Shown piece by piece: positions 1-64,000 of a stretch of 64,000 nt of DNA. Under the pieces are notes generated by a model. The model ran no database searches. It was not told where the DNA came from and saw nothing but the letters and a program-made list of their open reading frames with translations. Source of the stretch: an uncultured Smithella sp. (GTDB lineage: Bacteria; Desulfobacterota; Syntrophia; Syntrophales; Smithellaceae); assembly GCA_964525155.1 (NCBI GenBank), contig CAZGDK010000001.1:5283-69282 (forward strand), read 5' to 3'. Position 1 is the stretch's first letter, and every line of letters starts with the position of its first letter. The translations under genes and the position numbers were made by a program.

Positions 1-1
1 C

Positions 2-826
2 ATTGGATCAGAGGCAAAAAACAGATTAAAGGAAGTTATTAATGATCTTTTTACTTCCGATGTAGATGCAAAATTTAATGAATTAGAAAAATCGCTTCAA
101 GAAATTAAAAGCGCCTCCCGCAGTATAAACAATATACGGAGTGATATTAAAAATGATTTGATATCAGATGAATCAGGTTCTTTCATAGATAAATTGAACA
201 CACTTTTAGCCTCTGAAGAGGAAGAATCAGATTCGTTAATAAATAAATTAAAAATCTTAATCACATCAGATAATCCTGAATCATTGAAAACAAATATTTC
301 TAATAAATTGAAAGATGCTGAATCTAGTCTGGCCGATCATTTAAAAGTAATCCAAAACGAAACAGGCAAAATCAGTTCTATTACTGCCGCATGTGATAAT
401 TTGTCCGCTTCTATTAACGATTCAATAAACAGTGAACTATCAACGTTAAGAAAGACGCATTCGGAAAAGCTTGGCGAAATGAAACAAGCTATGGGCGTGT
501 CGCTTGAAAATATCGGAATTGAATTGAAAACATTCATCGGAAATGTGGAAGGAAAAACTGATTTCTTGAAGAAAGACCTTCAAGAAATGAAAGAAAACAG
601 CTTAAAGGACATATCAAGCAAGGTTGATCGCACAATAACTGACATGCACAATTTACTTTCATTTTTTCAATTGATAAATGAAAAAGTAGAAAAAATACAT
701 TCAGAAATAGATAAAATGTCAAAAGGAGTTTTGTTGTCGAAACGAAATTATTATGTAACGTTCATCCTCATAATAATCTCCTTCTCAAATTTAGCATTGA
801 TTCTTTATCTAATCTGGGGCCGGTAG
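2..826 (+). CDS. Partial coiled-coil protein (5' end cut by window edge) with C-terminal transmembrane tail anchor; function unknown
   Basis: The frame of track ORF 158..826 stays open back to base 2 (IGSEAKNRLKEVINDLFTSDVDAKFNELEK...). The track M at 158 is a TTG codon. The sequence is K/E/L/S/N-rich and heptad-like, with a single hydrophobic helix YYVTFILIIISFSNLALILYLIW just before the stop. The region is visibly AT-rich relative to the rest of the window. Confidence 0.5.
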   Translation: MGSEAKNRLKEVINDLFTSDVDAKFNELEKSLQEIKSASRSINNIRSDIKNDLISDESGSFIDKLNTLLASEEEESDSLINKLKILITSDNPESLKTNISNKLKDAESSLADHLKVIQNETGKISSITAACDNLSASINDSINSELSTLRKTHSEKLGEMKQAMGVSLENIGIELKTFIGNVEGKTDFLKKDLQEMKENSLKDISSKVDRTITDMHNLLSFFQLINEKVEKIHSEIDKMSKGVLLSKRNYYVTFILIIISFSNLALILYLIWGR

Positions 827-1028
827 CGCATAAAATCTTTCCCGAATATATCAGTCAGACAGAACAGTGGCTTTGTGCCTGTCTTCGGCCGCGCCAATTA
901 CGTCCAGTGCGTCACTGAAGTATCGCATGACCTTGTCTTGACATTTATATTATTAATAGCAGCATATTACCTTATATATTGCACTTTAATATACTTTATG
1001 TTATTGTGCATATCAAAGGTTAATATAT

Positions 1029-2018
1029 ATGAAAGATCACTTAATTCAAGAACTGACCAGGTACGTCACGGATACGCTCGCTGTTCCTTTGGTGATTCAG
1101 CCATGGGATGGCGGTCGGGACCTGCCTTTTTTTTTGAAAGACCAGTACGCTTTCTATCAGACCAAGCTCGCAGAGTTGTCTTGTCTTTTGATTATCGCCA
1201 GAGGCGGACAGGAACCAACGCCAGCCATGGTCCGCAAGCACATTGATCTTTTACAGCCCAAGGCTGGTGGCGCGGCGATTATTTATGTTCAAAAACAGAT
1301 CAGCTCTTATAATCGAAAAAGGCTGATCGATCAGAGGGTGTGTTTCATTATTCCCGGCAATCAGATGTATTTGCTGCCCCTCGGCGTGGATTTTCGTGAG
1401 CATTTTAAACATGTTCATGCTCAGGCGAAAGCTCTGAGTCCGTCCGCCCAGGTCGTTTTGCTGCATATTCTTCTCAAAAGTCCACAAGGGGTTTTGGGCC
1501 TCAATGATCCGGCTTTACAGTATGGTTATTCCGCCATGACGATGTCGCGGGCCTTCAGCGAAATCGAATCTCTGGGGCTTGTTGAAGTTGCAACTCGGCA
1601 GCGGAAACGGGAGATCGTTTTAAAGGGAACAAAACAGGACGTCTGGGAAAAGTCGCTAGACTATCTGCGCAGTCCGGTTATCCAACGTTTATATGCGGAT
1701 TCGTCGCTTGATTTGCCGGACGGCGTCTGCGCGGGGCTTTGCGCCCTTGCCCGATACTCGTCACTTGCGGAACCGGGAAACAAGGTATTGGCCGTTGGTA
1801 GCGGCGCAGGAAAGTCTTTGATAAATAAATACGGCAGGGATGCCCTGTCCGTGAAGGATATTCATGATGATGAAATCGAAGTCTGGAGCTATGCGCCCAC
1901 TTTATTTACGGTTGACGGAGTTGTCGATCGCCTCTCTTTGTATCTTTCGCTTCGCGATGAAAAAGATGAGCGTGTGGACGCCGCACTGGAACACATGATG
2001 AGAGAATTGGCATGGTAA
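1029..2018 (+). CDS. Winged-helix (MarR-like) domain protein, putative regulator/antitoxin partner of the downstream nucleotidyltransferase
   Basis: 329-aa ORF. The central segment LSPSAQVVLLHILLKSP...YSAMTMSRAFSEIESLGLVEVATRQRKREIVLKG reads as a wHTH. Its 3' end overlaps the next gene start by 7 nt (ATGGTAA), which suggests translational coupling. Confidence 0.55.
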   Translation: MKDHLIQELTRYVTDTLAVPLVIQPWDGGRDLPFFLKDQYAFYQTKLAELSCLLIIARGGQEPTPAMVRKHIDLLQPKAGGAAIIYVQKQISSYNRKRLIDQRVCFIIPGNQMYLLPLGVDFREHFKHVHAQAKALSPSAQVVLLHILLKSPQGVLGLNDPALQYGYSAMTMSRAFSEIESLGLVEVATRQRKREIVLKGTKQDVWEKSLDYLRSPVIQRLYADSSLDLPDGVCAGLCALARYSSLAEPGNKVLAVGSGAGKSLINKYGRDALSVKDIHDDEIEVWSYAPTLFTVDGVVDRLSLYLSLRDEKDERVDAALEHMMRELAW

Positions 2019-2770
2019 AAGGGCTGGATGTTTTCCGCAAGCATTTTCGGAATTATGCGGATCGTTACATTCTCATCGGCGGAACCGCCTGCGACATGGC
2101 GATGGAAGAAGCCGGTCTGCCGTTTCGGGCGACAAAAGATCTGGATATCGTATTATGCGTTGAAGCCATTGACCGGACCTTTGTGAAAGTTTTCTGGGAT
2201 TTTATCCGGGCTGGAGGGTATCAGGTTCAGGAGAAGGCATCCGGCGCAAAACAATTCTATCGCTTTACAAAACCCGCGGACCATTCTTTCCCCTTTATGC
2301 TGGAGCTTTTTTCACGAAAACCGGATGCGTTAGCCATTGCTAACGAGAGTCATCTGACACCGATTCCCATCAATGACGAGGCAGCCAGTTTGTCGGCTAT
2401 TCTTCTTGATGATGGGTATTACTTTTTTATCACACAAGGGAAACGTGAAAAGAACGGACTGATGGTTATCGGCGCGGATCGGCTGATTCCCCTGAAAGCA
2501 AAAGCCTGGCTTGACCTGGATACCAAAAAGCAAAAAGGCGAGGCGGTTGATTCAAAAAACATTCGCAAACATAAAAATGATGTGTTCCGGCTGTATAGGA
2601 TCGCTGAAACTGCTATAAAAGTAACCCTGCCCGACAACATTGCTCATGATTTGCAGACTTTCTTCAACGCTGTCGCTATTGAGCCTATGGATTTGGCGGC
2701 GCTTGGCCTAGGCTCAACGACTTTGGAGACAGTGATCGACAACCTGAAAAGAATGTACATCATTTACTGA
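2012..2770 (+). CDS. Pol-beta-fold nucleotidyltransferase, AbiEii/DUF1814-like (putative type IV toxin)
   Basis: The N-terminal motif ILIGGTACDMAMEEAGLPFRATKDLDIVL matches the GG[ST]A...R.[ST].D[LI]D signature of AbiEii-type NTases. The gene overlaps the upstream wHTH gene. At 252 aa it is somewhat short for canonical AbiEii. Confidence 0.5.
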   Translation: MVKGLDVFRKHFRNYADRYILIGGTACDMAMEEAGLPFRATKDLDIVLCVEAIDRTFVKVFWDFIRAGGYQVQEKASGAKQFYRFTKPADHSFPFMLELFSRKPDALAIANESHLTPIPINDEAASLSAILLDDGYYFFITQGKREKNGLMVIGADRLIPLKAKAWLDLDTKKQKGEAVDSKNIRKHKNDVFRLYRIAETAIKVTLPDNIAHDLQTFFNAVAIEPMDLAALGLGSTTLETVIDNLKRMYIIY

Positions 2771-3425
2771 CCAGCCCCTTTTCAATGGCGTAGGACGTCA
2801 GCGCCGAGGCCGTGTGCAGGTTCAGTTTCTTCATCAGGTTTTCCCGGTGTTTTTCGACCGTTTTGAGGCTGATGCATAAATCGTCGGCGATTTCGCGGTT
2901 TTTGTAGCCTTCGCCCACGAGCTTTAATATTTCGCGTTCTCTTGAGGTCAGCGTATCCCAGACCGTGTGAGGTGTGTTGTCCTGCTTGCCTTTCAGGTAG
3001 CCTTCAATGACTTTGCCGGAGATTTCGGGGCTTAAGTAATTCTTGCCCATCAGGACGTTTTTGATGGCCATTAAAAATTCCGCGTGATTGGCTTCCTTCA
3101 AAATATAACCGTTGGCTCCGGCCTGAAGGCTCGCCAGCACATATTCTTCCGTTTTATAAACGGTAAGCACAAGAATTTTAATATCCGGCATCTGCCGTTT
3201 GATTTCCTTGATGGCTTCGATGCCGTTTAGTTTCGGCATGGAAAGATCCATCAGCATTAAATCCGGTTTTAATTGCAGCGCCACCTTCACGGCTTCACGC
3301 CCGTCTTCGGCCTCGCCAATGACTTCCAGTTCGGCGTTGGAAGCCAGCATAGCCTTCAGGCCCTCGCGAAGGATTGTATGATCTTCGGCAATGACAATTC
3401 TTTTTCGAGTCGTATTCATAAGCAA
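2760..3425 (-). CDS. NarL/LuxR-family two-component response regulator (REC + HTH_LuxR)
   Basis: Receiver motifs are present (IVIAEDH, DLMLMDLSMP, ILVLT, GYILKEA). The C-terminal part LTSREREILKLVGEGYKNREIADDLCISLKTVEKHRENLMKKL is a LuxR-type HTH. Confidence 0.9.
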   Translation of the reverse strand: MLMNTTRKRIVIAEDHTILREGLKAMLASNAELEVIGEAEDGREAVKVALQLKPDLMLMDLSMPKLNGIEAIKEIKRQMPDIKILVLTVYKTEEYVLASLQAGANGYILKEANHAEFLMAIKNVLMGKNYLSPEISGKVIEGYLKGKQDNTPHTVWDTLTSREREILKLVGEGYKNREIADDLCISLKTVEKHRENLMKKLNLHTASALTSYAIEKGLVSK

Positions 3426-3721
3426 TCATTTCCCCCAACGGTTTGTTGCCAAAGCGACCGTATCCGGATACCGGCTTTCACCGGTATGACCACTTTTCAC
3501 TATTCCGACACAGTCTCACCTGCAGGAGAAGTGGCCACGCGTAAGCTTTTAGCATGAGATTCTTTGCTCGTAAAGAACCAAACCGTTTGGAACCTCAAAG
3601 GGCGCGGGATAAAAATCCGTAAGGATTTGCGCCAAACTCAGGTTCTCACCTGATTTACGTCCCCTGGCCTTTTTAGTAATCTGCCATCCGGGTGACAGAT
3701 GGATATTAAAGCGGGACAACC

Positions 3722-4132
3722 ATGAATCGAAAACCGAAAATACTGATTCTTGATAACAATCAAACCTTCGGACAAATGCTGGCTGATCATTTAAGATCGG
3801 ATCTTTCGGCTTCCGTGATGCATCTGGCCGGCTATTGTCCGGACCTCATGAAACAATTCAAAAGTTTTTCTCCGGATATGATCTTTATGGACGTCCAGTC
3901 CATGGAACAGGCCTGCGTAACTACAACAAAGAGCTTCAAAGAAAGCTTTCCAGGTTTGTGTGTCGTCTGGATTACCAGTTACGATCAGCCGGAATATGCC
4001 CAAAAAGCCCGGGAATGCGGCATTGACCACTGTCTTTTCAAAAATGCCCTGACGCTGGACGGCGTGATCGCGATCATCCGCAAGACTTTCGGATCCTGCG
4101 ACGCACGCCATGCATCCGATGACGGAGCGTGA
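3722..4132 (+). CDS. Stand-alone receiver (CheY-like) domain protein
   Basis: 136 aa with REC topology: ILILDNN (DN instead of DD), phospho-acceptor context MIFMDV, WITSY, and CLFKN lysine. There is no output domain. Confidence 0.65.
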   Translation: MNRKPKILILDNNQTFGQMLADHLRSDLSASVMHLAGYCPDLMKQFKSFSPDMIFMDVQSMEQACVTTTKSFKESFPGLCVVWITSYDQPEYAQKARECGIDHCLFKNALTLDGVIAIIRKTFGSCDARHASDDGA

Positions 4133-4312
4133 AGACATGATCCGGTCAAAGGATGGGGGGGGGGAAAGCGAAGATACGGGGAAAATACGCACTTACGAAA
4201 GGTGAAATAAGGAATTCACCGAATATACATTAAAGGCTGAATTTCATATTCTGCCTTCGAGAAAGCGATATAAAATCAAGGCGATCAATGCCTTTTAGAA
4301 AAGGAGAATCAT

Positions 4313-5452
4313 ATGGATTATCAATTAAGTGAAGAGCTTCAGATGTTGAAAGATATGGCCTACAAGTTTGGTCAGGCCGAGATGGTTCCCATCGCCCATG
4401 AGGCGGATGAGAAAGAGGCATACACACCCGAAGTCAGAATGAAGGCGGCGGAAAATGGCCTTCTGGGCGCCTGGATTCCGGAAGAGTATGGCGGACCGGG
4501 CGTTGGATTCTTAGGCCATACCATTATTACCGAAGAACTTTCCAAAGCCTGCATCGGCATTGGGCTCAATCTTTACGGCGCCTGCTTTGGCGCCCAGAAC
4601 GTTTATCATTACGGAACGGAAGAGCAAAAAAAGAAATACCTGCCGCCCATCTGCACCGGCGAGTACGTTTTTGCCGGGGCTTATACGGAACCGAATGCAG
4701 GCACCGACGTGGCGGGCTACAAGACAAGAGCCGTGAAAGACGGCAACGACTGGGTAATTAACGGAACCAAAATGTTCATCACCAATGGAACCTGCAGCAC
4801 CCACATGATCGTTCAGGCGATTACGGAACCGGACGCGAAAAAACATGCAAGCTTCAGCCAGATTCTGGTTCCTTGCGATACTCAAGGCGTCACCCGGACC
4901 AAACTGCATGGCAAACTGGGCCTGCGCGCCAGCGACACGGCGGAAATCGCGCTGGAAGACGTTCGCGTTCCGCTTGAAAATCTGGTGGGTACGCCCGGCA
5001 AAGGGTTTTACCAGCTGATGCATTTCTTTGATGTCACCCGCATCATGATTGCCGCCCAGGCGCTGGGTTTATCGGAGGCATGCCTGGCCGCCTCCGTGAA
5101 ATATGCCAAGGAAAGAAGCGTATTCGGCGCGCCTCTGGGAAGCTATCAGATCACCATGCAGAAGCTGACGGAAATGGCGATCAAAATTGAAGCCCTGCGC
5201 GGCTTTGTTTATAAATCGGCCTGGCTGGTGGATAACGGCACGCCGGATTACACCTTGGCGGCCATGGGAAAATATCTGGGCGGACAAACGGCGGTTTATT
5301 GCGCCAACGCGGGCGTGGAAATCCACGGCGGCTACGGCTACATGGAAGAATATGACGTGCAGAAATGGTATCGGGACGCCAAGATTCTCGAACTTTATGA
5401 AGGCACCAAGGAAGCGGAAATTATGACCATCGGCAAATTACTGCAAAAATAA
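4313..5452 (+). CDS. Acyl-CoA dehydrogenase (short/medium-chain type)
   Basis: 379 aa, with the typical ACAD blocks YTEPNAGTDV, WVINGTKMFITNG, IHGGYGYMEEYDVQKWYRDAKILELYEGT. A good RBS (aaaggagaatcatATG) precedes the start. Confidence 0.9.
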   Translation: MDYQLSEELQMLKDMAYKFGQAEMVPIAHEADEKEAYTPEVRMKAAENGLLGAWIPEEYGGPGVGFLGHTIITEELSKACIGIGLNLYGACFGAQNVYHYGTEEQKKKYLPPICTGEYVFAGAYTEPNAGTDVAGYKTRAVKDGNDWVINGTKMFITNGTCSTHMIVQAITEPDAKKHASFSQILVPCDTQGVTRTKLHGKLGLRASDTAEIALEDVRVPLENLVGTPGKGFYQLMHFFDVTRIMIAAQALGLSEACLAASVKYAKERSVFGAPLGSYQITMQKLTEMAIKIEALRGFVYKSAWLVDNGTPDYTLAAMGKYLGGQTAVYCANAGVEIHGGYGYMEEYDVQKWYRDAKILELYEGTKEAEIMTIGKLLQK

Positions 5453-5457
5453 CAAGG

Positions 5458-6822
5458 ATGAGAATGATGAAAAATGTCTATGAAGAGTACAGGCAAAAGC
5501 TGATTACGGCTGAAGAAGCGGTAAGTTTCGTTAAATCCGGCGACCGGATTTTCTACAGCGAATTCATGTTGATTCCCGAATCTTTGGATGAAGCCCTGGC
5601 CAAAAGAATTCGCCAGCTCAAAAACATTGATTTGAGATGCGTCTGCTCCGCGCGGGTCCCCAAAATCGTGGAAGCCGACCCCAAACGCGAACATGTGATT
5701 ATGAACGACTGGCACCTGTCGACGGCCGGCCGCCGGCTGCACGACGAAGATCTGTGCAACTATATTCCGTTCAGCTATCATCAGGGGCCGCGGACCATCA
5801 AGAAATACCTCGATTTCGACGCGGCCTTTGTGACCGTTGCCGAGATGGATAAAAACGGCTATTTCAACTACGGCCTATGCAACTCGCTCACCGGCGCGGT
5901 GCTGGACAAGACCAAAAAGATCATCGTTGAAGTGAACAAGAACGTTCCCTACTGCTACGGCGGCAACAAGGAATCCATCCACATCTCCAAAGTGGATTAT
6001 ATTGTGGAAGGCAAAAACCCGCCGCTGGCGGAGGTGAAGCCCGTGCCGCCCAAGGATACTGACCGGCGCATTGCCGAGCATATCATGAAGGAGATTCAGG
6101 ACGGCTCGTGCATCCAGCTGGGGATCGGCGGGCTTCCGAATCTGATCGGGCAGATGATTGCCGAAAGCGATTTGAAGGATCTGGGCATTCACACGGAAAT
6201 GATGTGCGATTCCGTGGTCGATTTATATAACGCCGGCAAAGTCACCGGACGTCTGAAATCGGCCGACAAGGGCAAAATCGTTTATACCTTTGCCATGGGC
6301 ACCAAAAAGCTCTACGACTTTCTGGATCACAACCCAACCTGTTCGTCTTATCCGGTCAACATTACGAACGATCCCCGGATCATTTCGTTCAACAGCAAAG
6401 TGGTGGCCATCAATAACGCCATTGAAGTGGATTTGTATGGACAGGTCTGTTCGGAATCCTCGGGCATCCACCAGAAAACCGGCACGGGCGGCCAGTTGGA
6501 CTTTATCTTCGGCGCGTTCCAGTCCCAGGGCGGCAAGGGGATTATTTCGCTGAGTTCCACCTATAAGGACAAAGACGGCAAACTGCATTCACGCATTGTT
6601 CCCTTTGTGGAACCGGGAACCATTGTCACCGTGCCCCGCTCCATTGTTCAGTATGTGACGACGGAATACGGCATAGTGCAGCTCAAAGGGAAATCCACCT
6701 GGGAGCGGGCCGAAGCGCTCATCAGCATCGCCCATCCTGATTTTCAGGAAGAGTTGATCCGTCAGGCCAGAAAGATGAAAATCTGGCTCAACGGCAAAAA
6801 GCAGGACGCCCCGGCATGTTGA
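5458..6822 (+). CDS. Acetyl-CoA hydrolase/transferase family enzyme (butyryl-/4-hydroxybutyryl-CoA:acetate CoA-transferase-like)
   Basis: 454 aa with the family pattern: N-terminal KLITAEEAVSFVKSGDRI, then GIGGLPN, IHTEMM, and INNAIEVDLYGQVCSES..G.GGQLDF. It lies directly downstream of the ACAD gene. Confidence 0.85.
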   Translation: MRMMKNVYEEYRQKLITAEEAVSFVKSGDRIFYSEFMLIPESLDEALAKRIRQLKNIDLRCVCSARVPKIVEADPKREHVIMNDWHLSTAGRRLHDEDLCNYIPFSYHQGPRTIKKYLDFDAAFVTVAEMDKNGYFNYGLCNSLTGAVLDKTKKIIVEVNKNVPYCYGGNKESIHISKVDYIVEGKNPPLAEVKPVPPKDTDRRIAEHIMKEIQDGSCIQLGIGGLPNLIGQMIAESDLKDLGIHTEMMCDSVVDLYNAGKVTGRLKSADKGKIVYTFAMGTKKLYDFLDHNPTCSSYPVNITNDPRIISFNSKVVAINNAIEVDLYGQVCSESSGIHQKTGTGGQLDFIFGAFQSQGGKGIISLSSTYKDKDGKLHSRIVPFVEPGTIVTVPRSIVQYVTTEYGIVQLKGKSTWERAEALISIAHPDFQEELIRQARKMKIWLNGKKQDAPAC

Positions 6823-6852
6823 CAAAACCGCCAATCGGCGTATGATTTCCGC

Positions 6853-7827
6853 ATGCACGACGAAAATATTGAGCTCTGGCAGCATCATCACGTCTTTAAC
6901 GCGGAGAAAAAGGCCGTTGAAAAGCGGACACTGGTCGTGGTGATCATCACCTTTGTGATGATGGTGGCCGAAATCCTGTTCGGCTGGATCACCCACTCCA
7001 TGGCGCTGTTTGCCGACGGCTGGCACATGGCCACGCATGCATTCGCCCTGGGCATATCGCTTGCGGCTTACATTCTGGCGCGCAAATACGCCAAAGACCA
7101 TACGTTTGCTTTTGGCGCATGGAAAATTGAAATTCTCGGGGCCTACACCAGCGCCATCGTGTTGGGGCTGGTGGGCCTCATTATGATTTATTCCTCCGTC
7201 GAGCGAATGATCCACCCGCTGGCCATTCAATACAATCAGGCTCTGCTGGTCGTGGGGCTGGGGCTTGCCGTCAATGTCGTTTGCGCCCTGATTCTCAATA
7301 CCGGCACAACTTCTCACAGCCATTTCCACAACCATGAACACAACCATTCCAATGCTCACGCAAGCCATCATCACGACCAGCGGGAACCGGCAGACCCCCA
7401 TGAAGACCTCAATCAGAAATCGGCGTACCTGCATGTGGTGGCCGACGCGCTCACATCGGTTCTGGCCATTATCGCGCTTACCGGCGCAAAATATTTCAGC
7501 ATCGTCCGGCTCGATCCGATCATGGGTCTGGTCGGCGCGGGGCTGATCCTGCACTGGGCGTCGCGCCTGCTTGCGGATACGGCGAAAATCCTGCTGCAAA
7601 AGGAAATGGATTCGCCCATCACCGGAGAAATCCGCACTCTCATCGAGGCCGACGGCGATACGAAAGTCAGCGATCTGCATCTGTGGCAAATCGCTCAAAA
7701 CCGGTATGCCTGCATCGTTTCCGTGGTCACCGGGAAAAATTATTCTCTGGAAGAATACAAGACACGACTTCAAGACGTTCACGAGCTGGCGCACGTCACC
7801 GTGGAAATCTATTCGTGCAAAGAGTAA
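6853..7827 (+). CDS. Cation diffusion facilitator (CDF) divalent-metal efflux transporter with His-rich loop
   Basis: Six predicted TM helices. It contains HSMALFADGWHMATHA and YLHVVADALTSV metal-site motifs and a His-rich cytoplasmic loop SHSHFHNHEHNHSNAHASHHHD. Confidence 0.9.
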   Translation: MHDENIELWQHHHVFNAEKKAVEKRTLVVVIITFVMMVAEILFGWITHSMALFADGWHMATHAFALGISLAAYILARKYAKDHTFAFGAWKIEILGAYTSAIVLGLVGLIMIYSSVERMIHPLAIQYNQALLVVGLGLAVNVVCALILNTGTTSHSHFHNHEHNHSNAHASHHHDQREPADPHEDLNQKSAYLHVVADALTSVLAIIALTGAKYFSIVRLDPIMGLVGAGLILHWASRLLADTAKILLQKEMDSPITGEIRTLIEADGDTKVSDLHLWQIAQNRYACIVSVVTGKNYSLEEYKTRLQDVHELAHVTVEIYSCKE

Positions 7828-7832
7828 CGCCG

Positions 7833-9656
7833 TCACATCTCGACGCGCGTTACAATCCCCTGCAGGCGGCTGGGCGGCAGCTTGCTGAACTGGACAAAGT
7901 TGGGCGTGAGGCGCTTGATCAGGCTGAAGATCCGCCAGACGGGGTTTTTGGTCACGATGTCCTCGACGCCGTAGAAAATGACTTTTTCGGCAATGCCATG
8001 CTGTTTGATCAATCCCTCGATATCGAGCACCTCGCGGTAACCGGCCAGCACTTCAAACGATTCCATGCCGGGCGCCAGGTCCTGTTTCAGGCTCGCCTTT
8101 ACGCCGTAGGGCTCGTCGGTGCGGTTGATGGAAATCAGGACATTGCGCTCATAGATAATGTTGCTGCGGAAAATGCTGTGGACGATATACGGAGAAATCA
8201 TCTGATAGCCGCGGCAGAAGTAAAGCGCCGTGCCGGCAATGTTTCGTCCCTTGGCATAAATCTGTTCGTAGCTGATGAGAAAAGTTTCAAAATCCAGCGG
8301 CCGAAGCGCCTCGTACATGCTTTTTTGCCCCCGCGTCCAGACCAGGATCATGGTGAGCGGAATGGCGGCCAGAATCAGCGACCAGTAAGCGCCATGCGGC
8401 AGTTTGCCGAGCGTGGCGATAAAAAACGTGAAGGCAATGCCCGTCACTAAAACGGCGATGGGCAGTTTCCAGCGTACCTTTTTGATCTGTGAAAAGACAA
8501 CCATCATCATCAGGCCCGTGATGGTCATCGATCCGGTCACCGCCATGCCGTAAGCCGCCGCAAGGTTTTCCGATTTTTTAAACAGCAAAATCATAAAGAT
8601 CACGGCGCACATCAGCGTCCAATTCACGGCGGGAATAAAAATCTGCGATTTGTATTCACTGGAGGTGTAATTCACTTTCAGCAGCGGCATGATTCTCGTG
8701 GTAATGCCCTGATAAACGATGGAAAACGTTCCGCTGATGATCGACTGCGACGCAATGATGGTGGCCATAACGGTAAGCAGGAGAAAAGGAACATAAAGGT
8801 AATAGGCCTGATGCTGAACCATGCCGAACAAAAGATATTTGACCTCCGGGTGCTGAATGGCAAACACACCCTGCCCCATGTAATTGAGCAAGAGCGCGAC
8901 AAAAACAAAATACCACGCGTTCAGAATCGGTTTGCGGCCCAGATGGCCCATGTCGGCGTAGAGGGCCTCGCCCCCGGTGGCGCACAAAATGACTTCCGAA
9001 AGCACGAAAAATCCCGCAAGCCCGTTTTCAGAAAGAAACTTGAAGGCGTAATAGGGATTAACAGCCTTGAGGATCCCCGGCATGCTGGACAGAGAAATGA
9101 GTCCCGTCACGGCCAGGCAGATAAACCACACCAGCATGACCGGACCAAAAACGCCGGCAACTTTATCCGTGCCCTTGGACTGAACGGCAAAAAGGCCGAC
9201 GGCGATGGTAATGGCGATCAGAATCAGAATTTCCAGTCCGAGACCTTCCAGACCGGGAATCAGCAGGATACCTTCCACGGCGGATAAAACGGTAATCGCG
9301 GGCGTGATGACGCCGTCGCCCAGCAAAAGCGAAACGCCGATAAACGCCAGAAAACCGGCAAAGGCCAGCCTTCGCCCGGGCCGAAGCGTCTTGCCCAGAA
9401 TTTCCCGAAGCATCAGCTCACCACCCTGGCCTTTATAGGCAAGGCTCATCGCCAGCCAGGCGTATTCAACGGTGACGAGAATCAGCATCGTCCAGACGAC
9501 CAGCGACAAAATGCCCAGAACGCTGTCCATGGTGCGCGGGGTCAGGGCAAAAACAACCGTCAGGGTATAAATGGGGCTTGTGCCGATGTCGCCAAAAACG
9601 ATCCCCATGGCCCGGACAACGCCGCCGCCGAAAGAATGCGGTGAAAGAGTCTTCAA
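7833..9656 (-). CDS. kup: KUP/HAK/KT potassium uptake transporter
   Basis: 607 aa. It has the N-terminal signature GIVFGDIGTSPIYT, 12 TM-type hydrophobic segments and the conserved cytoplasmic C-terminal domain. Confidence 0.9.
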   Translation of the reverse strand: MKTLSPHSFGGGVVRAMGIVFGDIGTSPIYTLTVVFALTPRTMDSVLGILSLVVWTMLILVTVEYAWLAMSLAYKGQGGELMLREILGKTLRPGRRLAFAGFLAFIGVSLLLGDGVITPAITVLSAVEGILLIPGLEGLGLEILILIAITIAVGLFAVQSKGTDKVAGVFGPVMLVWFICLAVTGLISLSSMPGILKAVNPYYAFKFLSENGLAGFFVLSEVILCATGGEALYADMGHLGRKPILNAWYFVFVALLLNYMGQGVFAIQHPEVKYLLFGMVQHQAYYLYVPFLLLTVMATIIASQSIISGTFSIVYQGITTRIMPLLKVNYTSSEYKSQIFIPAVNWTLMCAVIFMILLFKKSENLAAAYGMAVTGSMTITGLMMMVVFSQIKKVRWKLPIAVLVTGIAFTFFIATLGKLPHGAYWSLILAAIPLTMILVWTRGQKSMYEALRPLDFETFLISYEQIYAKGRNIAGTALYFCRGYQMISPYIVHSIFRSNIIYERNVLISINRTDEPYGVKASLKQDLAPGMESFEVLAGYREVLDIEGLIKQHGIAEKVIFYGVEDIVTKNPVWRIFSLIKRLTPNFVQFSKLPPSRLQGIVTRVEM

Positions 9657-9891
9657 GATTTTCCCCCCATAAATGACTGCGCTGCAATATCATTGAATAA
9701 TAGGGCCGTCAAGTCTGTCGCTTCCTGAGCTTGCGCCCGGCGAAAATTTCTTCATTGACTTAAATCGTCATCCTGTTTATACTTCAACCCACTCATTTTT
9801 AAAACTGCTATTATCATCGTCAAACTGCGGGAACCGCGGGGTTATTGTCAATAAGACAAAACGTTTTTTTAACGGCAGGAGATTCTTCACC

Positions 9892-10971
9892 ATGCAGAAC
9901 CACATCACCCAAGAGCAACTGGAACAAACCATTTTTCGTCTGAGCCACGACCTTGAAGAGGCCCGGCGTCAGCAGGAAATATTGCAAAGGCGTCATGAAA
10001 AATTCACCGTCATCGCCGATTCCACCCCCATGGCCATGATGATGCATCAGGACGATCGCTGGCTTTATATCAACCATGCGGCTGAACTCATTTCCGGCTT
10101 CACTCTGGAGGAGCTCTATGACATGCACTTCCAGGATATGGTCCATCCGGATTTTCGGGGCCTGATCCCGGAGAAACACCCGCAGGACCGGCAAACATCC
10201 AGCCACTTGGAATTCAAAATCAGGACCAAGGACGGAGCGGATAAATGGGTAAACGGCGTTGAAATTTTAACGACTATCGGCGATCGACCCGCCTGGGTCA
10301 TTTCCCTGGTCGACATCACCGACCGTAAAAAAGCCGAAGAGGCGCTGCGCGCGTCCGAAGAAAAGTACCGCCTGCTGGCCGAAACGGCCACCGATGTCAT
10401 CTTTACGATGGATGAAAAGCTGCGTTTCACGTATATCAGCCCGTCGGTCACACGCATGCGCGGATACACCGTGGAAGAAGCCATGGCGCAGACCCCTTGC
10501 GAAGCTCTGACCCCGGCATCATACAATGTCGCCGTTAAAGTGTTTACCGACGAAATGGGCATGGAGCTAAACACAGGCAAGGACAAAAACCGGATCCGCG
10601 TTCTGGAGCTTGAAGAAATCTGCAAGGACGGGTCCACCAAATGGACGGAAAGTATTTTCAACGCCATCCGCGATGATGAAGGCAAGTTCATTGGCATGCT
10701 CGGCATTACCCGCGATATTACGGATCGCAAGCGGGCGGAGGAAGAGCGCGAAAGACTGATCACGGAAAAACGCAAGGCCCTCTCGGAAGTTAAAATTCTC
10801 AGCGGCATGCTGCCGATTTGCTCGGCGTGCAAAAAAATCCGCGACGATCAGGGCTACTGGAATCAGATCGAAACCTACATCAAAACCCATTCCGAAGCCA
10901 ATTTCACCCACGGCCTTTGCCCGGAATGCGCCAAGGCCTATTACCCGGCGTCCCATCCCCAAGACGCATAA
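9892..10971 (+). CDS. Tandem PAS sensor protein with C-terminal Cys-rich (CxxC...HGxCPxC) tail
   Basis: Two PAS modules each end in ITDRK[KR]AEE. The C-terminus is ILSGMLPICSACKKIRDDQGYWNQIETYIKTHSEANFTHGLCPECAKAYY. No kinase, GGDEF or HTH output domain is present. Confidence 0.8.
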   Translation: MQNHITQEQLEQTIFRLSHDLEEARRQQEILQRRHEKFTVIADSTPMAMMMHQDDRWLYINHAAELISGFTLEELYDMHFQDMVHPDFRGLIPEKHPQDRQTSSHLEFKIRTKDGADKWVNGVEILTTIGDRPAWVISLVDITDRKKAEEALRASEEKYRLLAETATDVIFTMDEKLRFTYISPSVTRMRGYTVEEAMAQTPCEALTPASYNVAVKVFTDEMGMELNTGKDKNRIRVLELEEICKDGSTKWTESIFNAIRDDEGKFIGMLGITRDITDRKRAEEERERLITEKRKALSEVKILSGMLPICSACKKIRDDQGYWNQIETYIKTHSEANFTHGLCPECAKAYYPASHPQDA

Positions 10972-11007
10972 TCCGGCGCCCGCGCGCCGACAACAAGGAC
11001 CCATCTG

Positions 11008-12675
11008 ATGATAAAATATGTATTGTGGATTGCCGCAGCGATCGTCTTTGCCGCCTGCCCGCTTTACGCGGCTTCGTACTATGTCGATCAAAACCATCCC
11101 GCCGCCGCGGATGCAAACCCCGGCACTGAGGCCCTGCCCTGGAAAACCATCGGCAAGGCCAACAGCGCGCTTTTGGCGGGCGACACCGTCTATATCAAAG
11201 CAGGTGCATACAACGACGCCACCATCCAGCCCGCCCACTCCGGCTCATCGGAGGCGCTAAGGATCACCTACCGCAATTATGAAAACGATGTCGTCACCAT
11301 CGCAAACGCCGTGACTTACAGCGTCGGCTTGCGCCTGGATACCAAATCCTACATCACGGTCCATGGCCTCAATTTCACCGGACAGAACCGTTTTCTTTAC
11401 ATCCGGCAGAACTCCAGCCACAACATCATCGCGTACTGCAATTTCGACGACGCCAAACTGACAAACGGCGCTATCGCCACCTGGGCTGGATCGGTTATCT
11501 CGGGAAGTTCCCAGCACAACTGGATTCATCACTGCCGCTTTTCCAACTATGGCTACTACAACGCAGACGATATCGGCTGCGTGCTCGACATCGGCGCAGA
11601 AGAAAACAAAGAGGATGAAACCCGCTACAATTTAATTGAAAATAACGTCTTTTATCACGGCGGCCACCATGTGGTGGGCGTTTACGGAAAATACAATGTC
11701 ATCCGCAACAACTATTTTCACAATGAGCCCTGGGCGCTGGGCACGGCCGCCTCGGATCGCGGCGCGGTTCTTTATGGGAACCGCAACCTGTCATTTTCCG
11801 GCTACAGCGAAAACGGCGGACGCAATCTCTTTGAAAGCAACCGCGTCGGCTATTCCTCGGACCCGTCCGACAATAACGGCGCCTCCGGCATGGCGCTCAA
11901 TTCCAGCGAGAACATTGTTCGCTTCAATACCTTTTTCAACAACATCAGCGCGGGGCTAAGCCTGAGCCTGACGTCCAGCTATCTGCAAAGCATCGTGCGC
12001 AACAAGGTTTATTCCAATACGTTTTTCAACAACGGGCACAATCCCTACGATCCGGTGGACCACATGAGCTCCGGCATCGGCCTGGGCATTTACAGCGGGT
12101 CGCTGGTTATTGAAAACAACGTGTTTAAAAACAACCTGCTTTATGCGCACACGCTGGCCATCGGAGAATACAACATCAACACGTCCAACCGCAAAGGACT
12201 TATCGCGGCTCAGGTCTTCGCCAACAACTGGGACGGCGACACGCAGGGCGACCCAAAATTTGTCAACGCCGATACGGCCTTTTATGATCCCATGCTCGTC
12301 ACGCTGCCCAACCTGAGGCTTCAGGACACAAGCCCCTGCAAGGACGCAGGCACGCATTTAACAACCATCACCTCCGCCTCCGGGTCCGGAACCACATTTA
12401 CCGTCGCCGACGCAGGATACTTTATGGACGGCTGGGGCGTAAGCGGCATTGGGGGCGACCGGATTCAGCTGGCGGGCGCGGTGCAGAAAGCCCGCATCCT
12501 GTCCGTCAATTATGCGACAAACACGATCACCGTGGACACGACACTATCCTGGACGCAGGGCCAGGGCGTAAGCCTTCCGTATGAAGGAACGGCGCCGGAC
12601 GCGGGCGCGTACGAAATCGGCGCGGCTTCGGACTCCATGGCGCCCGCGGCGCCGCGGGGCCTGACCGTAAACTGA
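11008..12675 (+). CDS. Secreted right-handed parallel beta-helix repeat protein (pectate-lyase-fold)
   Basis: A signal peptide MIKYVLWIAAAIVFAACPLYAAS is followed by YYVDQNHP...GTEALPWKTIGKA...AGDTVYIKAGAY. There are many N/G/I-rich coil repeats (NNVFYH, IRNNYFHN, ENNVFKNN). Confidence 0.7.
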   Translation: MIKYVLWIAAAIVFAACPLYAASYYVDQNHPAAADANPGTEALPWKTIGKANSALLAGDTVYIKAGAYNDATIQPAHSGSSEALRITYRNYENDVVTIANAVTYSVGLRLDTKSYITVHGLNFTGQNRFLYIRQNSSHNIIAYCNFDDAKLTNGAIATWAGSVISGSSQHNWIHHCRFSNYGYYNADDIGCVLDIGAEENKEDETRYNLIENNVFYHGGHHVVGVYGKYNVIRNNYFHNEPWALGTAASDRGAVLYGNRNLSFSGYSENGGRNLFESNRVGYSSDPSDNNGASGMALNSSENIVRFNTFFNNISAGLSLSLTSSYLQSIVRNKVYSNTFFNNGHNPYDPVDHMSSGIGLGIYSGSLVIENNVFKNNLLYAHTLAIGEYNINTSNRKGLIAAQVFANNWDGDTQGDPKFVNADTAFYDPMLVTLPNLRLQDTSPCKDAGTHLTTITSASGSGTTFTVADAGYFMDGWGVSGIGGDRIQLAGAVQKARILSVNYATNTITVDTTLSWTQGQGVSLPYEGTAPDAGAYEIGAASDSMAPAAPRGLTVN

Positions 12676-12685
12676 TCCGGACGAG

Positions 12686-12718
12686 AAAAAAAAAGACGGA
12701 CACAAGGTCCGTCTTTTG
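12686..12718. terminator. Bidirectional rho-independent terminator between convergent genes
   Basis: The sequence is A9-AGACGGAC-acaag-GTCCGTCT-TTT: an 8-bp GC-rich stem flanked by an A-run and a T-run. It sits between the stop of 11008..12675 (+) and the stop of the GH12 gene (-). Confidence 0.7.
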
Positions 12719-12738
12719 CCGGGTGAAAAGGTCAATGC

Positions 12739-13476
12739 TCAGTTGGACGTTACTGAGTAGCTGTTCATCTGGAAATTCAGTCCACCGCTCGAAGAGGTAA
12801 TTTCCCACCCTAACTGCACTTTATTGACGGTTACGTCGCCGAACCATCCTTTATTTTTAATCCAGGCGCAGATGGCTCTGATGTCCACCGTGCCGGATGT
12901 GGTGTTGCTCGTGCGCACAAAGGAATACACCGCATTGGAGCCATTCGACCCTTTATAGACGTTCCAGGTATGGCCGCCGATCGTCTGATTTTTATAGGCG
13001 GCAACCGGTTTTCCGCTTGCATCCCAGCTCTGGGCGATCGGTCCCACCGAACCGCGCTTGTTCATCCACAGCATGATTTCATATTTATTATTATTGCACC
13101 AGATGTCGTAAGCCGTGTTATATGATCCGGAACTGGGAACCGTGCACTTGAAACTGCTTTTCAACCGGTAAATGGCGCTGATCTTCTTATTGATGACTTT
13201 TTCGCAGTTCGGATACGATTTAATGCCGCTGGTGTTGGGGTGATTGGCCCAGACGCCCCAGTTGCTGTAGGAATTGGCCCAGATGCTCTGGGCGCCCGCA
13301 CCGCTGCCCCAGATGTTGTTGTAAAGCGTGTACCCGCCGTTGGTCCAGGTAGCCCACTTAGCCGACGACGACCAGACGGCCTTAACGTCCATGTTTTCGT
13401 TGGCCATGTTGATGCTTGACTGATGAAATACCGCAAAGGCCAATGCGACCAGCAATACAACAGCAAACCTTTTCAT
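12739..13476 (-). CDS. Secreted glycoside hydrolase family 12 (endo-beta-1,4-glucanase/xyloglucanase-like)
   Basis: It has its own signal peptide MKRFAVVLLVALAFAVF, preceded by GGGAGGG 9 nt upstream of the ATG at 13476. GH12 blocks are present: WATWTNGGYTLYNNIWG, IKSYPN, AYDIW, YEIMLWMNKRGSVGPIA (nucleophile Glu), VYSFVRTSNTTSGTVDI, and QLGWEITSSSG (acid/base Glu). It aligns closely with Trichoderma/Streptomyces Cel12-type sequences from memory. Confidence 0.85.
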   Translation of the reverse strand: MKRFAVVLLVALAFAVFHQSSINMANENMDVKAVWSSSAKWATWTNGGYTLYNNIWGSGAGAQSIWANSYSNWGVWANHPNTSGIKSYPNCEKVINKKISAIYRLKSSFKCTVPSSGSYNTAYDIWCNNNKYEIMLWMNKRGSVGPIAQSWDASGKPVAAYKNQTIGGHTWNVYKGSNGSNAVYSFVRTSNTTSGTVDIRAICAWIKNKGWFGDVTVNKVQLGWEITSSSGGLNFQMNSYSVTSN

Positions 13477-14034
13477 AAAGAATAACCCTCCCATCATGGA
13501 TTGATTGCCAACGCCCAGTCCCGCGGACGTAACTTCTTTATTAAACGGGATGTTGCCCCCAAGCTCCAGCGCCCAGTACCCTTCATGATGGGCGGCCCCC
13601 ATCTCCGTATACTGGCCGTCCATCATATTTTTACAGTGGCTCTCGGAATTTTTCCATCCCCGGATGACGTCGTAAACCGAAGAGCTTCCCCGCCCGATAT
13701 TTTCTCCCACAACGGAACCGGGATACCCCAGCGCCGCCGCCCTTTGAACCGGAACGCTGCCATCCGGCCCGATGTGTTCAAAATACGAGTTGCGCTGCAT
13801 GTCTCTGGCATGGAACCTTGCGGCTTTCTCCAGGGTCACATTCCAGGAAAGCTCGCTCACGGGCGGCATCACGTCCCGGCCGCAGCGCCCACCCTCGCGT
13901 CTGAACTTATTGACTTCACCGAGCATCAACGCTGAAATCTTTTGATCATCCGGGTTTTTCTTTTGATCACACCCGGTCGTGGTCGCCACGACGGCCAATA
14001 AAAAAATCAAGACGAATAATTTAAACCGCCGCAT
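13477..14034 (-). CDS. CAP/SCP (YkwD-like) domain lipoprotein; the frame runs without a stop into the GH12 gene
   Basis: A lipobox is present (LLAVVATTTGC). CAP blocks are present: LSWNVTLEKAARFHARDMQRNSYFEH, GENIGRG, VIRGWKNSESHCKNMM, YTEMGAA. No in-frame stop lies between the CAP domain end (~aa 160) and the GH12 signal peptide, so the track shows one 431-aa ORF (12739..14034). Confidence 0.7.
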
Positions 14035-14048
14035 CGCCGGATGATTTA

Positions 14049-14381
14049 CTAAAACACGTAGGCCGGTTTTGCGTTGACAGCCGTATCCATTTTAAAGGAC
14101 AGCACATTTGCATTCACTTCCGAGATTAATGTAAACTCGGTTGAAATTTGATTCAGATTCATGACAAAATACGCACCGGCGCCTTTTCTGACGATATAAG
14201 CGCCCTCATAGAGATTTTCCTCTCCCAGGTGCGTATCCACAACCCAGCGTGTCTGTCCGTTGTCCGACACTCTCGGCATGATGGTGCAATCTTCAAAGGG
14301 ACACAATTCCTTTATCTCCCACTTCCAAACCGCTACCGGCGTTTTTGGAAACAAATTAATGATCTGTCCTATTGGTCTCAT
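14049..14381 (-). CDS. Hypothetical 110-aa protein (no recognisable domain, no signal peptide)
   Basis: The ORF is tightly packed: its ATG overlaps the stop of the upstream 39-aa ORF (ATGA), and its stop is 14 nt before the CAP gene start. Confidence 0.55.
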   Translation of the reverse strand: MRPIGQIINLFPKTPVAVWKWEIKELCPFEDCTIMPRVSDNGQTRWVVDTHLGEENLYEGAYIVRKGAGAYFVMNLNQISTEFTLISEVNANVLSFKMDTAVNAKPAYVF

Positions 14382-14497
14382 AACTTAGCAACCTCCATAA
14401 GCAACATCGACATATCCTCGGCAAATTGAATCAGCATCCGGCTCAGTTCGATATTGTGATTTTCAACAGCACGCATGATTTCGAATAATTCTTCCAT
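14378..14497 (-). CDS. Small 39-aa helical protein, paralog of the N-terminal half of the 75-aa ORF upstream (not in ORF track)
   Basis: Manual translation gives MEELFEIMRAVENHNIELSRMLIQFAEDMSMLLMEVAKL*. It aligns without gaps to MENVMEMMTAVKDYNLEICKGMNTLTRDMAKLHFEAVEQ of ORF 14548..14775 (11/39 identical, many conservative). Its stop overlaps the next start. Confidence 0.4.
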   Translation of the reverse strand: MEELFEIMRAVENHNIELSRMLIQFAEDMSMLLMEVAKL

Positions 14498-14547
14498 GGC
14501 TTCTCATCCATCTTCGAACGTTAAATGTCCGCTGTGTCCAATCCTTG

Positions 14548-14775
14548 TTAAAGCGGCATGGCGCAGGTCAATCCTTTTTCCGCGTAATCACAGGCATCCT
14601 TTTTTGCGGTTTCGGAACGTTTCTGAAAAACCACCTGCTCCACAGCTTCAAAATGCAATTTGGCCATATCCCGGGTAAGGGTATTCATACCTTTGCAAAT
14701 TTCGAGATTGTAATCTTTTACAGCAGTCATCATTTCCATTACGTTTTCCATTTTTTCCACCATTTCCATGAACAT
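14548..14775 (-). CDS. Small 75-aa Met/Glu-rich helical protein, first gene of the minus-strand accessory operon
   Basis: This is a track ORF with several alternative Met starts (MFMEMVEKMENVMEMM). It is paralogous to the 39-aa ORF downstream. The C-terminal tail has two Cys (KDACDYAEKGLTCAMPL). Confidence 0.5.
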   Translation of the reverse strand: MFMEMVEKMENVMEMMTAVKDYNLEICKGMNTLTRDMAKLHFEAVEQVVFQKRSETAKKDACDYAEKGLTCAMPL

Positions 14776-14876
14776 TGAGCTTCAGCTTCCGTATACCACT
14801 CCAACATACTCTTACCCGGGATACCTAACCTTGAACTCCCCTAATCAGAATAACGCCCCCTCCGACATACATCCCT

Positions 14877-14893
14877 TACAACATGCATGCCAA
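14877..14893 (-). promoter_or_regulatory. Candidate sigma-54 (-24/-12) promoter for the small-protein/CAP/GH12 operon
   Basis: The minus strand reads TTGGCATGCATGTTGTA, which compares with YTGGCACGrNNNTTGCW. GG to -12 spacing is correct, but the -12 element is GT instead of GC. It lies about 100 nt upstream of the ATG at 14775 and downstream of an AT-rich stretch and a palindromic repeat cluster. Confidence 0.35.
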
Positions 14894-14950
14894 TTTTCCA
14901 TAAACACGTATCATATTGAATATTATAGATATTTATTAAACACAGGCCGA

Positions 14951-15027
14951 TGGGACACTCGGAGTGTCCCATGTCCCAAGACACATCTGTCCCAAAGTAA
15001 AACAAAGTGAGACGAGGCGTGGGACAC
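14951..15027. promoter_or_regulatory. Cluster of five TGGGACA/TGTCCCA heptamers including a perfect 10-1-10 palindrome (putative activator binding site/UAS)
   Basis: TGGGACACTC-g-GAGTGTCCCA occupies 14951..14971. Further copies are TGTCCCA at 14972 and 14988 and TGGGACA at 15020. The cluster is intergenic, between the anti-sigma stop (15041) and the small-protein operon. Confidence 0.45.
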
Positions 15028-15040
15028 TTCCCAAAAAGGA

Positions 15041-16150
15041 TTATTCTAAGTGTTTGATTTCCAAGGTGATATAGACATTCCGCCCCTCGCTGTCCCGAGG
15101 ACGGACGTTTTCCTGCACCTGTCCGATCTTTTTTACCGTAGACAGGAAATTCTCTAAATATTTTGAGTTCATTTCAATCCGAAGGCGCATGGTTCCATGT
15201 GACGCCTGCCGGGACAGTATCCTGGCCTCGTTTGCGGCCAGCCATTTTTCAATATGGGACAGTGCCGCGGAAACATCCGCCGCTTTCAGCACCATATCCG
15301 GGGGCCGCGGACCGGCAACCGATGCCGCCATGGACCGGGGGGCGGCCGTCTTAGCCAATTCCTTCTTTTTCACGCTGCCTTCAGCCAAAAGGGCTTCGTT
15401 TTTCCGTTCCCGATCCGCCAGGGCGGACTTCACTTCCTGAGGCATCGCCCCAACTGAAGGAGGAGCCTCGGGTTGTGCGATCATCCGTCCTTCGGGCCCT
15501 GCGTCGTGAGCGGGCACGCGATCTTCTTTCCGATTCGCCGCCTCCCCGGCGCGGCCGGCATCCTTTTCGAAAACGGACTGAGCCTTGATGCCGGGCTCTG
15601 TTTTTTGCCGGGCTCCGGCGGTTTCAGCCATCCCTTTTCGCGGTTCCTGATCGCGGCGAATCTCTTCGCGCACAATAACCTTTTTATCCGGAGCGGCGGG
15701 CGCGGAAACGGCAGGGACCTCGGGCCGTCGCGAAGGCAACGCCTGATCCCGGCTGATTTCAACAGACGGCGATCTCATACCCGGTACAATTTTGCCGGCC
15801 TCTTCATCCCCCGAACGGTAGATATACACGGCCAAAACCGCGATGACGAGCGTGGCCATGACCTGAAGAGGAATTTTGATACGAAGTGGATAAAACCATT
15901 TTTGGGCCAGAGTTTTCTTTTCGGCTTCTTTGCGCACTTCGGCCATAATTTTCTGCTGAAACCACGGCGGCTCCAAAACGTCGGGAAGCCGCCGCACCAG
16001 CCGCCCCGCTTTTTGCAGATACGCCCGTTCCTTGCGGCATGACGCGCAGGCGGCCAGATGCTCTTCCACATCGTGTTTTTCCGCGTCGGACAAGGCCCCT
16101 TCCGAATCCAGAAGCGGCAGCAGATTTTCGATGTCCCGGCACTTTTTCAT
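15041..16150 (-). CDS. Anti-sigma factor (zf-HC2 type) with one TM segment and a charged/Pro-rich periplasmic region
   Basis: The N-terminus HDVEEHLAACASCRKE is the H-x3-C-x2-C anti-sigma zinc motif. A TM helix LQVMATLVIAVLAVYIY is present. Its start overlaps the sigma gene stop (ATGA). Confidence 0.8.
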   Translation of the reverse strand: MKKCRDIENLLPLLDSEGALSDAEKHDVEEHLAACASCRKERAYLQKAGRLVRRLPDVLEPPWFQQKIMAEVRKEAEKKTLAQKWFYPLRIKIPLQVMATLVIAVLAVYIYRSGDEEAGKIVPGMRSPSVEISRDQALPSRRPEVPAVSAPAAPDKKVIVREEIRRDQEPRKGMAETAGARQKTEPGIKAQSVFEKDAGRAGEAANRKEDRVPAHDAGPEGRMIAQPEAPPSVGAMPQEVKSALADRERKNEALLAEGSVKKKELAKTAAPRSMAASVAGPRPPDMVLKAADVSAALSHIEKWLAANEARILSRQASHGTMRLRIEMNSKYLENFLSTVKKIGQVQENVRPRDSEGRNVYITLEIKHLE

Positions 16151-16764
16151 AGCTCACCGATCACTTTTTTCAGACACTCCTTCATCGCCTGCCGGGCGCG
16201 CGACAGGCGGGACTTCACCGTTCCGTCGGGAATCCGCAAAACCTCCCGAATCTCATCGTAGGACAGCCCCTGAATGTCGCACAACACCAGCACGTCGCGA
16301 TAATCAACGGCCAGCGTGTTGAGACACGCCTGGATTTGCGTTCCCAGTTCCCGGCGCTCCAGCTGCCGCGCCGGATCGCTCTCATCGGACACCGCAAGGC
16401 AGACGGCGCATCCGGCCTCTCCGTCCGCGTCGACAAGCGGCGTCCCTTCCCGGCGCATCAGGGTTTGACGCAGTTTCAACCGGTTTTTCGCCAGGTTCAG
16501 GACAATCCGGTACAGCCAGGTGGAAAATTTCGCTTCGCCCTTGAAGGACGCGATGGAGCGAAACGCAGCCAGAAACGCTTCCTGGACGACGTCGCACGCC
16601 TCGTCATAATCGCCCAGCATCCGGCAGGCAATGTTGAGCGCCTTTTGCGAATGCCTGGCGACCAGCACGGCAAACGCCTCGGTGTCCCCCTTCCGGCACG
16701 CCAAAACGAAGTCCAGATCGTCTTGGGCTTCCGGTGTTTTCGGGTTCTCTATGATCTTAGACAT
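16147..16764 (-). CDS. ECF-type RNA polymerase sigma-70 family factor
   Basis: Region 2 is present (DVVQEAFLAAFRSIASFKGEAKFSTWLYRIVLN), as is region 4 (RDVLVLCDIQGLSYDEIREVLRIPDGTVKSRLSRAR). Confidence 0.9.
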   Translation of the reverse strand: MSKIIENPKTPEAQDDLDFVLACRKGDTEAFAVLVARHSQKALNIACRMLGDYDEACDVVQEAFLAAFRSIASFKGEAKFSTWLYRIVLNLAKNRLKLRQTLMRREGTPLVDADGEAGCAVCLAVSDESDPARQLERRELGTQIQACLNTLAVDYRDVLVLCDIQGLSYDEIREVLRIPDGTVKSRLSRARQAMKECLKKVIGEL

Positions 16765-16855
16765 CCCAAACCATGTTTTTGTTCCCCAGATGTTTCAAAT
16801 TGCATGACGACCGGTGACGGCGCGAGGCGAAGATGAACCACCCGCCGCCGGAGGA

Positions 16856-17563
16856 TTACGGTTCTCCAATCTGATAGCGCGAAATATACCCGTCAAGAAT
16901 ATTGTTGAAGAAAAATCCCGTATAGAAAGAAGAGGCCAAAGGAGATGCGTCCGTAACAGTCGCCATCAGATTATTGTCGACGTAGGCGCTGAGCGTCGCG
17001 GCGCTGTCGCTGTTTGTGATCAGCTTAAACGTGTAGGTGTGATAGTCGGTCATGGCGGAGCTCACGGACCAGTCCGCCGATTTGAGAATGGAAAACATGT
17101 CGCTTAATTTGCAGATATGTATTTTTCCGTTTGCGCCGTCAAAGATCAGGCTATAGCAGGAGCTCAAGTCGCTTGACGCCCGCAGATAAAAACCGTAATT
17201 GCCGCCTGTTTCGGCCATGGAAACAATTTTCATTTTGCCGGACACGCTGACATTTCCCGATCCGCTGTAATTGGCGTTGAGCAGATAGGATGAATCCGCC
17301 GCCGACGCGTTGAAACGCGCCGCCTTATCGTCCGATTCCGATTCGATGGTCCAGCCCGACTCGCTGCCCTTGATCACGGCCCACGGGGTTTGCGGAAAAG
17401 TTTCGTAATCGGTGAAGTCGTCTGTAAGCACGGACGCGGAGTCTGAATCCGTAGCCGACGAGTCGTCCAGCGGACCGCACCCGCAAAGGGTTGCCAGAAA
17501 GATTGCCGCCACGACAAAAAAGAAAAATCTTTTTCCGATAATCCCCGCCGACTGTTTCATCAA
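16856..17563 (-). CDS. Lipoprotein with concanavalin/LamG-like jelly-roll features
   Basis: A signal peptide and lipobox are present (FLATLCGC). The sequence is beta-rich, with W..I.....W and YGFYLRAS.....YSLIFDG patterns. It lies upstream of, and co-directional with, the ECF sigma gene. Confidence 0.6.
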   Translation of the reverse strand: MMKQSAGIIGKRFFFFVVAAIFLATLCGCGPLDDSSATDSDSASVLTDDFTDYETFPQTPWAVIKGSESGWTIESESDDKAARFNASAADSSYLLNANYSGSGNVSVSGKMKIVSMAETGGNYGFYLRASSDLSSCYSLIFDGANGKIHICKLSDMFSILKSADWSVSSAMTDYHTYTFKLITNSDSAATLSAYVDNNLMATVTDASPLASSFYTGFFFNNILDGYISRYQIGEP

Positions 17564-17774
17564 AACCGTCCTCCCTCAATGCGCCTTCTCAACAAGAGCG
17601 ACCCCCGCCTGCCGCCTCCGGCCGCCTTCCGCGCCCTTGCCCGATGATTTCCATGTCCTGCCGTGAAAAACCACAAATTCAATAACATGTCAATACGATT
17701 AACAGTTTTTTACCTGTTGCAATTTTCGCCAAAAGGCATGATATGTTTCGACAGTTTGCCGCATTAAAGACGGG

Positions 17775-19397
17775 ATGCCGCATCCGGCGTCCGTCAACGG
17801 AGAAGACATCGAGATGATTGATTTTAAAACATTTTATGGATTATCGGAAAATCCCTTCGACGCCGCATCCGACGCCCGATTCTTTTTCCCCTCCGAAAGC
17901 CACCGTGAAGCCCTGGCGTCATTGCAGTATGGAATAACCTACCGGAAAGGCTTCATGCTGATTCTGGGCGCAGCCGGCAGCGGGAAAACCATGCTGATTG
18001 AACGCCTGATCAGCGTATGCGCCCGGACTACGCGCATCATTTTCTTTCCCCACAGCCAGGTTCCCTTTCCGAAAATGCTTGCCGTCATACTCGAGCAGAT
18101 GAATCTGACGGCGGCCGCCCAAACCAAGGGGGCCATGATGCACAGTCTGTATTACGGATTGATGGAATGCCAGAAGCGCGATGAGACGGTCGTTTTGGTG
18201 ATGGACCAGGCGGAAAAAATTCCGCTCGAGGTCCTCGAAGAAGTGCGCCTGCTGGCAAATCTCGAAACCGGCGCGTCCAAGCTGCTCCAGATCGTGCTGG
18301 TCGGAAGGCCGGAGCTTGGCCGGAAACTCCAATCCAGGCGGGTCCGTCAAATTGTACAGCGCATCGCCATCCGCGGCGGAATCTCCCTGTTAGCACCTCA
18401 AGAATCAAGGCAATACATCGACCACCGGCTGGGCGTCGCGGGCGGCACGTCCGGAATTTTTGCCGAAGACGCCCTGGCCATGATCTGCAAATCCGCGAAA
18501 GGATGTCCCCGGACGCTCAACACCCTGGGCCATAATGCCCTGATGCTGGGCGGCTGTCTTTCCGAAAAGCCGATAACCGCATCCACGGTAAAGAAAATTC
18601 GCGGGGGAAAAAATCCTTTGACCGAGACGGAAGCCAAAGGCCTGGCGTCCGGTTTTTCCGCGCGCCTGTCCGGAAAAATCGTCCTGACGTTTTTCGCGCT
18701 TGCGGGCCTGCTGATGCTGATCGCTTTCGGGAAAGCCTCTCTATCCGCGCTTCTCAACGCCCTGAAACCCCATCCTCGCGCTCTTGTCAGCGCCGACTCG
18801 GAGAAAGCCGCCGCCCCGGAAAGCCGCGCGTTTTCCATCCCGGATCATACCCAACATCCGCCCGCCCCTTTCATCGCCGCCGATGCGCCGCCCGCAGCGG
18901 GAAAGCCCGCTTCCGAAAATATCGCACCGAATGCCGCGCCGGCAAAGCCGCATCCGGGCATACGCATCCGGACCGTAGTCGATGTGCAAAAGGGAAGCAG
19001 CCTGTCCGTATTCGCCTTCCGGAATTACAAAATGACCAACGAAACGCTCGTGGATCATATCATCAAGGCCAATCCGGAAATCGCCAATCCCGGCCTGCTT
19101 GAGCCGGGCCAGAAAATCCGGATTCCGGAAATTACGGAAGCCTTGCTGATCATCCGCTCTCCGGACAATCTGTATCACGTTCATTTGAGAACATTTGAGG
19201 ATTTGAAAGGCGCGCAACACTACCGGCGCATCGCCGCGTCATGGGGACAACCGACCGAGACGTCACCCTGGCCCATATCGGAAAAAGAAACCTGGCACAG
19301 GGTTCTGGCCGGGCCTTTCGCAAATTACAGCGAAGCAGCCAAGGCTCTCGAAAGCATGAAGAAGAAGGGATTTACCGTGATTCCTTTTAATCCGTAA
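17775..19397 (+). CDS. ExeA/GspA-like AAA ATPase fused to TM segment, LysM and SPOR peptidoglycan-binding domains
   Basis: The N-terminus FYGLSENPF...FFPSESHREALASLQYGI...GFMLILGAAGSGKT (Walker A) and VLVMDQAE (Walker B) match ExeA-type ATPases. A TM helix IVLTFFALAGLLMLIAF follows. The LysM-like part is VQKGSSLSVFAFRNY...ANPEIANPGLLEPGQKIRIP. The SPOR-like end is YHVHLRTF...WHRVLAGPFANYSEAAKALESMKKKGF. An alternative start is the ATG at 17814. Confidence 0.8.
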   Translation: MPHPASVNGEDIEMIDFKTFYGLSENPFDAASDARFFFPSESHREALASLQYGITYRKGFMLILGAAGSGKTMLIERLISVCARTTRIIFFPHSQVPFPKMLAVILEQMNLTAAAQTKGAMMHSLYYGLMECQKRDETVVLVMDQAEKIPLEVLEEVRLLANLETGASKLLQIVLVGRPELGRKLQSRRVRQIVQRIAIRGGISLLAPQESRQYIDHRLGVAGGTSGIFAEDALAMICKSAKGCPRTLNTLGHNALMLGGCLSEKPITASTVKKIRGGKNPLTETEAKGLASGFSARLSGKIVLTFFALAGLLMLIAFGKASLSALLNALKPHPRALVSADSEKAAAPESRAFSIPDHTQHPPAPFIAADAPPAAGKPASENIAPNAAPAKPHPGIRIRTVVDVQKGSSLSVFAFRNYKMTNETLVDHIIKANPEIANPGLLEPGQKIRIPEITEALLIIRSPDNLYHVHLRTFEDLKGAQHYRRIAASWGQPTETSPWPISEKETWHRVLAGPFANYSEAAKALESMKKKGFTVIPFNP

Positions 19398-20709
19398 CGC
19401 CGCTTTCCGGCACAAGCTCCTGACGCGCGGCCGCGCCGGCTTTCCAGGCCGGCGCAAAAACGCTGAAAAACAGAATGTAAAAAACGAATATCAGGCTGAA
19501 GATGTAGCGGCGTTCGGCGTGAAAAAAATAGGCCATGACAAATGTCAGGAAAACAAAACTCCAGAAGACCCACAAAATTTTCAGTTTCGGACGGGTCAAA
19601 CGCCTGGCCCAGACAAACGGCCAGACGAAAAACGAAAAAAACGCCGTCACGGTGATCACACCGGTAAAGACCTTCATGAAAAACAACACGCCGCTTGCGG
19701 ACAGCACCACGGGGAAGAGCTGCCCCACAAACAGAAACTTGATTTTCACAAAATTTTCCAAAAGCACGCCTTCCCGGTGTTTGAGACAGTCCATTCCCAG
19801 GGCGTAAAAATAGTCCTGGTTATACATCGGCTCGGTGGTGTTAAAGACATTCATACCAAAATAATCTTCGTAGCCGGGCGGCCCGATGACGTAATGCCAG
19901 CCCTCAAAGCGCGAATTGACTTCACTGGCCTTGCACTGGCCCAGAAAGAAATTCAGCCCGCCGTTGGCGCCCAGCCCCCGGACGGCTCCGCCGGAAATAC
20001 GGTTATTTTCAAAACTCACCGCGGCAAACACCAGCGTGAACGCAATGCCGAAGGCGACGGCGTTGGCCCAGGCCCACCCTTTGCGGTAATAAGCGAAAAC
20101 ATAGAAATTCAGGGGAATGACAAACAAAACAAACGCGGGCCGGACACCCACGGAAATGCCGAACAGGAGCCCCGCGGCAAACAGGTATTTCTTTTGGGTC
20201 GGATGGCAAAACAGCAACGACAGCGCGATGATAAAAAGGGGCAGCGCGATGTTTTCGGAAAACACGAATGCGTAAAGATAAACGACCGGATAGGTGAAAA
20301 TGTATAAAAGCGTGACGGCCACGCTCAACTTTTCATTTTTAAAAATCTTGACGAGCAGTTTGTACAGAAAAGCAATGCTCACGCTTCCCAGGATAATCTG
20401 CAGCAGGAGAACAATCTCCAGATTGAAGTTGGACAACCCCAGAAGGCGAATGGGATAAAAAAGCCAGGATAAAATGATGTGATAAAGCGGCGGCCAGATG
20501 ACCCATTGATCCACGGAATGGGTATCGCCATCAAATCTTCTGAGCGCCCTCTCCCAGTAGCCGCCGGCGTCACTGTCGTCGTTATACGTCCAGTATTCGG
20601 TAAAAAAAGACACGTAAATGAAATATACAAGGAAGGCCAGCGCGGCCAGAAACCACTCCGGGTGCGCTTTGACGGTATTGACAAGCTTGTCTCTGATGGA
20701 TTTGATCAT
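19387..20709 (-). CDS. GT-C fold polytopic membrane glycosyltransferase (ArnT/PMT, GT39/GT83-like), short paralog
   Basis: 440 aa with more than 10 hydrophobic helices. The first-loop acidic motif is YNDDSDAGGYWERALRRFDG..WPPLYHI. It shares GLGANGGLNFF and N-terminal blocks with the two 630-aa genes upstream. Confidence 0.7.
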   Translation of the reverse strand: MIKSIRDKLVNTVKAHPEWFLAALAFLVYFIYVSFFTEYWTYNDDSDAGGYWERALRRFDGDTHSVDQWVIWPPLYHIILSWLFYPIRLLGLSNFNLEIVLLLQIILGSVSIAFLYKLLVKIFKNEKLSVAVTLLYIFTYPVVYLYAFVFSENIALPLFIIALSLLFCHPTQKKYLFAAGLLFGISVGVRPAFVLFVIPLNFYVFAYYRKGWAWANAVAFGIAFTLVFAAVSFENNRISGGAVRGLGANGGLNFFLGQCKASEVNSRFEGWHYVIGPPGYEDYFGMNVFNTTEPMYNQDYFYALGMDCLKHREGVLLENFVKIKFLFVGQLFPVVLSASGVLFFMKVFTGVITVTAFFSFFVWPFVWARRLTRPKLKILWVFWSFVFLTFVMAYFFHAERRYIFSLIFVFYILFFSVFAPAWKAGAAARQELVPESGVTD

Positions 20710-21012
20710 ATTTCCGGAGACAACCCGACGGTTATCAGAGCCTCCGTTTTCCCGCGAGAGAAGATCATTTCCAGCAATGGGAATAGAGACGCCTTTTGTT
20801 GTTTGTCAAGAAATTCCATTTTCTTTCTTCCGTGCCCGACGGCGACGAACAATACAAGCCGTTTCATTTTTTGTGCCGGTTGACGTCAACTGCTTTTCAA
20901 CCGATTTAAAGATCGGCCTGCTTACCTGCTATTGATTTCCCTGTCAACATAAAAAACTGTAAATTAATGTAATGTCCCATGCCGGGGGCCAGCGCGTTTT
21001 TGACAGAACGCA

Positions 21013-21744
21013 TCAAAAGCGGAAACGCAGACGCACAATCATGCCGAGGTATTTACGCCCGCGGCGGATAAACCCCCACAAATTGGTTGCCGTCTTGGAT
21101 TCCCCGCGCCGGCGCGGCGTCAAAACATACGGCACTTCCACGACGCGGGCCCGGCGCTCTTTGATCAAATAGACGATAAGTGCGATGAAGTATTCGCCGT
21201 AATCTCCGCTAAGATCGTAGCCCTGGAGAAATTCCCGTTTCAAAACAATGAAACCGCTGGACCAGTCGCGAAAACGGCAGCCCAGCGCCCACCCGCCGAG
21301 AATGCTGAGCGTCTTACTCAGCATCAGCTGAGTCGCCAGAAGAAAATTGACCGCGCGCGCATCGCCGCCGCCCGGCACATAGCGCGATCCCACCGCCACA
21401 TCGGCGCCCTCATCAATCGCCTGCAGCAGCTCGGGAATTTTTTTAGGCGGCATGGACAGGTCCACATCCATCCACATCAATAATCTTCCCCGTCCCATTT
21501 TCAGTCCGTCGTTGATCGCGCTGGTCAGGCCGCGCACATTGACGCGTCGCAGCAGCCGGACGTTTGAGCGCGAAGCGGCAAAAGCTTCCACGGCCTCCCA
21601 GGTTTTATCGGGGGAATCATCATCCACCACAATGGCTTCGTAGGGAATGGCCACTATCTTTTCCAGCTCGGACAAAAGCAGGATGATGTTGTCCTTTTCG
21701 TTGTATGTCGGCAAAATAATGCTCAACGCAATTTCGGCATTCAT
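21013..21744 (-). CDS. GT2 polyprenol-phosphate sugar synthase (Dpm1/ArnC/GtrB-like)
   Basis: GT-A motifs are present: LSIILPTYNEKDNI, IVVDDDSPDKT, LMWMDVDLSMPP, VAVGSRY. Its start overlaps the upstream GT-C stop. Confidence 0.85.
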   Translation of the reverse strand: MNAEIALSIILPTYNEKDNIILLLSELEKIVAIPYEAIVVDDDSPDKTWEAVEAFAASRSNVRLLRRVNVRGLTSAINDGLKMGRGRLLMWMDVDLSMPPKKIPELLQAIDEGADVAVGSRYVPGGGDARAVNFLLATQLMLSKTLSILGGWALGCRFRDWSSGFIVLKREFLQGYDLSGDYGEYFIALIVYLIKERRARVVEVPYVLTPRRRGESKTATNLWGFIRRGRKYLGMIVRLRFRF

Positions 21745-23654
21745 GGCTGCCCGCCCTCCTTTGGAAGAGTAAACCGTACCCGCTCATCGCTTACCCCGAC
21801 CATGTTTCGATGACGCCATCCGGAAGCGTCTTCGTAGCTGTAATTGACGGCAAAGCCGCCGTCGAGTTCGATAAAGTCAAACGCCATCTCCAGAGTATGC
21901 CGGCCCGGATCAAGGGTGATTTCAACGGATTTTTCAAGAGCGCCGCCGGGATCCTCTTGATTGGCGCTCAAATCATAAGGATTCTTTTCGGCCAGCAGGG
22001 TTTTGCCGTTGATAAGCATCTCAAACGGCCAGACGCTGTAAACATCGAACCTCAGCGCCAGCGGCTCTCGACCGGCAATGTCCAGGCGGGTTATCGCCCA
22101 AACACGGGTTGGAACGCTCGGTTTATAACCCGTATCGGCATGCGCAATGACCCCCTTGCGGGCGAACGGAAAAAACAGGCGGCCGACATCCTGAACGGTC
22201 GACGCGCCGGCGGGAGCGCTATCCAGGCTCCGGGCGTGCATTTTCATGCTCGGTGAATGTTGGGGCTCCAATGCGACAACGACGGCCGCGGAAACGCCGA
22301 TGATCAGCCCCATTGTCAGGCCATAGGGCAAAAGAACTTTTCTCCAGCGCCGCCAGTCACCGTAAAACAGTTCGGCCAGTTTGAAAAAAAGGAGATAAAA
22401 CGCAAAAATGATCGCATACGAATAACGCGGCTCCCCGGTAAACAGATAGCTGACCAGAAGTGTCAGACCAATCACCGTCGTCAAAAACCCGCAAAGCGGC
22501 TTTTCTTCGGACGAAAGCCCCCGCCACATCCACAGATAAAGCCAAAGCGACACAAACATGAGAAATTTAAATCCATCCCAAAGCGGCCGGAAAAAATCAT
22601 ATCCGGGAATGGGCATGGCAGGCAGCATCGTCGCGAAAAACAGGTCTTTGACGTGCGCAAAATTTTTGAGAAGCCTTTCCGGGTGATGTTTGATGAAATT
22701 CCAGCCCAATTGATAATAATAACCCTGATCATAGAACGGAACGTTGGTTTTAAAATACCCTTGTTCCGGCTTCTGGGACAGGGCCGGAACCACAATGAAA
22801 TGGTTTAAGCCCTCATGCGACAGTTCAATGCGATGGTAACGGGCATTGGCGATAAAAAAATCCAAGCCGCCGTTGGCGGAAAGCCCCGTCACCCTGCCCT
22901 GCGAGATGCGTGAGACTTCCAGACCGGCGCCCAGAATCAGCGCAAAAAACAGGGTGGAAAAAACGGCGGCGCGCGCCACAAACGCAAGGCTGAAACGCCG
23001 GCGGATCAATAAATAAACGACGAAGGCCAGGCCATAAGGGGCAAGGGACGGACGAATGATCGAGGCAAAGGCAAACAGCAGGGCCGAAAGAATCAGCCAC
23101 ATCCAACCCTCACGGCGGTAAATCAGGGAAACGGCTATCACCAGCAGGGGAATCGCTAGATTTTCCGAAAGCAGAAAGGCGTTGAAATACCAGGCCGGAA
23201 AGCCAAAGCCATAAAGCAGCAACGCCGCCAGCCCCCACGGGGTCTGTTGAAACCAGCGCACAGCCACGCGCTGCAGTGCATAAACCGACACGGCATGAGC
23301 CAGGATGTTCATGGCCAGCACGGTTTCGAGTTTGATCAAGCCAGAAAGACCCAGCCATTTCAACACGCGGAAAAACTCCGCCAGAAAAATATGATAGCCG
23401 GGCGGCCAGGCAAAGTACTGGGAAATATCGTACGGGTTTCCATCGAGCCTTTGCAGCGCCCGTTCCCAGAAACCGTGCATATCGCTGTACAGGCACGACG
23501 GATAGTCCGTTAAGAGAAAAACATACAGCGCGATGATCAGCAATGAACTGAACGCAAGAAAAAACCCGAAGAGTCTGGTTTGATAAAATGTACGAAAATC
23601 TTGGATGCCGGACCGGCCGGTCTGCCGGCGGCGCTCACTGGTTCTGGACCACAT
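21741..23654 (-). CDS. GT-C membrane glycosyltransferase with C-terminal PA14-like beta-sandwich domain (paralog A)
   Basis: 637 aa. The N-terminal ~470 aa are polytopic, with YSDMHGFWERALQRLDG..WPPGYHIFLAEFF and GLSANGGLDFFIAN. The soluble C-terminal ~160 aa end in ITLDPGRHTLEMAFDFIELDGGFAVNYSYEDASGW. Confidence 0.7.
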   Translation of the reverse strand: MWSRTSERRRQTGRSGIQDFRTFYQTRLFGFFLAFSSLLIIALYVFLLTDYPSCLYSDMHGFWERALQRLDGNPYDISQYFAWPPGYHIFLAEFFRVLKWLGLSGLIKLETVLAMNILAHAVSVYALQRVAVRWFQQTPWGLAALLLYGFGFPAWYFNAFLLSENLAIPLLVIAVSLIYRREGWMWLILSALLFAFASIIRPSLAPYGLAFVVYLLIRRRFSLAFVARAAVFSTLFFALILGAGLEVSRISQGRVTGLSANGGLDFFIANARYHRIELSHEGLNHFIVVPALSQKPEQGYFKTNVPFYDQGYYYQLGWNFIKHHPERLLKNFAHVKDLFFATMLPAMPIPGYDFFRPLWDGFKFLMFVSLWLYLWMWRGLSSEEKPLCGFLTTVIGLTLLVSYLFTGEPRYSYAIIFAFYLLFFKLAELFYGDWRRWRKVLLPYGLTMGLIIGVSAAVVVALEPQHSPSMKMHARSLDSAPAGASTVQDVGRLFFPFARKGVIAHADTGYKPSVPTRVWAITRLDIAGREPLALRFDVYSVWPFEMLINGKTLLAEKNPYDLSANQEDPGGALEKSVEITLDPGRHTLEMAFDFIELDGGFAVNYSYEDASGWRHRNMVGVSDERVRFTLPKEGGQP

Positions 23655-23803
23655 CCTTTAGCCCCCGTTGCCGCATCTGTTTTTTCGTGAATAGCAGATT
23701 TCGGGGAGCCTGCAAATAAAAAAATCTCTAATAACCGCACCGGCCGTTTTTGAAAGCGCCGCTTTTGCGCCCGCGGCAATCCAAGCAAGATGCACGGGAC
23801 GGA

Positions 23804-25693
23804 TCACGAATCGCTTTCGTTTGCCTGGGGCAGGCTGAAGCGAAGCCGCGTATCGCTTACCCCCAGGGTCTTTCGCTGCAGCCAGCCTTCGGCATCCAGA
23901 TAATTGTATTTAATGGCAAATCCCCCGTCCCTCATGGGATAGTCGAAGGCAACCTCCAGCGCATAGTGGCCTGGATAGAGGATGGTTGCCGCTTTGAATT
24001 CAATCGCATAAAAGGGATTTGTTTCAACCGGCAGCTTTTTGCCGTTTATCAGAATTTCAAACGGCCAGTCCGTAATGACCTCGAACGTCACGGGCAGCGG
24101 CCCCGACCCTTCGACGTCCAAGCGGCTTTGCGTAAGAACCCGGGCGGGAGAGCCAAGCTTATATCCCAAGTCGGCATGCGAGACGGATTCTTTCATCCGG
24201 AACGGAAAAAACAACCGGCCAACCTGATGTTCCGACGCAGACACGCTCTGCGGTTGTTCCGATTGGGCCTGTATCTCCATCCTCATGCTCGGCGGGTAGA
24301 CGGGCTTCATCCAATAGGCAACGGCAACCGCGGCGACAACGATGCCCCCCATCATCAGAGCGTAAGGACGCCAGACCTTTTTCCAGCGCCCCCACTCAGA
24401 AGTAAACTGCTCGGCCAGCTTGAAAAAAAGAAGGTAGAAAACAAAGATGATCTGATAGGTATAACGCGGCTCTCCCGTAAACAGATAACTGACCAGGATC
24501 GTCACGCCGATCACGGTCATCGAAAAAGCGAACAGCGGTTTTGCTTCGGACGAAAGGCCCCGCCACATCCAGATATACAACCCCAGAGACAAAAACATGA
24601 TAAATTTAAACACGTCCCACAGCGGGCGCAAAAAGAAATATCCGGGCGTGTCCTGGCTGGGAAGCATGGGCGAAAAAAACAGGTCCCGGATGTGTTCAAC
24701 ATTCTTGAGAAGTCTTGCCGGATCGTGCTTTATGAAATTCCAACCCATTTTAAAATAATAGTCCTGTTCGTAAAACGGAATGTCCGTTTTGAAGTACCCG
24801 TTTTCCGGATTGTCGGACAGAGCCGGCACCACAATGACATGATGCCATCCCTCATAATGCAGGCCGACGCTGTTGTAGCGCGAATTGGCGATAAAAAAAT
24901 CCAGGCCGCCGTTGGCGGAAAGTCCCGTGACTTTGCCCTGGGATATGCGCGACACTTCCAGACCGGCTGCAAAAACCAGCGCAAAGAAAATGGCGGAAAA
25001 GACGGCCGCGCGAACCAGAAACGCGCGGTTTAAACGCCAACGCACCAGAAAGTAAACAACGAACGCCAGCCCTAAAGGCGCCAATGAAGGCCGAAAAATA
25101 GCAGTAAGAGAAAACAGCAACGCGGCGGCGATAAGCGACGGCCAGCCCTCCCGGCAGTACAAAAGAGCAATGGCCAGAATCAGCAGCGGGACCGCCAGAT
25201 TTCCGGAAAGCAAAAACACATTGAAATAAAGGGCGGGAAAACCGAAGGCGTATAAAAGCAGCGCCGCGAGCATCCACCGCGGACTTTGAAACCAGCGCGT
25301 CAGGATGCGCTGCATCGCATACACCGATGCGGCATACGCCAGCATGTTCATGAACAAGACCGTTTCAACTTTAATCAGACCTTCCAGCCCCAGCCAGCGC
25401 AGGACGCGAAAAAATTCAGCCAGAAAAATATGGTAGCCGGGCGGCCAGGCCAGGTACTGAGTCAGATTATACGTGTCGCCGTTGAGCCGCTCCATCGCGC
25501 GCAGCCAGAACCCCAGCATGTCGCTGTATAAATACTCCCGGAAGGCGGAAAAAAAGAAACCATAGAAAAAAATTGCGGCCAGCGAAACAAGCGCCAGACA
25601 GACGCCGAAGGCCCGCGTTTGAACAAAGTCTCCAAAATGATGAGCGCCAGACCAATGATTTTGCCCGCGCTCCTTTTCTTTTTTTTCGCTCAT
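23804..25693 (-). CDS. GT-C membrane glycosyltransferase with C-terminal PA14-like domain (paralog B, tandem duplicate)
   Basis: 629 aa, collinear with paralog A over its full length (YSDMLGFWLRAMERLNG..WPPGYHIFLAEFFRVLRWLGLEGLIK; GLSANGGLDFFIAN; YPGHYALEVAFDYPMRDGGFAIKYNYLDAEGW). Confidence 0.7.
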   Translation of the reverse strand: MSEKKEKERGQNHWSGAHHFGDFVQTRAFGVCLALVSLAAIFFYGFFFSAFREYLYSDMLGFWLRAMERLNGDTYNLTQYLAWPPGYHIFLAEFFRVLRWLGLEGLIKVETVLFMNMLAYAASVYAMQRILTRWFQSPRWMLAALLLYAFGFPALYFNVFLLSGNLAVPLLILAIALLYCREGWPSLIAAALLFSLTAIFRPSLAPLGLAFVVYFLVRWRLNRAFLVRAAVFSAIFFALVFAAGLEVSRISQGKVTGLSANGGLDFFIANSRYNSVGLHYEGWHHVIVVPALSDNPENGYFKTDIPFYEQDYYFKMGWNFIKHDPARLLKNVEHIRDLFFSPMLPSQDTPGYFFLRPLWDVFKFIMFLSLGLYIWMWRGLSSEAKPLFAFSMTVIGVTILVSYLFTGEPRYTYQIIFVFYLLFFKLAEQFTSEWGRWKKVWRPYALMMGGIVVAAVAVAYWMKPVYPPSMRMEIQAQSEQPQSVSASEHQVGRLFFPFRMKESVSHADLGYKLGSPARVLTQSRLDVEGSGPLPVTFEVITDWPFEILINGKKLPVETNPFYAIEFKAATILYPGHYALEVAFDYPMRDGGFAIKYNYLDAEGWLQRKTLGVSDTRLRFSLPQANESDS

Positions 25694-25753
25694 TATTTAA
25701 TTTCCCGCCCCCTGTCCCATGGAATATTTGCGGCATTCATGGCGTTTTACTCC

Positions 25754-26566
25754 TCATAAAAGCCGCAGGCAAAAACAGGCGCCCCAGGTGTCCGTCCCCA
25801 GCGGCCTGGCCGATTGCCACTCTTCGGCGCATTCCGTTGCAAAACCTGAACCCTGCGCCAAAAGGTCAATTTCCGGCTTGAAAAAATACCGCATGGCGTG
25901 CGTTTCCGTAAGTTCCGCAACAGCCTTTGTTTCCCGGTCGCGCACAAACACCGTGTAATGAACATCCACCCGGTTTTCATTGGGATGCAAAACCGGCTCG
26001 GCCAGGCGGGTGATTTCGGTTTGCTCATCCGCCATGCGCTTGACGCGGAGCTCGGGGCGCTCGGTCAGCACCGCAGGACCGTACCAGACGTCGAAAATAA
26101 AAATGCCGCCCGGCTTCAGATGATGTCTGGCCGTTGCAAAGGCCGCCTGCACATCCTCGTTGGCGGTCTGATAACTGATGACATGAAACAGGGAAATCAC
26201 CGCGTCAAAACGCTCCGGCAGCCTTGCCGTGCGGATATCGCCCAGGGAAAAAGAAAGGCGCGGCACAGGGGCGTCCTGCTGCATGGCGGACGCAAGCTCC
26301 AGAGACCGGGCCAGCATCTCGGGGCTGCGCTCGATCCCGCGCACACTGAATCCGCGGTCCACCAAAAGCCGTGCATGTTTGCCGGTGCCGGACCCGAGCT
26401 CCAGAATGGAGTGGGCCTTGGAATGAAGTCGCCGGATCAGCCCGGCAACATAGTCGGCTTCTTCGGAATAATCCTTGTCCCGGTACAAAAGATCATAGTA
26501 GCGGGCGTATTCATTAAACACGCCGGTTGTTTTTGCCAATTCAGATTCCTTTGAATGATTCTTCAA
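25754..26566 (-). CDS. Class I SAM-dependent methyltransferase, TylM1/DesVI-like (putative amino-sugar N-methyltransferase)
   Basis: The sequence YARYYDLLYRDKDYSEEADYVAGLI...ILELGSGTGKHARLLVDRGFSVRGIERSPEML carries the SAM motif I. The C-terminal part, with VDVHYTVFV...ETHAMRYF, resembles the sugar N,N-dimethyltransferase family. The specific substrate is inference from context. Confidence 0.8.
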   Translation of the reverse strand: MKNHSKESELAKTTGVFNEYARYYDLLYRDKDYSEEADYVAGLIRRLHSKAHSILELGSGTGKHARLLVDRGFSVRGIERSPEMLARSLELASAMQQDAPVPRLSFSLGDIRTARLPERFDAVISLFHVISYQTANEDVQAAFATARHHLKPGGIFIFDVWYGPAVLTERPELRVKRMADEQTEITRLAEPVLHPNENRVDVHYTVFVRDRETKAVAELTETHAMRYFFKPEIDLLAQGSGFATECAEEWQSARPLGTDTWGACFCLRLL

Positions 26567-26624
26567 ATTGATAACCCACCTTATTGGTTCAGGATTTTTT
26601 GTGATGTCGTCTGTATTAAAAATT

Positions 26625-27791
26625 TTAACCCGACGCCAGAACGGACTTCACGGCATCGGCCACCTGTTCGATTTGCGTTTCGGTGATCGTAAGTCCGCTG
26701 GGCAGGTAAAGGCCCTGACGGGCGATGCGCTCGGCAATGGGATACCTTTCGTTTTGAAAAAGGCCCATGGCGTGAAACACCGGCTGCTCATGCATGCCCA
26801 GAAAAAAGGGCCGCGTCTCAACGCCTTTTTGTTTCAGTTTTGCGGCAAACGCTTCCGCCGTAAATCCCGTGTTTTCGTCCAGGACCAGGCCGTACATCCA
26901 GTACACCTGTCTGGCCCAGGTTTCTTCGCACGGCAACTGAAGTGCGGCAATGTTTTTCAATCGCTCCGTATAAGCCCGGCCCATCCAGCGCTTTTTGGCG
27001 ACAATGTCATCCATGCGCTCCATCTGCCCCAGCCCGATGGCCGCCTGCAGATTGGTCAGACGGAAGTTATGCCCGATTTGGGTATGATAAAAGCGGCGCT
27101 GCGGTTGGAAACAGAGATTGCGCAGACTTCTTGCTTTGTCGGCGTAACCGGGATCGTTGGTCAAAATCATTCCGCCTTCGCCGGTCGTAATCAGTTTATT
27201 GGCGTAAAAACTGAAGACGCTGATGTCGCCTAAACTCCCGCAGCGCAGCCAACGCGGATTTTGCGTATCGCGCCCGCTCAGATATTCGGCGCCGTGAACT
27301 TCCGCCGCGTCTTCGATCATTTTCAAATCATATTTTCGGGCCAGCGCGAAAATCGGGTCCATATCGACCGGATGTCCGTAAATATGGACCGGCATAATGG
27401 CCTTGAGCCTGCCTTCACCCCGGCGCATTTCGGCTTCCACTTTTTCCCGCACCTGCTCCACATCCATGCACCAGGTGCGGGGATCACAGTCCACCAGCAC
27501 CGGAATGCCGCCCGCGTAAACAATCGCCTGCGCGCAGGATATAATCGTGAAGGTGGGCAAAATAATCTTGTCGCCCGGCTGAATGTCCAGACAGCCCACC
27601 GCCGCCTGAAGCGCCGTGGTCCCGTTGCTCATCGCCACGCCGTATTTCATGCCGCAGTACTTAGCCCACTTTGTTTCAAATTCCTCGATAAAGCGGCCCG
27701 CCGACGAAATCCAGCCGGTACGCAGGCATTCATTGACATATTCCATTTCTTTTTCGCCGATAACCGGTTCGTTGACAGGAATCATGGACAC
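26625..27791 (-). CDS. DegT/DnrJ/EryC1/StrS-family PLP-dependent sugar aminotransferase
   Basis: It contains SNGTTALQ, DAAEVHGA, SFYANKLITTGEGGMILTND (PLP lysine) and HNFRLTNLQAAIGLGQMER. Confidence 0.9.
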   Translation of the reverse strand: MSMIPVNEPVIGEKEMEYVNECLRTGWISSAGRFIEEFETKWAKYCGMKYGVAMSNGTTALQAAVGCLDIQPGDKIILPTFTIISCAQAIVYAGGIPVLVDCDPRTWCMDVEQVREKVEAEMRRGEGRLKAIMPVHIYGHPVDMDPIFALARKYDLKMIEDAAEVHGAEYLSGRDTQNPRWLRCGSLGDISVFSFYANKLITTGEGGMILTNDPGYADKARSLRNLCFQPQRRFYHTQIGHNFRLTNLQAAIGLGQMERMDDIVAKKRWMGRAYTERLKNIAALQLPCEETWARQVYWMYGLVLDENTGFTAEAFAAKLKQKGVETRPFFLGMHEQPVFHAMGLFQNERYPIAERIARQGLYLPSGLTITETQIEQVADAVKSVLASG

Positions 27792-28213
27792 ACCTCGTCA
27801 AAGCGCGTTTTGTCTCCGTCGCCGGCGTAGGGCCCCTGCTTGACCTCGATCATCGTGGTTTCCTCGATCATCTCCAGCGAATGACCGCCGCCGCAAAGCA
27901 AAATGACGTCGCCGGTGACGAGAATTCTGGAGTCAATGAAAACGCGCTCCGACGTAAAAAGATTCACCTTGACTTTGCCGCGCTTGATGATGAGCACTTC
28001 CTGCGTATAAAGGACCTGCCGCGCCAGAAAATTATGAACATGCGCGGCGATTTTGTGGCCCGGCGGATGCGTCATGGCGGCCAGCTGCTGAGAGAAGGTC
28101 GGTGGTGTAAAAAAATGAATGCCCGGTTCGTCAAAATCGTTGCGAATAATCAGCGCGATGGGCTCTATGCCGTGGACAACAGTCTCAATGTGCTTTTCCT
28201 TCATGATATCCAA
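27782..28213 (-). CDS. Small cupin-fold protein (candidate sugar-nucleotide ketoisomerase/epimerase, WbuC/FdtA-like by context)
   Basis: 143 aa with cupin His motifs (GHKIAAHVH ... GGGHSLE). It overlaps the aminotransferase start by 10 nt. The specific activity cannot be supported from sequence alone. Confidence 0.55.
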   Translation of the reverse strand: MDIMKEKHIETVVHGIEPIALIIRNDFDEPGIHFFTPPTFSQQLAAMTHPPGHKIAAHVHNFLARQVLYTQEVLIIKRGKVKVNLFTSERVFIDSRILVTGDVILLCGGGHSLEMIEETTMIEVKQGPYAGDGDKTRFDEVCP

Positions 28214-28317
28214 TGTCCTCCTTCATTTTCACGTCGCATTCCAAAAATCGAGAATACATATTTAAGATGGAAACCAGACTGTTTGCCATCCGATATCAAT
28301 TGTAAACAAACGTAAAG

Positions 28318-28333
28318 TGCAATATGTATACCA
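28318..28333 (-). promoter_or_regulatory. Candidate sigma-54 (-24/-12) promoter for the glycosylation cluster
   Basis: The minus strand reads TGGTATACATATTGCA, that is TGGYAY-N5-TTGCA with correct GG/GC spacing. It lies about 100 nt upstream of the cupin ATG (28213). TGGGACA repeats sit 90-130 bp further upstream, beyond an AT-rich spacer. Confidence 0.4.
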
Positions 28334-28418
28334 TAAAAAGCATAAATTTCTTATCTATTTGAAATTTTTTGGTATCCATCATAAATTAACGGCATGAAGA
28401 ATCCCGCCTACAGCATGA

Positions 28419-28460
28419 TGGGACACAACTGTCCTAATTAATGAAACATCCATGGGACAC
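28419..28460. promoter_or_regulatory. TGGGACA-N4-TGTCCTA imperfect inverted repeat plus a third TGGGACA copy (putative activator site)
   Basis: TGGGACAcaacTGTCCTA occupies 28419..28436 and CATGGGACAC occupies 28451..28460. This is the same heptamer as the 14951..15027 cluster. Confidence 0.4.
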
Positions 28461-28478
28461 GAAAGATACTCTTTGCGA

Positions 28479-30161
28479 CTACGTTTTTCGGTACTCGTAG
28501 GCCAGATGCTTTTTCGGCACACCCACGTCGATCAAGTCCCATGGCAGGAGTTCATCGACGTCTTTTTCGCGATACACATAAAAATCGGGATTAACGTTAA
28601 CGGCCTTGAGGGCGCGCGTCCAGTTGCCGCCCGCGCGATGCACCGCCAGCAGGATATCGGCCACGCGCCGGTCGCCCAGCGATAAAAGCGCCTGTACGTA
28701 ATTCCATTTCGGCACATCGGCAATGACATTAATTTGCTTGTCCAGTTTGAACGCCTGGAAAATTTTTTTTATTTTTTTGGCAACCGCCTGAACATCGGCA
28801 AGGGCACACCATTGCAGCGGCGTGCGGGGTTTGGGAATGAACTGGTTGATGCTCAGCGTGATGCGCCGGAATTTCTTCTTGCCTTGAGTTCGATTAAGCG
28901 CCGTGTGCTGTATTTTTTTTGCCAGGTCAATAATCGCGTCGATGTCATCATCACGCTCCGTCGGCAACCCCACCATGAAATACAGGCGCAGATTGACGAT
29001 GTCTTTTTCAATCAGGCGTCCGGCGGCATCGAGAATATCCGCCTCCGTAATGCCCTTGCGCAACACATTTCGCAGGCGCTGGGAGCCCGCCTCGGGCGCG
29101 AGCGCGACTGTTTCAATGCCGCAGGCCTTGAGAAGGTCCAGCATGTCGTCTCGAATCTGATCCACGCGCAAAGACCCGATGCCCGCCTGGCCGCCCCGCT
29201 CGATGATATAGCGGCCGATGCGGATCAGATCGGGATGATCGGACACCGCCGTGCCGACCAGGCCGATTTTCTTTTTTCGCGCAAGCCCTGCGTCCACGGC
29301 CCGTGTAATTTCTTCGTACGAACGAAAGCGCGGTGGCGCGTATACATAGCCTGCCGCGCAGAAACGGCACAGATGCGGACAACCGCGGTTGACTTCCACC
29401 AGATACATGTCCGCCATTTCCGTGTCCGGCGAACTGACCGTTTCGGTTGTGCAAAAGGCGTCAATGTCTTTAATGGCAGGTATTTCAATGACCCGGGGCA
29501 ATCCGTTTTCGTTGGGTGCGACGCTCTTGATTTTCCCGTCCGGGAAATACGCCACGGCATACAAAGACGGAACATAAACTTGCGCTGTCTGCCGCTGGAG
29601 ATGCACAAGCAGCGCTCGGCGTTCCAGATTCAAATGACGGCCCTGCTCATACGCGCAGGCAAATGCGGGCAGCGCTTCCTCGGCCTCGCCAAGAATAAAG
29701 GCGTCAAAAAAATCGGCCAGCGGTTCGGGATTGAGCGAAAGGGCAATGCCACCGCCAATCACCAGCGGGTGCGCCTCCGTGCGGTCGCGGGCCAGAAGCG
29801 GAATGCCCACCGCATCCAGCATTTTTATAATATTGGGATAATCGTTTTCAAAAGAGACGGAAAAAGCAAGAAGATCAAAATCGCGAAGCGGTTTTTGGGT
29901 TTCAAGACTTGCCATTTCCGCCGTTCCGGCGACGCATTCGGCATCGTCGCCGGTCACGGATAGAAACGCTCTTTCACAAAGAAAGGAGGGGAGTTCGTTA
30001 ATAATCCTGTAAACGGTCTGAAAGCCCAGGTTGGCCATGCCGACCCGATAAACATGGGGATAGGCCAGGCATACCGAAAACCCCGCGCCCCAGACTTTTT
30101 TCACGAAACCCGTCTCGTGCGCGAGCAGGGCTTCGTATTTTTTTCTTTGCTTCCAGTTCAT
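28479..30161 (-). CDS. B12-binding-domain radical SAM protein (uncharacterised family)
   Basis: 560 aa. The radical SAM cluster motif is NRGCPHLCRFCAAG (Cx3Cx2C). The N-terminal Rossmann-like part is typical of B12-binding rSAMs. It lies immediately downstream of ftsZ on the same strand. Confidence 0.85.
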   Translation of the reverse strand: MNWKQRKKYEALLAHETGFVKKVWGAGFSVCLAYPHVYRVGMANLGFQTVYRIINELPSFLCERAFLSVTGDDAECVAGTAEMASLETQKPLRDFDLLAFSVSFENDYPNIIKMLDAVGIPLLARDRTEAHPLVIGGGIALSLNPEPLADFFDAFILGEAEEALPAFACAYEQGRHLNLERRALLVHLQRQTAQVYVPSLYAVAYFPDGKIKSVAPNENGLPRVIEIPAIKDIDAFCTTETVSSPDTEMADMYLVEVNRGCPHLCRFCAAGYVYAPPRFRSYEEITRAVDAGLARKKKIGLVGTAVSDHPDLIRIGRYIIERGGQAGIGSLRVDQIRDDMLDLLKACGIETVALAPEAGSQRLRNVLRKGITEADILDAAGRLIEKDIVNLRLYFMVGLPTERDDDIDAIIDLAKKIQHTALNRTQGKKKFRRITLSINQFIPKPRTPLQWCALADVQAVAKKIKKIFQAFKLDKQINVIADVPKWNYVQALLSLGDRRVADILLAVHRAGGNWTRALKAVNVNPDFYVYREKDVDELLPWDLIDVGVPKKHLAYEYRKT

Positions 30162-30217
30162 GGACCTCTCATGGCTTCAAGCCCCGTTCAACCGGCTTGC
30201 AAAACCACGAAGAATTT

Positions 30218-31369
30218 TTAATCCGCCTGACGGCGCAAAAATGTCGGAATCTCGATGTCGACATTTTCATTTTCATCGTTGATGCCCATGGTCAGCACAC
30301 CGGACTCGCCGCGCGTCTTTTCCTTCCGCAGAAACGTGGGGGTCGCCAGATTTTCCTTGCGGAACCCGCCCAGATGCGCCACGTTGGCCGGCGCCTGTTT
30401 CTTTTTCATGGCGTCTTCAAAGCCGGTGGCAATGACCGTGATGCGGATATCGTCGCCCATCGACTCGTCAATGACCGTGCCGAAAATAATATTGGCGTCT
30501 TCGTGGGCTTCCGCCTGGATGAGCGACGAGGCTTCGTTGACTTCGTACAGGCTTAAGTCCGCGCCGCCCGTGATGTTAAGCAGAATGCCATGCGCGCCCT
30601 GAATCGTGTTGTCTTCCAGAAGCGGCGATGAAATGGCCCGCTGCGCCGCCTCGACCGCGCGGTTTTCACCTGTTGACGTGCCAGTGCCCATGAGCGCCAT
30701 GCCCATATTGCTCATGATATTTTTCACGTCGGCGAAATCGAGGTTGATCAAACCGGGAACGACGATCAGATCGGAGATGCCCTTGACGGCCTGATACAGA
30801 ATGTCGTCCGCTTTCTTAAACGCGTCCAGAAGCGACAGCCCCCGTCCGCCCAGACTCAAAAGCCGCTGGTTGGGAACGACAATCAGCGTATCCACCACGT
30901 CGCGCAGCTGGATGACGCCGTCTTCCGCCTGCGCGTTTCTTTTCTTGCCTTCAAACTGAAACGGCTTGGTGACCACGGCCACCGTGAGCGCGCCGCATTC
31001 CCGCGCCACCTCGGCGATGACCGGCGCCGCGCCCGTACCGGTGCCGCCGCCCAGACCCGCGGTGATAAAAATCATGTCCGCGCCTTCGAGCTGGCGGCGA
31101 ATCTCATCGCGCGATTCCTCGGCCGCCTTCCGGCCGATGTCGGGAATGGACCCCGCGCCCAGGCCCTTGGTCGCTTCCGCGCCAAGCTGAATCTTGACCG
31201 GCGCGGCCGACGCGCCCAGCGCCTGGGAATCCGTGTTGGCGATCATGAAATCCACGCCGCGCAGCGTGTAGGAAATCATGGTGTTGACGGCGTTCCCCCC
31301 GCCGCCGCCCACGCCAATCACTTTGATTTTTGCCGAATTTTCAAAACATACTTCCGTTAATTCAAACAT
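30218..31369 (-). CDS. ftsZ: Cell division GTPase FtsZ
   Basis: It contains [10 protein letters not shown], the tubulin signature [11 protein letters not shown], and NTDSQAL. The start is set at the ATG at 31369 (MFELTE...), preceded by AGAAGGGGG. The track start at 31411 would overlap ftsA. Confidence 0.95.
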
Positions 31370-31389
31370 GCGCACACCCCCTTCTTTGT

Positions 31390-32616
31390 TTAAAAAAACT
31401 CCAGAAACCACTTTTTAATCGCTTTGAACCAGTTGCCGAATGCGTTGCCCGTTTTGCGATAAACGGATTCTCCCGAAATATTTTTACTGCCGTAAATAAT
31501 CAGCCCCACGCCGACCGCAAAAGCCGGTGAGTTGGCCTTATCCGTTAACCCGCCGACGCCCATGGGAAACCCCGAACGCACCGGCATGTCAAAAATCTGT
31601 TCCGCCATTTCGTTGATGCCCGGCAGAAGCGACGCCCCGCCGGTCAGCACCAGCCCCGCCGCCAGCAGGTCTTCATAGCCGGAGCGGACAATTTCCTTGA
31701 GCGCCATGTTCAGTATTTCTTCCATCCTGGGCTCCATGATCCGGCCCAGAATCTGGCGCGAGACCATGCGGTCTTCCCGGCCGCCCACGCTGGGCACCTC
31801 GATCGTCTCTTCCTTCGGAATCATCGACGTCAGCGCGCAGCCGTATTTGAGCTTGATTTTTTCGGCTTCCGCAAAAGGCGTTCTAAGCCCCGTGGCGATG
31901 TCCGAGGTCAGGAAGTTTCCGCCCACCGGCAAAATGGCCGTGTGCTTGATGCTGCCTTCCGCGAAAATGGCGATGCTGGTGGTCGCGCCGCCGATGTCGA
32001 TGAGCGCGACGCCCAGATCTTTTTCATCCGAGCCCAGAATCGCTTCACTGGCGGCCAGCTGCTCCAGCACGACATCATCAATGTCCAGTCCCACGCGATT
32101 GACGGATTTGACGACATTCTGAATGGAGGCGGCCGCGCCCGTCACAATGTGCACCTTGGCTTCCAGCCTCACGCCCGACATGCCCACCGGATCGCGGATG
32201 CCGTCCTGGCCGTCCACCACGTAATTTTGCGGCAGGGTATGCAGAATTTCGCGATCCACCGGAATGGCGATGGCCTTGGACGCTTCGATGGCCCGCTGCA
32301 GATCATCCTCGCCGACCTCCCGGCCCTTGATGGCGACAATGCCCAGCGAGTTTTGCCCTTTGATGTGGCTTCCGGCGATGCCGACATAGGCGGAATTGAT
32401 GCGGCATCCGGACATGTGCTCGGCGTCTTCGACGGCTTTTTTGATCGCTTCGACGGTGCTTTCAATATTGACGACGCCGCCTTTGCGCAGCTCCTTGGCC
32501 GGCGCTACACCCACGCCGATGATGTCGATGCCGGTGTCGGTTACTTCGCCAACCACCGCCGCCGTCTTGGTCGTGCCAATGTCGATGCCTACCAGAACAT
32601 TGCTTTTCTTTTTCAT
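31390..32616 (-). CDS. ftsA: Cell division protein FtsA (actin-like ATPase)
   Basis: It contains [28 protein letters not shown] and [10 protein letters not shown], and sits between ftsQ and ftsZ. Confidence 0.95.
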
Positions 32617-32651
32617 ATTCCCACCTTTAAAAAATCTTCGCGATCTCCTGT

Positions 32652-33485
32652 TTATAATTTATACTGCGGGCCCTTGCGCTTCTCTCCCGTTTTGACAAGC
32701 GCTTCCTTGCGCTGCACCGTCACTTTGGAAATGTCGGCCAGATCCACCAGCAGATGACCGTCTTTCATGCCTCGTTTTTCCAGGTCGGCCAGCACGACGT
32801 CCAGCTGGCAAAGCTTGCTTTCAAAATTGTCCCGGCCCAGTTTCAGATGCAAGCCCCGGTCCGTCAAAAGCGATATTCCAAAGATCTCATGGATGTGAAC
32901 TTCCGACACCAAGCCGAGAAATTCGTACTTTTCGGAACCGGCCAGCGTCGAAAGCAGCTTGAGCGCATCGCCGACCAGAGGCGGCTGCGTTTTCGCCTGC
33001 GCATTCACGCCGCTTAAAATCGCCAGATCCACATCATCGGTCTTCGATAATTTTTTAAACACATAGCCGTCGGAATCCATCAGATACAAATCTCCGGACT
33101 GCTTCACCAGGGCGACGGGTTTGCGCTCGCGCACATCGAGCACCAGCCGGTCGGGAAACTCGCGCCCGACGGAGATCGCCTTTACCCAGGCGTTGGCGGC
33201 AATGCGCTCGGAGACGGCGGACGTATTGACCGAGAGGATATTCGACCGGGGCCGGACGCCGGCCAGCGCCAGAATATCTTTTTCCGTCAATTCCTTCAAA
33301 CCGCGCACGGACACCTCGCGGATTTCAAAATAGGAGGCGCTCAAAAGCGCGCTGTAGGCCAGCACGAACATCGCGCACAAAAGTGTCGCCGCCATAAGCA
33401 GGCCAAGCGCGGAAAGCGACTCGCCCATGCTGCCGATCAGACGGCGGCGTAAACGGTTTTTTCTGGCTTCAAGATTTGCTTTCAT
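32652..33485 (-). CDS. ftsQ: Cell division protein FtsQ (TM + POTRA)
   Basis: A single N-terminal TM helix is followed by a POTRA-like segment (FEIREVSVRGLKELTEKDILALAGV). It occupies the canonical position between murB and ftsA. Confidence 0.8.
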   Translation of the reverse strand: MKANLEARKNRLRRRLIGSMGESLSALGLLMAATLLCAMFVLAYSALLSASYFEIREVSVRGLKELTEKDILALAGVRPRSNILSVNTSAVSERIAANAWVKAISVGREFPDRLVLDVRERKPVALVKQSGDLYLMDSDGYVFKKLSKTDDVDLAILSGVNAQAKTQPPLVGDALKLLSTLAGSEKYEFLGLVSEVHIHEIFGISLLTDRGLHLKLGRDNFESKLCQLDVVLADLEKRGMKDGHLLVDLADISKVTVQRKEALVKTGEKRKGPQYKL

Positions 33486-34420
33486 GTTCCCGTTCCGATT
33501 TCTTCTCCGATCATCACAATTTCGGTTTCCAGGTCAATGCCTCTCTCTTTTTTGACCGTCTCCCGTATCAACCTGATGAGGATGATCATGTCGGAGGCCG
33601 TGCCCTGGCCCTTGTTCACGATAAAGTTGGCGTGCTTTTTCGACACCTGCACATCGCCGTGCCGCACACCTTTCAACCCCAGCTCTTCAATCAATTTTCC
33701 CGCCGGCAGCCCCGGCAGATTTTTAAACACCGATCCGGCGTTCGGGTATTGCAGCGGATGCTTTTCCTGACGCCACTTCATAATTTCGGACATCCGCTCG
33801 CGTATCCGAGGTCCATCGCCTTTTTGCAGCGCAAAGCGCGCGCTGCAGATGATCGTGTCCGCGGGCAGATTCGATGTGCGGTAGGCAAACGCGATCGCAT
33901 CGCGGCGCAAAATGTTCTTTTCGCCCCGACCGTCAACAACCGTCACATCCGTCACCACATCTTTTATTTCCGACCCGTAAGCGCCCGCGTTCATCCGGAC
34001 GGCGCCGCCTGCGCTGCCGGGAATCCCCGTGCAAAACTCCAGGCCGGTCAGAGCCTCCGTTGCGGCAAGACTCACAACTTTGCCCAGGGAGGCTCCCGCC
34101 TGGGCCTCGATGCTGTATTTTTCGTTCACCGGCGGTTTCACGGCCACGCGATCCAGGCCGCGCATCCAGATCAACGCACCCCGGTAGCCGCCGTCTTGCA
34201 CCAGAATGTTCGTCAGATTGCCCACCGGCAGAAAAGGAATATGATGCTCCTTGAACCGCTTGACGATTTGGGCGAGTTGATCTTCGGTTTCCACCGTCAC
34301 CAGCGCGGCCGTGCGGCCGCCGAGTTTCAGCGACGCGTGGCGGGACATCGGTTCGTCATAGAAAACCGGACCCAGCTTAAGGCCGTGCAATGCGTTCGAT
34401 ATGGCCTGGGCATCCGCCAT
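33482..34420 (-). CDS. murB: UDP-N-acetylenolpyruvoylglucosamine reductase
   Basis: FAD-binding MurB blocks are present (LGNLTNILV, GIPGSAGGAVRMNAGAYG, AGSVFKN). Confidence 0.9.
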   Translation of the reverse strand: MADAQAISNALHGLKLGPVFYDEPMSRHASLKLGGRTAALVTVETEDQLAQIVKRFKEHHIPFLPVGNLTNILVQDGGYRGALIWMRGLDRVAVKPPVNEKYSIEAQAGASLGKVVSLAATEALTGLEFCTGIPGSAGGAVRMNAGAYGSEIKDVVTDVTVVDGRGEKNILRRDAIAFAYRTSNLPADTIICSARFALQKGDGPRIRERMSEIMKWRQEKHPLQYPNAGSVFKNLPGLPAGKLIEELGLKGVRHGDVQVSKKHANFIVNKGQGTASDMIILIRLIRETVKKERGIDLETEIVMIGEEIGTGT

Positions 34421-35832
34421 TATTTTGCCGCTCCTTTTTTCGAAAGTTCCGCCAAAAGGGCCTCGCCGATCTTATAGACGCTGCCCGCGCCCTGGGTGAT
34501 CACCGTGTCGCCGGGTTTCGCGTTTTTTAACAAAAAGTCCAACGTGTTTTGCGCCTGCGCGATGTATTGGGCATGCGGGTGGCCGCCTTCCTTAATAGCC
34601 GCCCAGAGCGCCGCCGAATTGATGCCGGGAATCGGCGCTTCGGAGGCGGGATAAATATCGTTGAGCACCAGCACGTCGGCATTCCCGAAGGACCGGGTAA
34701 ACTCGTCAAAGAGCGCCTGGGTCCGCGTGAAACGGTGCGGCTGGAAAACCACCAGGAGCCGTCCTTTCCACATTTGACGGGCGGCGGCGAGCGTCGCCTG
34801 AATTTCCGTCGGGTGATGGCCGTAGTCGTCCACCACCGTAATGCCACAGGCCTTGCCTTTGACTTCGAGCCTGCGCTGGACGCCGGTAAACGCGAGAAGG
34901 CCCTTGCGAATCGTCACCATGTCCAGCCCCAGTTCGCGCCCGACGGCGGCGGCCGCCATGGAGTTGTAAACATTGAAAAGCCCCGGCACGAGTAGTTCCA
35001 CATCGCCCAGATTCTGTCCCTGATAGGACAACTGATAAACCGTTTTGTTTTCCAGAAACCGGAGGTTGGCCGCCTTGTAGTCCGCGGGATGTTCGATGCC
35101 GTAGGTAATCACCCGCCGCTTGATGTCCGGCGCGATGTCGCGCACATGGTCGTTGTCGTTGCACATCACGGTGCAGCCGTAGAAAGGAACAATGTTGGCG
35201 AATTTCAAAAACGCGTCTTTGATTTCCGCAATGCCCGGATAAAAATCGAGATGCTCGCGGTCGATGTTGGTGATCACGGCAATCGTGGGAGAGAGCTTCA
35301 AAAACGACCCGTCGCTTTCGTCCGCTTCCGCCACAATGATGTCGCCGTCGCCCAGGCGGGCGTTGGACCCGATGCTGGCAAGCTTCCCGCCGATGACCAT
35401 CGTCGGATCGAGGCCGCCCTGCGCTAAAATGGTGGACACCATCGACGTCGTGGTCGTCTTGCCGTGGCTTCCGGACACCGCCACGGAAAATTTCATCTTC
35501 AAAAGTTCCGCCAGCATTTCCGCCCGCGGAATCACCGGAATGTTTCGGCGATGCGCTTCCACCACTTCCGGATTGTCTTTCTTCACCGCCGTGGAGGTCA
35601 CGACCACGTCGGCATTGCCGATATTGTCCGGCGCGTGCCCCTGCGCGATCCGCGCGCCCAGGCGTGTCAAACGTTCGGTGGTATCGGACACCTGCGCGTC
35701 CGAGCCGCTGATACTATAGCCGAGATTCAAGAGCACTTCGGCAATGCCGCTCATCCCGATGCCGCCGATGCCGACAAAGTGAATGCCTTTGATTTTGCGC
35801 TGCATGAATCCGATTTCACGATCTTTTCCCAT
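34420..35832 (-). CDS. murC: UDP-N-acetylmuramate--L-alanine ligase
   Basis: It contains IHFVGIGGIGMSGIAEVL, VSGSHGKTTTTSM and DDYGHHPTEI. Confidence 0.9.
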   Translation of the reverse strand: MGKDREIGFMQRKIKGIHFVGIGGIGMSGIAEVLLNLGYSISGSDAQVSDTTERLTRLGARIAQGHAPDNIGNADVVVTSTAVKKDNPEVVEAHRRNIPVIPRAEMLAELLKMKFSVAVSGSHGKTTTTSMVSTILAQGGLDPTMVIGGKLASIGSNARLGDGDIIVAEADESDGSFLKLSPTIAVITNIDREHLDFYPGIAEIKDAFLKFANIVPFYGCTVMCNDNDHVRDIAPDIKRRVITYGIEHPADYKAANLRFLENKTVYQLSYQGQNLGDVELLVPGLFNVYNSMAAAAVGRELGLDMVTIRKGLLAFTGVQRRLEVKGKACGITVVDDYGHHPTEIQATLAAARQMWKGRLLVVFQPHRFTRTQALFDEFTRSFGNADVLVLNDIYPASEAPIPGINSAALWAAIKEGGHPHAQYIAQAQNTLDFLLKNAKPGDTVITQGAGSVYKIGEALLAELSKKGAAK

Positions 35833-35856
35833 TTTACCTTTTACTCCGTCTGCTGC

Positions 35857-36963
35857 TTAATGCTTTTTGGCCTTCGCCAGTTCAAGGCAGGCATCCACAA
35901 TTTTTGCCGCCGCGTCGAGCCTGCCCAGTTTTTTAGATTGCTGTTCCATCTCCTTCAATTTCCGCTCGTCGGCAAGCAGGGTCTCCACACGTTCAAATAA
36001 TTTTTCCGGCGATAAATCGCGTTCCGCAATCATAATCGCCGCGCCCGCCTCCACCATGGCTTTGGCGTTTTGAGTCTGATGATCATTGGCCGCCCACGGG
36101 AACGGAATCAAAATGGAGGCGCGTCCCGCAGCCGTAATTTCCGCAAGCGACGTCGCGCCGGCGCGGCAGATGATCAAATCGGAGACCGCGTAAGCCGACA
36201 CCATGTCCACAATAAATGGGAGAACCTGGGCCACGATGCCATGCTTCTTATACGCGTCCCGCACCATGTCGCAGTCGTTTTCTCCGGTCTGATGAACGAT
36301 ACGAAACCCTTCCTTGATATTCTGTAGAAGCGGCAGCATGGCCACCACGGTCCGGTTGATCGCAGCCGCGCCTTGCGAACCGCCGAATATCAAAATCCGA
36401 CGTCCTTCTTTTTTTGCGCCCGCGGCGCTTAACCCTTCGGCGAAAGCCGCCCGCACCGGATTTCCCGTTACTCTCAATTTGCGGGGGTCAAATCCTTTTG
36501 CGCTTTCTTCATACGTCAGAAAAACATTGTCCACAAATTTACCCAGGATGCGGTTGGTGTTCCCCGCCAGGGCGTTTTGTTCGGCAATGGCCGTCGGAAT
36601 TCCCATAAGCCATGCGGTGATCACCGCCGGCCCCGAGGCATAACCGCCCACGCCAATGACCACATCCGGCCCGAAGGCCTTCAAAATATTCCGGGACTGC
36701 CGCATGCTGTTGGGAATTGCGTACAGGCCTTTCAAAAACGCCTTTACCCCTCTGCCTTTCAAGCCTTCCACGTCAATCAGTTTCAAGTCGTACCCCAGAC
36801 GCCCCAGGACGCGCTGTTCGATGCCCCGTTTCGTCCCGATGAAGATTACGCGGCTTTTGGCGTCGCGCTTTAAAAATTCCTCCGCGACGGCAATGCCGGG
36901 AAACAAATGCCCGCCGGTTCCTCCTCCCGCAATGACGATGTTCATGTCCAACACCCCCGCCAT
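35857..36963 (-). CDS. murG: Undecaprenyldiphospho-muramoylpentapeptide beta-N-acetylglucosaminyltransferase
   Basis: It contains GGGTGGHLFPGIAVAEE, GGYASGP and RAGATSLAEI..GRASILIPFP. Confidence 0.9.
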   Translation of the reverse strand: MAGVLDMNIVIAGGGTGGHLFPGIAVAEEFLKRDAKSRVIFIGTKRGIEQRVLGRLGYDLKLIDVEGLKGRGVKAFLKGLYAIPNSMRQSRNILKAFGPDVVIGVGGYASGPAVITAWLMGIPTAIAEQNALAGNTNRILGKFVDNVFLTYEESAKGFDPRKLRVTGNPVRAAFAEGLSAAGAKKEGRRILIFGGSQGAAAINRTVVAMLPLLQNIKEGFRIVHQTGENDCDMVRDAYKKHGIVAQVLPFIVDMVSAYAVSDLIICRAGATSLAEITAAGRASILIPFPWAANDHQTQNAKAMVEAGAAIMIAERDLSPEKLFERVETLLADERKLKEMEQQSKKLGRLDAAAKIVDACLELAKAKKH

Positions 36964-38073
36964 TTACGTCCGCTGCGTGGAGATATTGAGCAAGATCCCC
37001 ACGACAACCATACTCACGACAAACGACGTGCCGCCGTAGCTCAAAAACGGCAACGCCAACCCTTTGAGCGGAATCAATCCCATGACGCCCGCGATATTGA
37101 TAAATGCCTGCATGGCGATCAGCATCGTCAGTCCCGAAGCCAGAAGCGTGCCGAACAGATCCGGCGCGCGAAACGCAATCATGAAGCCGCGCAGCAAGAA
37201 GAATATGAACATCACAATCACCAGCGTGACGCCGATAAAACCGCTTTCCTCGGCAATAACGGCCAGAATAAAATCCGTGTGCGGCTCCGGCAGATAAAAC
37301 AGCTTCTGCATGCCGTCGCCGATCCCCTGCCCGGTGAGGCCGCCCGCCCCGAAGGACAGAAGCGATTGAATCAACTGAAATCCGGTGTTATCCGGGTCCT
37401 TCCAGGGATCAAGAAACGCCGTGAGTCTTGCCAGACGGTACCCCTTGTGCAAAATAAGCCACGCGCCGATGGGGATAAATGCCGCCCCCAGAAACAGCAA
37501 ATGCGTGATGCGCGAACCCGCCAGAGACAGCATCAAAAGCAGAATCGAGGCAATGATGACAACCGTTCCGAAATCGGGCTGCAGGATGATGAGCCCCATG
37601 ATCAGCGCCGTCACCGATAAGGGCACAACAACGCCGCGGCTGAATTTCTTGAGATGATGCACTTTGCGCGTCAGCAGATGCGCCAGGAAAAGCACCATCG
37701 CCACCTTGACGAGCTCCGTCACCTGAAACGAAAAGAAGCCCATATTGAGCCACCGGGTCGCGCCGCCTCGCTTGAGACCGACATGCGGGATGAAAAGAAG
37801 CAGCAGCAAAACGATGGAAACGGCAACACCGGGATAGGCGACTTTCTTGAGCTGTTCATAGGGAACCTTGGTCATGACAATCATGCCGATCAGCCCCACC
37901 ACCAGAAAGATCAGATGCTTTTTAATAAAAAACTGCCCGTCCTTGAACTTCTCCAGCGCCAGAATGGAGCTCGATGAATAAATCATCACGGCGCCCGCCG
38001 TCACCAGAAACAGCGTGACCAAAAGCAGAACGACATCGGGCGTATTGGTTTCTTTTTTAAAAGCAGATTCCAT
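36964..38073 (-). CDS. ftsW: SEDS-family lipid II polymerase/flippase FtsW
   Basis: It has ten TM helices and the motifs QPDFGT, GLGxGxQKLxYLPExHTDFI and PLxGxxLPFxSYGGTS. Confidence 0.9.
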   Translation of the reverse strand: MESAFKKETNTPDVVLLLVTLFLVTAGAVMIYSSSSILALEKFKDGQFFIKKHLIFLVVGLIGMIVMTKVPYEQLKKVAYPGVAVSIVLLLLLFIPHVGLKRGGATRWLNMGFFSFQVTELVKVAMVLFLAHLLTRKVHHLKKFSRGVVVPLSVTALIMGLIILQPDFGTVVIIASILLLMLSLAGSRITHLLFLGAAFIPIGAWLILHKGYRLARLTAFLDPWKDPDNTGFQLIQSLLSFGAGGLTGQGIGDGMQKLFYLPEPHTDFILAVIAEESGFIGVTLVIVMFIFFLLRGFMIAFRAPDLFGTLLASGLTMLIAMQAFINIAGVMGLIPLKGLALPFLSYGGTSFVVSMVVVGILLNISTQRT

Positions 38074-39416
38074 TAAAGCGTCCTGACCACGTCCTTGAAA
38101 TAATTTCCACGTTCCTTGTAATTATTAAACTCGTCAAAACTGGCGCATCCCGGCGAAAGCAACACAATGTCGCCCGGCCGCGCACCTTCATAGGCTTTAA
38201 GCGTCGCCGCCTTGAGCGTGGGCGATTTGCTGACCGGAACCTCGCGGCCGATTTGCGGCTCGATGCGGTCGCGCGCTTCGCCGAACAAAATAACCTGCCT
38301 GGTCTTGGCCCCCAAAAGCCCCTTGAGGATTTCAAAATTTCCGTCTTTGTCCCTGCCGCCCAAAAGCAGAATTACCGGTGTGTCAAAGGTTTGCAGCGCC
38401 CGGACCACGGCATCGACATTCGTGCCCTTGGAATCGTCGTAAAATTTCACGGCATTTTTCTCGCCGGCAAATTCAATACGATGAGGCAAACCGCGGAAAC
38501 CGGTCACGGTCCGCATGATGCTGTCCGGCGTGCAGCCGCAGAAACGCGCCGCGACAATGGCCGCCATGACGTTTTCCACGTTATGCAGCCCCGGCAGGGC
38601 AATCATATTTAAAGGGTAACGCTCTTCGCTTCCATCGGATCTCCGGTAAACGATCGACTCGCCGTCGGGGAAAATGCCTGCGGACAGTTTTCGCTTGGAA
38701 CTGAACAAGACCACCCGCGACGCAAGCGATGACGCCAGGCCGTCCTGCATTTCATCGTCGGCATTCAAAATCGCCAGATCGGTATTTTGCTGATTTTCGA
38801 ACACGCGTCCCTTGATGCGCGCGTATTCGGCAAACGATCCGTGATAGTTGACGTGATCGCAGGTGATGTTAAGCAGCATGGCCGCGTGCGCGCGGAATTG
38901 ATCAATCCACTGCAATTGAAAACTGCTGATTTCGGCCACAATGAAATCATCGGTCTGATCCGTGACGGCATATTCAATCAGGGGATTGCCGATATTGCCG
39001 CCGACAAATACTTTCTTCCCCGCATCTTTCAATATCTCGCCTAAAAGCGTCGTGGTGGTGGTTTTGCCGTTGGTCCCCGTCACCACGATAATCGGCACGC
39101 GGATAAACCGGTAGGCAAGCTCTATCTCGCTTAAAATGGGAATGTTCTTTTTCTGAGCGGCGACCAGAATGTCAGAATAAGGAGGAATCCCGGGCGACGG
39201 CACGACCATATCTACGCCGGCCAATACCTCGGGACCATAGGGGCCTGCGGCAAGCCAGGGCTTCCCGGCCAGTTTTTCAAACGCCTCTCCCCACGCGCTT
39301 GCCGGTTTTTCATCAGCCGCCACCACGGACGCGCCGCGGCTTCCCAAAAATTCCGCCACAGCCACGCCCGTTTTGCCCATGCCGATAACCGCTATTTTCT
39401 TTCCTTGAAGGTCCAT
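38073..39416 (-). CDS. murD: UDP-N-acetylmuramoylalanine--D-glutamate ligase
   Basis: It contains VIGMGKTGVAVAEFL, VTGTNGKTTTTTL and the Mur ligase C-terminal domain. Confidence 0.9.
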   Translation of the reverse strand: MDLQGKKIAVIGMGKTGVAVAEFLGSRGASVVAADEKPASAWGEAFEKLAGKPWLAAGPYGPEVLAGVDMVVPSPGIPPYSDILVAAQKKNIPILSEIELAYRFIRVPIIVVTGTNGKTTTTTLLGEILKDAGKKVFVGGNIGNPLIEYAVTDQTDDFIVAEISSFQLQWIDQFRAHAAMLLNITCDHVNYHGSFAEYARIKGRVFENQQNTDLAILNADDEMQDGLASSLASRVVLFSSKRKLSAGIFPDGESIVYRRSDGSEERYPLNMIALPGLHNVENVMAAIVAARFCGCTPDSIMRTVTGFRGLPHRIEFAGEKNAVKFYDDSKGTNVDAVVRALQTFDTPVILLLGGRDKDGNFEILKGLLGAKTRQVILFGEARDRIEPQIGREVPVSKSPTLKAATLKAYEGARPGDIVLLSPGCASFDEFNNYKERGNYFKDVVRTL

Positions 39417-39423
39417 GTGTCCT

Positions 39424-40503
39424 CTACCGCAATTTCAGGGTGATGATGGCCGTAAGCGCCAGCAGAATCGAAATGATCCAGAAGCGGACAATCACCTTGG
39501 GCTCAGCCCACCCTTTGAGTTCAAAATGATGATGAATCGGCGCCATGCGGAAAATCCGCTTGCCGCCCGTCAGTTTGAAATAACCGACTTGAAAAATGAC
39601 GGAAAATGTTTCCATCACAAACACGCCGCCGACAATCGCCAGCAGAATTTCCTGCTTGGTCATGACAGCCACCGCGCCTAAAGCGCCGCCCAGCGACAGC
39701 GATCCGACATCGCCCATGAAGATTTCCGCCGGATAGGCGTTAAACCATAAAAAGCCCAGCGTCGCACCGACGAGCGCCCCGCAAAAAACGGACAACTCTC
39801 CCACCCCCGAAACATAGGGAATCTGAAGATACTGCGCGATTTTGATATTGCCGGCAAAATAGGCAAAAAACACATAGGTGGCAAAGCAGATGATGGCGGG
39901 GCCGGCGGCAAGCCCGTCGAGACCGTCGGTCAGGTTCACGGCGTTGGCCGCGCCGACAATGATGAAAACACTCAGCACAATGTAGCCCCAGCCGATGTTG
40001 GGCAACACCGTCTTGAAAAACGGGATGGTGATCTGCGTATTGAAGCCGGGCTTGAAATACAAAATTAAACCGACAAACAGCGCAATGACAATCTCCGCGG
40101 CAAGCCGGGTCTTGCCGGAAACGCCACGCGAGCTTTTCCCGGCCAGTTTTCGGTAATCATCCATAAAACCGATGAGACCGAATCCCACGGTGACCAGAAG
40201 CGCGAGCCACACATAATACACGGAAAGATTGGCCCAGAGGATCGTGGAAATCACCACGGCAAAAATGATCAAGACCCCGCCCATCGTGGGCGTGCCTTTT
40301 TTCACCTGATGCGTTTGCGGTCCGTCTTCGCGGATCTGCTGATCGATTTGCAGATCCTGCAACTTCCGGATCAGCCAGCGCCCGAAGATCAGGCAGATCA
40401 GAAGCGCCGTGATCGAGGCAAAGATCGTCCGAAACGTGATGTAGCGAAACACGTTGAAGGACGAAAAAATCGTATGCAGCGGATATAAAAATTCGTAAAT
40501 CAC
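39424..40503 (-). CDS. mraY: Phospho-N-acetylmuramoyl-pentapeptide transferase
   Basis: It contains [22 protein letters not shown] and [20 protein letters not shown]. Confidence 0.95.
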
Positions 40504-40518
40504 TTTATTTCTCCAGTT

Positions 40519-41967
40519 CTAAGAAGCCTTCTTATCGGCTCCTCCCCGTCCGTCACCGTAGGCGTCGCAAAGCCGCGACACAAACCGGTCCATTTTCATC
40601 CGGCGGGACCCTTTCACTAAAATCCAGTCTCCTTTATGCAATTGCTTTTTCAAAGAGGCCAGCGCCTCTTCGTCATCTTTCAAAAACATCACTTTTTCCG
40701 GCGCAAGCCCTCCATCTTCAGCGCCCGCGGCGACCATTTCGGCAAAATCGCCCTGAAGATAGGCCGCTTTGACGCCGGTTGCCGCCAGCAGCAGTCCGAT
40801 CTTGCGATGCAATTCCTGCGCAGCCTCGCCCAGTTCCAGCATATCGCCCAGAAACACAAACGCGTTGCGGGCGCCTTTCAGGTCTTTGAGCGTCATCAAC
40901 GCTTCGCGCATCGATGCGGGGTTGGCGTTGTAAGCGTCATTAATAATGTACGCGCCATTTTGCAGTTTGATGATCTCCATTCGGCCGCCCACCGGCTGAA
41001 ACGCCGCAAGCCCCGATGCGATGGATTCATCGTCCATTCCCGCGGCGATCGCCACGCCCGCCGCCGCCATCGCATTATAAATATTATGGATGCCGGCAAC
41101 TTTCATCTCCACTTTCTGCTGCCGGCCGCCTGCAAGCAGGTTGAAACTTACCCCCCGTGCTCCGTTTTTCCGGATGTCTCGAACACTTACATCAGCGGTG
41201 TCGGTCATGCTGAAGGTCACACGGCGGCCGGACCACTTTTGCGCCAGCGTGCGCACCGCCTCATCATCCAGATTCACCACCACCGTCTTCCCCGGGTCCA
41301 TATTCATAAACAAATCGCCCTTTTCCTGGCGCACCACCTCGACTGATCCGAATCCGGCCAGATGGGCCGGTCCCACATTGGTGATGAGCCCGATATCCGG
41401 CGAGGCAATTTGTGTCAACCTTTTAATTTCGCCGCGCGTGTTGGCGCCCATTTCCAGGACGGCAATCTCATGCGCAGAGGTCATCCGAAAAATAGTTTGC
41501 GGCAAACCTATTAAATTGTTGAGGTTTCCCGAAGTGTGGAGAACTTTTTTCTTCGTTCCCAGAATCGCCGTGATCATTTCCTTGGTCGTGGTCTTTCCGG
41601 AAGAACCGGTCAACCCGACAACCGGGATGGAAAAGCGCAAACGGTAGGCGTGCGCCAGATCCCCCAGGGCCTTGAGCGTATCGGCTACCTTGATCACGCA
41701 AATGCCCGCATCTATTTTCTTCAAATCCACGTTGTCTTCATTTTGAACGATAATCCCCGTGGCGCCGCCGGCCACCGCCGCATCAACGAACTTATGGCCG
41801 TCAAAAAATTCTCCGACCAGCGCGATGAAAAGATTCCCGCTTTTCATCTGCCGCGAATCGGTGGACACGCCGTCAAACGGCTGCAACACCCGTCCGGAAA
41901 GCAGCGTCCCGCGGGTGGCGTCCAGCGCCTCTTCCAGACCAAATATGGGCGAATCGGTATTCGTCAT
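40519..41967 (-). CDS. murF: UDP-N-acetylmuramoyl-tripeptide--D-alanyl-D-alanine ligase
   Basis: It contains GLTGSSGKTTTKEM, DAYNANP and the Mur ligase domain order. Confidence 0.9.
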   Translation of the reverse strand: MTNTDSPIFGLEEALDATRGTLLSGRVLQPFDGVSTDSRQMKSGNLFIALVGEFFDGHKFVDAAVAGGATGIIVQNEDNVDLKKIDAGICVIKVADTLKALGDLAHAYRLRFSIPVVGLTGSSGKTTTKEMITAILGTKKKVLHTSGNLNNLIGLPQTIFRMTSAHEIAVLEMGANTRGEIKRLTQIASPDIGLITNVGPAHLAGFGSVEVVRQEKGDLFMNMDPGKTVVVNLDDEAVRTLAQKWSGRRVTFSMTDTADVSVRDIRKNGARGVSFNLLAGGRQQKVEMKVAGIHNIYNAMAAAGVAIAAGMDDESIASGLAAFQPVGGRMEIIKLQNGAYIINDAYNANPASMREALMTLKDLKGARNAFVFLGDMLELGEAAQELHRKIGLLLAATGVKAAYLQGDFAEMVAAGAEDGGLAPEKVMFLKDDEEALASLKKQLHKGDWILVKGSRRMKMDRFVSRLCDAYGDGRGGADKKAS

Positions 41968-41970
41968 TGT

Positions 41971-43485
41971 CTAACTCCTCAACGTCAACGCCTCCGCGGC
42001 GATCAACCGGTCGTCAAACGGCACTTTGGTTGTTCCCAAAATCTGATAATCCTCATGCCCTTTCCCGGCAATGAGAACGATGTCTCCGGATTCGGCCAGA
42101 CGGATGGCGGATTCAATCGCGCTTTTGCGGTCAGCGATAATCGCATAGCTTGGACTTTGGCCATCGCGCGACAGAGCATCGGGCGACACCTTCCTGATCC
42201 GGCTCTGATCAATGCCCGCTTCGATTTCGGCGATGATCGCCAGCGGCTCTTCCTGACGCGGATTATCGGACGTCACGATCGTGAGGTCGCTGTACGTCGT
42301 TGCCGTTTTGCCCATCACCGGCCTTTTGAGGCGGTCGCGGTTGCCGCCGCATCCGAACACCGTGATGATCTTTTTATTTTTTAACGCGGCAAGCGTCTGC
42401 AAGACCTGATGAAGTGCATCGGGCTTATGCGCGTAATCGACAAAGACATGAATGCCTTCGTTTGACGCCACGCGCTCCAGACGCCCCGGCACGCAAGCCA
42501 GATTTCGAATTCCCGCTTCAATGACGGAAGGTTCAATATTCAGGATCGTTGCCGTACCGGTCGCGGCCAGTATATTGGAGAGATTAAACCCGCCCACCAG
42601 ACCGGACGATACGGCAAGCGGCTTTCCTGCCGCCGATATTTCCGCACGGATGCCGTCGAGCGTGATTTGTTTTTGCCGGATCATCACATTGCCTTGCAAG
42701 CCGTACGTCAGAGCCGGAATATTAATTTCAGCCATCAGCTTTTGTCCCCAGGGATCATCGACATTGATGACCGCTTTGCAGGAATGGCTTTTTTTGCCGG
42801 ACGGCAGAAGCTCCGAAAACAGTCTTTTCTTCGCGCGGAAGTAATCGTCCATGTCCTGGTGATAATCCAGATGCTCGGGGCTGAGATTCGTGAAAATTCC
42901 CAGATCAAAATCGCAGTCGTCCACCCGCTTCAAATCCAGCGCGTGCGATGAGACTTCGGCAAGAACATGCGTCACACCTGCGTCCGCCATCTCGCGCAGG
43001 ATCTTCTGCATTTCAAACGATTCCGGCGTGGTGTTGGGCGCGGGCAGCACCTTGCCCTGGTAGCGGTAATTAACGGTCCCCAAAACGCCGCAGCAAAAAC
43101 CCGCGGCCGCAAGGATGGATTCCAGAAGATACGTCACGGTGGTTTTCCCGCTGGTTCCCGTAATGCCGACCAGCGTGAGCTTGGACGACGGATCGCCAAA
43201 AAAATTTTTCGCAAGCACGCCCAGCGCCCGGCGGCTGTCGGCCACCTGAATGGCGATCACGTCTTTCGGAACGGAAATATCTTTCTGATGAACGATAAAA
43301 CGGGCGCCGCGTGAAACGGCCTCATCGATGAAGTTGTGACCGTCGTGGGCGAGCCCCGCAATCGCCACAAAGAGCGACCCCGGCCGGCATTGATGGGCCG
43401 CATAGCATACCGACGCTACATTCCCCGCAGGGAATGCCTTCCGTCCGATTCCATCGATGCTTTTAAGGAGTTCGCCCAGTTCCAT
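41971..43485 (-). CDS. murE: UDP-N-acetylmuramoyl-L-alanyl-D-glutamate--2,6-diaminopimelate ligase
   Basis: It contains GITGTSGKTTVTYL, VDYAHKPDAL and the C-terminal DNPR motif (TSDNPRQEEP), which is typical of meso-DAP-adding MurE. Confidence 0.9.
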   Translation of the reverse strand: MELGELLKSIDGIGRKAFPAGNVASVCYAAHQCRPGSLFVAIAGLAHDGHNFIDEAVSRGARFIVHQKDISVPKDVIAIQVADSRRALGVLAKNFFGDPSSKLTLVGITGTSGKTTVTYLLESILAAAGFCCGVLGTVNYRYQGKVLPAPNTTPESFEMQKILREMADAGVTHVLAEVSSHALDLKRVDDCDFDLGIFTNLSPEHLDYHQDMDDYFRAKKRLFSELLPSGKKSHSCKAVINVDDPWGQKLMAEINIPALTYGLQGNVMIRQKQITLDGIRAEISAAGKPLAVSSGLVGGFNLSNILAATGTATILNIEPSVIEAGIRNLACVPGRLERVASNEGIHVFVDYAHKPDALHQVLQTLAALKNKKIITVFGCGGNRDRLKRPVMGKTATTYSDLTIVTSDNPRQEEPLAIIAEIEAGIDQSRIRKVSPDALSRDGQSPSYAIIADRKSAIESAIRLAESGDIVLIAGKGHEDYQILGTTKVPFDDRLIAAEALTLRS

Positions 43486-43492
43486 TTAGCCT

Positions 43493-45481
43493 CTAATTCT
43501 TCATCTCAAAAACGATTTTGCACACCGACTCGTCACCGAGCTTCGCCCCCGCCTGGGGAGATTGACGCACGGCCCAGCCGCTGCCGGAAATTCGCAAATC
43601 AATCGATCGGGATTTGGCGATTTTCATGGCTTCGCGAATCGTAAGCCCCGTAAAATCCGGCATGCGGGATTCATCATCGATGTCCTCGGACAGGTCGTCT
43701 TCCACCAGGGATTGCTCCGTGGAAACCAGCTGGACCTTGTTGGCTTTCTGCGGGTCGAACACGGGCGTTTCACGAATATTGGTTTTCAGGCAGTTCAAAA
43801 TCTGGTCGCCAATATTTTTAAAGACGGGCGCGGCGGCCACGCCGCCCCACTTGTCGCGCTGCGGCTCATCGAGGATCACCAGAATCACGACCTGCGGATT
43901 ATCCGCCGGGAAAAAACCGATAAAGGACGTCCGCACCCGCTCCGACGAATAGATGCCGCGCGCAAAATCAAATTTCTGCGCCGTGCCGGTTTTTCCCGCA
44001 ACCGCCACATTGACGATGTTCGCGTTCTTTCCGGTGCCGTCCTTCGCGCCGACGACTTCCGTGAGCATGGCGGTCAGACGTTTGGCCGTTTGCGGCGACA
44101 CGACGCGGCGCACGGCTTCCGGCGCATACATTTTGATCGGGGCGTTGTTTTTGTCGGTCAGCCCGCGGACAATGAAGGGCTTCATCAAAACGCCGTCATT
44201 GGCGATGGCCGACATGGCCGTAATCAGTTGAATGGCGGAAACTGAAATCCCCTGCCCGAAGGCAATGGCCGCCGTATCGACTTTCGTCCAGTTTTGCGCA
44301 GGCCGCAAGAGCCCCGACGCTTCACCGATCACATCAATGCCTGTCTTGGACCCGAACCCGAAATTTTTGATATAGGCGTAGTACTTTTCCTTCCCCAGTT
44401 TATCCGCAATTTTCGCCGAGCCGATGTTGCTGGAGTATTTCAATATCTCCCGCACGGTCAGAACCCCGTGGCGCTTGCGGTTGGCCTCGCGAATGACCCG
44501 GTTGGCCACGGTGTAATATCCGTTTTCGCAATAAAAATGATCCGATTCCTTGACGACTTTTTCTTCCATGGCGGCGGCCACCAGAAACGGTTTAAACGTG
44601 GAGCCGGGATCGAAAACGTCGGAAACCGCCCGATTGCGCCACACCTCCGACGTGAGGCCCTTGATGTTGTTGGGGTTAAACCCCTTTTCGTTGGCCAGCG
44701 CCAGAATTTCCCCCGTTTTGGGGTCCATGACCACGGCCACTCCGCCTTTGGCGCCCTTATCCAGCACGGCTTCCTTCAAATGCGTTTCCACCAGATATTG
44801 CATGCGGCTGTCGATCGTCAGCACCAGATTGGTGCTTTCATCCCTGGGGGACGTATTGCGCTCCACATGCAAAAAAAGTTTTTTCCCCTTGGCGTCTCTG
44901 GCCCATGTCAGTTTTTCCGGCTTGCCTCTGAGATAGTCATCATATTTTTTTTCCAGCCCTTCGAGGCCTTCGGCTTCAAAACCGGTGAAACCGATCAGGT
45001 GGGCGGCCAACTGGCCGTTGGGATAAAACCGTTTCGGCTCCTTGATGAGAAACACGCCTTCGATGCCGGCCGCTTCCACCCGCGCCGCCTGTTGCGGAGA
45101 AACCTTCCGGGCCAGCCAGCAAAAACTTCTCCGTTCGGATATTTTTTTGTATACGGCCGACGCATCCAGATTCAAAACGGATGCGATCTGACGCGACGTC
45201 CTGAACGGATCGGCAATCCGGGTCGGATCGGCAAACACGGAATCCGCCTGCACGGACATGGCCAGTTTCTCGCCGTTGCGGTCATAGATCATCCCGCGTT
45301 CGGAGTGGATCGGCAGCGTCGTCATGTGCTGCCTTTGAGCCAGAGTTTTAAGTTTTTCGCCGGAGAGAATCTGTAACTGAAAGGCGCGTGAGAGAAGCGC
45401 GATAAACAAAATCAAAAAAACCGCCAGAATACTGGCCAGCCGGAATTTCAGCCATTTTTTTGAATCTGCCGCCATAGTCAC
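43493..45481 (-). CDS. ftsI: Division-specific class B penicillin-binding protein (FtsI/PBP3) with C-terminal PASTA domain
   Basis: An N-terminal TM helix is followed by the transpeptidase motifs STFKP, SSN and KTGTA. The C-terminal part MPDFTGLTIREAMKIAKSRSIDLRISGSGWAVRQSPQAG is PASTA-like. Confidence 0.9.
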   Translation of the reverse strand: MTMAADSKKWLKFRLASILAVFLILFIALLSRAFQLQILSGEKLKTLAQRQHMTTLPIHSERGMIYDRNGEKLAMSVQADSVFADPTRIADPFRTSRQIASVLNLDASAVYKKISERRSFCWLARKVSPQQAARVEAAGIEGVFLIKEPKRFYPNGQLAAHLIGFTGFEAEGLEGLEKKYDDYLRGKPEKLTWARDAKGKKLFLHVERNTSPRDESTNLVLTIDSRMQYLVETHLKEAVLDKGAKGGVAVVMDPKTGEILALANEKGFNPNNIKGLTSEVWRNRAVSDVFDPGSTFKPFLVAAAMEEKVVKESDHFYCENGYYTVANRVIREANRKRHGVLTVREILKYSSNIGSAKIADKLGKEKYYAYIKNFGFGSKTGIDVIGEASGLLRPAQNWTKVDTAAIAFGQGISVSAIQLITAMSAIANDGVLMKPFIVRGLTDKNNAPIKMYAPEAVRRVVSPQTAKRLTAMLTEVVGAKDGTGKNANIVNVAVAGKTGTAQKFDFARGIYSSERVRTSFIGFFPADNPQVVILVILDEPQRDKWGGVAAAPVFKNIGDQILNCLKTNIRETPVFDPQKANKVQLVSTEQSLVEDDLSEDIDDESRMPDFTGLTIREAMKIAKSRSIDLRISGSGWAVRQSPQAGAKLGDESVCKIVFEMKN

Positions 45482-45825
45482 TTACCCGTCTTCTTGATCA
45501 CAATCACCTGTTCGGTGTCCGGATAGGACATTTGCAACCGGGTCTTGGCGATCTGCTCGATGCGCTGCGGCGCCTTGAGCATGGCCATCTCCAGTTTCAG
45601 TTTCTTTTGCTCTTCCTGCAGCAGCTCTTTCGCGGAAAGCGCCGCGGCAATTTCATATTCCATCCGCGTCATGCGAATATGCGACCCGACATAGACAAGT
45701 GCGACAAACATCAAAACCAGCGCCACCACAATGAATGTTGGATATTTTGATCCGAAAGAGGCCTCGCCGGTTTCCCGATCCTGCCTGCCCTGCGTTAAAA
45801 TCTGGGTTGATGCGGTCTGCGCCAT
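45478..45825 (-). CDS. ftsL: FtsL-like division protein (TM + coiled coil)
   Basis: 115 aa with a single TM helix FIVVALVLMFVALVYVG followed by a heptad-rich segment. It sits between rsmH and ftsI, with overlapping stop/start codons. Confidence 0.6.
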   Translation of the reverse strand: MAQTASTQILTQGRQDRETGEASFGSKYPTFIVVALVLMFVALVYVGSHIRMTRMEYEIAAALSAKELLQEEQKKLKLEMAMLKAPQRIEQIAKTRLQMSYPDTEQVIVIKKTGK

Positions 45826-45828
45826 TTT

Positions 45829-46770
45829 TCAAATCCTCTCTGCGACTCTCAATTTCGCGCTGCGGGCGCGCGGGTTATTCGTTGCTTCCGCATCCGAAGG
45901 CACAAGCGCCTTGCGCGTCAGAATGCGGACCGTCGCCTGCTTGTGGCAGACGCAATACGGTATGTCTTTCGGACAAACGCAGGCGGCCGCCATATCGCGA
46001 AACGTGTTTTTCACGATGCGGTCCTCCAGTGAATGAAAGGAGATAACGCACAGGCGCCCTCCCGTTTTCAGCGCGTCCACGGCGCTTGCAATGCCCGATT
46101 CGAGGCAATCCAGTTCGCGGTTGACGAAAATGCGCAGCGCCTGAAACGTGCGGGTGGCGGGATGAATTTTCTGTCGCTTCATCGCCGCCGGCATGGCCTG
46201 CAAAATAATATCCGACAGGTCGACCGTGGTTTCAATCGGCGACGACTGTCTTTTGCGCACAATGGCTCCGGCAATTTTCGACGCCATTTTTTCTTCTCCG
46301 TACTTCCGGATCACGTCTGCAAGTTCCTTTTGCGAAAACCCGTTTACCACGTCATACGCGCAAAGCTTTAAATCCCGATCCATCCGCATATCCAGAGGCG
46401 CGCGCTTTGTGAAACTGAACCCCCGGTGCGCCGCGTCCAGCTGGTAGGACGAAACACCCAGATCCATCAAAATCCCGTCCACTTTCTCAAGGTCCAGCAA
46501 CGCCAGCACATCTTTGAGAGCGGCAAAGTTGGACTTGATCAGATGCGCGCGTGATCCAAACGGCTCAAGCCGTGCTTGGGCTGCGGCCAGCGCATCGGCG
46601 TCACAATCGATGCCGATGACGGAAGCCTCCGTTCTTTCCAGAAGCGCACGGGCATGACCCGCGCCCCCCACGGTTGCGTCCACATAAATGCCGGACGGAT
46701 TTCCCACCAGCCAGAACAGAACTTCGTTTAGCATCACCGGCTCGTGGGCAAAGTCGGCGCTCATGATCAT
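45829..46770 (-). CDS. rsmH: 16S rRNA (cytosine1402-N4)-methyltransferase
   Basis: It contains HEPVMLNEV, YVDATVGGAGHA, DLGVSSYQLD and SFHSLEDRIVK. Confidence 0.9.
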   Translation of the reverse strand: MIMSADFAHEPVMLNEVLFWLVGNPSGIYVDATVGGAGHARALLERTEASVIGIDCDADALAAAQARLEPFGSRAHLIKSNFAALKDVLALLDLEKVDGILMDLGVSSYQLDAAHRGFSFTKRAPLDMRMDRDLKLCAYDVVNGFSQKELADVIRKYGEEKMASKIAGAIVRKRQSSPIETTVDLSDIILQAMPAAMKRQKIHPATRTFQALRIFVNRELDCLESGIASAVDALKTGGRLCVISFHSLEDRIVKNTFRDMAAACVCPKDIPYCVCHKQATVRILTRKALVPSDAEATNNPRARSAKLRVAERI

Positions 46771-47213
46771 ATCCCCAGATCAGCTATATAATCGCTGAAC
46801 TTATCAATGTCGCCGGCGGCTTTCTTCATTTCCCCGTCAAACCGTTCCTTCGACCAGATTTCGATATCTTTGATCATGCCCGCCAGAACAATATCTTTTT
46901 CCAGATTGGCATATTCGCGCAGCGTAGGCGGAATCAGCACCCGTCCCTGACTGTCAAGATTGCAGTCCACCGCGCCGGACATGAAGAATCTCTGAAACGA
47001 GCGTATTTCCCTGCGTAAAATGGACTGGTGCGATATTTTCTCTTCAATAATCCGCCACTCATCGTAAGGAAACACCCTCAGGCATCCCTCCCAGTTAGTG
47101 ATGACCATGCGGTTGTCATACTTTTCCGCGAAAATCTCACGGAACTTCGACGGGAAAATAATCCTTCCCTTTTCGTCGATAGTATGATGATATTGGCCTC
47201 TGAAAACGGACAC
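46767..47213 (-). CDS. mraZ: Transcriptional regulator MraZ
   Basis: Two SpoVT/AbrB-like repeats are present, with DEKGRIIFPSKFRE and DSQGRVLIPPTLRE. The GTG start is preceded by GGAGGGG. Confidence 0.9.
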   Translation of the reverse strand: MSVFRGQYHHTIDEKGRIIFPSKFREIFAEKYDNRMVITNWEGCLRVFPYDEWRIIEEKISHQSILRREIRSFQRFFMSGAVDCNLDSQGRVLIPPTLREYANLEKDIVLAGMIKDIEIWSKERFDGEMKKAAGDIDKFSDYIADLGI

Positions 47214-47225
47214 TTAAATAGCCCC

Positions 47226-47250
47226 TCCACATCCTTCCACTTTACTCCAC
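47226..47250 (-). promoter_or_regulatory. Putative MraZ operator: three GTGGA direct repeats at exact 10-bp spacing
   Basis: The minus strand reads GTGGAgtaaaGTGGAaggatGTGGAgggg, immediately downstream of the predicted -10 box. MraZ proteins are known to bind arrays of GTGG-type direct repeats with helical periodicity. Confidence 0.5.
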
Positions 47251-47257
47251 GTGTCCA

Positions 47258-47286
47258 ACTATAGAGACAGATATGTCCTTTGTCAA
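47258..47286 (-). promoter_or_regulatory. Sigma-70 type promoter of the dcw cluster (Pmra)
   Basis: The minus strand reads TTGACA-aaggacatatctgtctc(17 nt)-TATAGT, about 45 nt upstream of the mraZ start. Confidence 0.55.
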
Positions 47287-47377
47287 GGAAAAAATATGCC
47301 TTTTCTTTGCTTAAATAACTGAAATTTACAGGAAAAAATTGAAAACGGTTCGCGCGCACCGGACGGTGAAATCGGGA

Positions 47378-48415
47378 TTAATCGGTAACGGCCTCACCGT
47401 TATTTCTCAACTGGCGGATACGCAATGACGCAATATTGTGCTCCTCCAATGTTGACGAGAAAAAATGCGTGCCGTCCTTTTTGGAAACAAAATACAAATA
47501 GCTCACCTGGGCCGGTTTTATGACCGCTCGAAAAGAATCCAGGCCGGGGCTGGCAATCGGACCGGGGGGGAGCCCCGGGATAAGATAGGTATTATAAGGA
47601 GATAACCGTTTGTAGTGACTTCTCAAAACAATACCGTTGAAATCTTTCAGATCGTAAACGGCGGTCGGATCACTTTGCAGGGGCATTCTCTTTTTTAATC
47701 GATTATAGAAAACAGACGCAATCATTGGCTTTTCAGCGGAATGACCTGTTTCTTTTCCCACCAGCGAGGCAAAGGTGACCAACTGGTGCGGATTCAAACC
47801 ATGTTTTGCGGCCTCGCGAAGCATTTCCGGGGTAATCTTATTCCAGAAACGATCCACCATAGTGCGCATGATCTGTTTGGTGCTCATGGAACGCGTCAGA
47901 AAATAAGTATCCGGAAACAGATAGCCTTCCACGGATGACGCCTTAATATCCAGTGACGCCAGAAATTCTCTATCGTAAGCCAGATCAAAAAAAGCTTCTT
48001 CATCGATGAGCTTGAATTCTTTGAGGCGTAAAGCAATTTCCTTAAGCGGCGTGTCCTCCTGAATCGTGACCCGATAATATTTAATTTCACCCCGAATCAG
48101 CTTATTGACCAGATCCAGCGGCGTTTGCGATGGTGAAAATTCGTATTCCCCGGCGCGGATGGAGCGGGCGGCGCGCTTGATGCCGGCCAGACAGTAAAAC
48201 AGCAGTTTGTTTTTAACCAGACCGGCATCGCTTAAAATATCGGCCACTTCGAAAAATCCCGTACCGGTCGGAATATCCACCAGAATATCGGGCGATTTTC
48301 CCGAATCAATCGGCGTCAGGGCGTAAATGCCCAACCCAAGCGCAAAACCGGCGATCAGAATACAAGGCACGGATAAGATTGTTAAAAATATTTTTTTCTT
48401 CTTCATCTTCATCAT
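47378..48415 (-). CDS. mltG: Endolytic peptidoglycan transglycosylase MltG (YceG-like)
   Basis: An N-terminal TM helix is followed by YceG blocks: LASLVGKETGHSAEKPMIASVFYNRLKKRMPLQSDPTAVY and NTYLIPGLPPGPIASPG. Confidence 0.9.
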   Translation of the reverse strand: MMKMKKKKIFLTILSVPCILIAGFALGLGIYALTPIDSGKSPDILVDIPTGTGFFEVADILSDAGLVKNKLLFYCLAGIKRAARSIRAGEYEFSPSQTPLDLVNKLIRGEIKYYRVTIQEDTPLKEIALRLKEFKLIDEEAFFDLAYDREFLASLDIKASSVEGYLFPDTYFLTRSMSTKQIMRTMVDRFWNKITPEMLREAAKHGLNPHQLVTFASLVGKETGHSAEKPMIASVFYNRLKKRMPLQSDPTAVYDLKDFNGIVLRSHYKRLSPYNTYLIPGLPPGPIASPGLDSFRAVIKPAQVSYLYFVSKKDGTHFFSSTLEEHNIASLRIRQLRNNGEAVTD

Positions 48416-48450
48416 TTATTCGGTGATTAAAATATCGAAAAGGCAGGATT

Positions 48451-48882
48451 TCAAGGCCGCCCGACTATCGTTTTATCGGCGCAATCAAGGTAATTCTGAA
48501 GGATCAGGCAAGCGGCCAGTTTATCTACTTTTTCCTTTCTTTTTTTCCACCGCATGCCGGATGAAATTAAAATTTCTTCCGCGTCTTTCGTGGACATCGT
48601 CTCGGGCCATCTAAGTACGGGCAGAGAAAAGGCATCCGTCAACACTTTGGCAAAACGGTTGACTTTTTCGCATTGAATGCCTTCCGATCCATCCAGCCGC
48701 ACGGGATACCCGATAACGATTTTTTCGATCGAATACTGGCGGATCCAGCCCTGCAGAATATCCAGATCGTGTTTTTTCGTCTTGCGGATCAGCGTTGGCA
48801 ACCCCTGCGCCGTAAGCCCCAATTCATCACAGACGGCCAGGCCGATTCGTTTCTCGCCGTAATCCAAACCCAGAATGCGCAA
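48451..48882 (-). CDS. ruvX: YqgF/RuvX putative pre-16S rRNA nuclease (Holliday junction resolvase-like)
   Basis: It has MRILGLDYGEKRIGLAVCD at the N-terminus and is 143 aa, the typical length. Confidence 0.9.
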   Translation of the reverse strand: MRILGLDYGEKRIGLAVCDELGLTAQGLPTLIRKTKKHDLDILQGWIRQYSIEKIVIGYPVRLDGSEGIQCEKVNRFAKVLTDAFSLPVLRWPETMSTKDAEEILISSGMRWKKRKEKVDKLAACLILQNYLDCADKTIVGRP

Positions 48883-49026
48883 TCAACACCTCTTTGATTT
48901 GACGGGGGTCTTTAACAATTTTCAGACTGAATTTCAATAAAAGATTCCGCGGGCCCTATTATGGGGTTGTGAAAAAGGCGCGAGTTTGTTATTTCAGGGA
49001 ATCATAAACGCAGCAACGGAAAAGGC

Positions 49027-50940
49027 ATGCAACATTACGTTTTAGGCACGGCCGGTCATGTGGATCACGGCAAAACATCTCTGATCAAAGCCCTGACCGG
49101 CACGGACACCGACCGGCTCAAAGAGGAAAAAGAAAGAGGCATCACCATCGAACTGGGCTTTGCCTCGCTTGCGCTTCCTTCCGGGGCAACCCTGGGCATT
49201 GTCGATGTGCCGGGACATGAAAAGTTCATCAAGCACATGGTCGCGGGCGCCGCGGGCATCGATGTGGCGTTGATGGTCATCGCCGCGGATGAAGGCGTGA
49301 TGCCGCAGACCAAAGAACATTTGCATATCTGCTCGCTTCTGGGCATCACCACGGGGCTTGTCGCACTGACCAAAACGGATCTCGTCGAGCCGGACTGGCT
49401 GGACATGGTGAAAACCGACATTGCCGATTATCTTTCAGGCACTTTTCTGGAAGGCGCTCCGATTGTTCCCGTTTCGGCCGTTCGGGAAACGGGCATTAAA
49501 GACCTTCTGGCGCACATTAACCAAACGGTTTTGCGGCTTCAGGAAAAAACGGACGACGGGATTTTCCGTCTGCCGGTTGACCGCATCTTCACCATGAAGG
49601 GCTTCGGCACCGTCGTCACCGGCACGCTGATTTCCGATAAAATCCGGGTCGGCGAAGACATTCAAATCCTTCCGGAAAACATTTCCGCGCGCATCCGCGG
49701 CATCCAGGTGCACAATCTACCCGTGGAAGAAGCCTTCTCCGGCCAGCGCACCGCCATTAATCTTCAGGGAATTGAAAAATCGACGCTGGAGCGCGGCAAT
49801 GTGCTGGTGCGGCCACACACGGTTCAGCCAACGAAGCGCCTGGACGTCGCCTTTGAGTATCTGTCCTCCAATACCCGAAAACTCAAAAACCGGACGCTCG
49901 TGCGCCTGCATAACGGCACGGCGGAAATCATGACCCGGATTGTGCTGCTCGATGCGGATGAGCTCGCGCCCGGCGAAAAAGCCTTCGCGCAGCTGGTTCT
50001 GGCGGCCGACGATGTCGTCGTCGGGGGCGATTACTTCGTTTTGCGCAGCTATTCGCCGGTGACCACCATCGGCGGAGGCCGCATTCTGGACCCGCTGCCG
50101 AACAAGCATAAACGGCGCAACGCAAAAATTCTGGACGATCTGCGCACGCTTCAGGACGGAACGCTGCCCGAACGGATCGGCGTGGTTCTGGAGCGGGCCG
50201 GTTTCGAAGGCGTCACGCTCGGACAACTGGCCTTCCGCCTGGGGACACACACCAAAAAGGTCCGCGAGGCCCTGGAAAAACTGTATTCCAGCCGCCAGGC
50301 CATTCTGATGTCCGGCGACGACGCGGCGACGCTGTCCGGGACTTTGTTTACTCAACTTGAAGAGTTGCTGACAAAAAGCCTGTCTCTCTACCACAAGGAA
50401 AATCCGCTGAAGGAAGGCATCTCCAAGGAAGAACTCAAGGCGGCTCTCCCGCCGACGGTATCCGTCAGGCTCTTCAACATGGCGCTTGCGGCGCTTGGCA
50501 AGCGGCAGGCCATCGCCAGCGAGAAGGACAGCATCCGGCTTATGACACATCAGGTGCAGCTCGCGGGCGAGGAAGACGCGCTGCGCAAAACCATCACCGA
50601 AATCTACGCGCAGGCGGGGCTTACGCCCCCATCGCTTGCCGACGTTCTGAACGCTCAGGGCGCTAAAAAAGCCAAAGCGCAAACCATCGTCAAGCTGATG
50701 CTCAAGGACGGCGAGCTCATTAAAATCAATGAAGACCTCTGCTTTGCCCGGGGCGCCCTGGACAAACTGCGGGAAGACTACAAAGCGCAACTGGCGCGCG
50801 ACGGCAAGGCCACACCGGCCACGTTCAAGGACCTGACCGGACTTTCACGCAAATACATTATTCCGCTCATGGAATATTTCGACACAAACAAGCTGACGGT
50901 GCGCGTGGGCGACCACCGGATTCTCAGGGAAAAAATTTAA
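49027..50940 (+). CDS. selB: Selenocysteine-specific translation elongation factor SelB
   Basis: The GTPase motifs are GTAGHVDHGKTSL, DVPGH and TKTD. A long C-terminal winged-helix extension ends in a motif of the ...YFD..K.T.R.GD.R type (MEYFDTNKLTVRVGDHRIL). Confidence 0.9.
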   Translation: MQHYVLGTAGHVDHGKTSLIKALTGTDTDRLKEEKERGITIELGFASLALPSGATLGIVDVPGHEKFIKHMVAGAAGIDVALMVIAADEGVMPQTKEHLHICSLLGITTGLVALTKTDLVEPDWLDMVKTDIADYLSGTFLEGAPIVPVSAVRETGIKDLLAHINQTVLRLQEKTDDGIFRLPVDRIFTMKGFGTVVTGTLISDKIRVGEDIQILPENISARIRGIQVHNLPVEEAFSGQRTAINLQGIEKSTLERGNVLVRPHTVQPTKRLDVAFEYLSSNTRKLKNRTLVRLHNGTAEIMTRIVLLDADELAPGEKAFAQLVLAADDVVVGGDYFVLRSYSPVTTIGGGRILDPLPNKHKRRNAKILDDLRTLQDGTLPERIGVVLERAGFEGVTLGQLAFRLGTHTKKVREALEKLYSSRQAILMSGDDAATLSGTLFTQLEELLTKSLSLYHKENPLKEGISKEELKAALPPTVSVRLFNMALAALGKRQAIASEKDSIRLMTHQVQLAGEEDALRKTITEIYAQAGLTPPSLADVLNAQGAKKAKAQTIVKLMLKDGELIKINEDLCFARGALDKLREDYKAQLARDGKATPATFKDLTGLSRKYIIPLMEYFDTNKLTVRVGDHRILREKI

Positions 50941-50965
50941 TTTTACTTCAGGAAAGGCGGTTCAT

Positions 50966-51922
50966 TTGAAAAACAAGGATATCTACCTTCAACAGATCAA
51001 GCAGGGCGAAAAAATCGCTTCATTATTTTTAGTCGGCGAAAAAAATATGGCCTACTCTCAGAAAGGAGCCCCCTATCTAAACGTCCGGCTGAAAGACAAA
51101 ACCGGCGAAGTAGACGCCAAGGTTTGGGACAACGCGCCGGAGATGGATCGGCTTTTTAAGAAAGGCGATATCGTATACATCGAGGGGCGCGTGCAGAGTT
51201 ACCGAAACGCGCTGCAGGTGTCCATCGTCTCCCTCAAGCCCTGCGCGCCGGACGAATTTGATCCGTCGGATTTCCTGCCGGTGAGCAAATTGGACACCGC
51301 CGCGATGTTTGCGGACATGGTCGCTTATCTGGATAAAATATCCTCCGACCCCATTCGGGCGCTTTTGTCCGCTTTCTTTCACGACGAAAAAACGGCCGAA
51401 CTTTTCCGCCGCGCACCCGCGGCTAAAGGCTTTCATCATATCTATCTGGGAGGCCTGCTGGAGCATACCCTCTCGGTCGTCCGCATGCTGGACCGGGCGG
51501 CGGATCACTATCCGCAGCTGAATCGCGATCTGCTCATCGCGGGCGGCATGTTGCACGACATCGGCAAAATCTATGAATTTTCCTACGACAGCCTGATTGA
51601 ATACAGCGATGAAGGCCGGATGATCGGCCACCTGGTGATGGGCGTGGAGATGATCAATAAAAAAATCGCGTCGATCCCGGATTTTCCGGCACAGACGGCG
51701 CTTGCGCTGCGCCACATCATTTTAAGTCATCACGGCGAATTTGAATTCGGCTCGCCCAAGCGTCCCAAGACACGGGAGGCGCTGGTCATTCATTTCATGG
51801 ATGACCTTGACGCCAAGCTCAACGCGTTTGACAGCTTTATCGCCGCCGATGCCAACAACAACGAATCCGACTGGACAAGCTTCAACCGGTTTTTTGAGCG
51901 GTATCTGTACAAGGGCAAATAG
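50966..51922 (+). CDS. YhaM-like 3'-5' exoribonuclease (OB-fold + HD domain)
   Basis: It starts with TTG. The N-terminal OB fold is LNVRLKDKTGEVDAKVWD. The HD domain has HHIYLGGLLEHT, MLHDIGK and SHHG. Confidence 0.8.
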   Translation: MKNKDIYLQQIKQGEKIASLFLVGEKNMAYSQKGAPYLNVRLKDKTGEVDAKVWDNAPEMDRLFKKGDIVYIEGRVQSYRNALQVSIVSLKPCAPDEFDPSDFLPVSKLDTAAMFADMVAYLDKISSDPIRALLSAFFHDEKTAELFRRAPAAKGFHHIYLGGLLEHTLSVVRMLDRAADHYPQLNRDLLIAGGMLHDIGKIYEFSYDSLIEYSDEGRMIGHLVMGVEMINKKIASIPDFPAQTALALRHIILSHHGEFEFGSPKRPKTREALVIHFMDDLDAKLNAFDSFIAADANNNESDWTSFNRFFERYLYKGK

Positions 51923-51927
51923 GAAGA

Positions 51928-54729
51928 TCAAAGATTGCGCGCCGGAGCTGTCATCCGCGCTTCGGGCGCGCTTTTATCCAGCACTTCCAGTATCTTTTGC
52001 GACAGCTCCGCAAGCTGAAAGGGCTTTTGAATAAAGCGAATGGCGCCGCCGCGATTCAGAATATTCTGGGCTTCTTCGCTCAGGCTGTAGCCGCTGGACA
52101 AAATAATTCGCGAATTGGGGTTGATCCTGCGGATGGCGTCAATCGCAGCCGCGCCGCCCATGCCCGGCATGATCATGTCCATGATCACCAGATCAATTCC
52201 GGAGGCATGCCTTTGATAGATATTCACCGCGTCTTCGCCGCTTTCAGCCGTCATCAGCTGATAACCCAGCCCCCGGATCATCTCGCCGATCACGTCGATA
52301 ATGCCTTTTTCGTCGTCCACCAGTAAAACGGTTCCATGCCCGCGCAACGCGACAGCCTGGGGTTCGTCTTCAACCATCAACTCGCTGAAAGACGCGGGCA
52401 TGTAGATATGGAAGGCCGCCCCGCGCCCGCGTTCACTTTGCACCTGGATGGCCCCATTGTGTCCCTTGATGATACCGTAGACAGAGGCCAGCCCCAATCC
52501 GGTTCCCCGGACGGTTCCCCTCTCCTTGGTTGTAAAAAAAGGCTCAAAAAGTCGCTGGCGCGTAATCTCGTCCATCCCCACGCCGGTGTCCCGGACGGTG
52601 ATGCGGACATAGGAGCCCGGAGTGATTTGCAATGCGCGGGCCCGAGCCATTTCCAGCACTACATTTTCCGTCCGGAGAAAAATTTCACCCCCGCCGGGCA
52701 TGGCATGCCAGGCGTTGACAAAAAGATTGAGCAGAACCTGCTCCATCTGGCCGCGGTCCGCGTCGACAATCCATAAGTCATCCGCCAGATCCTGTTCCAT
52801 GACGATTTCTTTTTTCGTCCGTCCGAACATCGCCGCGGCTTTGCCGATAATGTCATTGAGATTAACCGGCTTCACTTCATAGCGTCCGCCGCGCGCATAG
52901 CCCAAAAGCTGGCGCGTCAGATCCGCCCCGCTCTTGACATGCGATTCGATGGCTTTGAGCTGCGCGTAACGCGGATGCAGAGGATTGGTGTCCAAAAGCA
53001 TGAGCGAAGTATACCCCTGAATGCCCATAAGCAGATTGTTAAAATCATGCGCGACGCCGCCCGCCAGCGTTCCGATGGCCTCCATCTTGCGCGCCTGACC
53101 GAGCTGCTCGCGCAATTGAGTCTGTTCCTCTTCCATCTTCGCCCGGGCCGTGACGTCGCGGGCAATGTTGCGAAAACCAACGGGCGCCCCGTTTCCGTCG
53201 CGAATCAAGGTGACGATGGACTCCACCGCTTTTGTCGAGCCGTCTTTGCACAACACACTGGTGGTATAAACTCTTGCAGGTCTCCCGGCGCGAAATATTT
53301 CGTTAAAGATATCAAAAACGCGCGTGACTTCGTCCCGAGAGAGATATCGTTCATGATGGAGAAGCCGCATGTATTCTTCCCGCGAATACCCCAGCATCCG
53401 GTGCGCCGCCTCGTTGCAAAACGTGCAATGTCCATGAAGATCGAACTCCGCGCAGGAATCTTCGATGTTCTCCACAAAATCGCGATAGCGCTCGAGTTCA
53501 AGTTCCATTTTCCGGCGTTCGGTCACATCGCGGCCCACGCTGCGAAATCCGATCGGCGTCCCTCCGGCATCGCGAATCAGCGACAGCGACGTCTCCAACG
53601 ACCGGATTCTGCCGTCGCCGCACAGGATGTTGGCGACCGTATAATGAGCGGAAAGATTTTTTACATAGGTTTCATGAACGGCGTTGAATATTTTATCCGC
53701 TTCGGTCTTATCCGGATAACGTTCGTGATGATGCAGATTCATCAGTTGATCTTTTGAATAGCCGAAAATGCGGCTGGCGGCGGCGTTGCAGAACGTGCAT
53801 TTTCCCTTCAAATCATATTCGGCGCAGACGTCGTCGATTTTTTCGACGAATTCCCGATACCGTTCTTTTTCGCGCTCCATGTTTTTGCGGTCGGTGATGT
53901 CTCTGGCGACGCCCCGGTAACCGACCACCCGGCCCTCCGCGTTGCGCATCAGCGACACCGAAGCTTCAAAATCACGAATGGCGCCGTCCTTGCGCCGAAT
54001 TTTATATTCCAGAATTTTCGCGGAAATATTTTTTTTGTACATCTCGTCGTATAGCCGGAAGACGGCTTTTCCGGATTCCCGGCTGACATGCCGCTGGTAG
54101 CGGTCCAGGCTTAAATATTCGTCGCGGGAATATCCAAAAATCCGGGGCAGTCCTTCATTGCAAAACAGAATCTTTCCATCGAGGTCATACTCATAGCATC
54201 CGTCTTCCAGATTATCGACAAACGTCCGGTAGCGCTCCCGCTCTTCTTCCATCTTCCGCCGTTCGGTCAGATCGCGGGCGATGCTGCGAAACCCCGTCGG
54301 ACGGCCATGGGCGTCGCGAATCAGGGAGACGGACGCCTCCACTGTTCGAGGGGATCCGTCTTTGCACACCAGATTAAAAACCAGATTGGCCGTTTTGCCC
54401 GTGCGATAAATTTCCCTGAATGCGGCCAGCGCGAAATCCGCCTCGCTCTGGGTGGTAAAGCGCTCCCGGTGACGACGCTGCATGTATTCATCGCGCGTGC
54501 AGCCCATCAGTTCATGCGTCACCCTGTTGCAGAATGTGCAGCGGCCGTTGAGGTCGTATTCCGCGCATCCGTCCGCCGCATATTCCACGAAGTTTCGGTA
54601 CCGCTCCTCGCTTGAACGAAGCCGGTCCCGGTCCCGGCTGAGCATCTCGTTTTGCAGCCTGAGCGCTTTGAGTTCTTCCATCCATTGCACTTTTGTTTTT
54701 TCTTCCTCATCCATGACTGTCGCGTCCAT
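51928..54729 (-). CDS. Hybrid sensor histidine kinase: four tandem PAS modules + HisKA + HATPase_c + receiver
   Basis: Four repeats match the pattern ERYR.FVE....D.C.EYDL.G.C.FCN...ARD[ILV]T[DE]R[KR].ME. The H-box is GVAHDFNNLL and the ATPase G-boxes are DTGVGM and GTGLGLA. The C-terminal REC has VLLVDDE and DLVIMDMIMPGMGG. Confidence 0.9.
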   Translation of the reverse strand: MDATVMDEEEKTKVQWMEELKALRLQNEMLSRDRDRLRSSEERYRNFVEYAADGCAEYDLNGRCTFCNRVTHELMGCTRDEYMQRRHRERFTTQSEADFALAAFREIYRTGKTANLVFNLVCKDGSPRTVEASVSLIRDAHGRPTGFRSIARDLTERRKMEEERERYRTFVDNLEDGCYEYDLDGKILFCNEGLPRIFGYSRDEYLSLDRYQRHVSRESGKAVFRLYDEMYKKNISAKILEYKIRRKDGAIRDFEASVSLMRNAEGRVVGYRGVARDITDRKNMEREKERYREFVEKIDDVCAEYDLKGKCTFCNAAASRIFGYSKDQLMNLHHHERYPDKTEADKIFNAVHETYVKNLSAHYTVANILCGDGRIRSLETSLSLIRDAGGTPIGFRSVGRDVTERRKMELELERYRDFVENIEDSCAEFDLHGHCTFCNEAAHRMLGYSREEYMRLLHHERYLSRDEVTRVFDIFNEIFRAGRPARVYTTSVLCKDGSTKAVESIVTLIRDGNGAPVGFRNIARDVTARAKMEEEQTQLREQLGQARKMEAIGTLAGGVAHDFNNLLMGIQGYTSLMLLDTNPLHPRYAQLKAIESHVKSGADLTRQLLGYARGGRYEVKPVNLNDIIGKAAAMFGRTKKEIVMEQDLADDLWIVDADRGQMEQVLLNLFVNAWHAMPGGGEIFLRTENVVLEMARARALQITPGSYVRITVRDTGVGMDEITRQRLFEPFFTTKERGTVRGTGLGLASVYGIIKGHNGAIQVQSERGRGAAFHIYMPASFSELMVEDEPQAVALRGHGTVLLVDDEKGIIDVIGEMIRGLGYQLMTAESGEDAVNIYQRHASGIDLVIMDMIMPGMGGAAAIDAIRRINPNSRIILSSGYSLSEEAQNILNRGGAIRFIQKPFQLAELSQKILEVLDKSAPEARMTAPARNL

Positions 54730-54783
54730 CCACTTCCGAATAATTTTAACCCAAGCGATTCCGTTGATGATGCCTTGATGCCG

Positions 54784-55413
54784 TTATTTCTTTTCCTTGA
54801 GCCTGGAAAGCGTGGCCTCCAGATGCTTTTGCGCAACACCCGGCGGCCTGACCGCTCGGGGCATGTCGCCAAACGCGTCGGCGTTGTTTAATTCGGCCAT
54901 CGCGCCGCGCAGACCGCCGTCGAACGAAAAGGCCCGGACCGGCTTGTTGAAATTCATCTCTTTGCCGTAAAGCGAGACCATGGAGGCGACTTTTTCGGAA
55001 ATCACAATGCCGTTTTCAGGATTTCCGTCATCATCCAGCGTCTGCAGGACAACACAAATATTCACCACACGCTGATCCTTGACGTCTTTGGCCTCAGGCA
55101 CAATGTCCAGGGGCGTGATCACGTCTTTTCCCGAAGCCTTGCCCAGCACGATGTCGCCGATCGCAAACGTCACCGTCTCACCGGCCCGATACTCAAAAAC
55201 ACCGTCGGCCTTCGTGACCCCCTTGAGCGTCGGCGTGGCATAGGTTAAACCGCCCACCGGACCGTCCAGAAATACGCCTCGAAGTACGGCGGAAGGGGCA
55301 GCCTCTTCACTTTTTACGCCGGTTGACGCGCCGCCGCATGCCATCGTCCACGCCAGCCCGCACATCGCAACCGCGATCATCAAATACCGCATTCCGATAC
55401 CCGTCATCTTCAT
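54784..55413 (-). CDS. Putative lipoprotein, function unknown
   Basis: A signal peptide and lipobox are present (GLAWTMACGG). The conserved-looking N-terminal domain reads GVFLDGPVGGLTYATPTLKGVTKADGVFEYRAGETVTFAIGDIVLG. Confidence 0.55.
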   Translation of the reverse strand: MKMTGIGMRYLMIAVAMCGLAWTMACGGASTGVKSEEAAPSAVLRGVFLDGPVGGLTYATPTLKGVTKADGVFEYRAGETVTFAIGDIVLGKASGKDVITPLDIVPEAKDVKDQRVVNICVVLQTLDDDGNPENGIVISEKVASMVSLYGKEMNFNKPVRAFSFDGGLRGAMAELNNADAFGDMPRAVRPPGVAQKHLEATLSRLKEKK

Positions 55414-55668
55414 ACCGTCAATTCCTCCCCTCTTATTTGATTGGCGCCTGTTAAGTGTTATCGGAAAGCAAAGTAATATAAACGGATTAGAAAATCAATG
55501 GGCAGGTTCACGGCATCATCAGAGCTTTATATGCATCTATTCGCCGACCCGACGATCCAAGCGCGCCCTTGCGTCCGTTCAGAATAGATCGGGACAGAAG
55601 CTTGCCTTGCCGGGCGGGTAACAGACTTGTTCCGTAAAGCGGGTGGGCCCTGCCGGGCGCACCACCAC

Positions 55669-55702
55669 AAAAAAGCCCGCCTTGTTGGAGGCGGGCTTTT
55701 TT
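55669..55702 (-). terminator. Rho-independent terminator downstream of the zinc-ribbon gene (bidirectional architecture)
   Basis: The sequence is aaaaaaGCCCGCC-ttgttgga-GGCGGGC-tttttt, located 9 nt after the stop of 55711..55989 (-). Confidence 0.7.
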
Positions 55703-55710
55703 ATGGCCGT

Positions 55711-55989
55711 TTAATCTTCCTTGCCCGACGCGCTCGACGAGGCGTCTGAGGATGAGGTGCTGTCGCTGGATGATGATTCCGCTGCCGTGGATTTGGCCGC
55801 CTGCGGCTTCTTGCCGGCATAGTCGGTGGCGTACCAGCCGGAGCCTTTGAGACTGAATGAGGAAAGCGACATCATCTTGTGAACCTTTCCCTTGCAGAAC
55901 TTGCAGGTTTTCAGATCCGGCTCGGTGATGCCCTGAAACGCTTCAAACTGCTTGCCGCATTTCTTGCACTGATATTCGTAGATAGGCAT
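55711..55989 (-). CDS. FmdB-family zinc-ribbon protein with Ser-rich acidic tail
   Basis: MPIYEYQCKKCGKQFEAFQGITEPDLKTCKFCKGKV is the CxxC...CxxC FmdB/CxxC_CxxC_SSSS signature. The tail reads SSSSDSTSSSDASSSASG. Confidence 0.85.
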   Translation of the reverse strand: MPIYEYQCKKCGKQFEAFQGITEPDLKTCKFCKGKVHKMMSLSSFSLKGSGWYATDYAGKKPQAAKSTAAESSSSDSTSSSDASSSASGKED

Positions 55990-56006
55990 AAGTCAACCTC
56001 CCAAAA

Positions 56007-56543
56007 TTAATTTACAATATCGCTGAGGGTAAACTGGCTGCTGAAGCAGTCCAGCACAATATCCATCTCTTTTTGCTTGACCGGCCGTAAGGCATCCCGC
56101 GTCAGGTTGTGCACGATTTTTTCTTCCTGTTCTTTCACATTCTCGGGCGCGTCAAAATCGATTTCGCCTGATCCGAAGCGCAGCACATGAATCAGTTCGT
56201 GGACGGCGATGTAAAGCATCAAGGGGCTTAACTTGATGAACGAATTGGCCCGATCCACGGCATCCAGGATGATATTGTCCTGAAGGCACACCCGGTAAAA
56301 ATCAAATCCTTCATTTTCCTGTGCCGTTAAAACCTGCGGCTTTTCGTAACAATACTTGCACAGGTGCGCAAACGCGCCGTCTTTTACTTCATGCTCCTTC
56401 AAAAAAGCAAGTGTTTTTACTTCATATTTGTTTTTGCGCAGGTCGTTTTCGTCCAGGCGGAAATGGCGCAAAACCAGTTTTTCCGCGTCGTTAAACGCCC
56501 GGACCGCCACCGGAATCTGCGTTGTATTAAAAAACCGGTTCAT
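56007..56543 (-). CDS. Hypothetical protein with HExxH motif (possible metallopeptidase-like)
   Basis: 178 aa. The sequence LMLYIAVHELIHVLRFG contains HELIH. It lies 17 nt upstream of the zinc-ribbon gene on the same strand. Confidence 0.5.
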   Translation of the reverse strand: MNRFFNTTQIPVAVRAFNDAEKLVLRHFRLDENDLRKNKYEVKTLAFLKEHEVKDGAFAHLCKYCYEKPQVLTAQENEGFDFYRVCLQDNIILDAVDRANSFIKLSPLMLYIAVHELIHVLRFGSGEIDFDAPENVKEQEEKIVHNLTRDALRPVKQKEMDIVLDCFSSQFTLSDIVN

Positions 56544-56703
56544 CGTCTCCCCCGCAAAAGCACGTTTTTCGGCGGTAATTTAGCCATGGACGTTTTTTGT
56601 GTCAAGCCCCTCCTTAAGGGAAGGAATTTCTTGTCAAATGAGACGGGCAATGTTAGTATCCCGAACCGTCCGGATATGACCGAAATTGTAAGGGATTAAT
56701 TTA

Positions 56704-57552
56704 ATGGCGCTGGCTGCAAACAGTTTAAACGGTTCTGAAAACAACGATCAAACGGGGTGGAAATTAACGCTTGCCGGCCCGTTTGCTTTTGTCGGCCGGA
56801 CAGCCATCGGCTGGGTGAACAACCTCGGCGCGGCGGCCATTTTTCTTTATCTGGCCCTTTTGCAAACGTTCGGGCGAAATCAATTATCCAAAGTTATTCA
56901 GCAGATATACTATATCGGCGCGCGCTCCATCACGATCATCATTCTGGTCAGCCTTTTTGCCGGGATGGTTCTGGGCCTGCAGGCCCACCACTCTCTGGTT
57001 CAGTTCGGCGCGGAAGGCGCGACCGGCTCCCTGGTGGCCCTGTCTTTGATCATGGAACTGGGGCCGGTTTTGACTGCCATCATGATCACCGCCCGCGCCG
57101 GTTCGGCCATTGCCGCCGAAATCGGCATTCAGCGCATCAGCGAACAAATTGACGCCCTGCACACCATGCGCATCAACCCCATGCGGTATATTGTCAGCCC
57201 CAAGATCACCGCTGCCATCATCAGCTTCCCGATTCTGACGGCCGTGTTTGACCTGATCGGCATTTTGGGCGGTTACATTTCCGCCGTCAGCCTGCTGGGG
57301 CTCAACGCCGGCGTTTACTGGTACAGCACGCAGGTTTACGTGGCTCTTGCCGATGTCACCAACGGCTTTATCAAGTCGATTGTTTTCGCCGTCATCGTCG
57401 CCACCGTCTGCTGTTATCAGGGATATTTCGCCCACATGCGTAAAGACAGCCACGGCGCGCAGGCAGTGGGCCTGGCGACCACCTCGGCGGTGGTGACGTC
57501 CTGTGTGCTGATTCTGGTTTCCGACTACGTCGTGACATCCTTATTATTATAG
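56704..57552 (+). CDS. mlaE: MlaE-type ABC transporter permease (phospholipid transport)
   Basis: 282 aa. MlaE/Ttg2B blocks are present: GARSITIIILVSLFAGMVLGLQ, ELGPVLTAIMITARAGSAIAAEIG and RISEQIDAL. Confidence 0.85.
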   Translation: MALAANSLNGSENNDQTGWKLTLAGPFAFVGRTAIGWVNNLGAAAIFLYLALLQTFGRNQLSKVIQQIYYIGARSITIIILVSLFAGMVLGLQAHHSLVQFGAEGATGSLVALSLIMELGPVLTAIMITARAGSAIAAEIGIQRISEQIDALHTMRINPMRYIVSPKITAAIISFPILTAVFDLIGILGGYISAVSLLGLNAGVYWYSTQVYVALADVTNGFIKSIVFAVIVATVCCYQGYFAHMRKDSHGAQAVGLATTSAVVTSCVLILVSDYVVTSLLL

Positions 57553-57561
57553 AGAGCCCGC

Positions 57562-58809
57562 ATGGATATTCCCCTGATCGAATTTCAAAATGTGACGAAA
57601 CGCTTCGGCGACCATACCGTTCTGGACCGCATCAATTTGCAGATCTACGAAGGACAGGTCACGACCATTATCGGCCTTTCCGGCACGGGAAAAAGCGTGC
57701 TGCTCAAGCATATCATCGGCCTTTTAAAACCCGATGAAGGCGCCATTTTGTTTCGCGGCACGCCGGTTTCCGATATGAAACGGGCCGAGCTTGATGAAGC
57801 CTTCTCCAAAATCAGTTATATGTTTCAGGGCAACGCGCTTTTTGATTCACTGACGGTTTACGACAACATTGCCATGCCGCTTCGTGAAACAACGCATTTG
57901 AGCAAGGAGGAAATTCATGCGCGGGTCATGGCCCGTGTGGAACAGACGGAACTGACGGAAGCTGTTTACCGTTATCCGTCCGAGCTCTCCGGCGGGATGC
58001 AAAAAAGAGCGGCGCTGGCCCGCGCGCTCATCACCGATCCGCACATCGTTTTGTTTGACGAACCGACGACCGGCCAGGACCCCGTCCGGAAAAACGCCAT
58101 CCTGAGCATGATCGCCCAGTATCAGCGCAAACTCAATTTCACGGCCATTTTGGTGAGCCATGAAATCCCCGATGTTTATTTCATTTCCAACCGCATTCTG
58201 GCCCTCTACGACCGTCAGATCGTCTTTCAGGGCACACCGGAGGCGCTGGAAGATTTCGATCATCCGTTTATGGATGAAGTCGTAGGCAGTCTCGAAGGCC
58301 TGCAAAGGGAATTAACCGGCCTGTATTCGAGCCGCCAGTTCAAGATGCTCAACCATGCTCAGATGAAGCGGGGCGCGGCGGGAAATTATTGCGTGCTCAT
58401 TTTCAACCTACCGGACATGGAAAGCATCGTTGCTTCGTTCGGGCACGACGCGGCGCAGGACGTTTTAAGAAACATGGGATTGCGCATCGATCATCACTTC
58501 GGCATGATCGGAGGCTTTTCCACGCGCCAAAGCACCAGTCAATTTATCACCATGATTCCCTATTCCCATCTTGCCGAAGCGGACGGCATTTTGCAGGACT
58601 TCGTCCGGGATGTCACGGCGCAGACACTCCAGCCCACGGGGCTGGGAACGTGCAAGCTGCCCGCGGGCGCTTCCCTGGATGTGGCCATTTACGCGGGCAT
58701 TGCCGAAGGCCGGCCGGAAAGCGACATTGATGTCGTAGTGGCAAAAGCCAAATCACAACAAAAAGAAATCGGGCGGCTGCACTGCGCCGCCACGGGAGTG
58801 ACCTTATGA
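57562..58809 (+). CDS. mlaF: MlaF-type ABC ATPase fused to a C-terminal degenerate GGDEF-like domain
   Basis: The ABC core has GLSGTGKS, LSGGMQKRAALARAL and VLFDEPTTGQDP. Residues ~250-415 follow the GGDEF-domain pattern (ELTGLYSSRQF; CVLIFNLPDMESIVASFGHDAAQDVLRNM; IGGFSTRQSTSQFITMIP; DVAIYAGIA; VVAKAKSQQKEIGR), but the active-site GG[DE]EF is replaced by GGFST. Confidence 0.8.
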   Translation: MDIPLIEFQNVTKRFGDHTVLDRINLQIYEGQVTTIIGLSGTGKSVLLKHIIGLLKPDEGAILFRGTPVSDMKRAELDEAFSKISYMFQGNALFDSLTVYDNIAMPLRETTHLSKEEIHARVMARVEQTELTEAVYRYPSELSGGMQKRAALARALITDPHIVLFDEPTTGQDPVRKNAILSMIAQYQRKLNFTAILVSHEIPDVYFISNRILALYDRQIVFQGTPEALEDFDHPFMDEVVGSLEGLQRELTGLYSSRQFKMLNHAQMKRGAAGNYCVLIFNLPDMESIVASFGHDAAQDVLRNMGLRIDHHFGMIGGFSTRQSTSQFITMIPYSHLAEADGILQDFVRDVTAQTLQPTGLGTCKLPAGASLDVAIYAGIAEGRPESDIDVVVAKAKSQQKEIGRLHCAATGVTL

Positions 58810-59291
58810 AAAAATATACTCTGGAAACCATCGTCGGCATTTTTGTCGTTCTGGGGCTCGTCTGCGTCGGCTACATGACCGTCAAACTCGGCAAACTCAA
58901 TATTCTGGGCAACGACTCTTACCCGCTCGTGGCCAAGTTCAGTTCCGTCTCCGGCCTGCGCAAAGACAATCCCGTGAAAATTCTGGGCATTGAGGTGGGA
59001 CGTGTGGAAAAGATCACGATGGACCAGGAAAATCTGAAAGCGGTCGTGGAACTCCGCGTGAAAAACGACATTAAAATTTACGACGACGCCATCGCCTCCA
59101 TAAAAACGGAAGGGCTGATCGGAGACAAGTATCTGAACATCGATCCGGGCGGAGGGGGCGATCTGCTCAAACCCGGAGGCGTCATCATCGATACGCAGGC
59201 GCCGGTCGACATCGAGCAGCTTATCAGCAAATACGCCTTTGGCGAAGTGAAGAAGGAAAACAAAGAGGATAAAAAAGAAGATCAGAAATAA
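58806..59291 (+). CDS. mlaD: MlaD (MCE domain) periplasmic component
   Basis: An N-terminal TM anchor is followed by the MCE domain (SVSGLRKDNPVKILGIEVGRVEKI...TEGLIGDKYLNIDPG). Confidence 0.8.
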   Translation: MKKYTLETIVGIFVVLGLVCVGYMTVKLGKLNILGNDSYPLVAKFSSVSGLRKDNPVKILGIEVGRVEKITMDQENLKAVVELRVKNDIKIYDDAIASIKTEGLIGDKYLNIDPGGGGDLLKPGGVIIDTQAPVDIEQLISKYAFGEVKKENKEDKKEDQK

Positions 59292-59296
59292 ATTTC

Positions 59297-59905
59297 ATGG
59301 AGGCTCCCGTAATGAAGAAAAGAACTGTCGTACTGAGTTTGCTCTTGCTTTTGATATTTACGCTGCCGGCCTACGCCGGAGCGCCGACGGACGCCGTCGA
59401 TAAAACCGTCAACCGGGTGCTGGAGGTCCTGCGTGACTCCAAGCTCAAAGGAGCAGGCGCCAAGCAGGCCAAAACGGAAAAGCTGCGCGTCATTTATAAA
59501 GACATGTTCGACGAGATGGAATTTTCCCGCCGGACGCTGACACGTAACTGGAACAAATTTTCGCCGGACCAAAGAAAGGAATTCGTCGATCTGTTTGAGC
59601 AGGTGCTGGAAAAAGCCTATCTGGACAAGATTCTGGACTACTCCAACGAAAAAGTCGTTTTCCACAAAGAAAATGCGTTAAACGAAAAGCAGGTGGAGGT
59701 TTCCTCGAAAATCATCACGGCGTCCAAGGAAATCCCCATCATTTACCGCATGATTCTTAAAGACGGAAAGTGGAAGGTCTATGACGTCGTGGTGGAAAAC
59801 GTCAGCCTCGTGCAAAATTACCGGACCCAGTTCAACGATATTCTGGCTTCCGGCACGCCCGAACAACTGCTGGAAACGTTGCGCAAAAAAGTAAAGGCGC
59901 AATAA
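59297..59905 (+). CDS. mlaC: MlaC/Ttg2D-family periplasmic lipid-binding protein
   Basis: A signal peptide is followed by FSRRTLTRNWNKFSPDQRKEFVDLFEQVLEKAY and KVYDVVVENVSLVQNYRTQF. Confidence 0.8.
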   Translation: MEAPVMKKRTVVLSLLLLLIFTLPAYAGAPTDAVDKTVNRVLEVLRDSKLKGAGAKQAKTEKLRVIYKDMFDEMEFSRRTLTRNWNKFSPDQRKEFVDLFEQVLEKAYLDKILDYSNEKVVFHKENALNEKQVEVSSKIITASKEIPIIYRMILKDGKWKVYDVVVENVSLVQNYRTQFNDILASGTPEQLLETLRKKVKAQ

Positions 59906-59918
59906 GAAAAGATTCTCC

Positions 59919-60833
59919 ATGAAACCTTTTTTAACTTTTCTAATGATCATCCTGGCGCTGGCATCGGGCGCTGCGCGGGCCGACGCATCCGACGCCATGC
60001 CTGCGCAGTCGGAGTCTGCCGTGTCGCAGAACGCATCGGCGCTGTCTGACGCCCCGGCCACGGTCGAAGACGCGGCGAAAAAAACCGACGCCTTTGACGA
60101 AGAATACACTGACGATGAAGATTATGATGATACGGCCGCGAGCGAAGAGCGCGTCAGCATCGCCGATCCCATCGAACCGTTCAACCGGGCCATGCACACG
60201 TTCAACGACCGGCTTTATTTCTGGCTGCTCAAGCCCGTCGCCCGTGCGTATAATGTCGTGGCGCCTGAGCCCGCGCGGATCAGCGTTAAAAATTTCTTTG
60301 CCAATCTGGCTTTCCCGGCGCGATTTTTAAGCTGCCTCCTCCAGACCGATTTTGCGGGCGCCGCCACGGAAACCGGACGGTTTACCATAAACACGATCTG
60401 GGGAATCGGAGGGCTTATGGACCCCGCCGCCTCAGGGGAGCTCAATCTGCGCAAGCAGGATGCCGATCTGGGGCAGACCCTGGGCGTGTACGGCGTGGGC
60501 CACGGCTTTTACATTGTCTGGCCGGTCTACGGTCCGTCGAGCCCGCGGGATACCTTGACGATCGCCGGCGATACGTTTTTGTATCCCCCATCCTATATAA
60601 CACCCTGGTATATCAACCGGGGCGTGTGGGCGTATGAAAAAATCAATTATGCCTCTTTACGAATCGGAGACTACGAATCGCTCATCGGCGCCGCGATTGA
60701 CCCATATATCTCCATACGCGACGCCTACGTCCAGTACCGGATGAAGGAGGTCAAAGCGAGAAAAGCCAGATCGCTGCTTTTCAAAGAACAGACAGTCGAG
60801 GCATCCGGAAAAACGGAAACAAGGAAGGAGTAA
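59919..60833 (+). CDS. mlaA: MlaA/VacJ-family outer-membrane lipoprotein
   Basis: It contains DPIEPFNRAMHTFNDRLY..LKPVARAY and GQTLGVYGVGHGFYIVWPVYGPSSPRD. Confidence 0.85.
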   Translation: MKPFLTFLMIILALASGAARADASDAMPAQSESAVSQNASALSDAPATVEDAAKKTDAFDEEYTDDEDYDDTAASEERVSIADPIEPFNRAMHTFNDRLYFWLLKPVARAYNVVAPEPARISVKNFFANLAFPARFLSCLLQTDFAGAATETGRFTINTIWGIGGLMDPAASGELNLRKQDADLGQTLGVYGVGHGFYIVWPVYGPSSPRDTLTIAGDTFLYPPSYITPWYINRGVWAYEKINYASLRIGDYESLIGAAIDPYISIRDAYVQYRMKEVKARKARSLLFKEQTVEASGKTETRKE

Positions 60834-60973
60834 ACGGGAAGAGGTCCGCCTGGAACACTGTATTTTCCGCGTTTCATCTCCCCCTTTTTTAAAGGGGGAT
60901 TCAGGGGGATTTGATCTCTTCCAAAATCCACCCCGCCCCTCCTTTGGGAAAGGAGGGAGAAAAAAAAGGAGCC

Positions 60974-61762
60974 ATGATTACGAAAAAGTTTTTCTTATTG
61001 TTCATGACAGCATTTCTCACGCTGTCTTCAGCTTCTTCGGCCGTCGCCGCAGGCCTCTTCGGTCCGCCGCAAACCCTGTCAAAGAAGGCGGGCGGCCTCA
61101 ACACGGCCATCGCGTATTCGTATGCCGAAGACGTTTTTAAAAATTCGCGGGACTTTACGCTGCGGCAGCACCAGGTCTATTCCCATGCGGCTTACGGCAA
61201 AGACGATATCTGGGAAGTCTATGGCCGTCTGGGCGTCTCCACGCTGAAAATCTCCGACGCTTTTCACTCCGATAGTCTTCTGACCGCCACGGCCTCGAAT
61301 GATTTCGCGGAAAACTGGAAATTCTTCGGCGCTCTGGGCGCCAAGGGATTTTATCCGCTAACCTCCCGGTTCGGCGTCGGCGCGTTTTTGCAGGGCACTT
61401 ACCACTTCAGCAATTATACGGACAACGTCATGGGCTATCGCAACGGCATGCCGTTTGAAGCGGATTTGAAAATTAAAAACCTCTGGGACATCGCCGGCGG
61501 CATCGGTTTGCAGGCCACACTGCCCCGCAACATCAGGCTCTATGGCGGCCCTTATGTTTACTATTCAGATGCGGACACCATTTTGTCCGCCGACCTGCCG
61601 GGGCTTTCCTTCACAACGGAAAAAGGGCTTCTGCAAAATCGATCCAAAGCCGGCGGATACGCCGGAGCCGACCTTCCGCTGTTCAAGGGGTTCCGTCTGA
61701 ATATTGAAGGACGTTATGCCGAGCGCTTGTCTGTCGGAACAGCCATCACTTACATCTACTAG
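60974..61762 (+). CDS. Outer-membrane beta-barrel protein (unknown family)
   Basis: The start is set at the ATG at 60974 (AAGGAG 6 nt upstream). A signal peptide [25 protein letters not shown] is followed by an alternating amphipathic beta pattern and a C-terminal aromatic residue (AITYIY). Confidence 0.6.
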
Positions 61763-61773
61763 AAGGATTCATC

Positions 61774-62910
61774 ATGAAAACCAGAAACAAATCGGGAAAA
61801 CAAAACAAATTAAAAATCGGCGTTTTGTACGGCGGACGCTCGGGCGAACATGACGTATCACTTTGTTCGGCGGCATCCGTTGTCGCCGCGCTGGACAAAA
61901 CCAAATACGACGTCGTCGCCGTGGGCATCGACCGCGACGGCCGCTGGTACGTTCAGGACCGGCCCGAAATCATTGCCGACAAAGACTTCGGCAAAATCCT
62001 CTCTCTTCAAAAAAGAGGCACGTGGCTTGTCAATCATTTTGAAGAGCAAAACAAGCTGCATATTTACAACTTGGAATCGGACGGCGAAAAAGTTGTCGTC
62101 GATCTGATTTTCCCGGTGCTCCACGGCACCTATGGCGAGGACGGAACACTTCAGGGCCTTCTGGAGCTGGCCATGGTTCCTTATGTCGGCGTGGATGTGG
62201 CGGGCGCCGCCGTCGGCATGGATAAGGACATAGCCAAGCGCCTTTTGAAAGAAGCGGGCATTCCGGTAGTGCCCTGGGTTACAGTGAGCAAACATCAGTG
62301 GCGGGAGCAGCGCCCCAAAATCCTTCGGGAGGCTACGACCAAGCTGTCATTGCCGCTTTTTGTCAAACCGCTTTGCACCGGATCATCAGTGGGCGTGGTG
62401 AAGGTGAAGCACAAAAAGGATCTGGCCGCCGCCGTGGATTATGCGTTGCAGTTCGACACCCGGGTGATGATCGAAACCGGCATTGACTGCCGCGAAATTG
62501 AATGCGCCGTACTGGGGAATGAAAATCCGCAGGCCTCCGTGCTGGGTGAAATTCTGCCCCAGCATGAATTTTATTCCTATGAGGCCAAGTATCTCGATCC
62601 GCAGGGCGCCAGTACGAATATTCCGGCCAACGTTCCGGCAAGGCTTTCCGTCGCCATTCGCAAGGCCGCCGTAGCGGGATACATTGCGCTCAACTGCAAT
62701 GCCATGGCGCGCGTGGATTTCTTTCTGGATAAAAAGACAAACACATTTTACCTCAATGAAATCAACACACTGCCGGGCTTTACCTCAATCAGCATGTATC
62801 CCAAGCTCTGGGAAGCCACCGGCCTTCCCTACGGCAAACTACTGGACCGATTAATTGAACTGGCGCAGGAAAGACATAGTGAAAAATTAGCTGTTAAGAC
62901 GGATGTATAA
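61774..62910 (+). CDS. ddl: D-alanine--D-alanine ligase
   Basis: It contains [38 protein letters not shown], and the ATP-grasp part with [17 protein letters not shown]. Confidence 0.9.
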
Positions 62911-63252
62911 TGAAAATATTTTCAATCGCATCGAAGTGAATCATCATTGCTCCAGTCAACACCCTTTCCCCAGACGCCACGCGGATGGATAAAATCACTT
63001 CAAATACCAGCTTGTCGGAAAAGTTTACAATTTAAAGAAAACCATTGAAACGCCATATTGTTTTTTCCGATAGACAATAATATCTTTACACAGATTAAAT
63101 GAAAATCATACGTAATATTATGGTGTTGAAAAATTCAAGACACACCGGGAATAATTATCAGAGATAATGGCACAACCATTGCTATATATTCAGCGTAAAA
63201 CTGAAGTATGAATTGTTTCTGTAAAAAATTTAAATTTCTAGGAGGAGTTAAA

Positions 63253-63837
63253 ATGAGAAAATTACAGGTGATTTTGGTTGCAGTATTGATTACGTTGGTA
63301 TGCGGAACCATGGCTTTTGCCGACAGCGACACTCAGAACTTTTTAGATCAGACTGCCACAACGTATTGGACCCCGAATGAAGGTTCAACCTATTATAGTC
63401 CGTATTATCGCTGGAATGGAGAGGGCTGGTCATGGCAGCATCAGGCTCTGACTGCTAATTCAGAAGCCACATTGTATGTTGCCGCGTGGGATGTTGACGC
63501 AGGGACTTCGTATTATGATGAACATGATAAAATTTATGCAAAAGACAATGGAGCATGGGTTCTCCTGGGAGAACTTGCCGGCGCATCCGATGCGTGGGGA
63601 TTTACTACTTTCACCTTGGGCAACGCCTTCTACAATGACATTGCAAGCGGTTTAGAGGTCAAAATTGAAATCGATGTAAACAATACTGGTTGGGCCGTTG
63701 CTCTTTCTAAATCAGTCCTTACGACAGATGGAACAGGCAATAACGAGAATCCGAATCCCGGTGCGGTTCCCGAACCGGCTTCCATGCTGCTTCTGGGTTT
63801 GGGTCTGGCAGGTGTTGCGGCTTTGAGAAGAAAATAA
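63253..63837 (+). CDS. PEP-CTERM sorting-signal secreted protein
   Basis: The start is set at the ATG at 63253 (GGAGGAG upstream). A signal peptide is present, and the C-terminus is VPEPASMLLLGLGLAGVAALRRK (PEP motif + TM + basic tail). Confidence 0.75.
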   Translation: MRKLQVILVAVLITLVCGTMAFADSDTQNFLDQTATTYWTPNEGSTYYSPYYRWNGEGWSWQHQALTANSEATLYVAAWDVDAGTSYYDEHDKIYAKDNGAWVLLGELAGASDAWGFTTFTLGNAFYNDIASGLEVKIEIDVNNTGWAVALSKSVLTTDGTGNNENPNPGAVPEPASMLLLGLGLAGVAALRRK

Positions 63838-63887
63838 TAAAATCCGGTTTCATAGGATAAACATTCGCGGTTTCTACAACGGAATAT

Positions 63888-63925
63888 ACAGGCAGGGTCA
63901 AACGACTCTGCCTGTTTTATTTTTG
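63888..63925 (+). terminator. Rho-independent terminator after the PEP-CTERM gene
   Basis: The sequence is ACAGGCAG-ggtcaaacgact-CTGCCTGT-TTTATTTTT. Confidence 0.6.
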
Positions 63926-64000
63926 GAATAATGATGTTTGTCGATTTTTCTTACAGTATCAGGATCGGCCCTGTCCTGATTCTTATCCATTCCATTTTTC

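Follow-up and report, generated by a model that had tools for sequence, protein, structure and literature searches.

Among the closest described systems is that of GlrR/QseF in Enterobacteriaceae, where three TGTCN10GACA sites and IHF sites lie upstream of the sigma-54 promoters of glmY and glmZ (PMC3045617). According to published work, sigma-54 regulons mainly concern the cell exterior and exopolysaccharide, and most of their activator sites are within ~100 nt of the promoter (PMC4641369). In the window analyzed here (a 64,000-nucleotide stretch of DNA from a Syntrophales-like deltaproteobacterium), clusters of the word TGGGACA are placed ~100 bases before sigma-54-type signals, which makes the word most likely the docking site of one activator protein for two, perhaps three, gene clusters that concern sugar modification of the cell surface and a secreted enzyme. 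As in the GlrR system, several inverted repeats with TGTC/GACA cores precede a -24/-12 element by over 60 nt, with a possibly bendable or IHF-like tract between them, a possible overlapping sigma-70 -10 box and a cell-envelope function. In contrast to GlrR, the half-site is longer (GGGACA/TGTCCC) and the putative targets are protein-coding operons, whereas those of GlrR are small RNAs. Membership in the GlrR/QseF regulon was rejected because the spacings found here are N4, N7 and N9, never N10. No GlrR-type gene was identified. With NtrC-type enhancers in general and the predicted bEBP regulons of Desulfovibrio vulgaris (PMC4641369, PMC3333781) the locus shares palindromes ~100 nt upstream of sigma-54-like promoters, cell-exterior/exopolysaccharide genes and the pattern of small, lineage-specific regulons; it differs from them in that two of the three promoters have a non-canonical -12 element. 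The TGGGACA motif is missing from the sites listed for D. vulgaris, although GGGACA turns up once, incidentally, in the supplement. On balance, we favor the reading that the GGGACA/TGTCCC half-sites are the UAS of one sigma-54 bEBP, probably an NtrC-family response regulator, that would be encoded outside the window. The control element is of an ordinary bacterial kind; its sequence was not described before, and no new mechanism is involved.

Table 1. Features of the window (and of one orthologous locus, L017) that bear on the TGGGACA sites
Feature	Position	Strand	Remark
Gap A, central palindrome TGGGACAgatgTGTCTTG	14977..14994	-	includes heptamer 14988-14994; inside block TGTCTCACgTTGTcTTACTTTGGGACAgATgTGTCTTg
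Gap A, perfect 11-1-11 palindrome ATGGGACACTC-G-GAGTGTCCCAT (TGGGACA-N7-TGTCCCA)	14950..14972	.	proximal site
Gap A, extra TGGGACA	14972..14978	-	window lineage only; orthologs have TTGAATTG / TTGAAGTA there
Gap A, distal half-site, TGTCCCA in gene direction	15020..15026	+	TGTC core 135 nt upstream of -24 GG
Gap A, sigma-54-like -24/-12 element TGGCATGCATGTTGTA of small-protein operon	14877..14892	-	-12 is TTGT
Gap A, AT-rich tract (77-83% AT)	14893..14945	-	between sites and -24 element
Putative target operon A	12739..14775	-	L011 with same gene order
Operon A, 75-aa protein	14548-14775		
Operon A, uncalled 39-aa paralog	14378-14497		overlaps start of 110-aa protein
Operon A, 110-aa protein	14049-14381		
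Operon A, CAP+GH12 fusion protein	12739-14034		
Anti-sigma gene	15041-16150		directly upstream of gap-A cluster, with ECF sigma gene
ECF sigma gene	16147-16764		
Gap B (20710-21012), lone TGGGACA half-site	20973..20979	-	99 nt upstream of weak -24 GG
Gap B, weak sigma-54-like element CGGCACAAAAAATGAA	20863..20878	-	upstream of PMT_2/GT-C gene 19387-20709
Gap C, lone TGGGACA half-site	25713..25719	-	20 nt upstream of start codon 25693
Gap D, central palindrome TAGGACAgttgTGTCCCA in gene direction	28419..28436	-	
Gap D, distal half-site, TGTCCCA in gene direction	28453..28459	+	127 nt upstream of -24 GG
Gap D, sigma-54-like -24/-12 element TGGTATACATATTGCA (GG-N10-GC)	28318..28333	-	~115 nt upstream of cupin gene start
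Putative target operon D	21013..28213	-	L017 keeps gene order
L017, sigma-54-like element TGGCATATATTGTGCT	3186-3201 of L017		

The mark of a UAS is a set of recurring sites, as a rule with dyad symmetry, that precede a -24/-12 promoter by roughly 70-150 nt. In gaps A (14776-15040) and D (28214-28478) such sites are found 65-135 nt (their cores 66-135 nt) before the GG of a -24/-12-like element on the gene strand, and the central palindrome is equidistant in both (GACA core at 100 and 101 nt, TGTC at 92 and 93 nt in A and D, respectively), while the lone GACA core of gap B lies at 99 nt. Between core and -24 element the three gaps are otherwise unrelated in sequence, and the shared spacing would arise by chance with a probability of roughly 7e-4 in gap D and 4e-3 in gap B (in the latter for a -24 at 99-101 nt from the GACA core, p ~0.004). 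A sigma-54 activator had been mentioned in passing in the original prediction, and this equal spacing to -24/-12-like elements in three gaps agrees with it. The proximal palindrome of gap A, centered ~70 nt upstream of the -24 GG, was taken at the time for a 10-1-10 and is in fact a perfect 11-1-11. Within the AT-rich tract of gap A, which may bend the DNA or bind IHF, there are a TATAAT-like box, which is conserved, and a TCAATATGAT block. The tight packing of operon A, with overlapping stop and start codons and no intrinsic terminator reported in it by the terminator scan, suggests that its genes are co-transcribed. Operon D, presumably co-transcribed as well, encodes in order a cupin-like protein, a DegT-type aminotransferase, a methyltransferase, two paralogous membrane proteins of ~630 aa and a GT2; the glycosylation cluster, with its amino-sugar synthesis, GT2 and GT-C transferase genes, is an inserted island.

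Orthologs of gap A were available from three related Syntrophales contigs (L010, L011 and L013; sigma factors 69-71% identical to that of the window). For the glycosylation cluster there was a single close ortholog, L017, which has 90% identity in the cupin protein and a different genomic location. The -24/-12 element of gap A and one TGGGACA copy are kept in all three contigs, in which the block TGTCTCACgTTGTcTTACTTTGGGACAgATgTGTCTTg with TGGGACA is nearly invariant; in TGGCA-N6-rTTG, both TGGCA and TTG are invariant in these contigs and the window, and the spacer differs. The arrangement TGGGACA-N7-TGTCCCA recurs with another spacer in L011 and is degenerate in L010 and L013, and the distal half-site of gap A is not kept in the gap-A orthologs. 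L017 has the operon D gene order, with one membrane protein of 645 aa, and its gap retains two TGTCCC, one GGGACA and GG-N10-GC (the rest is unalignable), the sites being 13 bp farther from the -24 element than in gap A. In more distant cupin loci, at 76-82% identity, neither the motif nor a -24/-12 element was found. Half-sites were arranged in varied ways: gaps A and D share GACA-N4-TGTC, gap A also has GACA-N7-TGTC, and the three gap-A contigs and L017 have TGTC-N9-GACA (the window itself has TGTT). An AT tract (77-90% AT) separates the sites from the -24 element in A, D and L017, and matches to the IHF word WATCARNNNNTTR with one mismatch occur at the position of this tract only in L010 and L013. 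In gap B the window has both the half-site and the weak -24/-12 element, and L017 has neither. L017 also lacks the half-site of gap C, for which no promoter partner was found. The motif in orthologous promoters, together with the same distance to the -24/-12 in A, D and B, supports the regulator that was proposed to be shared by the CAP/GH12 operon and the glycosylation cluster, for gaps A and D, more weakly for B, but not for C.

Sigma-54 promoters carry GG and GC 10 nt apart in TGGCACG-N4-TTGCW on the strand of the downstream gene. GG-N10-GC is complete in gap D and L017; in gaps A and B the GG and the -12 G are present and the near-invariant -12 C is absent (TTGT or TTGA in all four gap-A orthologs, ATGA in gap B). 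Scanning at a threshold of 16.5 gave 47 matches in 128,000 strand-positions, and these are overall not enriched in intergenic DNA (~3 expected, 3 seen). Two of the only three intergenic matches in the window fall in the motif-cluster gaps, where they follow the clusters and share the strand of the genes. The element of gap B scores 15.5 of 20.5 (background 0.0012 per position). A canonical TGGCACAACCATTGCT precedes a PEP-CTERM protein gene, which suggests that the organism uses sigma-54.

It is unlikely, in our judgment, that the sites are instead an operator at sigma-70 promoters, bound by an ordinary helix-turn-helix dimer that acts as a repressor or a class I/II activator, with a coincidental -24/-12 likeness. 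The perfect 11-1-11 palindrome is typical of a dimeric operator, the conserved TATAAT-like box follows it by ~24 nt in gap A, and both the missing -12 C in that gap and the lack of overall intergenic enrichment of sigma-54-like matches would suit such an operator. However, a consensus scan gave no acceptable -35 or -10 for gaps D and B, sites at 65-135 nt upstream of the -24 GG are farther out than usual for sigma-70 operators, and neither the equal spacing to GG-N10-G in three unrelated gaps nor the invariance of TGGCA...TTG in four orthologs would be accounted for.

The exact 9-mer TGTCCCATG occurs four times, as had been reported (14965, 20973, 25713 (+) and 28451 (-)), against 0.43 expected in the window, and none of 100 shuffles gave four copies. 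The accompanying statement that less than one copy is expected is right for a 9-mer picked beforehand but weak post hoc: 1,894 canonical 9-mers recur at least four times in the window, and the count therefore says little. Nor is the exact 9-mer the functional unit; what is conserved is the GGGACA/TGTCCC half-site, set in palindromes, with cATGGGACAc as its extended form. The heptamer TGGGACA was found 13 times in the window (5.7 expected) and ranks first among 7-mers by intergenic enrichment: nine of the 13 copies are non-coding, distributed over four different gaps, although non-coding DNA makes up only 6.9% of the window (binomial p ~2e-8; ~1.6e-4 when corrected for 8,192 7-mers). The comparison of intergenic with coding DNA, which the original prediction had proposed for the whole genome, came out in favor of the motif within the window. 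Its five heptamers in 14951-15026 are there; among the three given for 28419-28460, two are exact (28419 and 28453) and the third is TGTCCTA, with one mismatch (28430-28436).

That the copies reflect chance or composition, or were left behind by a mobile element or a small dispersed repeat, is very improbable. The many recurrent 9-mers, the loss of copies B and C in L017 and the insertion of the glycosylation cluster as an island would fit such an origin, but the intergenic enrichment and first rank of TGGGACA would not, nor would a GC-rich word in AT-rich gaps or its retention in orthologous promoters. A dispersed repeat would show similarity well past the 7-11 nt core, with terminal repeats; in the window, no longer repeat or extended similarity surrounds the copies and no repeat family covers the sites, the longest word in common being the 11-mer TCCATGGGACA of gaps C and D. 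A REP or MITE was rejected on these grounds.

No obvious regulator had been noticed in the window, in which an ECF sigma/anti-sigma pair, MraZ and a LuxR-type response regulator gene were overlooked; still, none of them fits the motif and there is no bEBP gene. A bEBP has an AAA+ domain with the GAFTGA loop and a C-terminal HTH, and is often encoded nearby. No GAFTGA, ESELFG or Walker-A signature was found in the six frames of the window, and no Sigma54_activat match among its 53 proteins searched against Pfam or in the gene tables of L010-L017. It is scarcely credible that the sites serve the neighboring ECF sigma and anti-sigma as promoter elements or targets, even though the pair is the immediate upstream neighbor of the gap-A cluster and adjoins the small-protein gene wherever that gene occurs (window, L010 and L011). 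ECF promoters combine a directional -35 (GGAAC-like) with a -10 (CGTC- or TCTAA-like) 16-17 nt apart, and occur also upstream of the sigma gene itself. An ECF sigma promoter was rejected, since the TGGGACA copies stand in both orientations and have no -10 partner at a fixed 16-17 nt; moreover, none of the eight sequences compared (seven loci and the window) has the word upstream of the sigma gene, and L012, L014, L015 and L016 have the pair without the small-protein gene or a motif near it (the sole TGGGACA of L016 is distant, at 15702). Hardly any probability attaches to palindromes that work as RNA, as terminator or attenuator hairpins after the anti-sigma and radical SAM genes: the clusters do start ~20 nt (gap D) to ~70 nt (gap A) past the upstream stop codon and the 11-1-11 palindrome would fold stably, but both palindromes lack a U-run behind them and gave no hit in the terminator scan, the ortholog arms are degenerate without compensatory change, single half-sites are kept alone, and an Rfam search of the region gave no match.

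With the sites read as a sigma-54 UAS, the activator would bind the palindromic pairs together with the half-sites beside them, over a range of roughly 65 to 135 nt before the -24 GG, the AT-rich and possibly IHF-bent tract would deliver it to sigma-54 RNA polymerase at the -24/-12, and ATP hydrolysis would open the promoter. What we infer from the DNA is the dependence on sigma-54, the looping, and the identity of the protein that binds and its oligomeric state. The small-protein/CAP-GH12 operon and the glycosylation island would be co-activated, and perhaps the last GT-C gene separately. If this is true, one signal-responsive sigma-54 activator of an uncultured syntrophic deltaproteobacterium switches on both the island and the operon of a secreted CAP-GH12 glycoside hydrolase, which would extend the known link of sigma-54 to remodeling of the cell exterior and place an acquired island under an existing activator; the cATGGGACAc palindromes would be a defined DNA bait for such an activator. 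Only tentatively do we suggest that this is a lineage-restricted sigma-54 regulon of uncultured Syntrophales, in which a lateral envelope-glycosylation island came under an activator already in control of the conserved small-protein/CAP-GH12 operon and half-sites are still multiplying, as the five TGGGACA copies of gap A, where its orthologs have one to three, and the new lone copies in B and C would suggest. If so, the window catches the growth of a regulon under way, with a half-site grammar (N4, N7, N9, both orientations) unlike that of a simple dimer.

MraZ is encoded in the window, and its box, like TGGGACA, is a short G-rich word. MraZ boxes are reportedly (Eraso et al. 2014) direct repeats that recur every 10 bp ahead of mraZ, and we took at least three direct repeats of this period as the mark of an MraZ operator. 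The TGGGACA copies are a different word, inverted and irregularly spaced, not 10-bp direct repeats, and MraZ was rejected as their regulator. Genuine MraZ boxes are present at 47225-47250 (GTGGAG-N4-GTGGAA-N4-GTGGAG).

TGTCCCATG occurs exactly four times in the window, at 14965, 20973 and 25713 on the plus strand and at 28451 on the minus strand, the same coordinates as in the original prediction; 0.43 copies are expected and none of 100 shuffles gave four. As put, the argument from recurrence was weak (the window contains 1,894 different 9-mers with four or more copies), and we therefore ranked all 7-mers by their enrichment in non-genic DNA, which makes up 6.9% of the window according to our own gene calls. 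TGGGACA ranked first: 13 copies of the heptamer (TGTCCCA/TGGGACA) were found in the window against 5.7 expected, nine of them intergenic and spread over four separate gaps (binomial p = 2e-8; about 1.6e-4 after correction for all 7-mers), which upholds the observation. Composition does not explain the enrichment, since a GC-rich word recurs in AT-rich gaps, and the recurrence of the motif is confirmed as genuine. The five heptamer copies described upstream of the small-protein gene are all present (14951-15026), whereas the three described upstream of the cupin gene are two exact copies and one with a mismatch (28419-28459), and the palindrome, thought to be 10-1-10, is a perfect 11-1-11 palindrome (14950-14972, ATGGGACACTC-G-GAGTGTCCCAT).

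Genes around the motif copies and predicted sigma-54-like elements (window positions)
Feature	Position	Strand	Basis
CAP + GH12 fusion	12739-14034	-	
110-aa protein	14049-14381	-	
75-aa protein (small protein)	14548-14775	-	
Sigma-54-like element, gap A	14892..14877	-	consensus scan
Anti-sigma factor (zf-HC2 + DUF2275)	15041-16150	-	
ECF sigma factor	16147-16764	-	
AAA_22/LysM/SPOR protein	17775-19397	+	
PMT_2-type GT-C	19387-20709	-	
GT2	21013-21744	-	
Two paralogous membrane proteins	21741-23654 and 23804-25693	-	
Methyltransferase	25754-26566	-	
DegT aminotransferase	26625-27791	-	
Cupin-like protein	27782-28213	-	
Sigma-54-like element, gap D, TGGTATACATATTGCA (proper GG-N10-GC)	28333..28318	-	consensus scan
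B12-type radical SAM protein	28479-30161	-	
ftsZ, ftsA, ftsQ	from 30218	-	
Predicted canonical sigma-54 promoter, TGGCACAACCATTGCT, 25 nt upstream of PEP-CTERM protein gene (63208-63837)	63168-63183	+	consensus scan

Scanning the whole window with a weighted consensus gave only three intergenic sigma-54-like matches, in the gap upstream of the small-protein gene (gap A, 14776-15040), in the gap upstream of the cupin gene (gap D, 28214-28478) and upstream of the PEP-CTERM protein gene; overall, such matches are not enriched in intergenic DNA of the window. In gaps A and D the motif cluster precedes the element, which is on the strand of the genes. The GACA core begins 100 nt before the first G of the -24 GG in gap A (14991 to 14891) and 101 nt before it in gap D (28433 to 28332), with the paired TGTC cores at 92 and 93 nt, respectively; in gap B, between the GT2 and PMT_2-type genes, the distance is 99 nt (20976 to 20877) and the element (CGGCACAAAAAATGAA) is weaker. 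From background match frequencies, the chance of this agreement is about 7e-4 for gap D and 4e-3 for gap B. Gaps A and D have the 13-mer pattern GGACAG(a/t)TGTGTC in common and a 77-90% AT tract between sites and promoter; otherwise the site-to-promoter sequence is unrelated among gaps A, B and D.

On balance we lean towards reading the half-sites (GGGACA/TGTCCC) as candidate upstream activating sequences of a sigma-54 enhancer-binding protein. A single such protein would switch on two or three transcription units together: the 75-aa protein, its uncalled 39-aa paralog (14378-14497, minus strand), the 110-aa protein and CAP/GH12; the cupin gene through GT2; and possibly the terminal GT-C gene as a separate third unit. 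That the promoters depend on sigma-54, that such a protein is what binds, that the DNA loops and that the genes of each unit are transcribed together are all inferences. The shared regulator originally proposed for the CAP/GH12 operon and the glycosylation cluster is thereby partly supported and narrowed to a sigma-54 enhancer model. Published activator sites mostly fall no farther than ~100 nt from sigma-54 promoters, and the regulons of this sigma factor have the cell exterior as their focus (PMC4641369), in agreement with the site placement and the proposed cell-exterior targets in the window. The arrangement also resembles the GlrR system, in which several TGTC/GACA-cored sites, together with IHF sites, lie upstream of a sigma-54 promoter (PMC3045617), in having TGTC/GACA-cored sites upstream of a sigma-54-like promoter. 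The string TGGGACA had no informative match in the literature, and comparison with the known activator motifs of the D. vulgaris activator-site supplement gave no match.

Four orthologous gaps (the window and the fetched homologous loci L010, L011 and L013) were aligned across gap A. A near-invariant block, TGTCTCACgTTGTcTTACTTTGGGACAgATgTGTCTTg, contains the copy at 14988. The TGGGACA-N7-TGTCCCA palindrome is perfect in the window and L011, with different spacers, and degenerate in L010 and L013; the window has five motif copies versus one to three in the orthologs, those at 14972 and 15020 being restricted to its lineage. In the element TGGCA-N6-rTTG(t/a)AAG, TGGCA and TTG are invariant and the middle is variable. 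Its spacing and most of its positions agree with the sigma-54 consensus (TGGCACG-N4-TTGCW); the -12 is TTGT or TTGA, not TTGC. A TATAAT-like box is also conserved in gap A, so that the promoter there may instead be of the sigma-70 type.

Several features weigh against the sigma-54 model. The -12 C is absent at gap B as well as gap A, the half-sites are arranged in several ways (spacings N4, N7 and N9; both orientations), and the copy at 25713, between the methyltransferase and membrane-protein genes, lies 20 nt from a start codon with no promoter partner. No enhancer-binding activator gene was found in the window or in any fetched locus, in line with the original remark that no obvious cognate regulator is encoded in the window; that remark overlooked the ECF sigma/anti-sigma pair (15041-16764, minus strand), the next genes upstream of the main motif cluster. 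The motif as an ECF sigma promoter was rejected (copies occur in both orientations, a -10 partner is absent, and so is the motif upstream of the sigma gene). The pair is conserved (60-77% identity) in many Syntrophales MAGs, whether or not the small-protein gene follows it; in four loci that have the pair and lack this gene (L012, L014, L015, L016), no motif was found near the pair, which assigns the motif to the promoter of the small protein rather than to the sigma pair. MraZ was rejected as the regulator, its own boxes being GTGGAG direct repeats (47225-47250). The mraZ promoter region (47225-47290, minus strand) reads TTGACA-N17-TATAGT, then GTGGAG-N4-GTGGAA-N4-GTGGAG with a 10-bp period, and we take these repeats to be the expected MraZ boxes. 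A dispersed repeat was dismissed, no longer repeat being found around the TGGGACA copies in the window, as was a terminator hairpin, with no U-run and no compensatory change in orthologs; an Rfam search over 12000-31000 gave nothing relevant.

TGGGACA is absent upstream of the PEP-CTERM promoter, which was therefore rejected as a member of the same regulon and is presumably served by a different activator. In L016, from a related genome (~20003-20121, minus strand), a different palindrome, TGTCGTTGACGCCGACA, precedes a strong sigma-54-like element, TGGCACGGGGAATGCA, by ~103 nt, and the two look like a further activator/promoter pair of the same geometry.

The closest ortholog of the glycosylation cluster (L017; cupin protein 90% identical, same gene order) lies after surE, at another genomic site. 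Its upstream gap is not alignable with gap D and holds TGTCCC, TGTCCCA-caac-GGGACA and TGGCATATATTGTGCT (GG-N10-GC), the sites and the -24 element being 13 bp farther apart than those of gap A; the geometry is therefore not strictly fixed. Conservation of the motif at orthologous operons extends to the gap A block (L010, L011, L013) and to the L017 upstream sites, but not to the gap B and 25713 copies, which, like the weak gap B element, are absent from L017. In cupin loci at 76-82% identity both the motif and the -24/-12 element are absent, and no motif was found upstream of the cupin gene in L019-L026, where cupin homologs occur in other contexts.

L010, L011 and L013 have in common with the window a backbone of ftsQAZ, radical SAM, a variable segment, AAA_22/SPOR, a 231-aa protein, sigma, anti-sigma, the gap and the small protein. 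Because the radical SAM gene adjoins the AAA_22/SPOR gene in L010, the glycosylation cluster (19387-28213) is an insertion in the window's lineage; L011 and L014 carry other inserts at this site, which is therefore a variable hotspot beside the cell-division gene cluster. A metagenome scan with the small-protein alignment returned one locus (L013), and a genome-collection scan anchored on the AAA_22/LysM/SPOR protein only distant enterobacterial relatives. Homologs carry the names of Smithellaceae, Syntrophus and Deltaproteobacteria MAGs, which puts the source organism among Syntrophales or Smithellaceae-like deltaproteobacteria.

The two membrane proteins are tandem paralogs of ~630 aa (a 300-nt segment is 76% identical) with no Pfam match, and L017 carries one copy; shorter segments in common with the PMT_2 gene suggest that all three are related. 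The 39-aa ORF (MEELFEIMRAVENHNIELSRMLIQFAEDMSMLLMEVAKL) is similar to the 75-aa protein in the latter's N-terminal half. Its stop codon and the start codon of the 110-aa gene overlap in ATGA, and L011 keeps the ORF at 82% DNA identity. The 5' UTR of the small-protein gene (14806-14823, minus strand) and its codons about 22-28 (14667-14684) are paired by an inverted repeat of 18 nt with 94% complementarity. The helix predicted by RNAalifold is longer (~22 bp), with the ribosome-binding site and the start codon inside the enclosed region; it is kept in four orthologs with one compensatory pair and may be a translational control structure.
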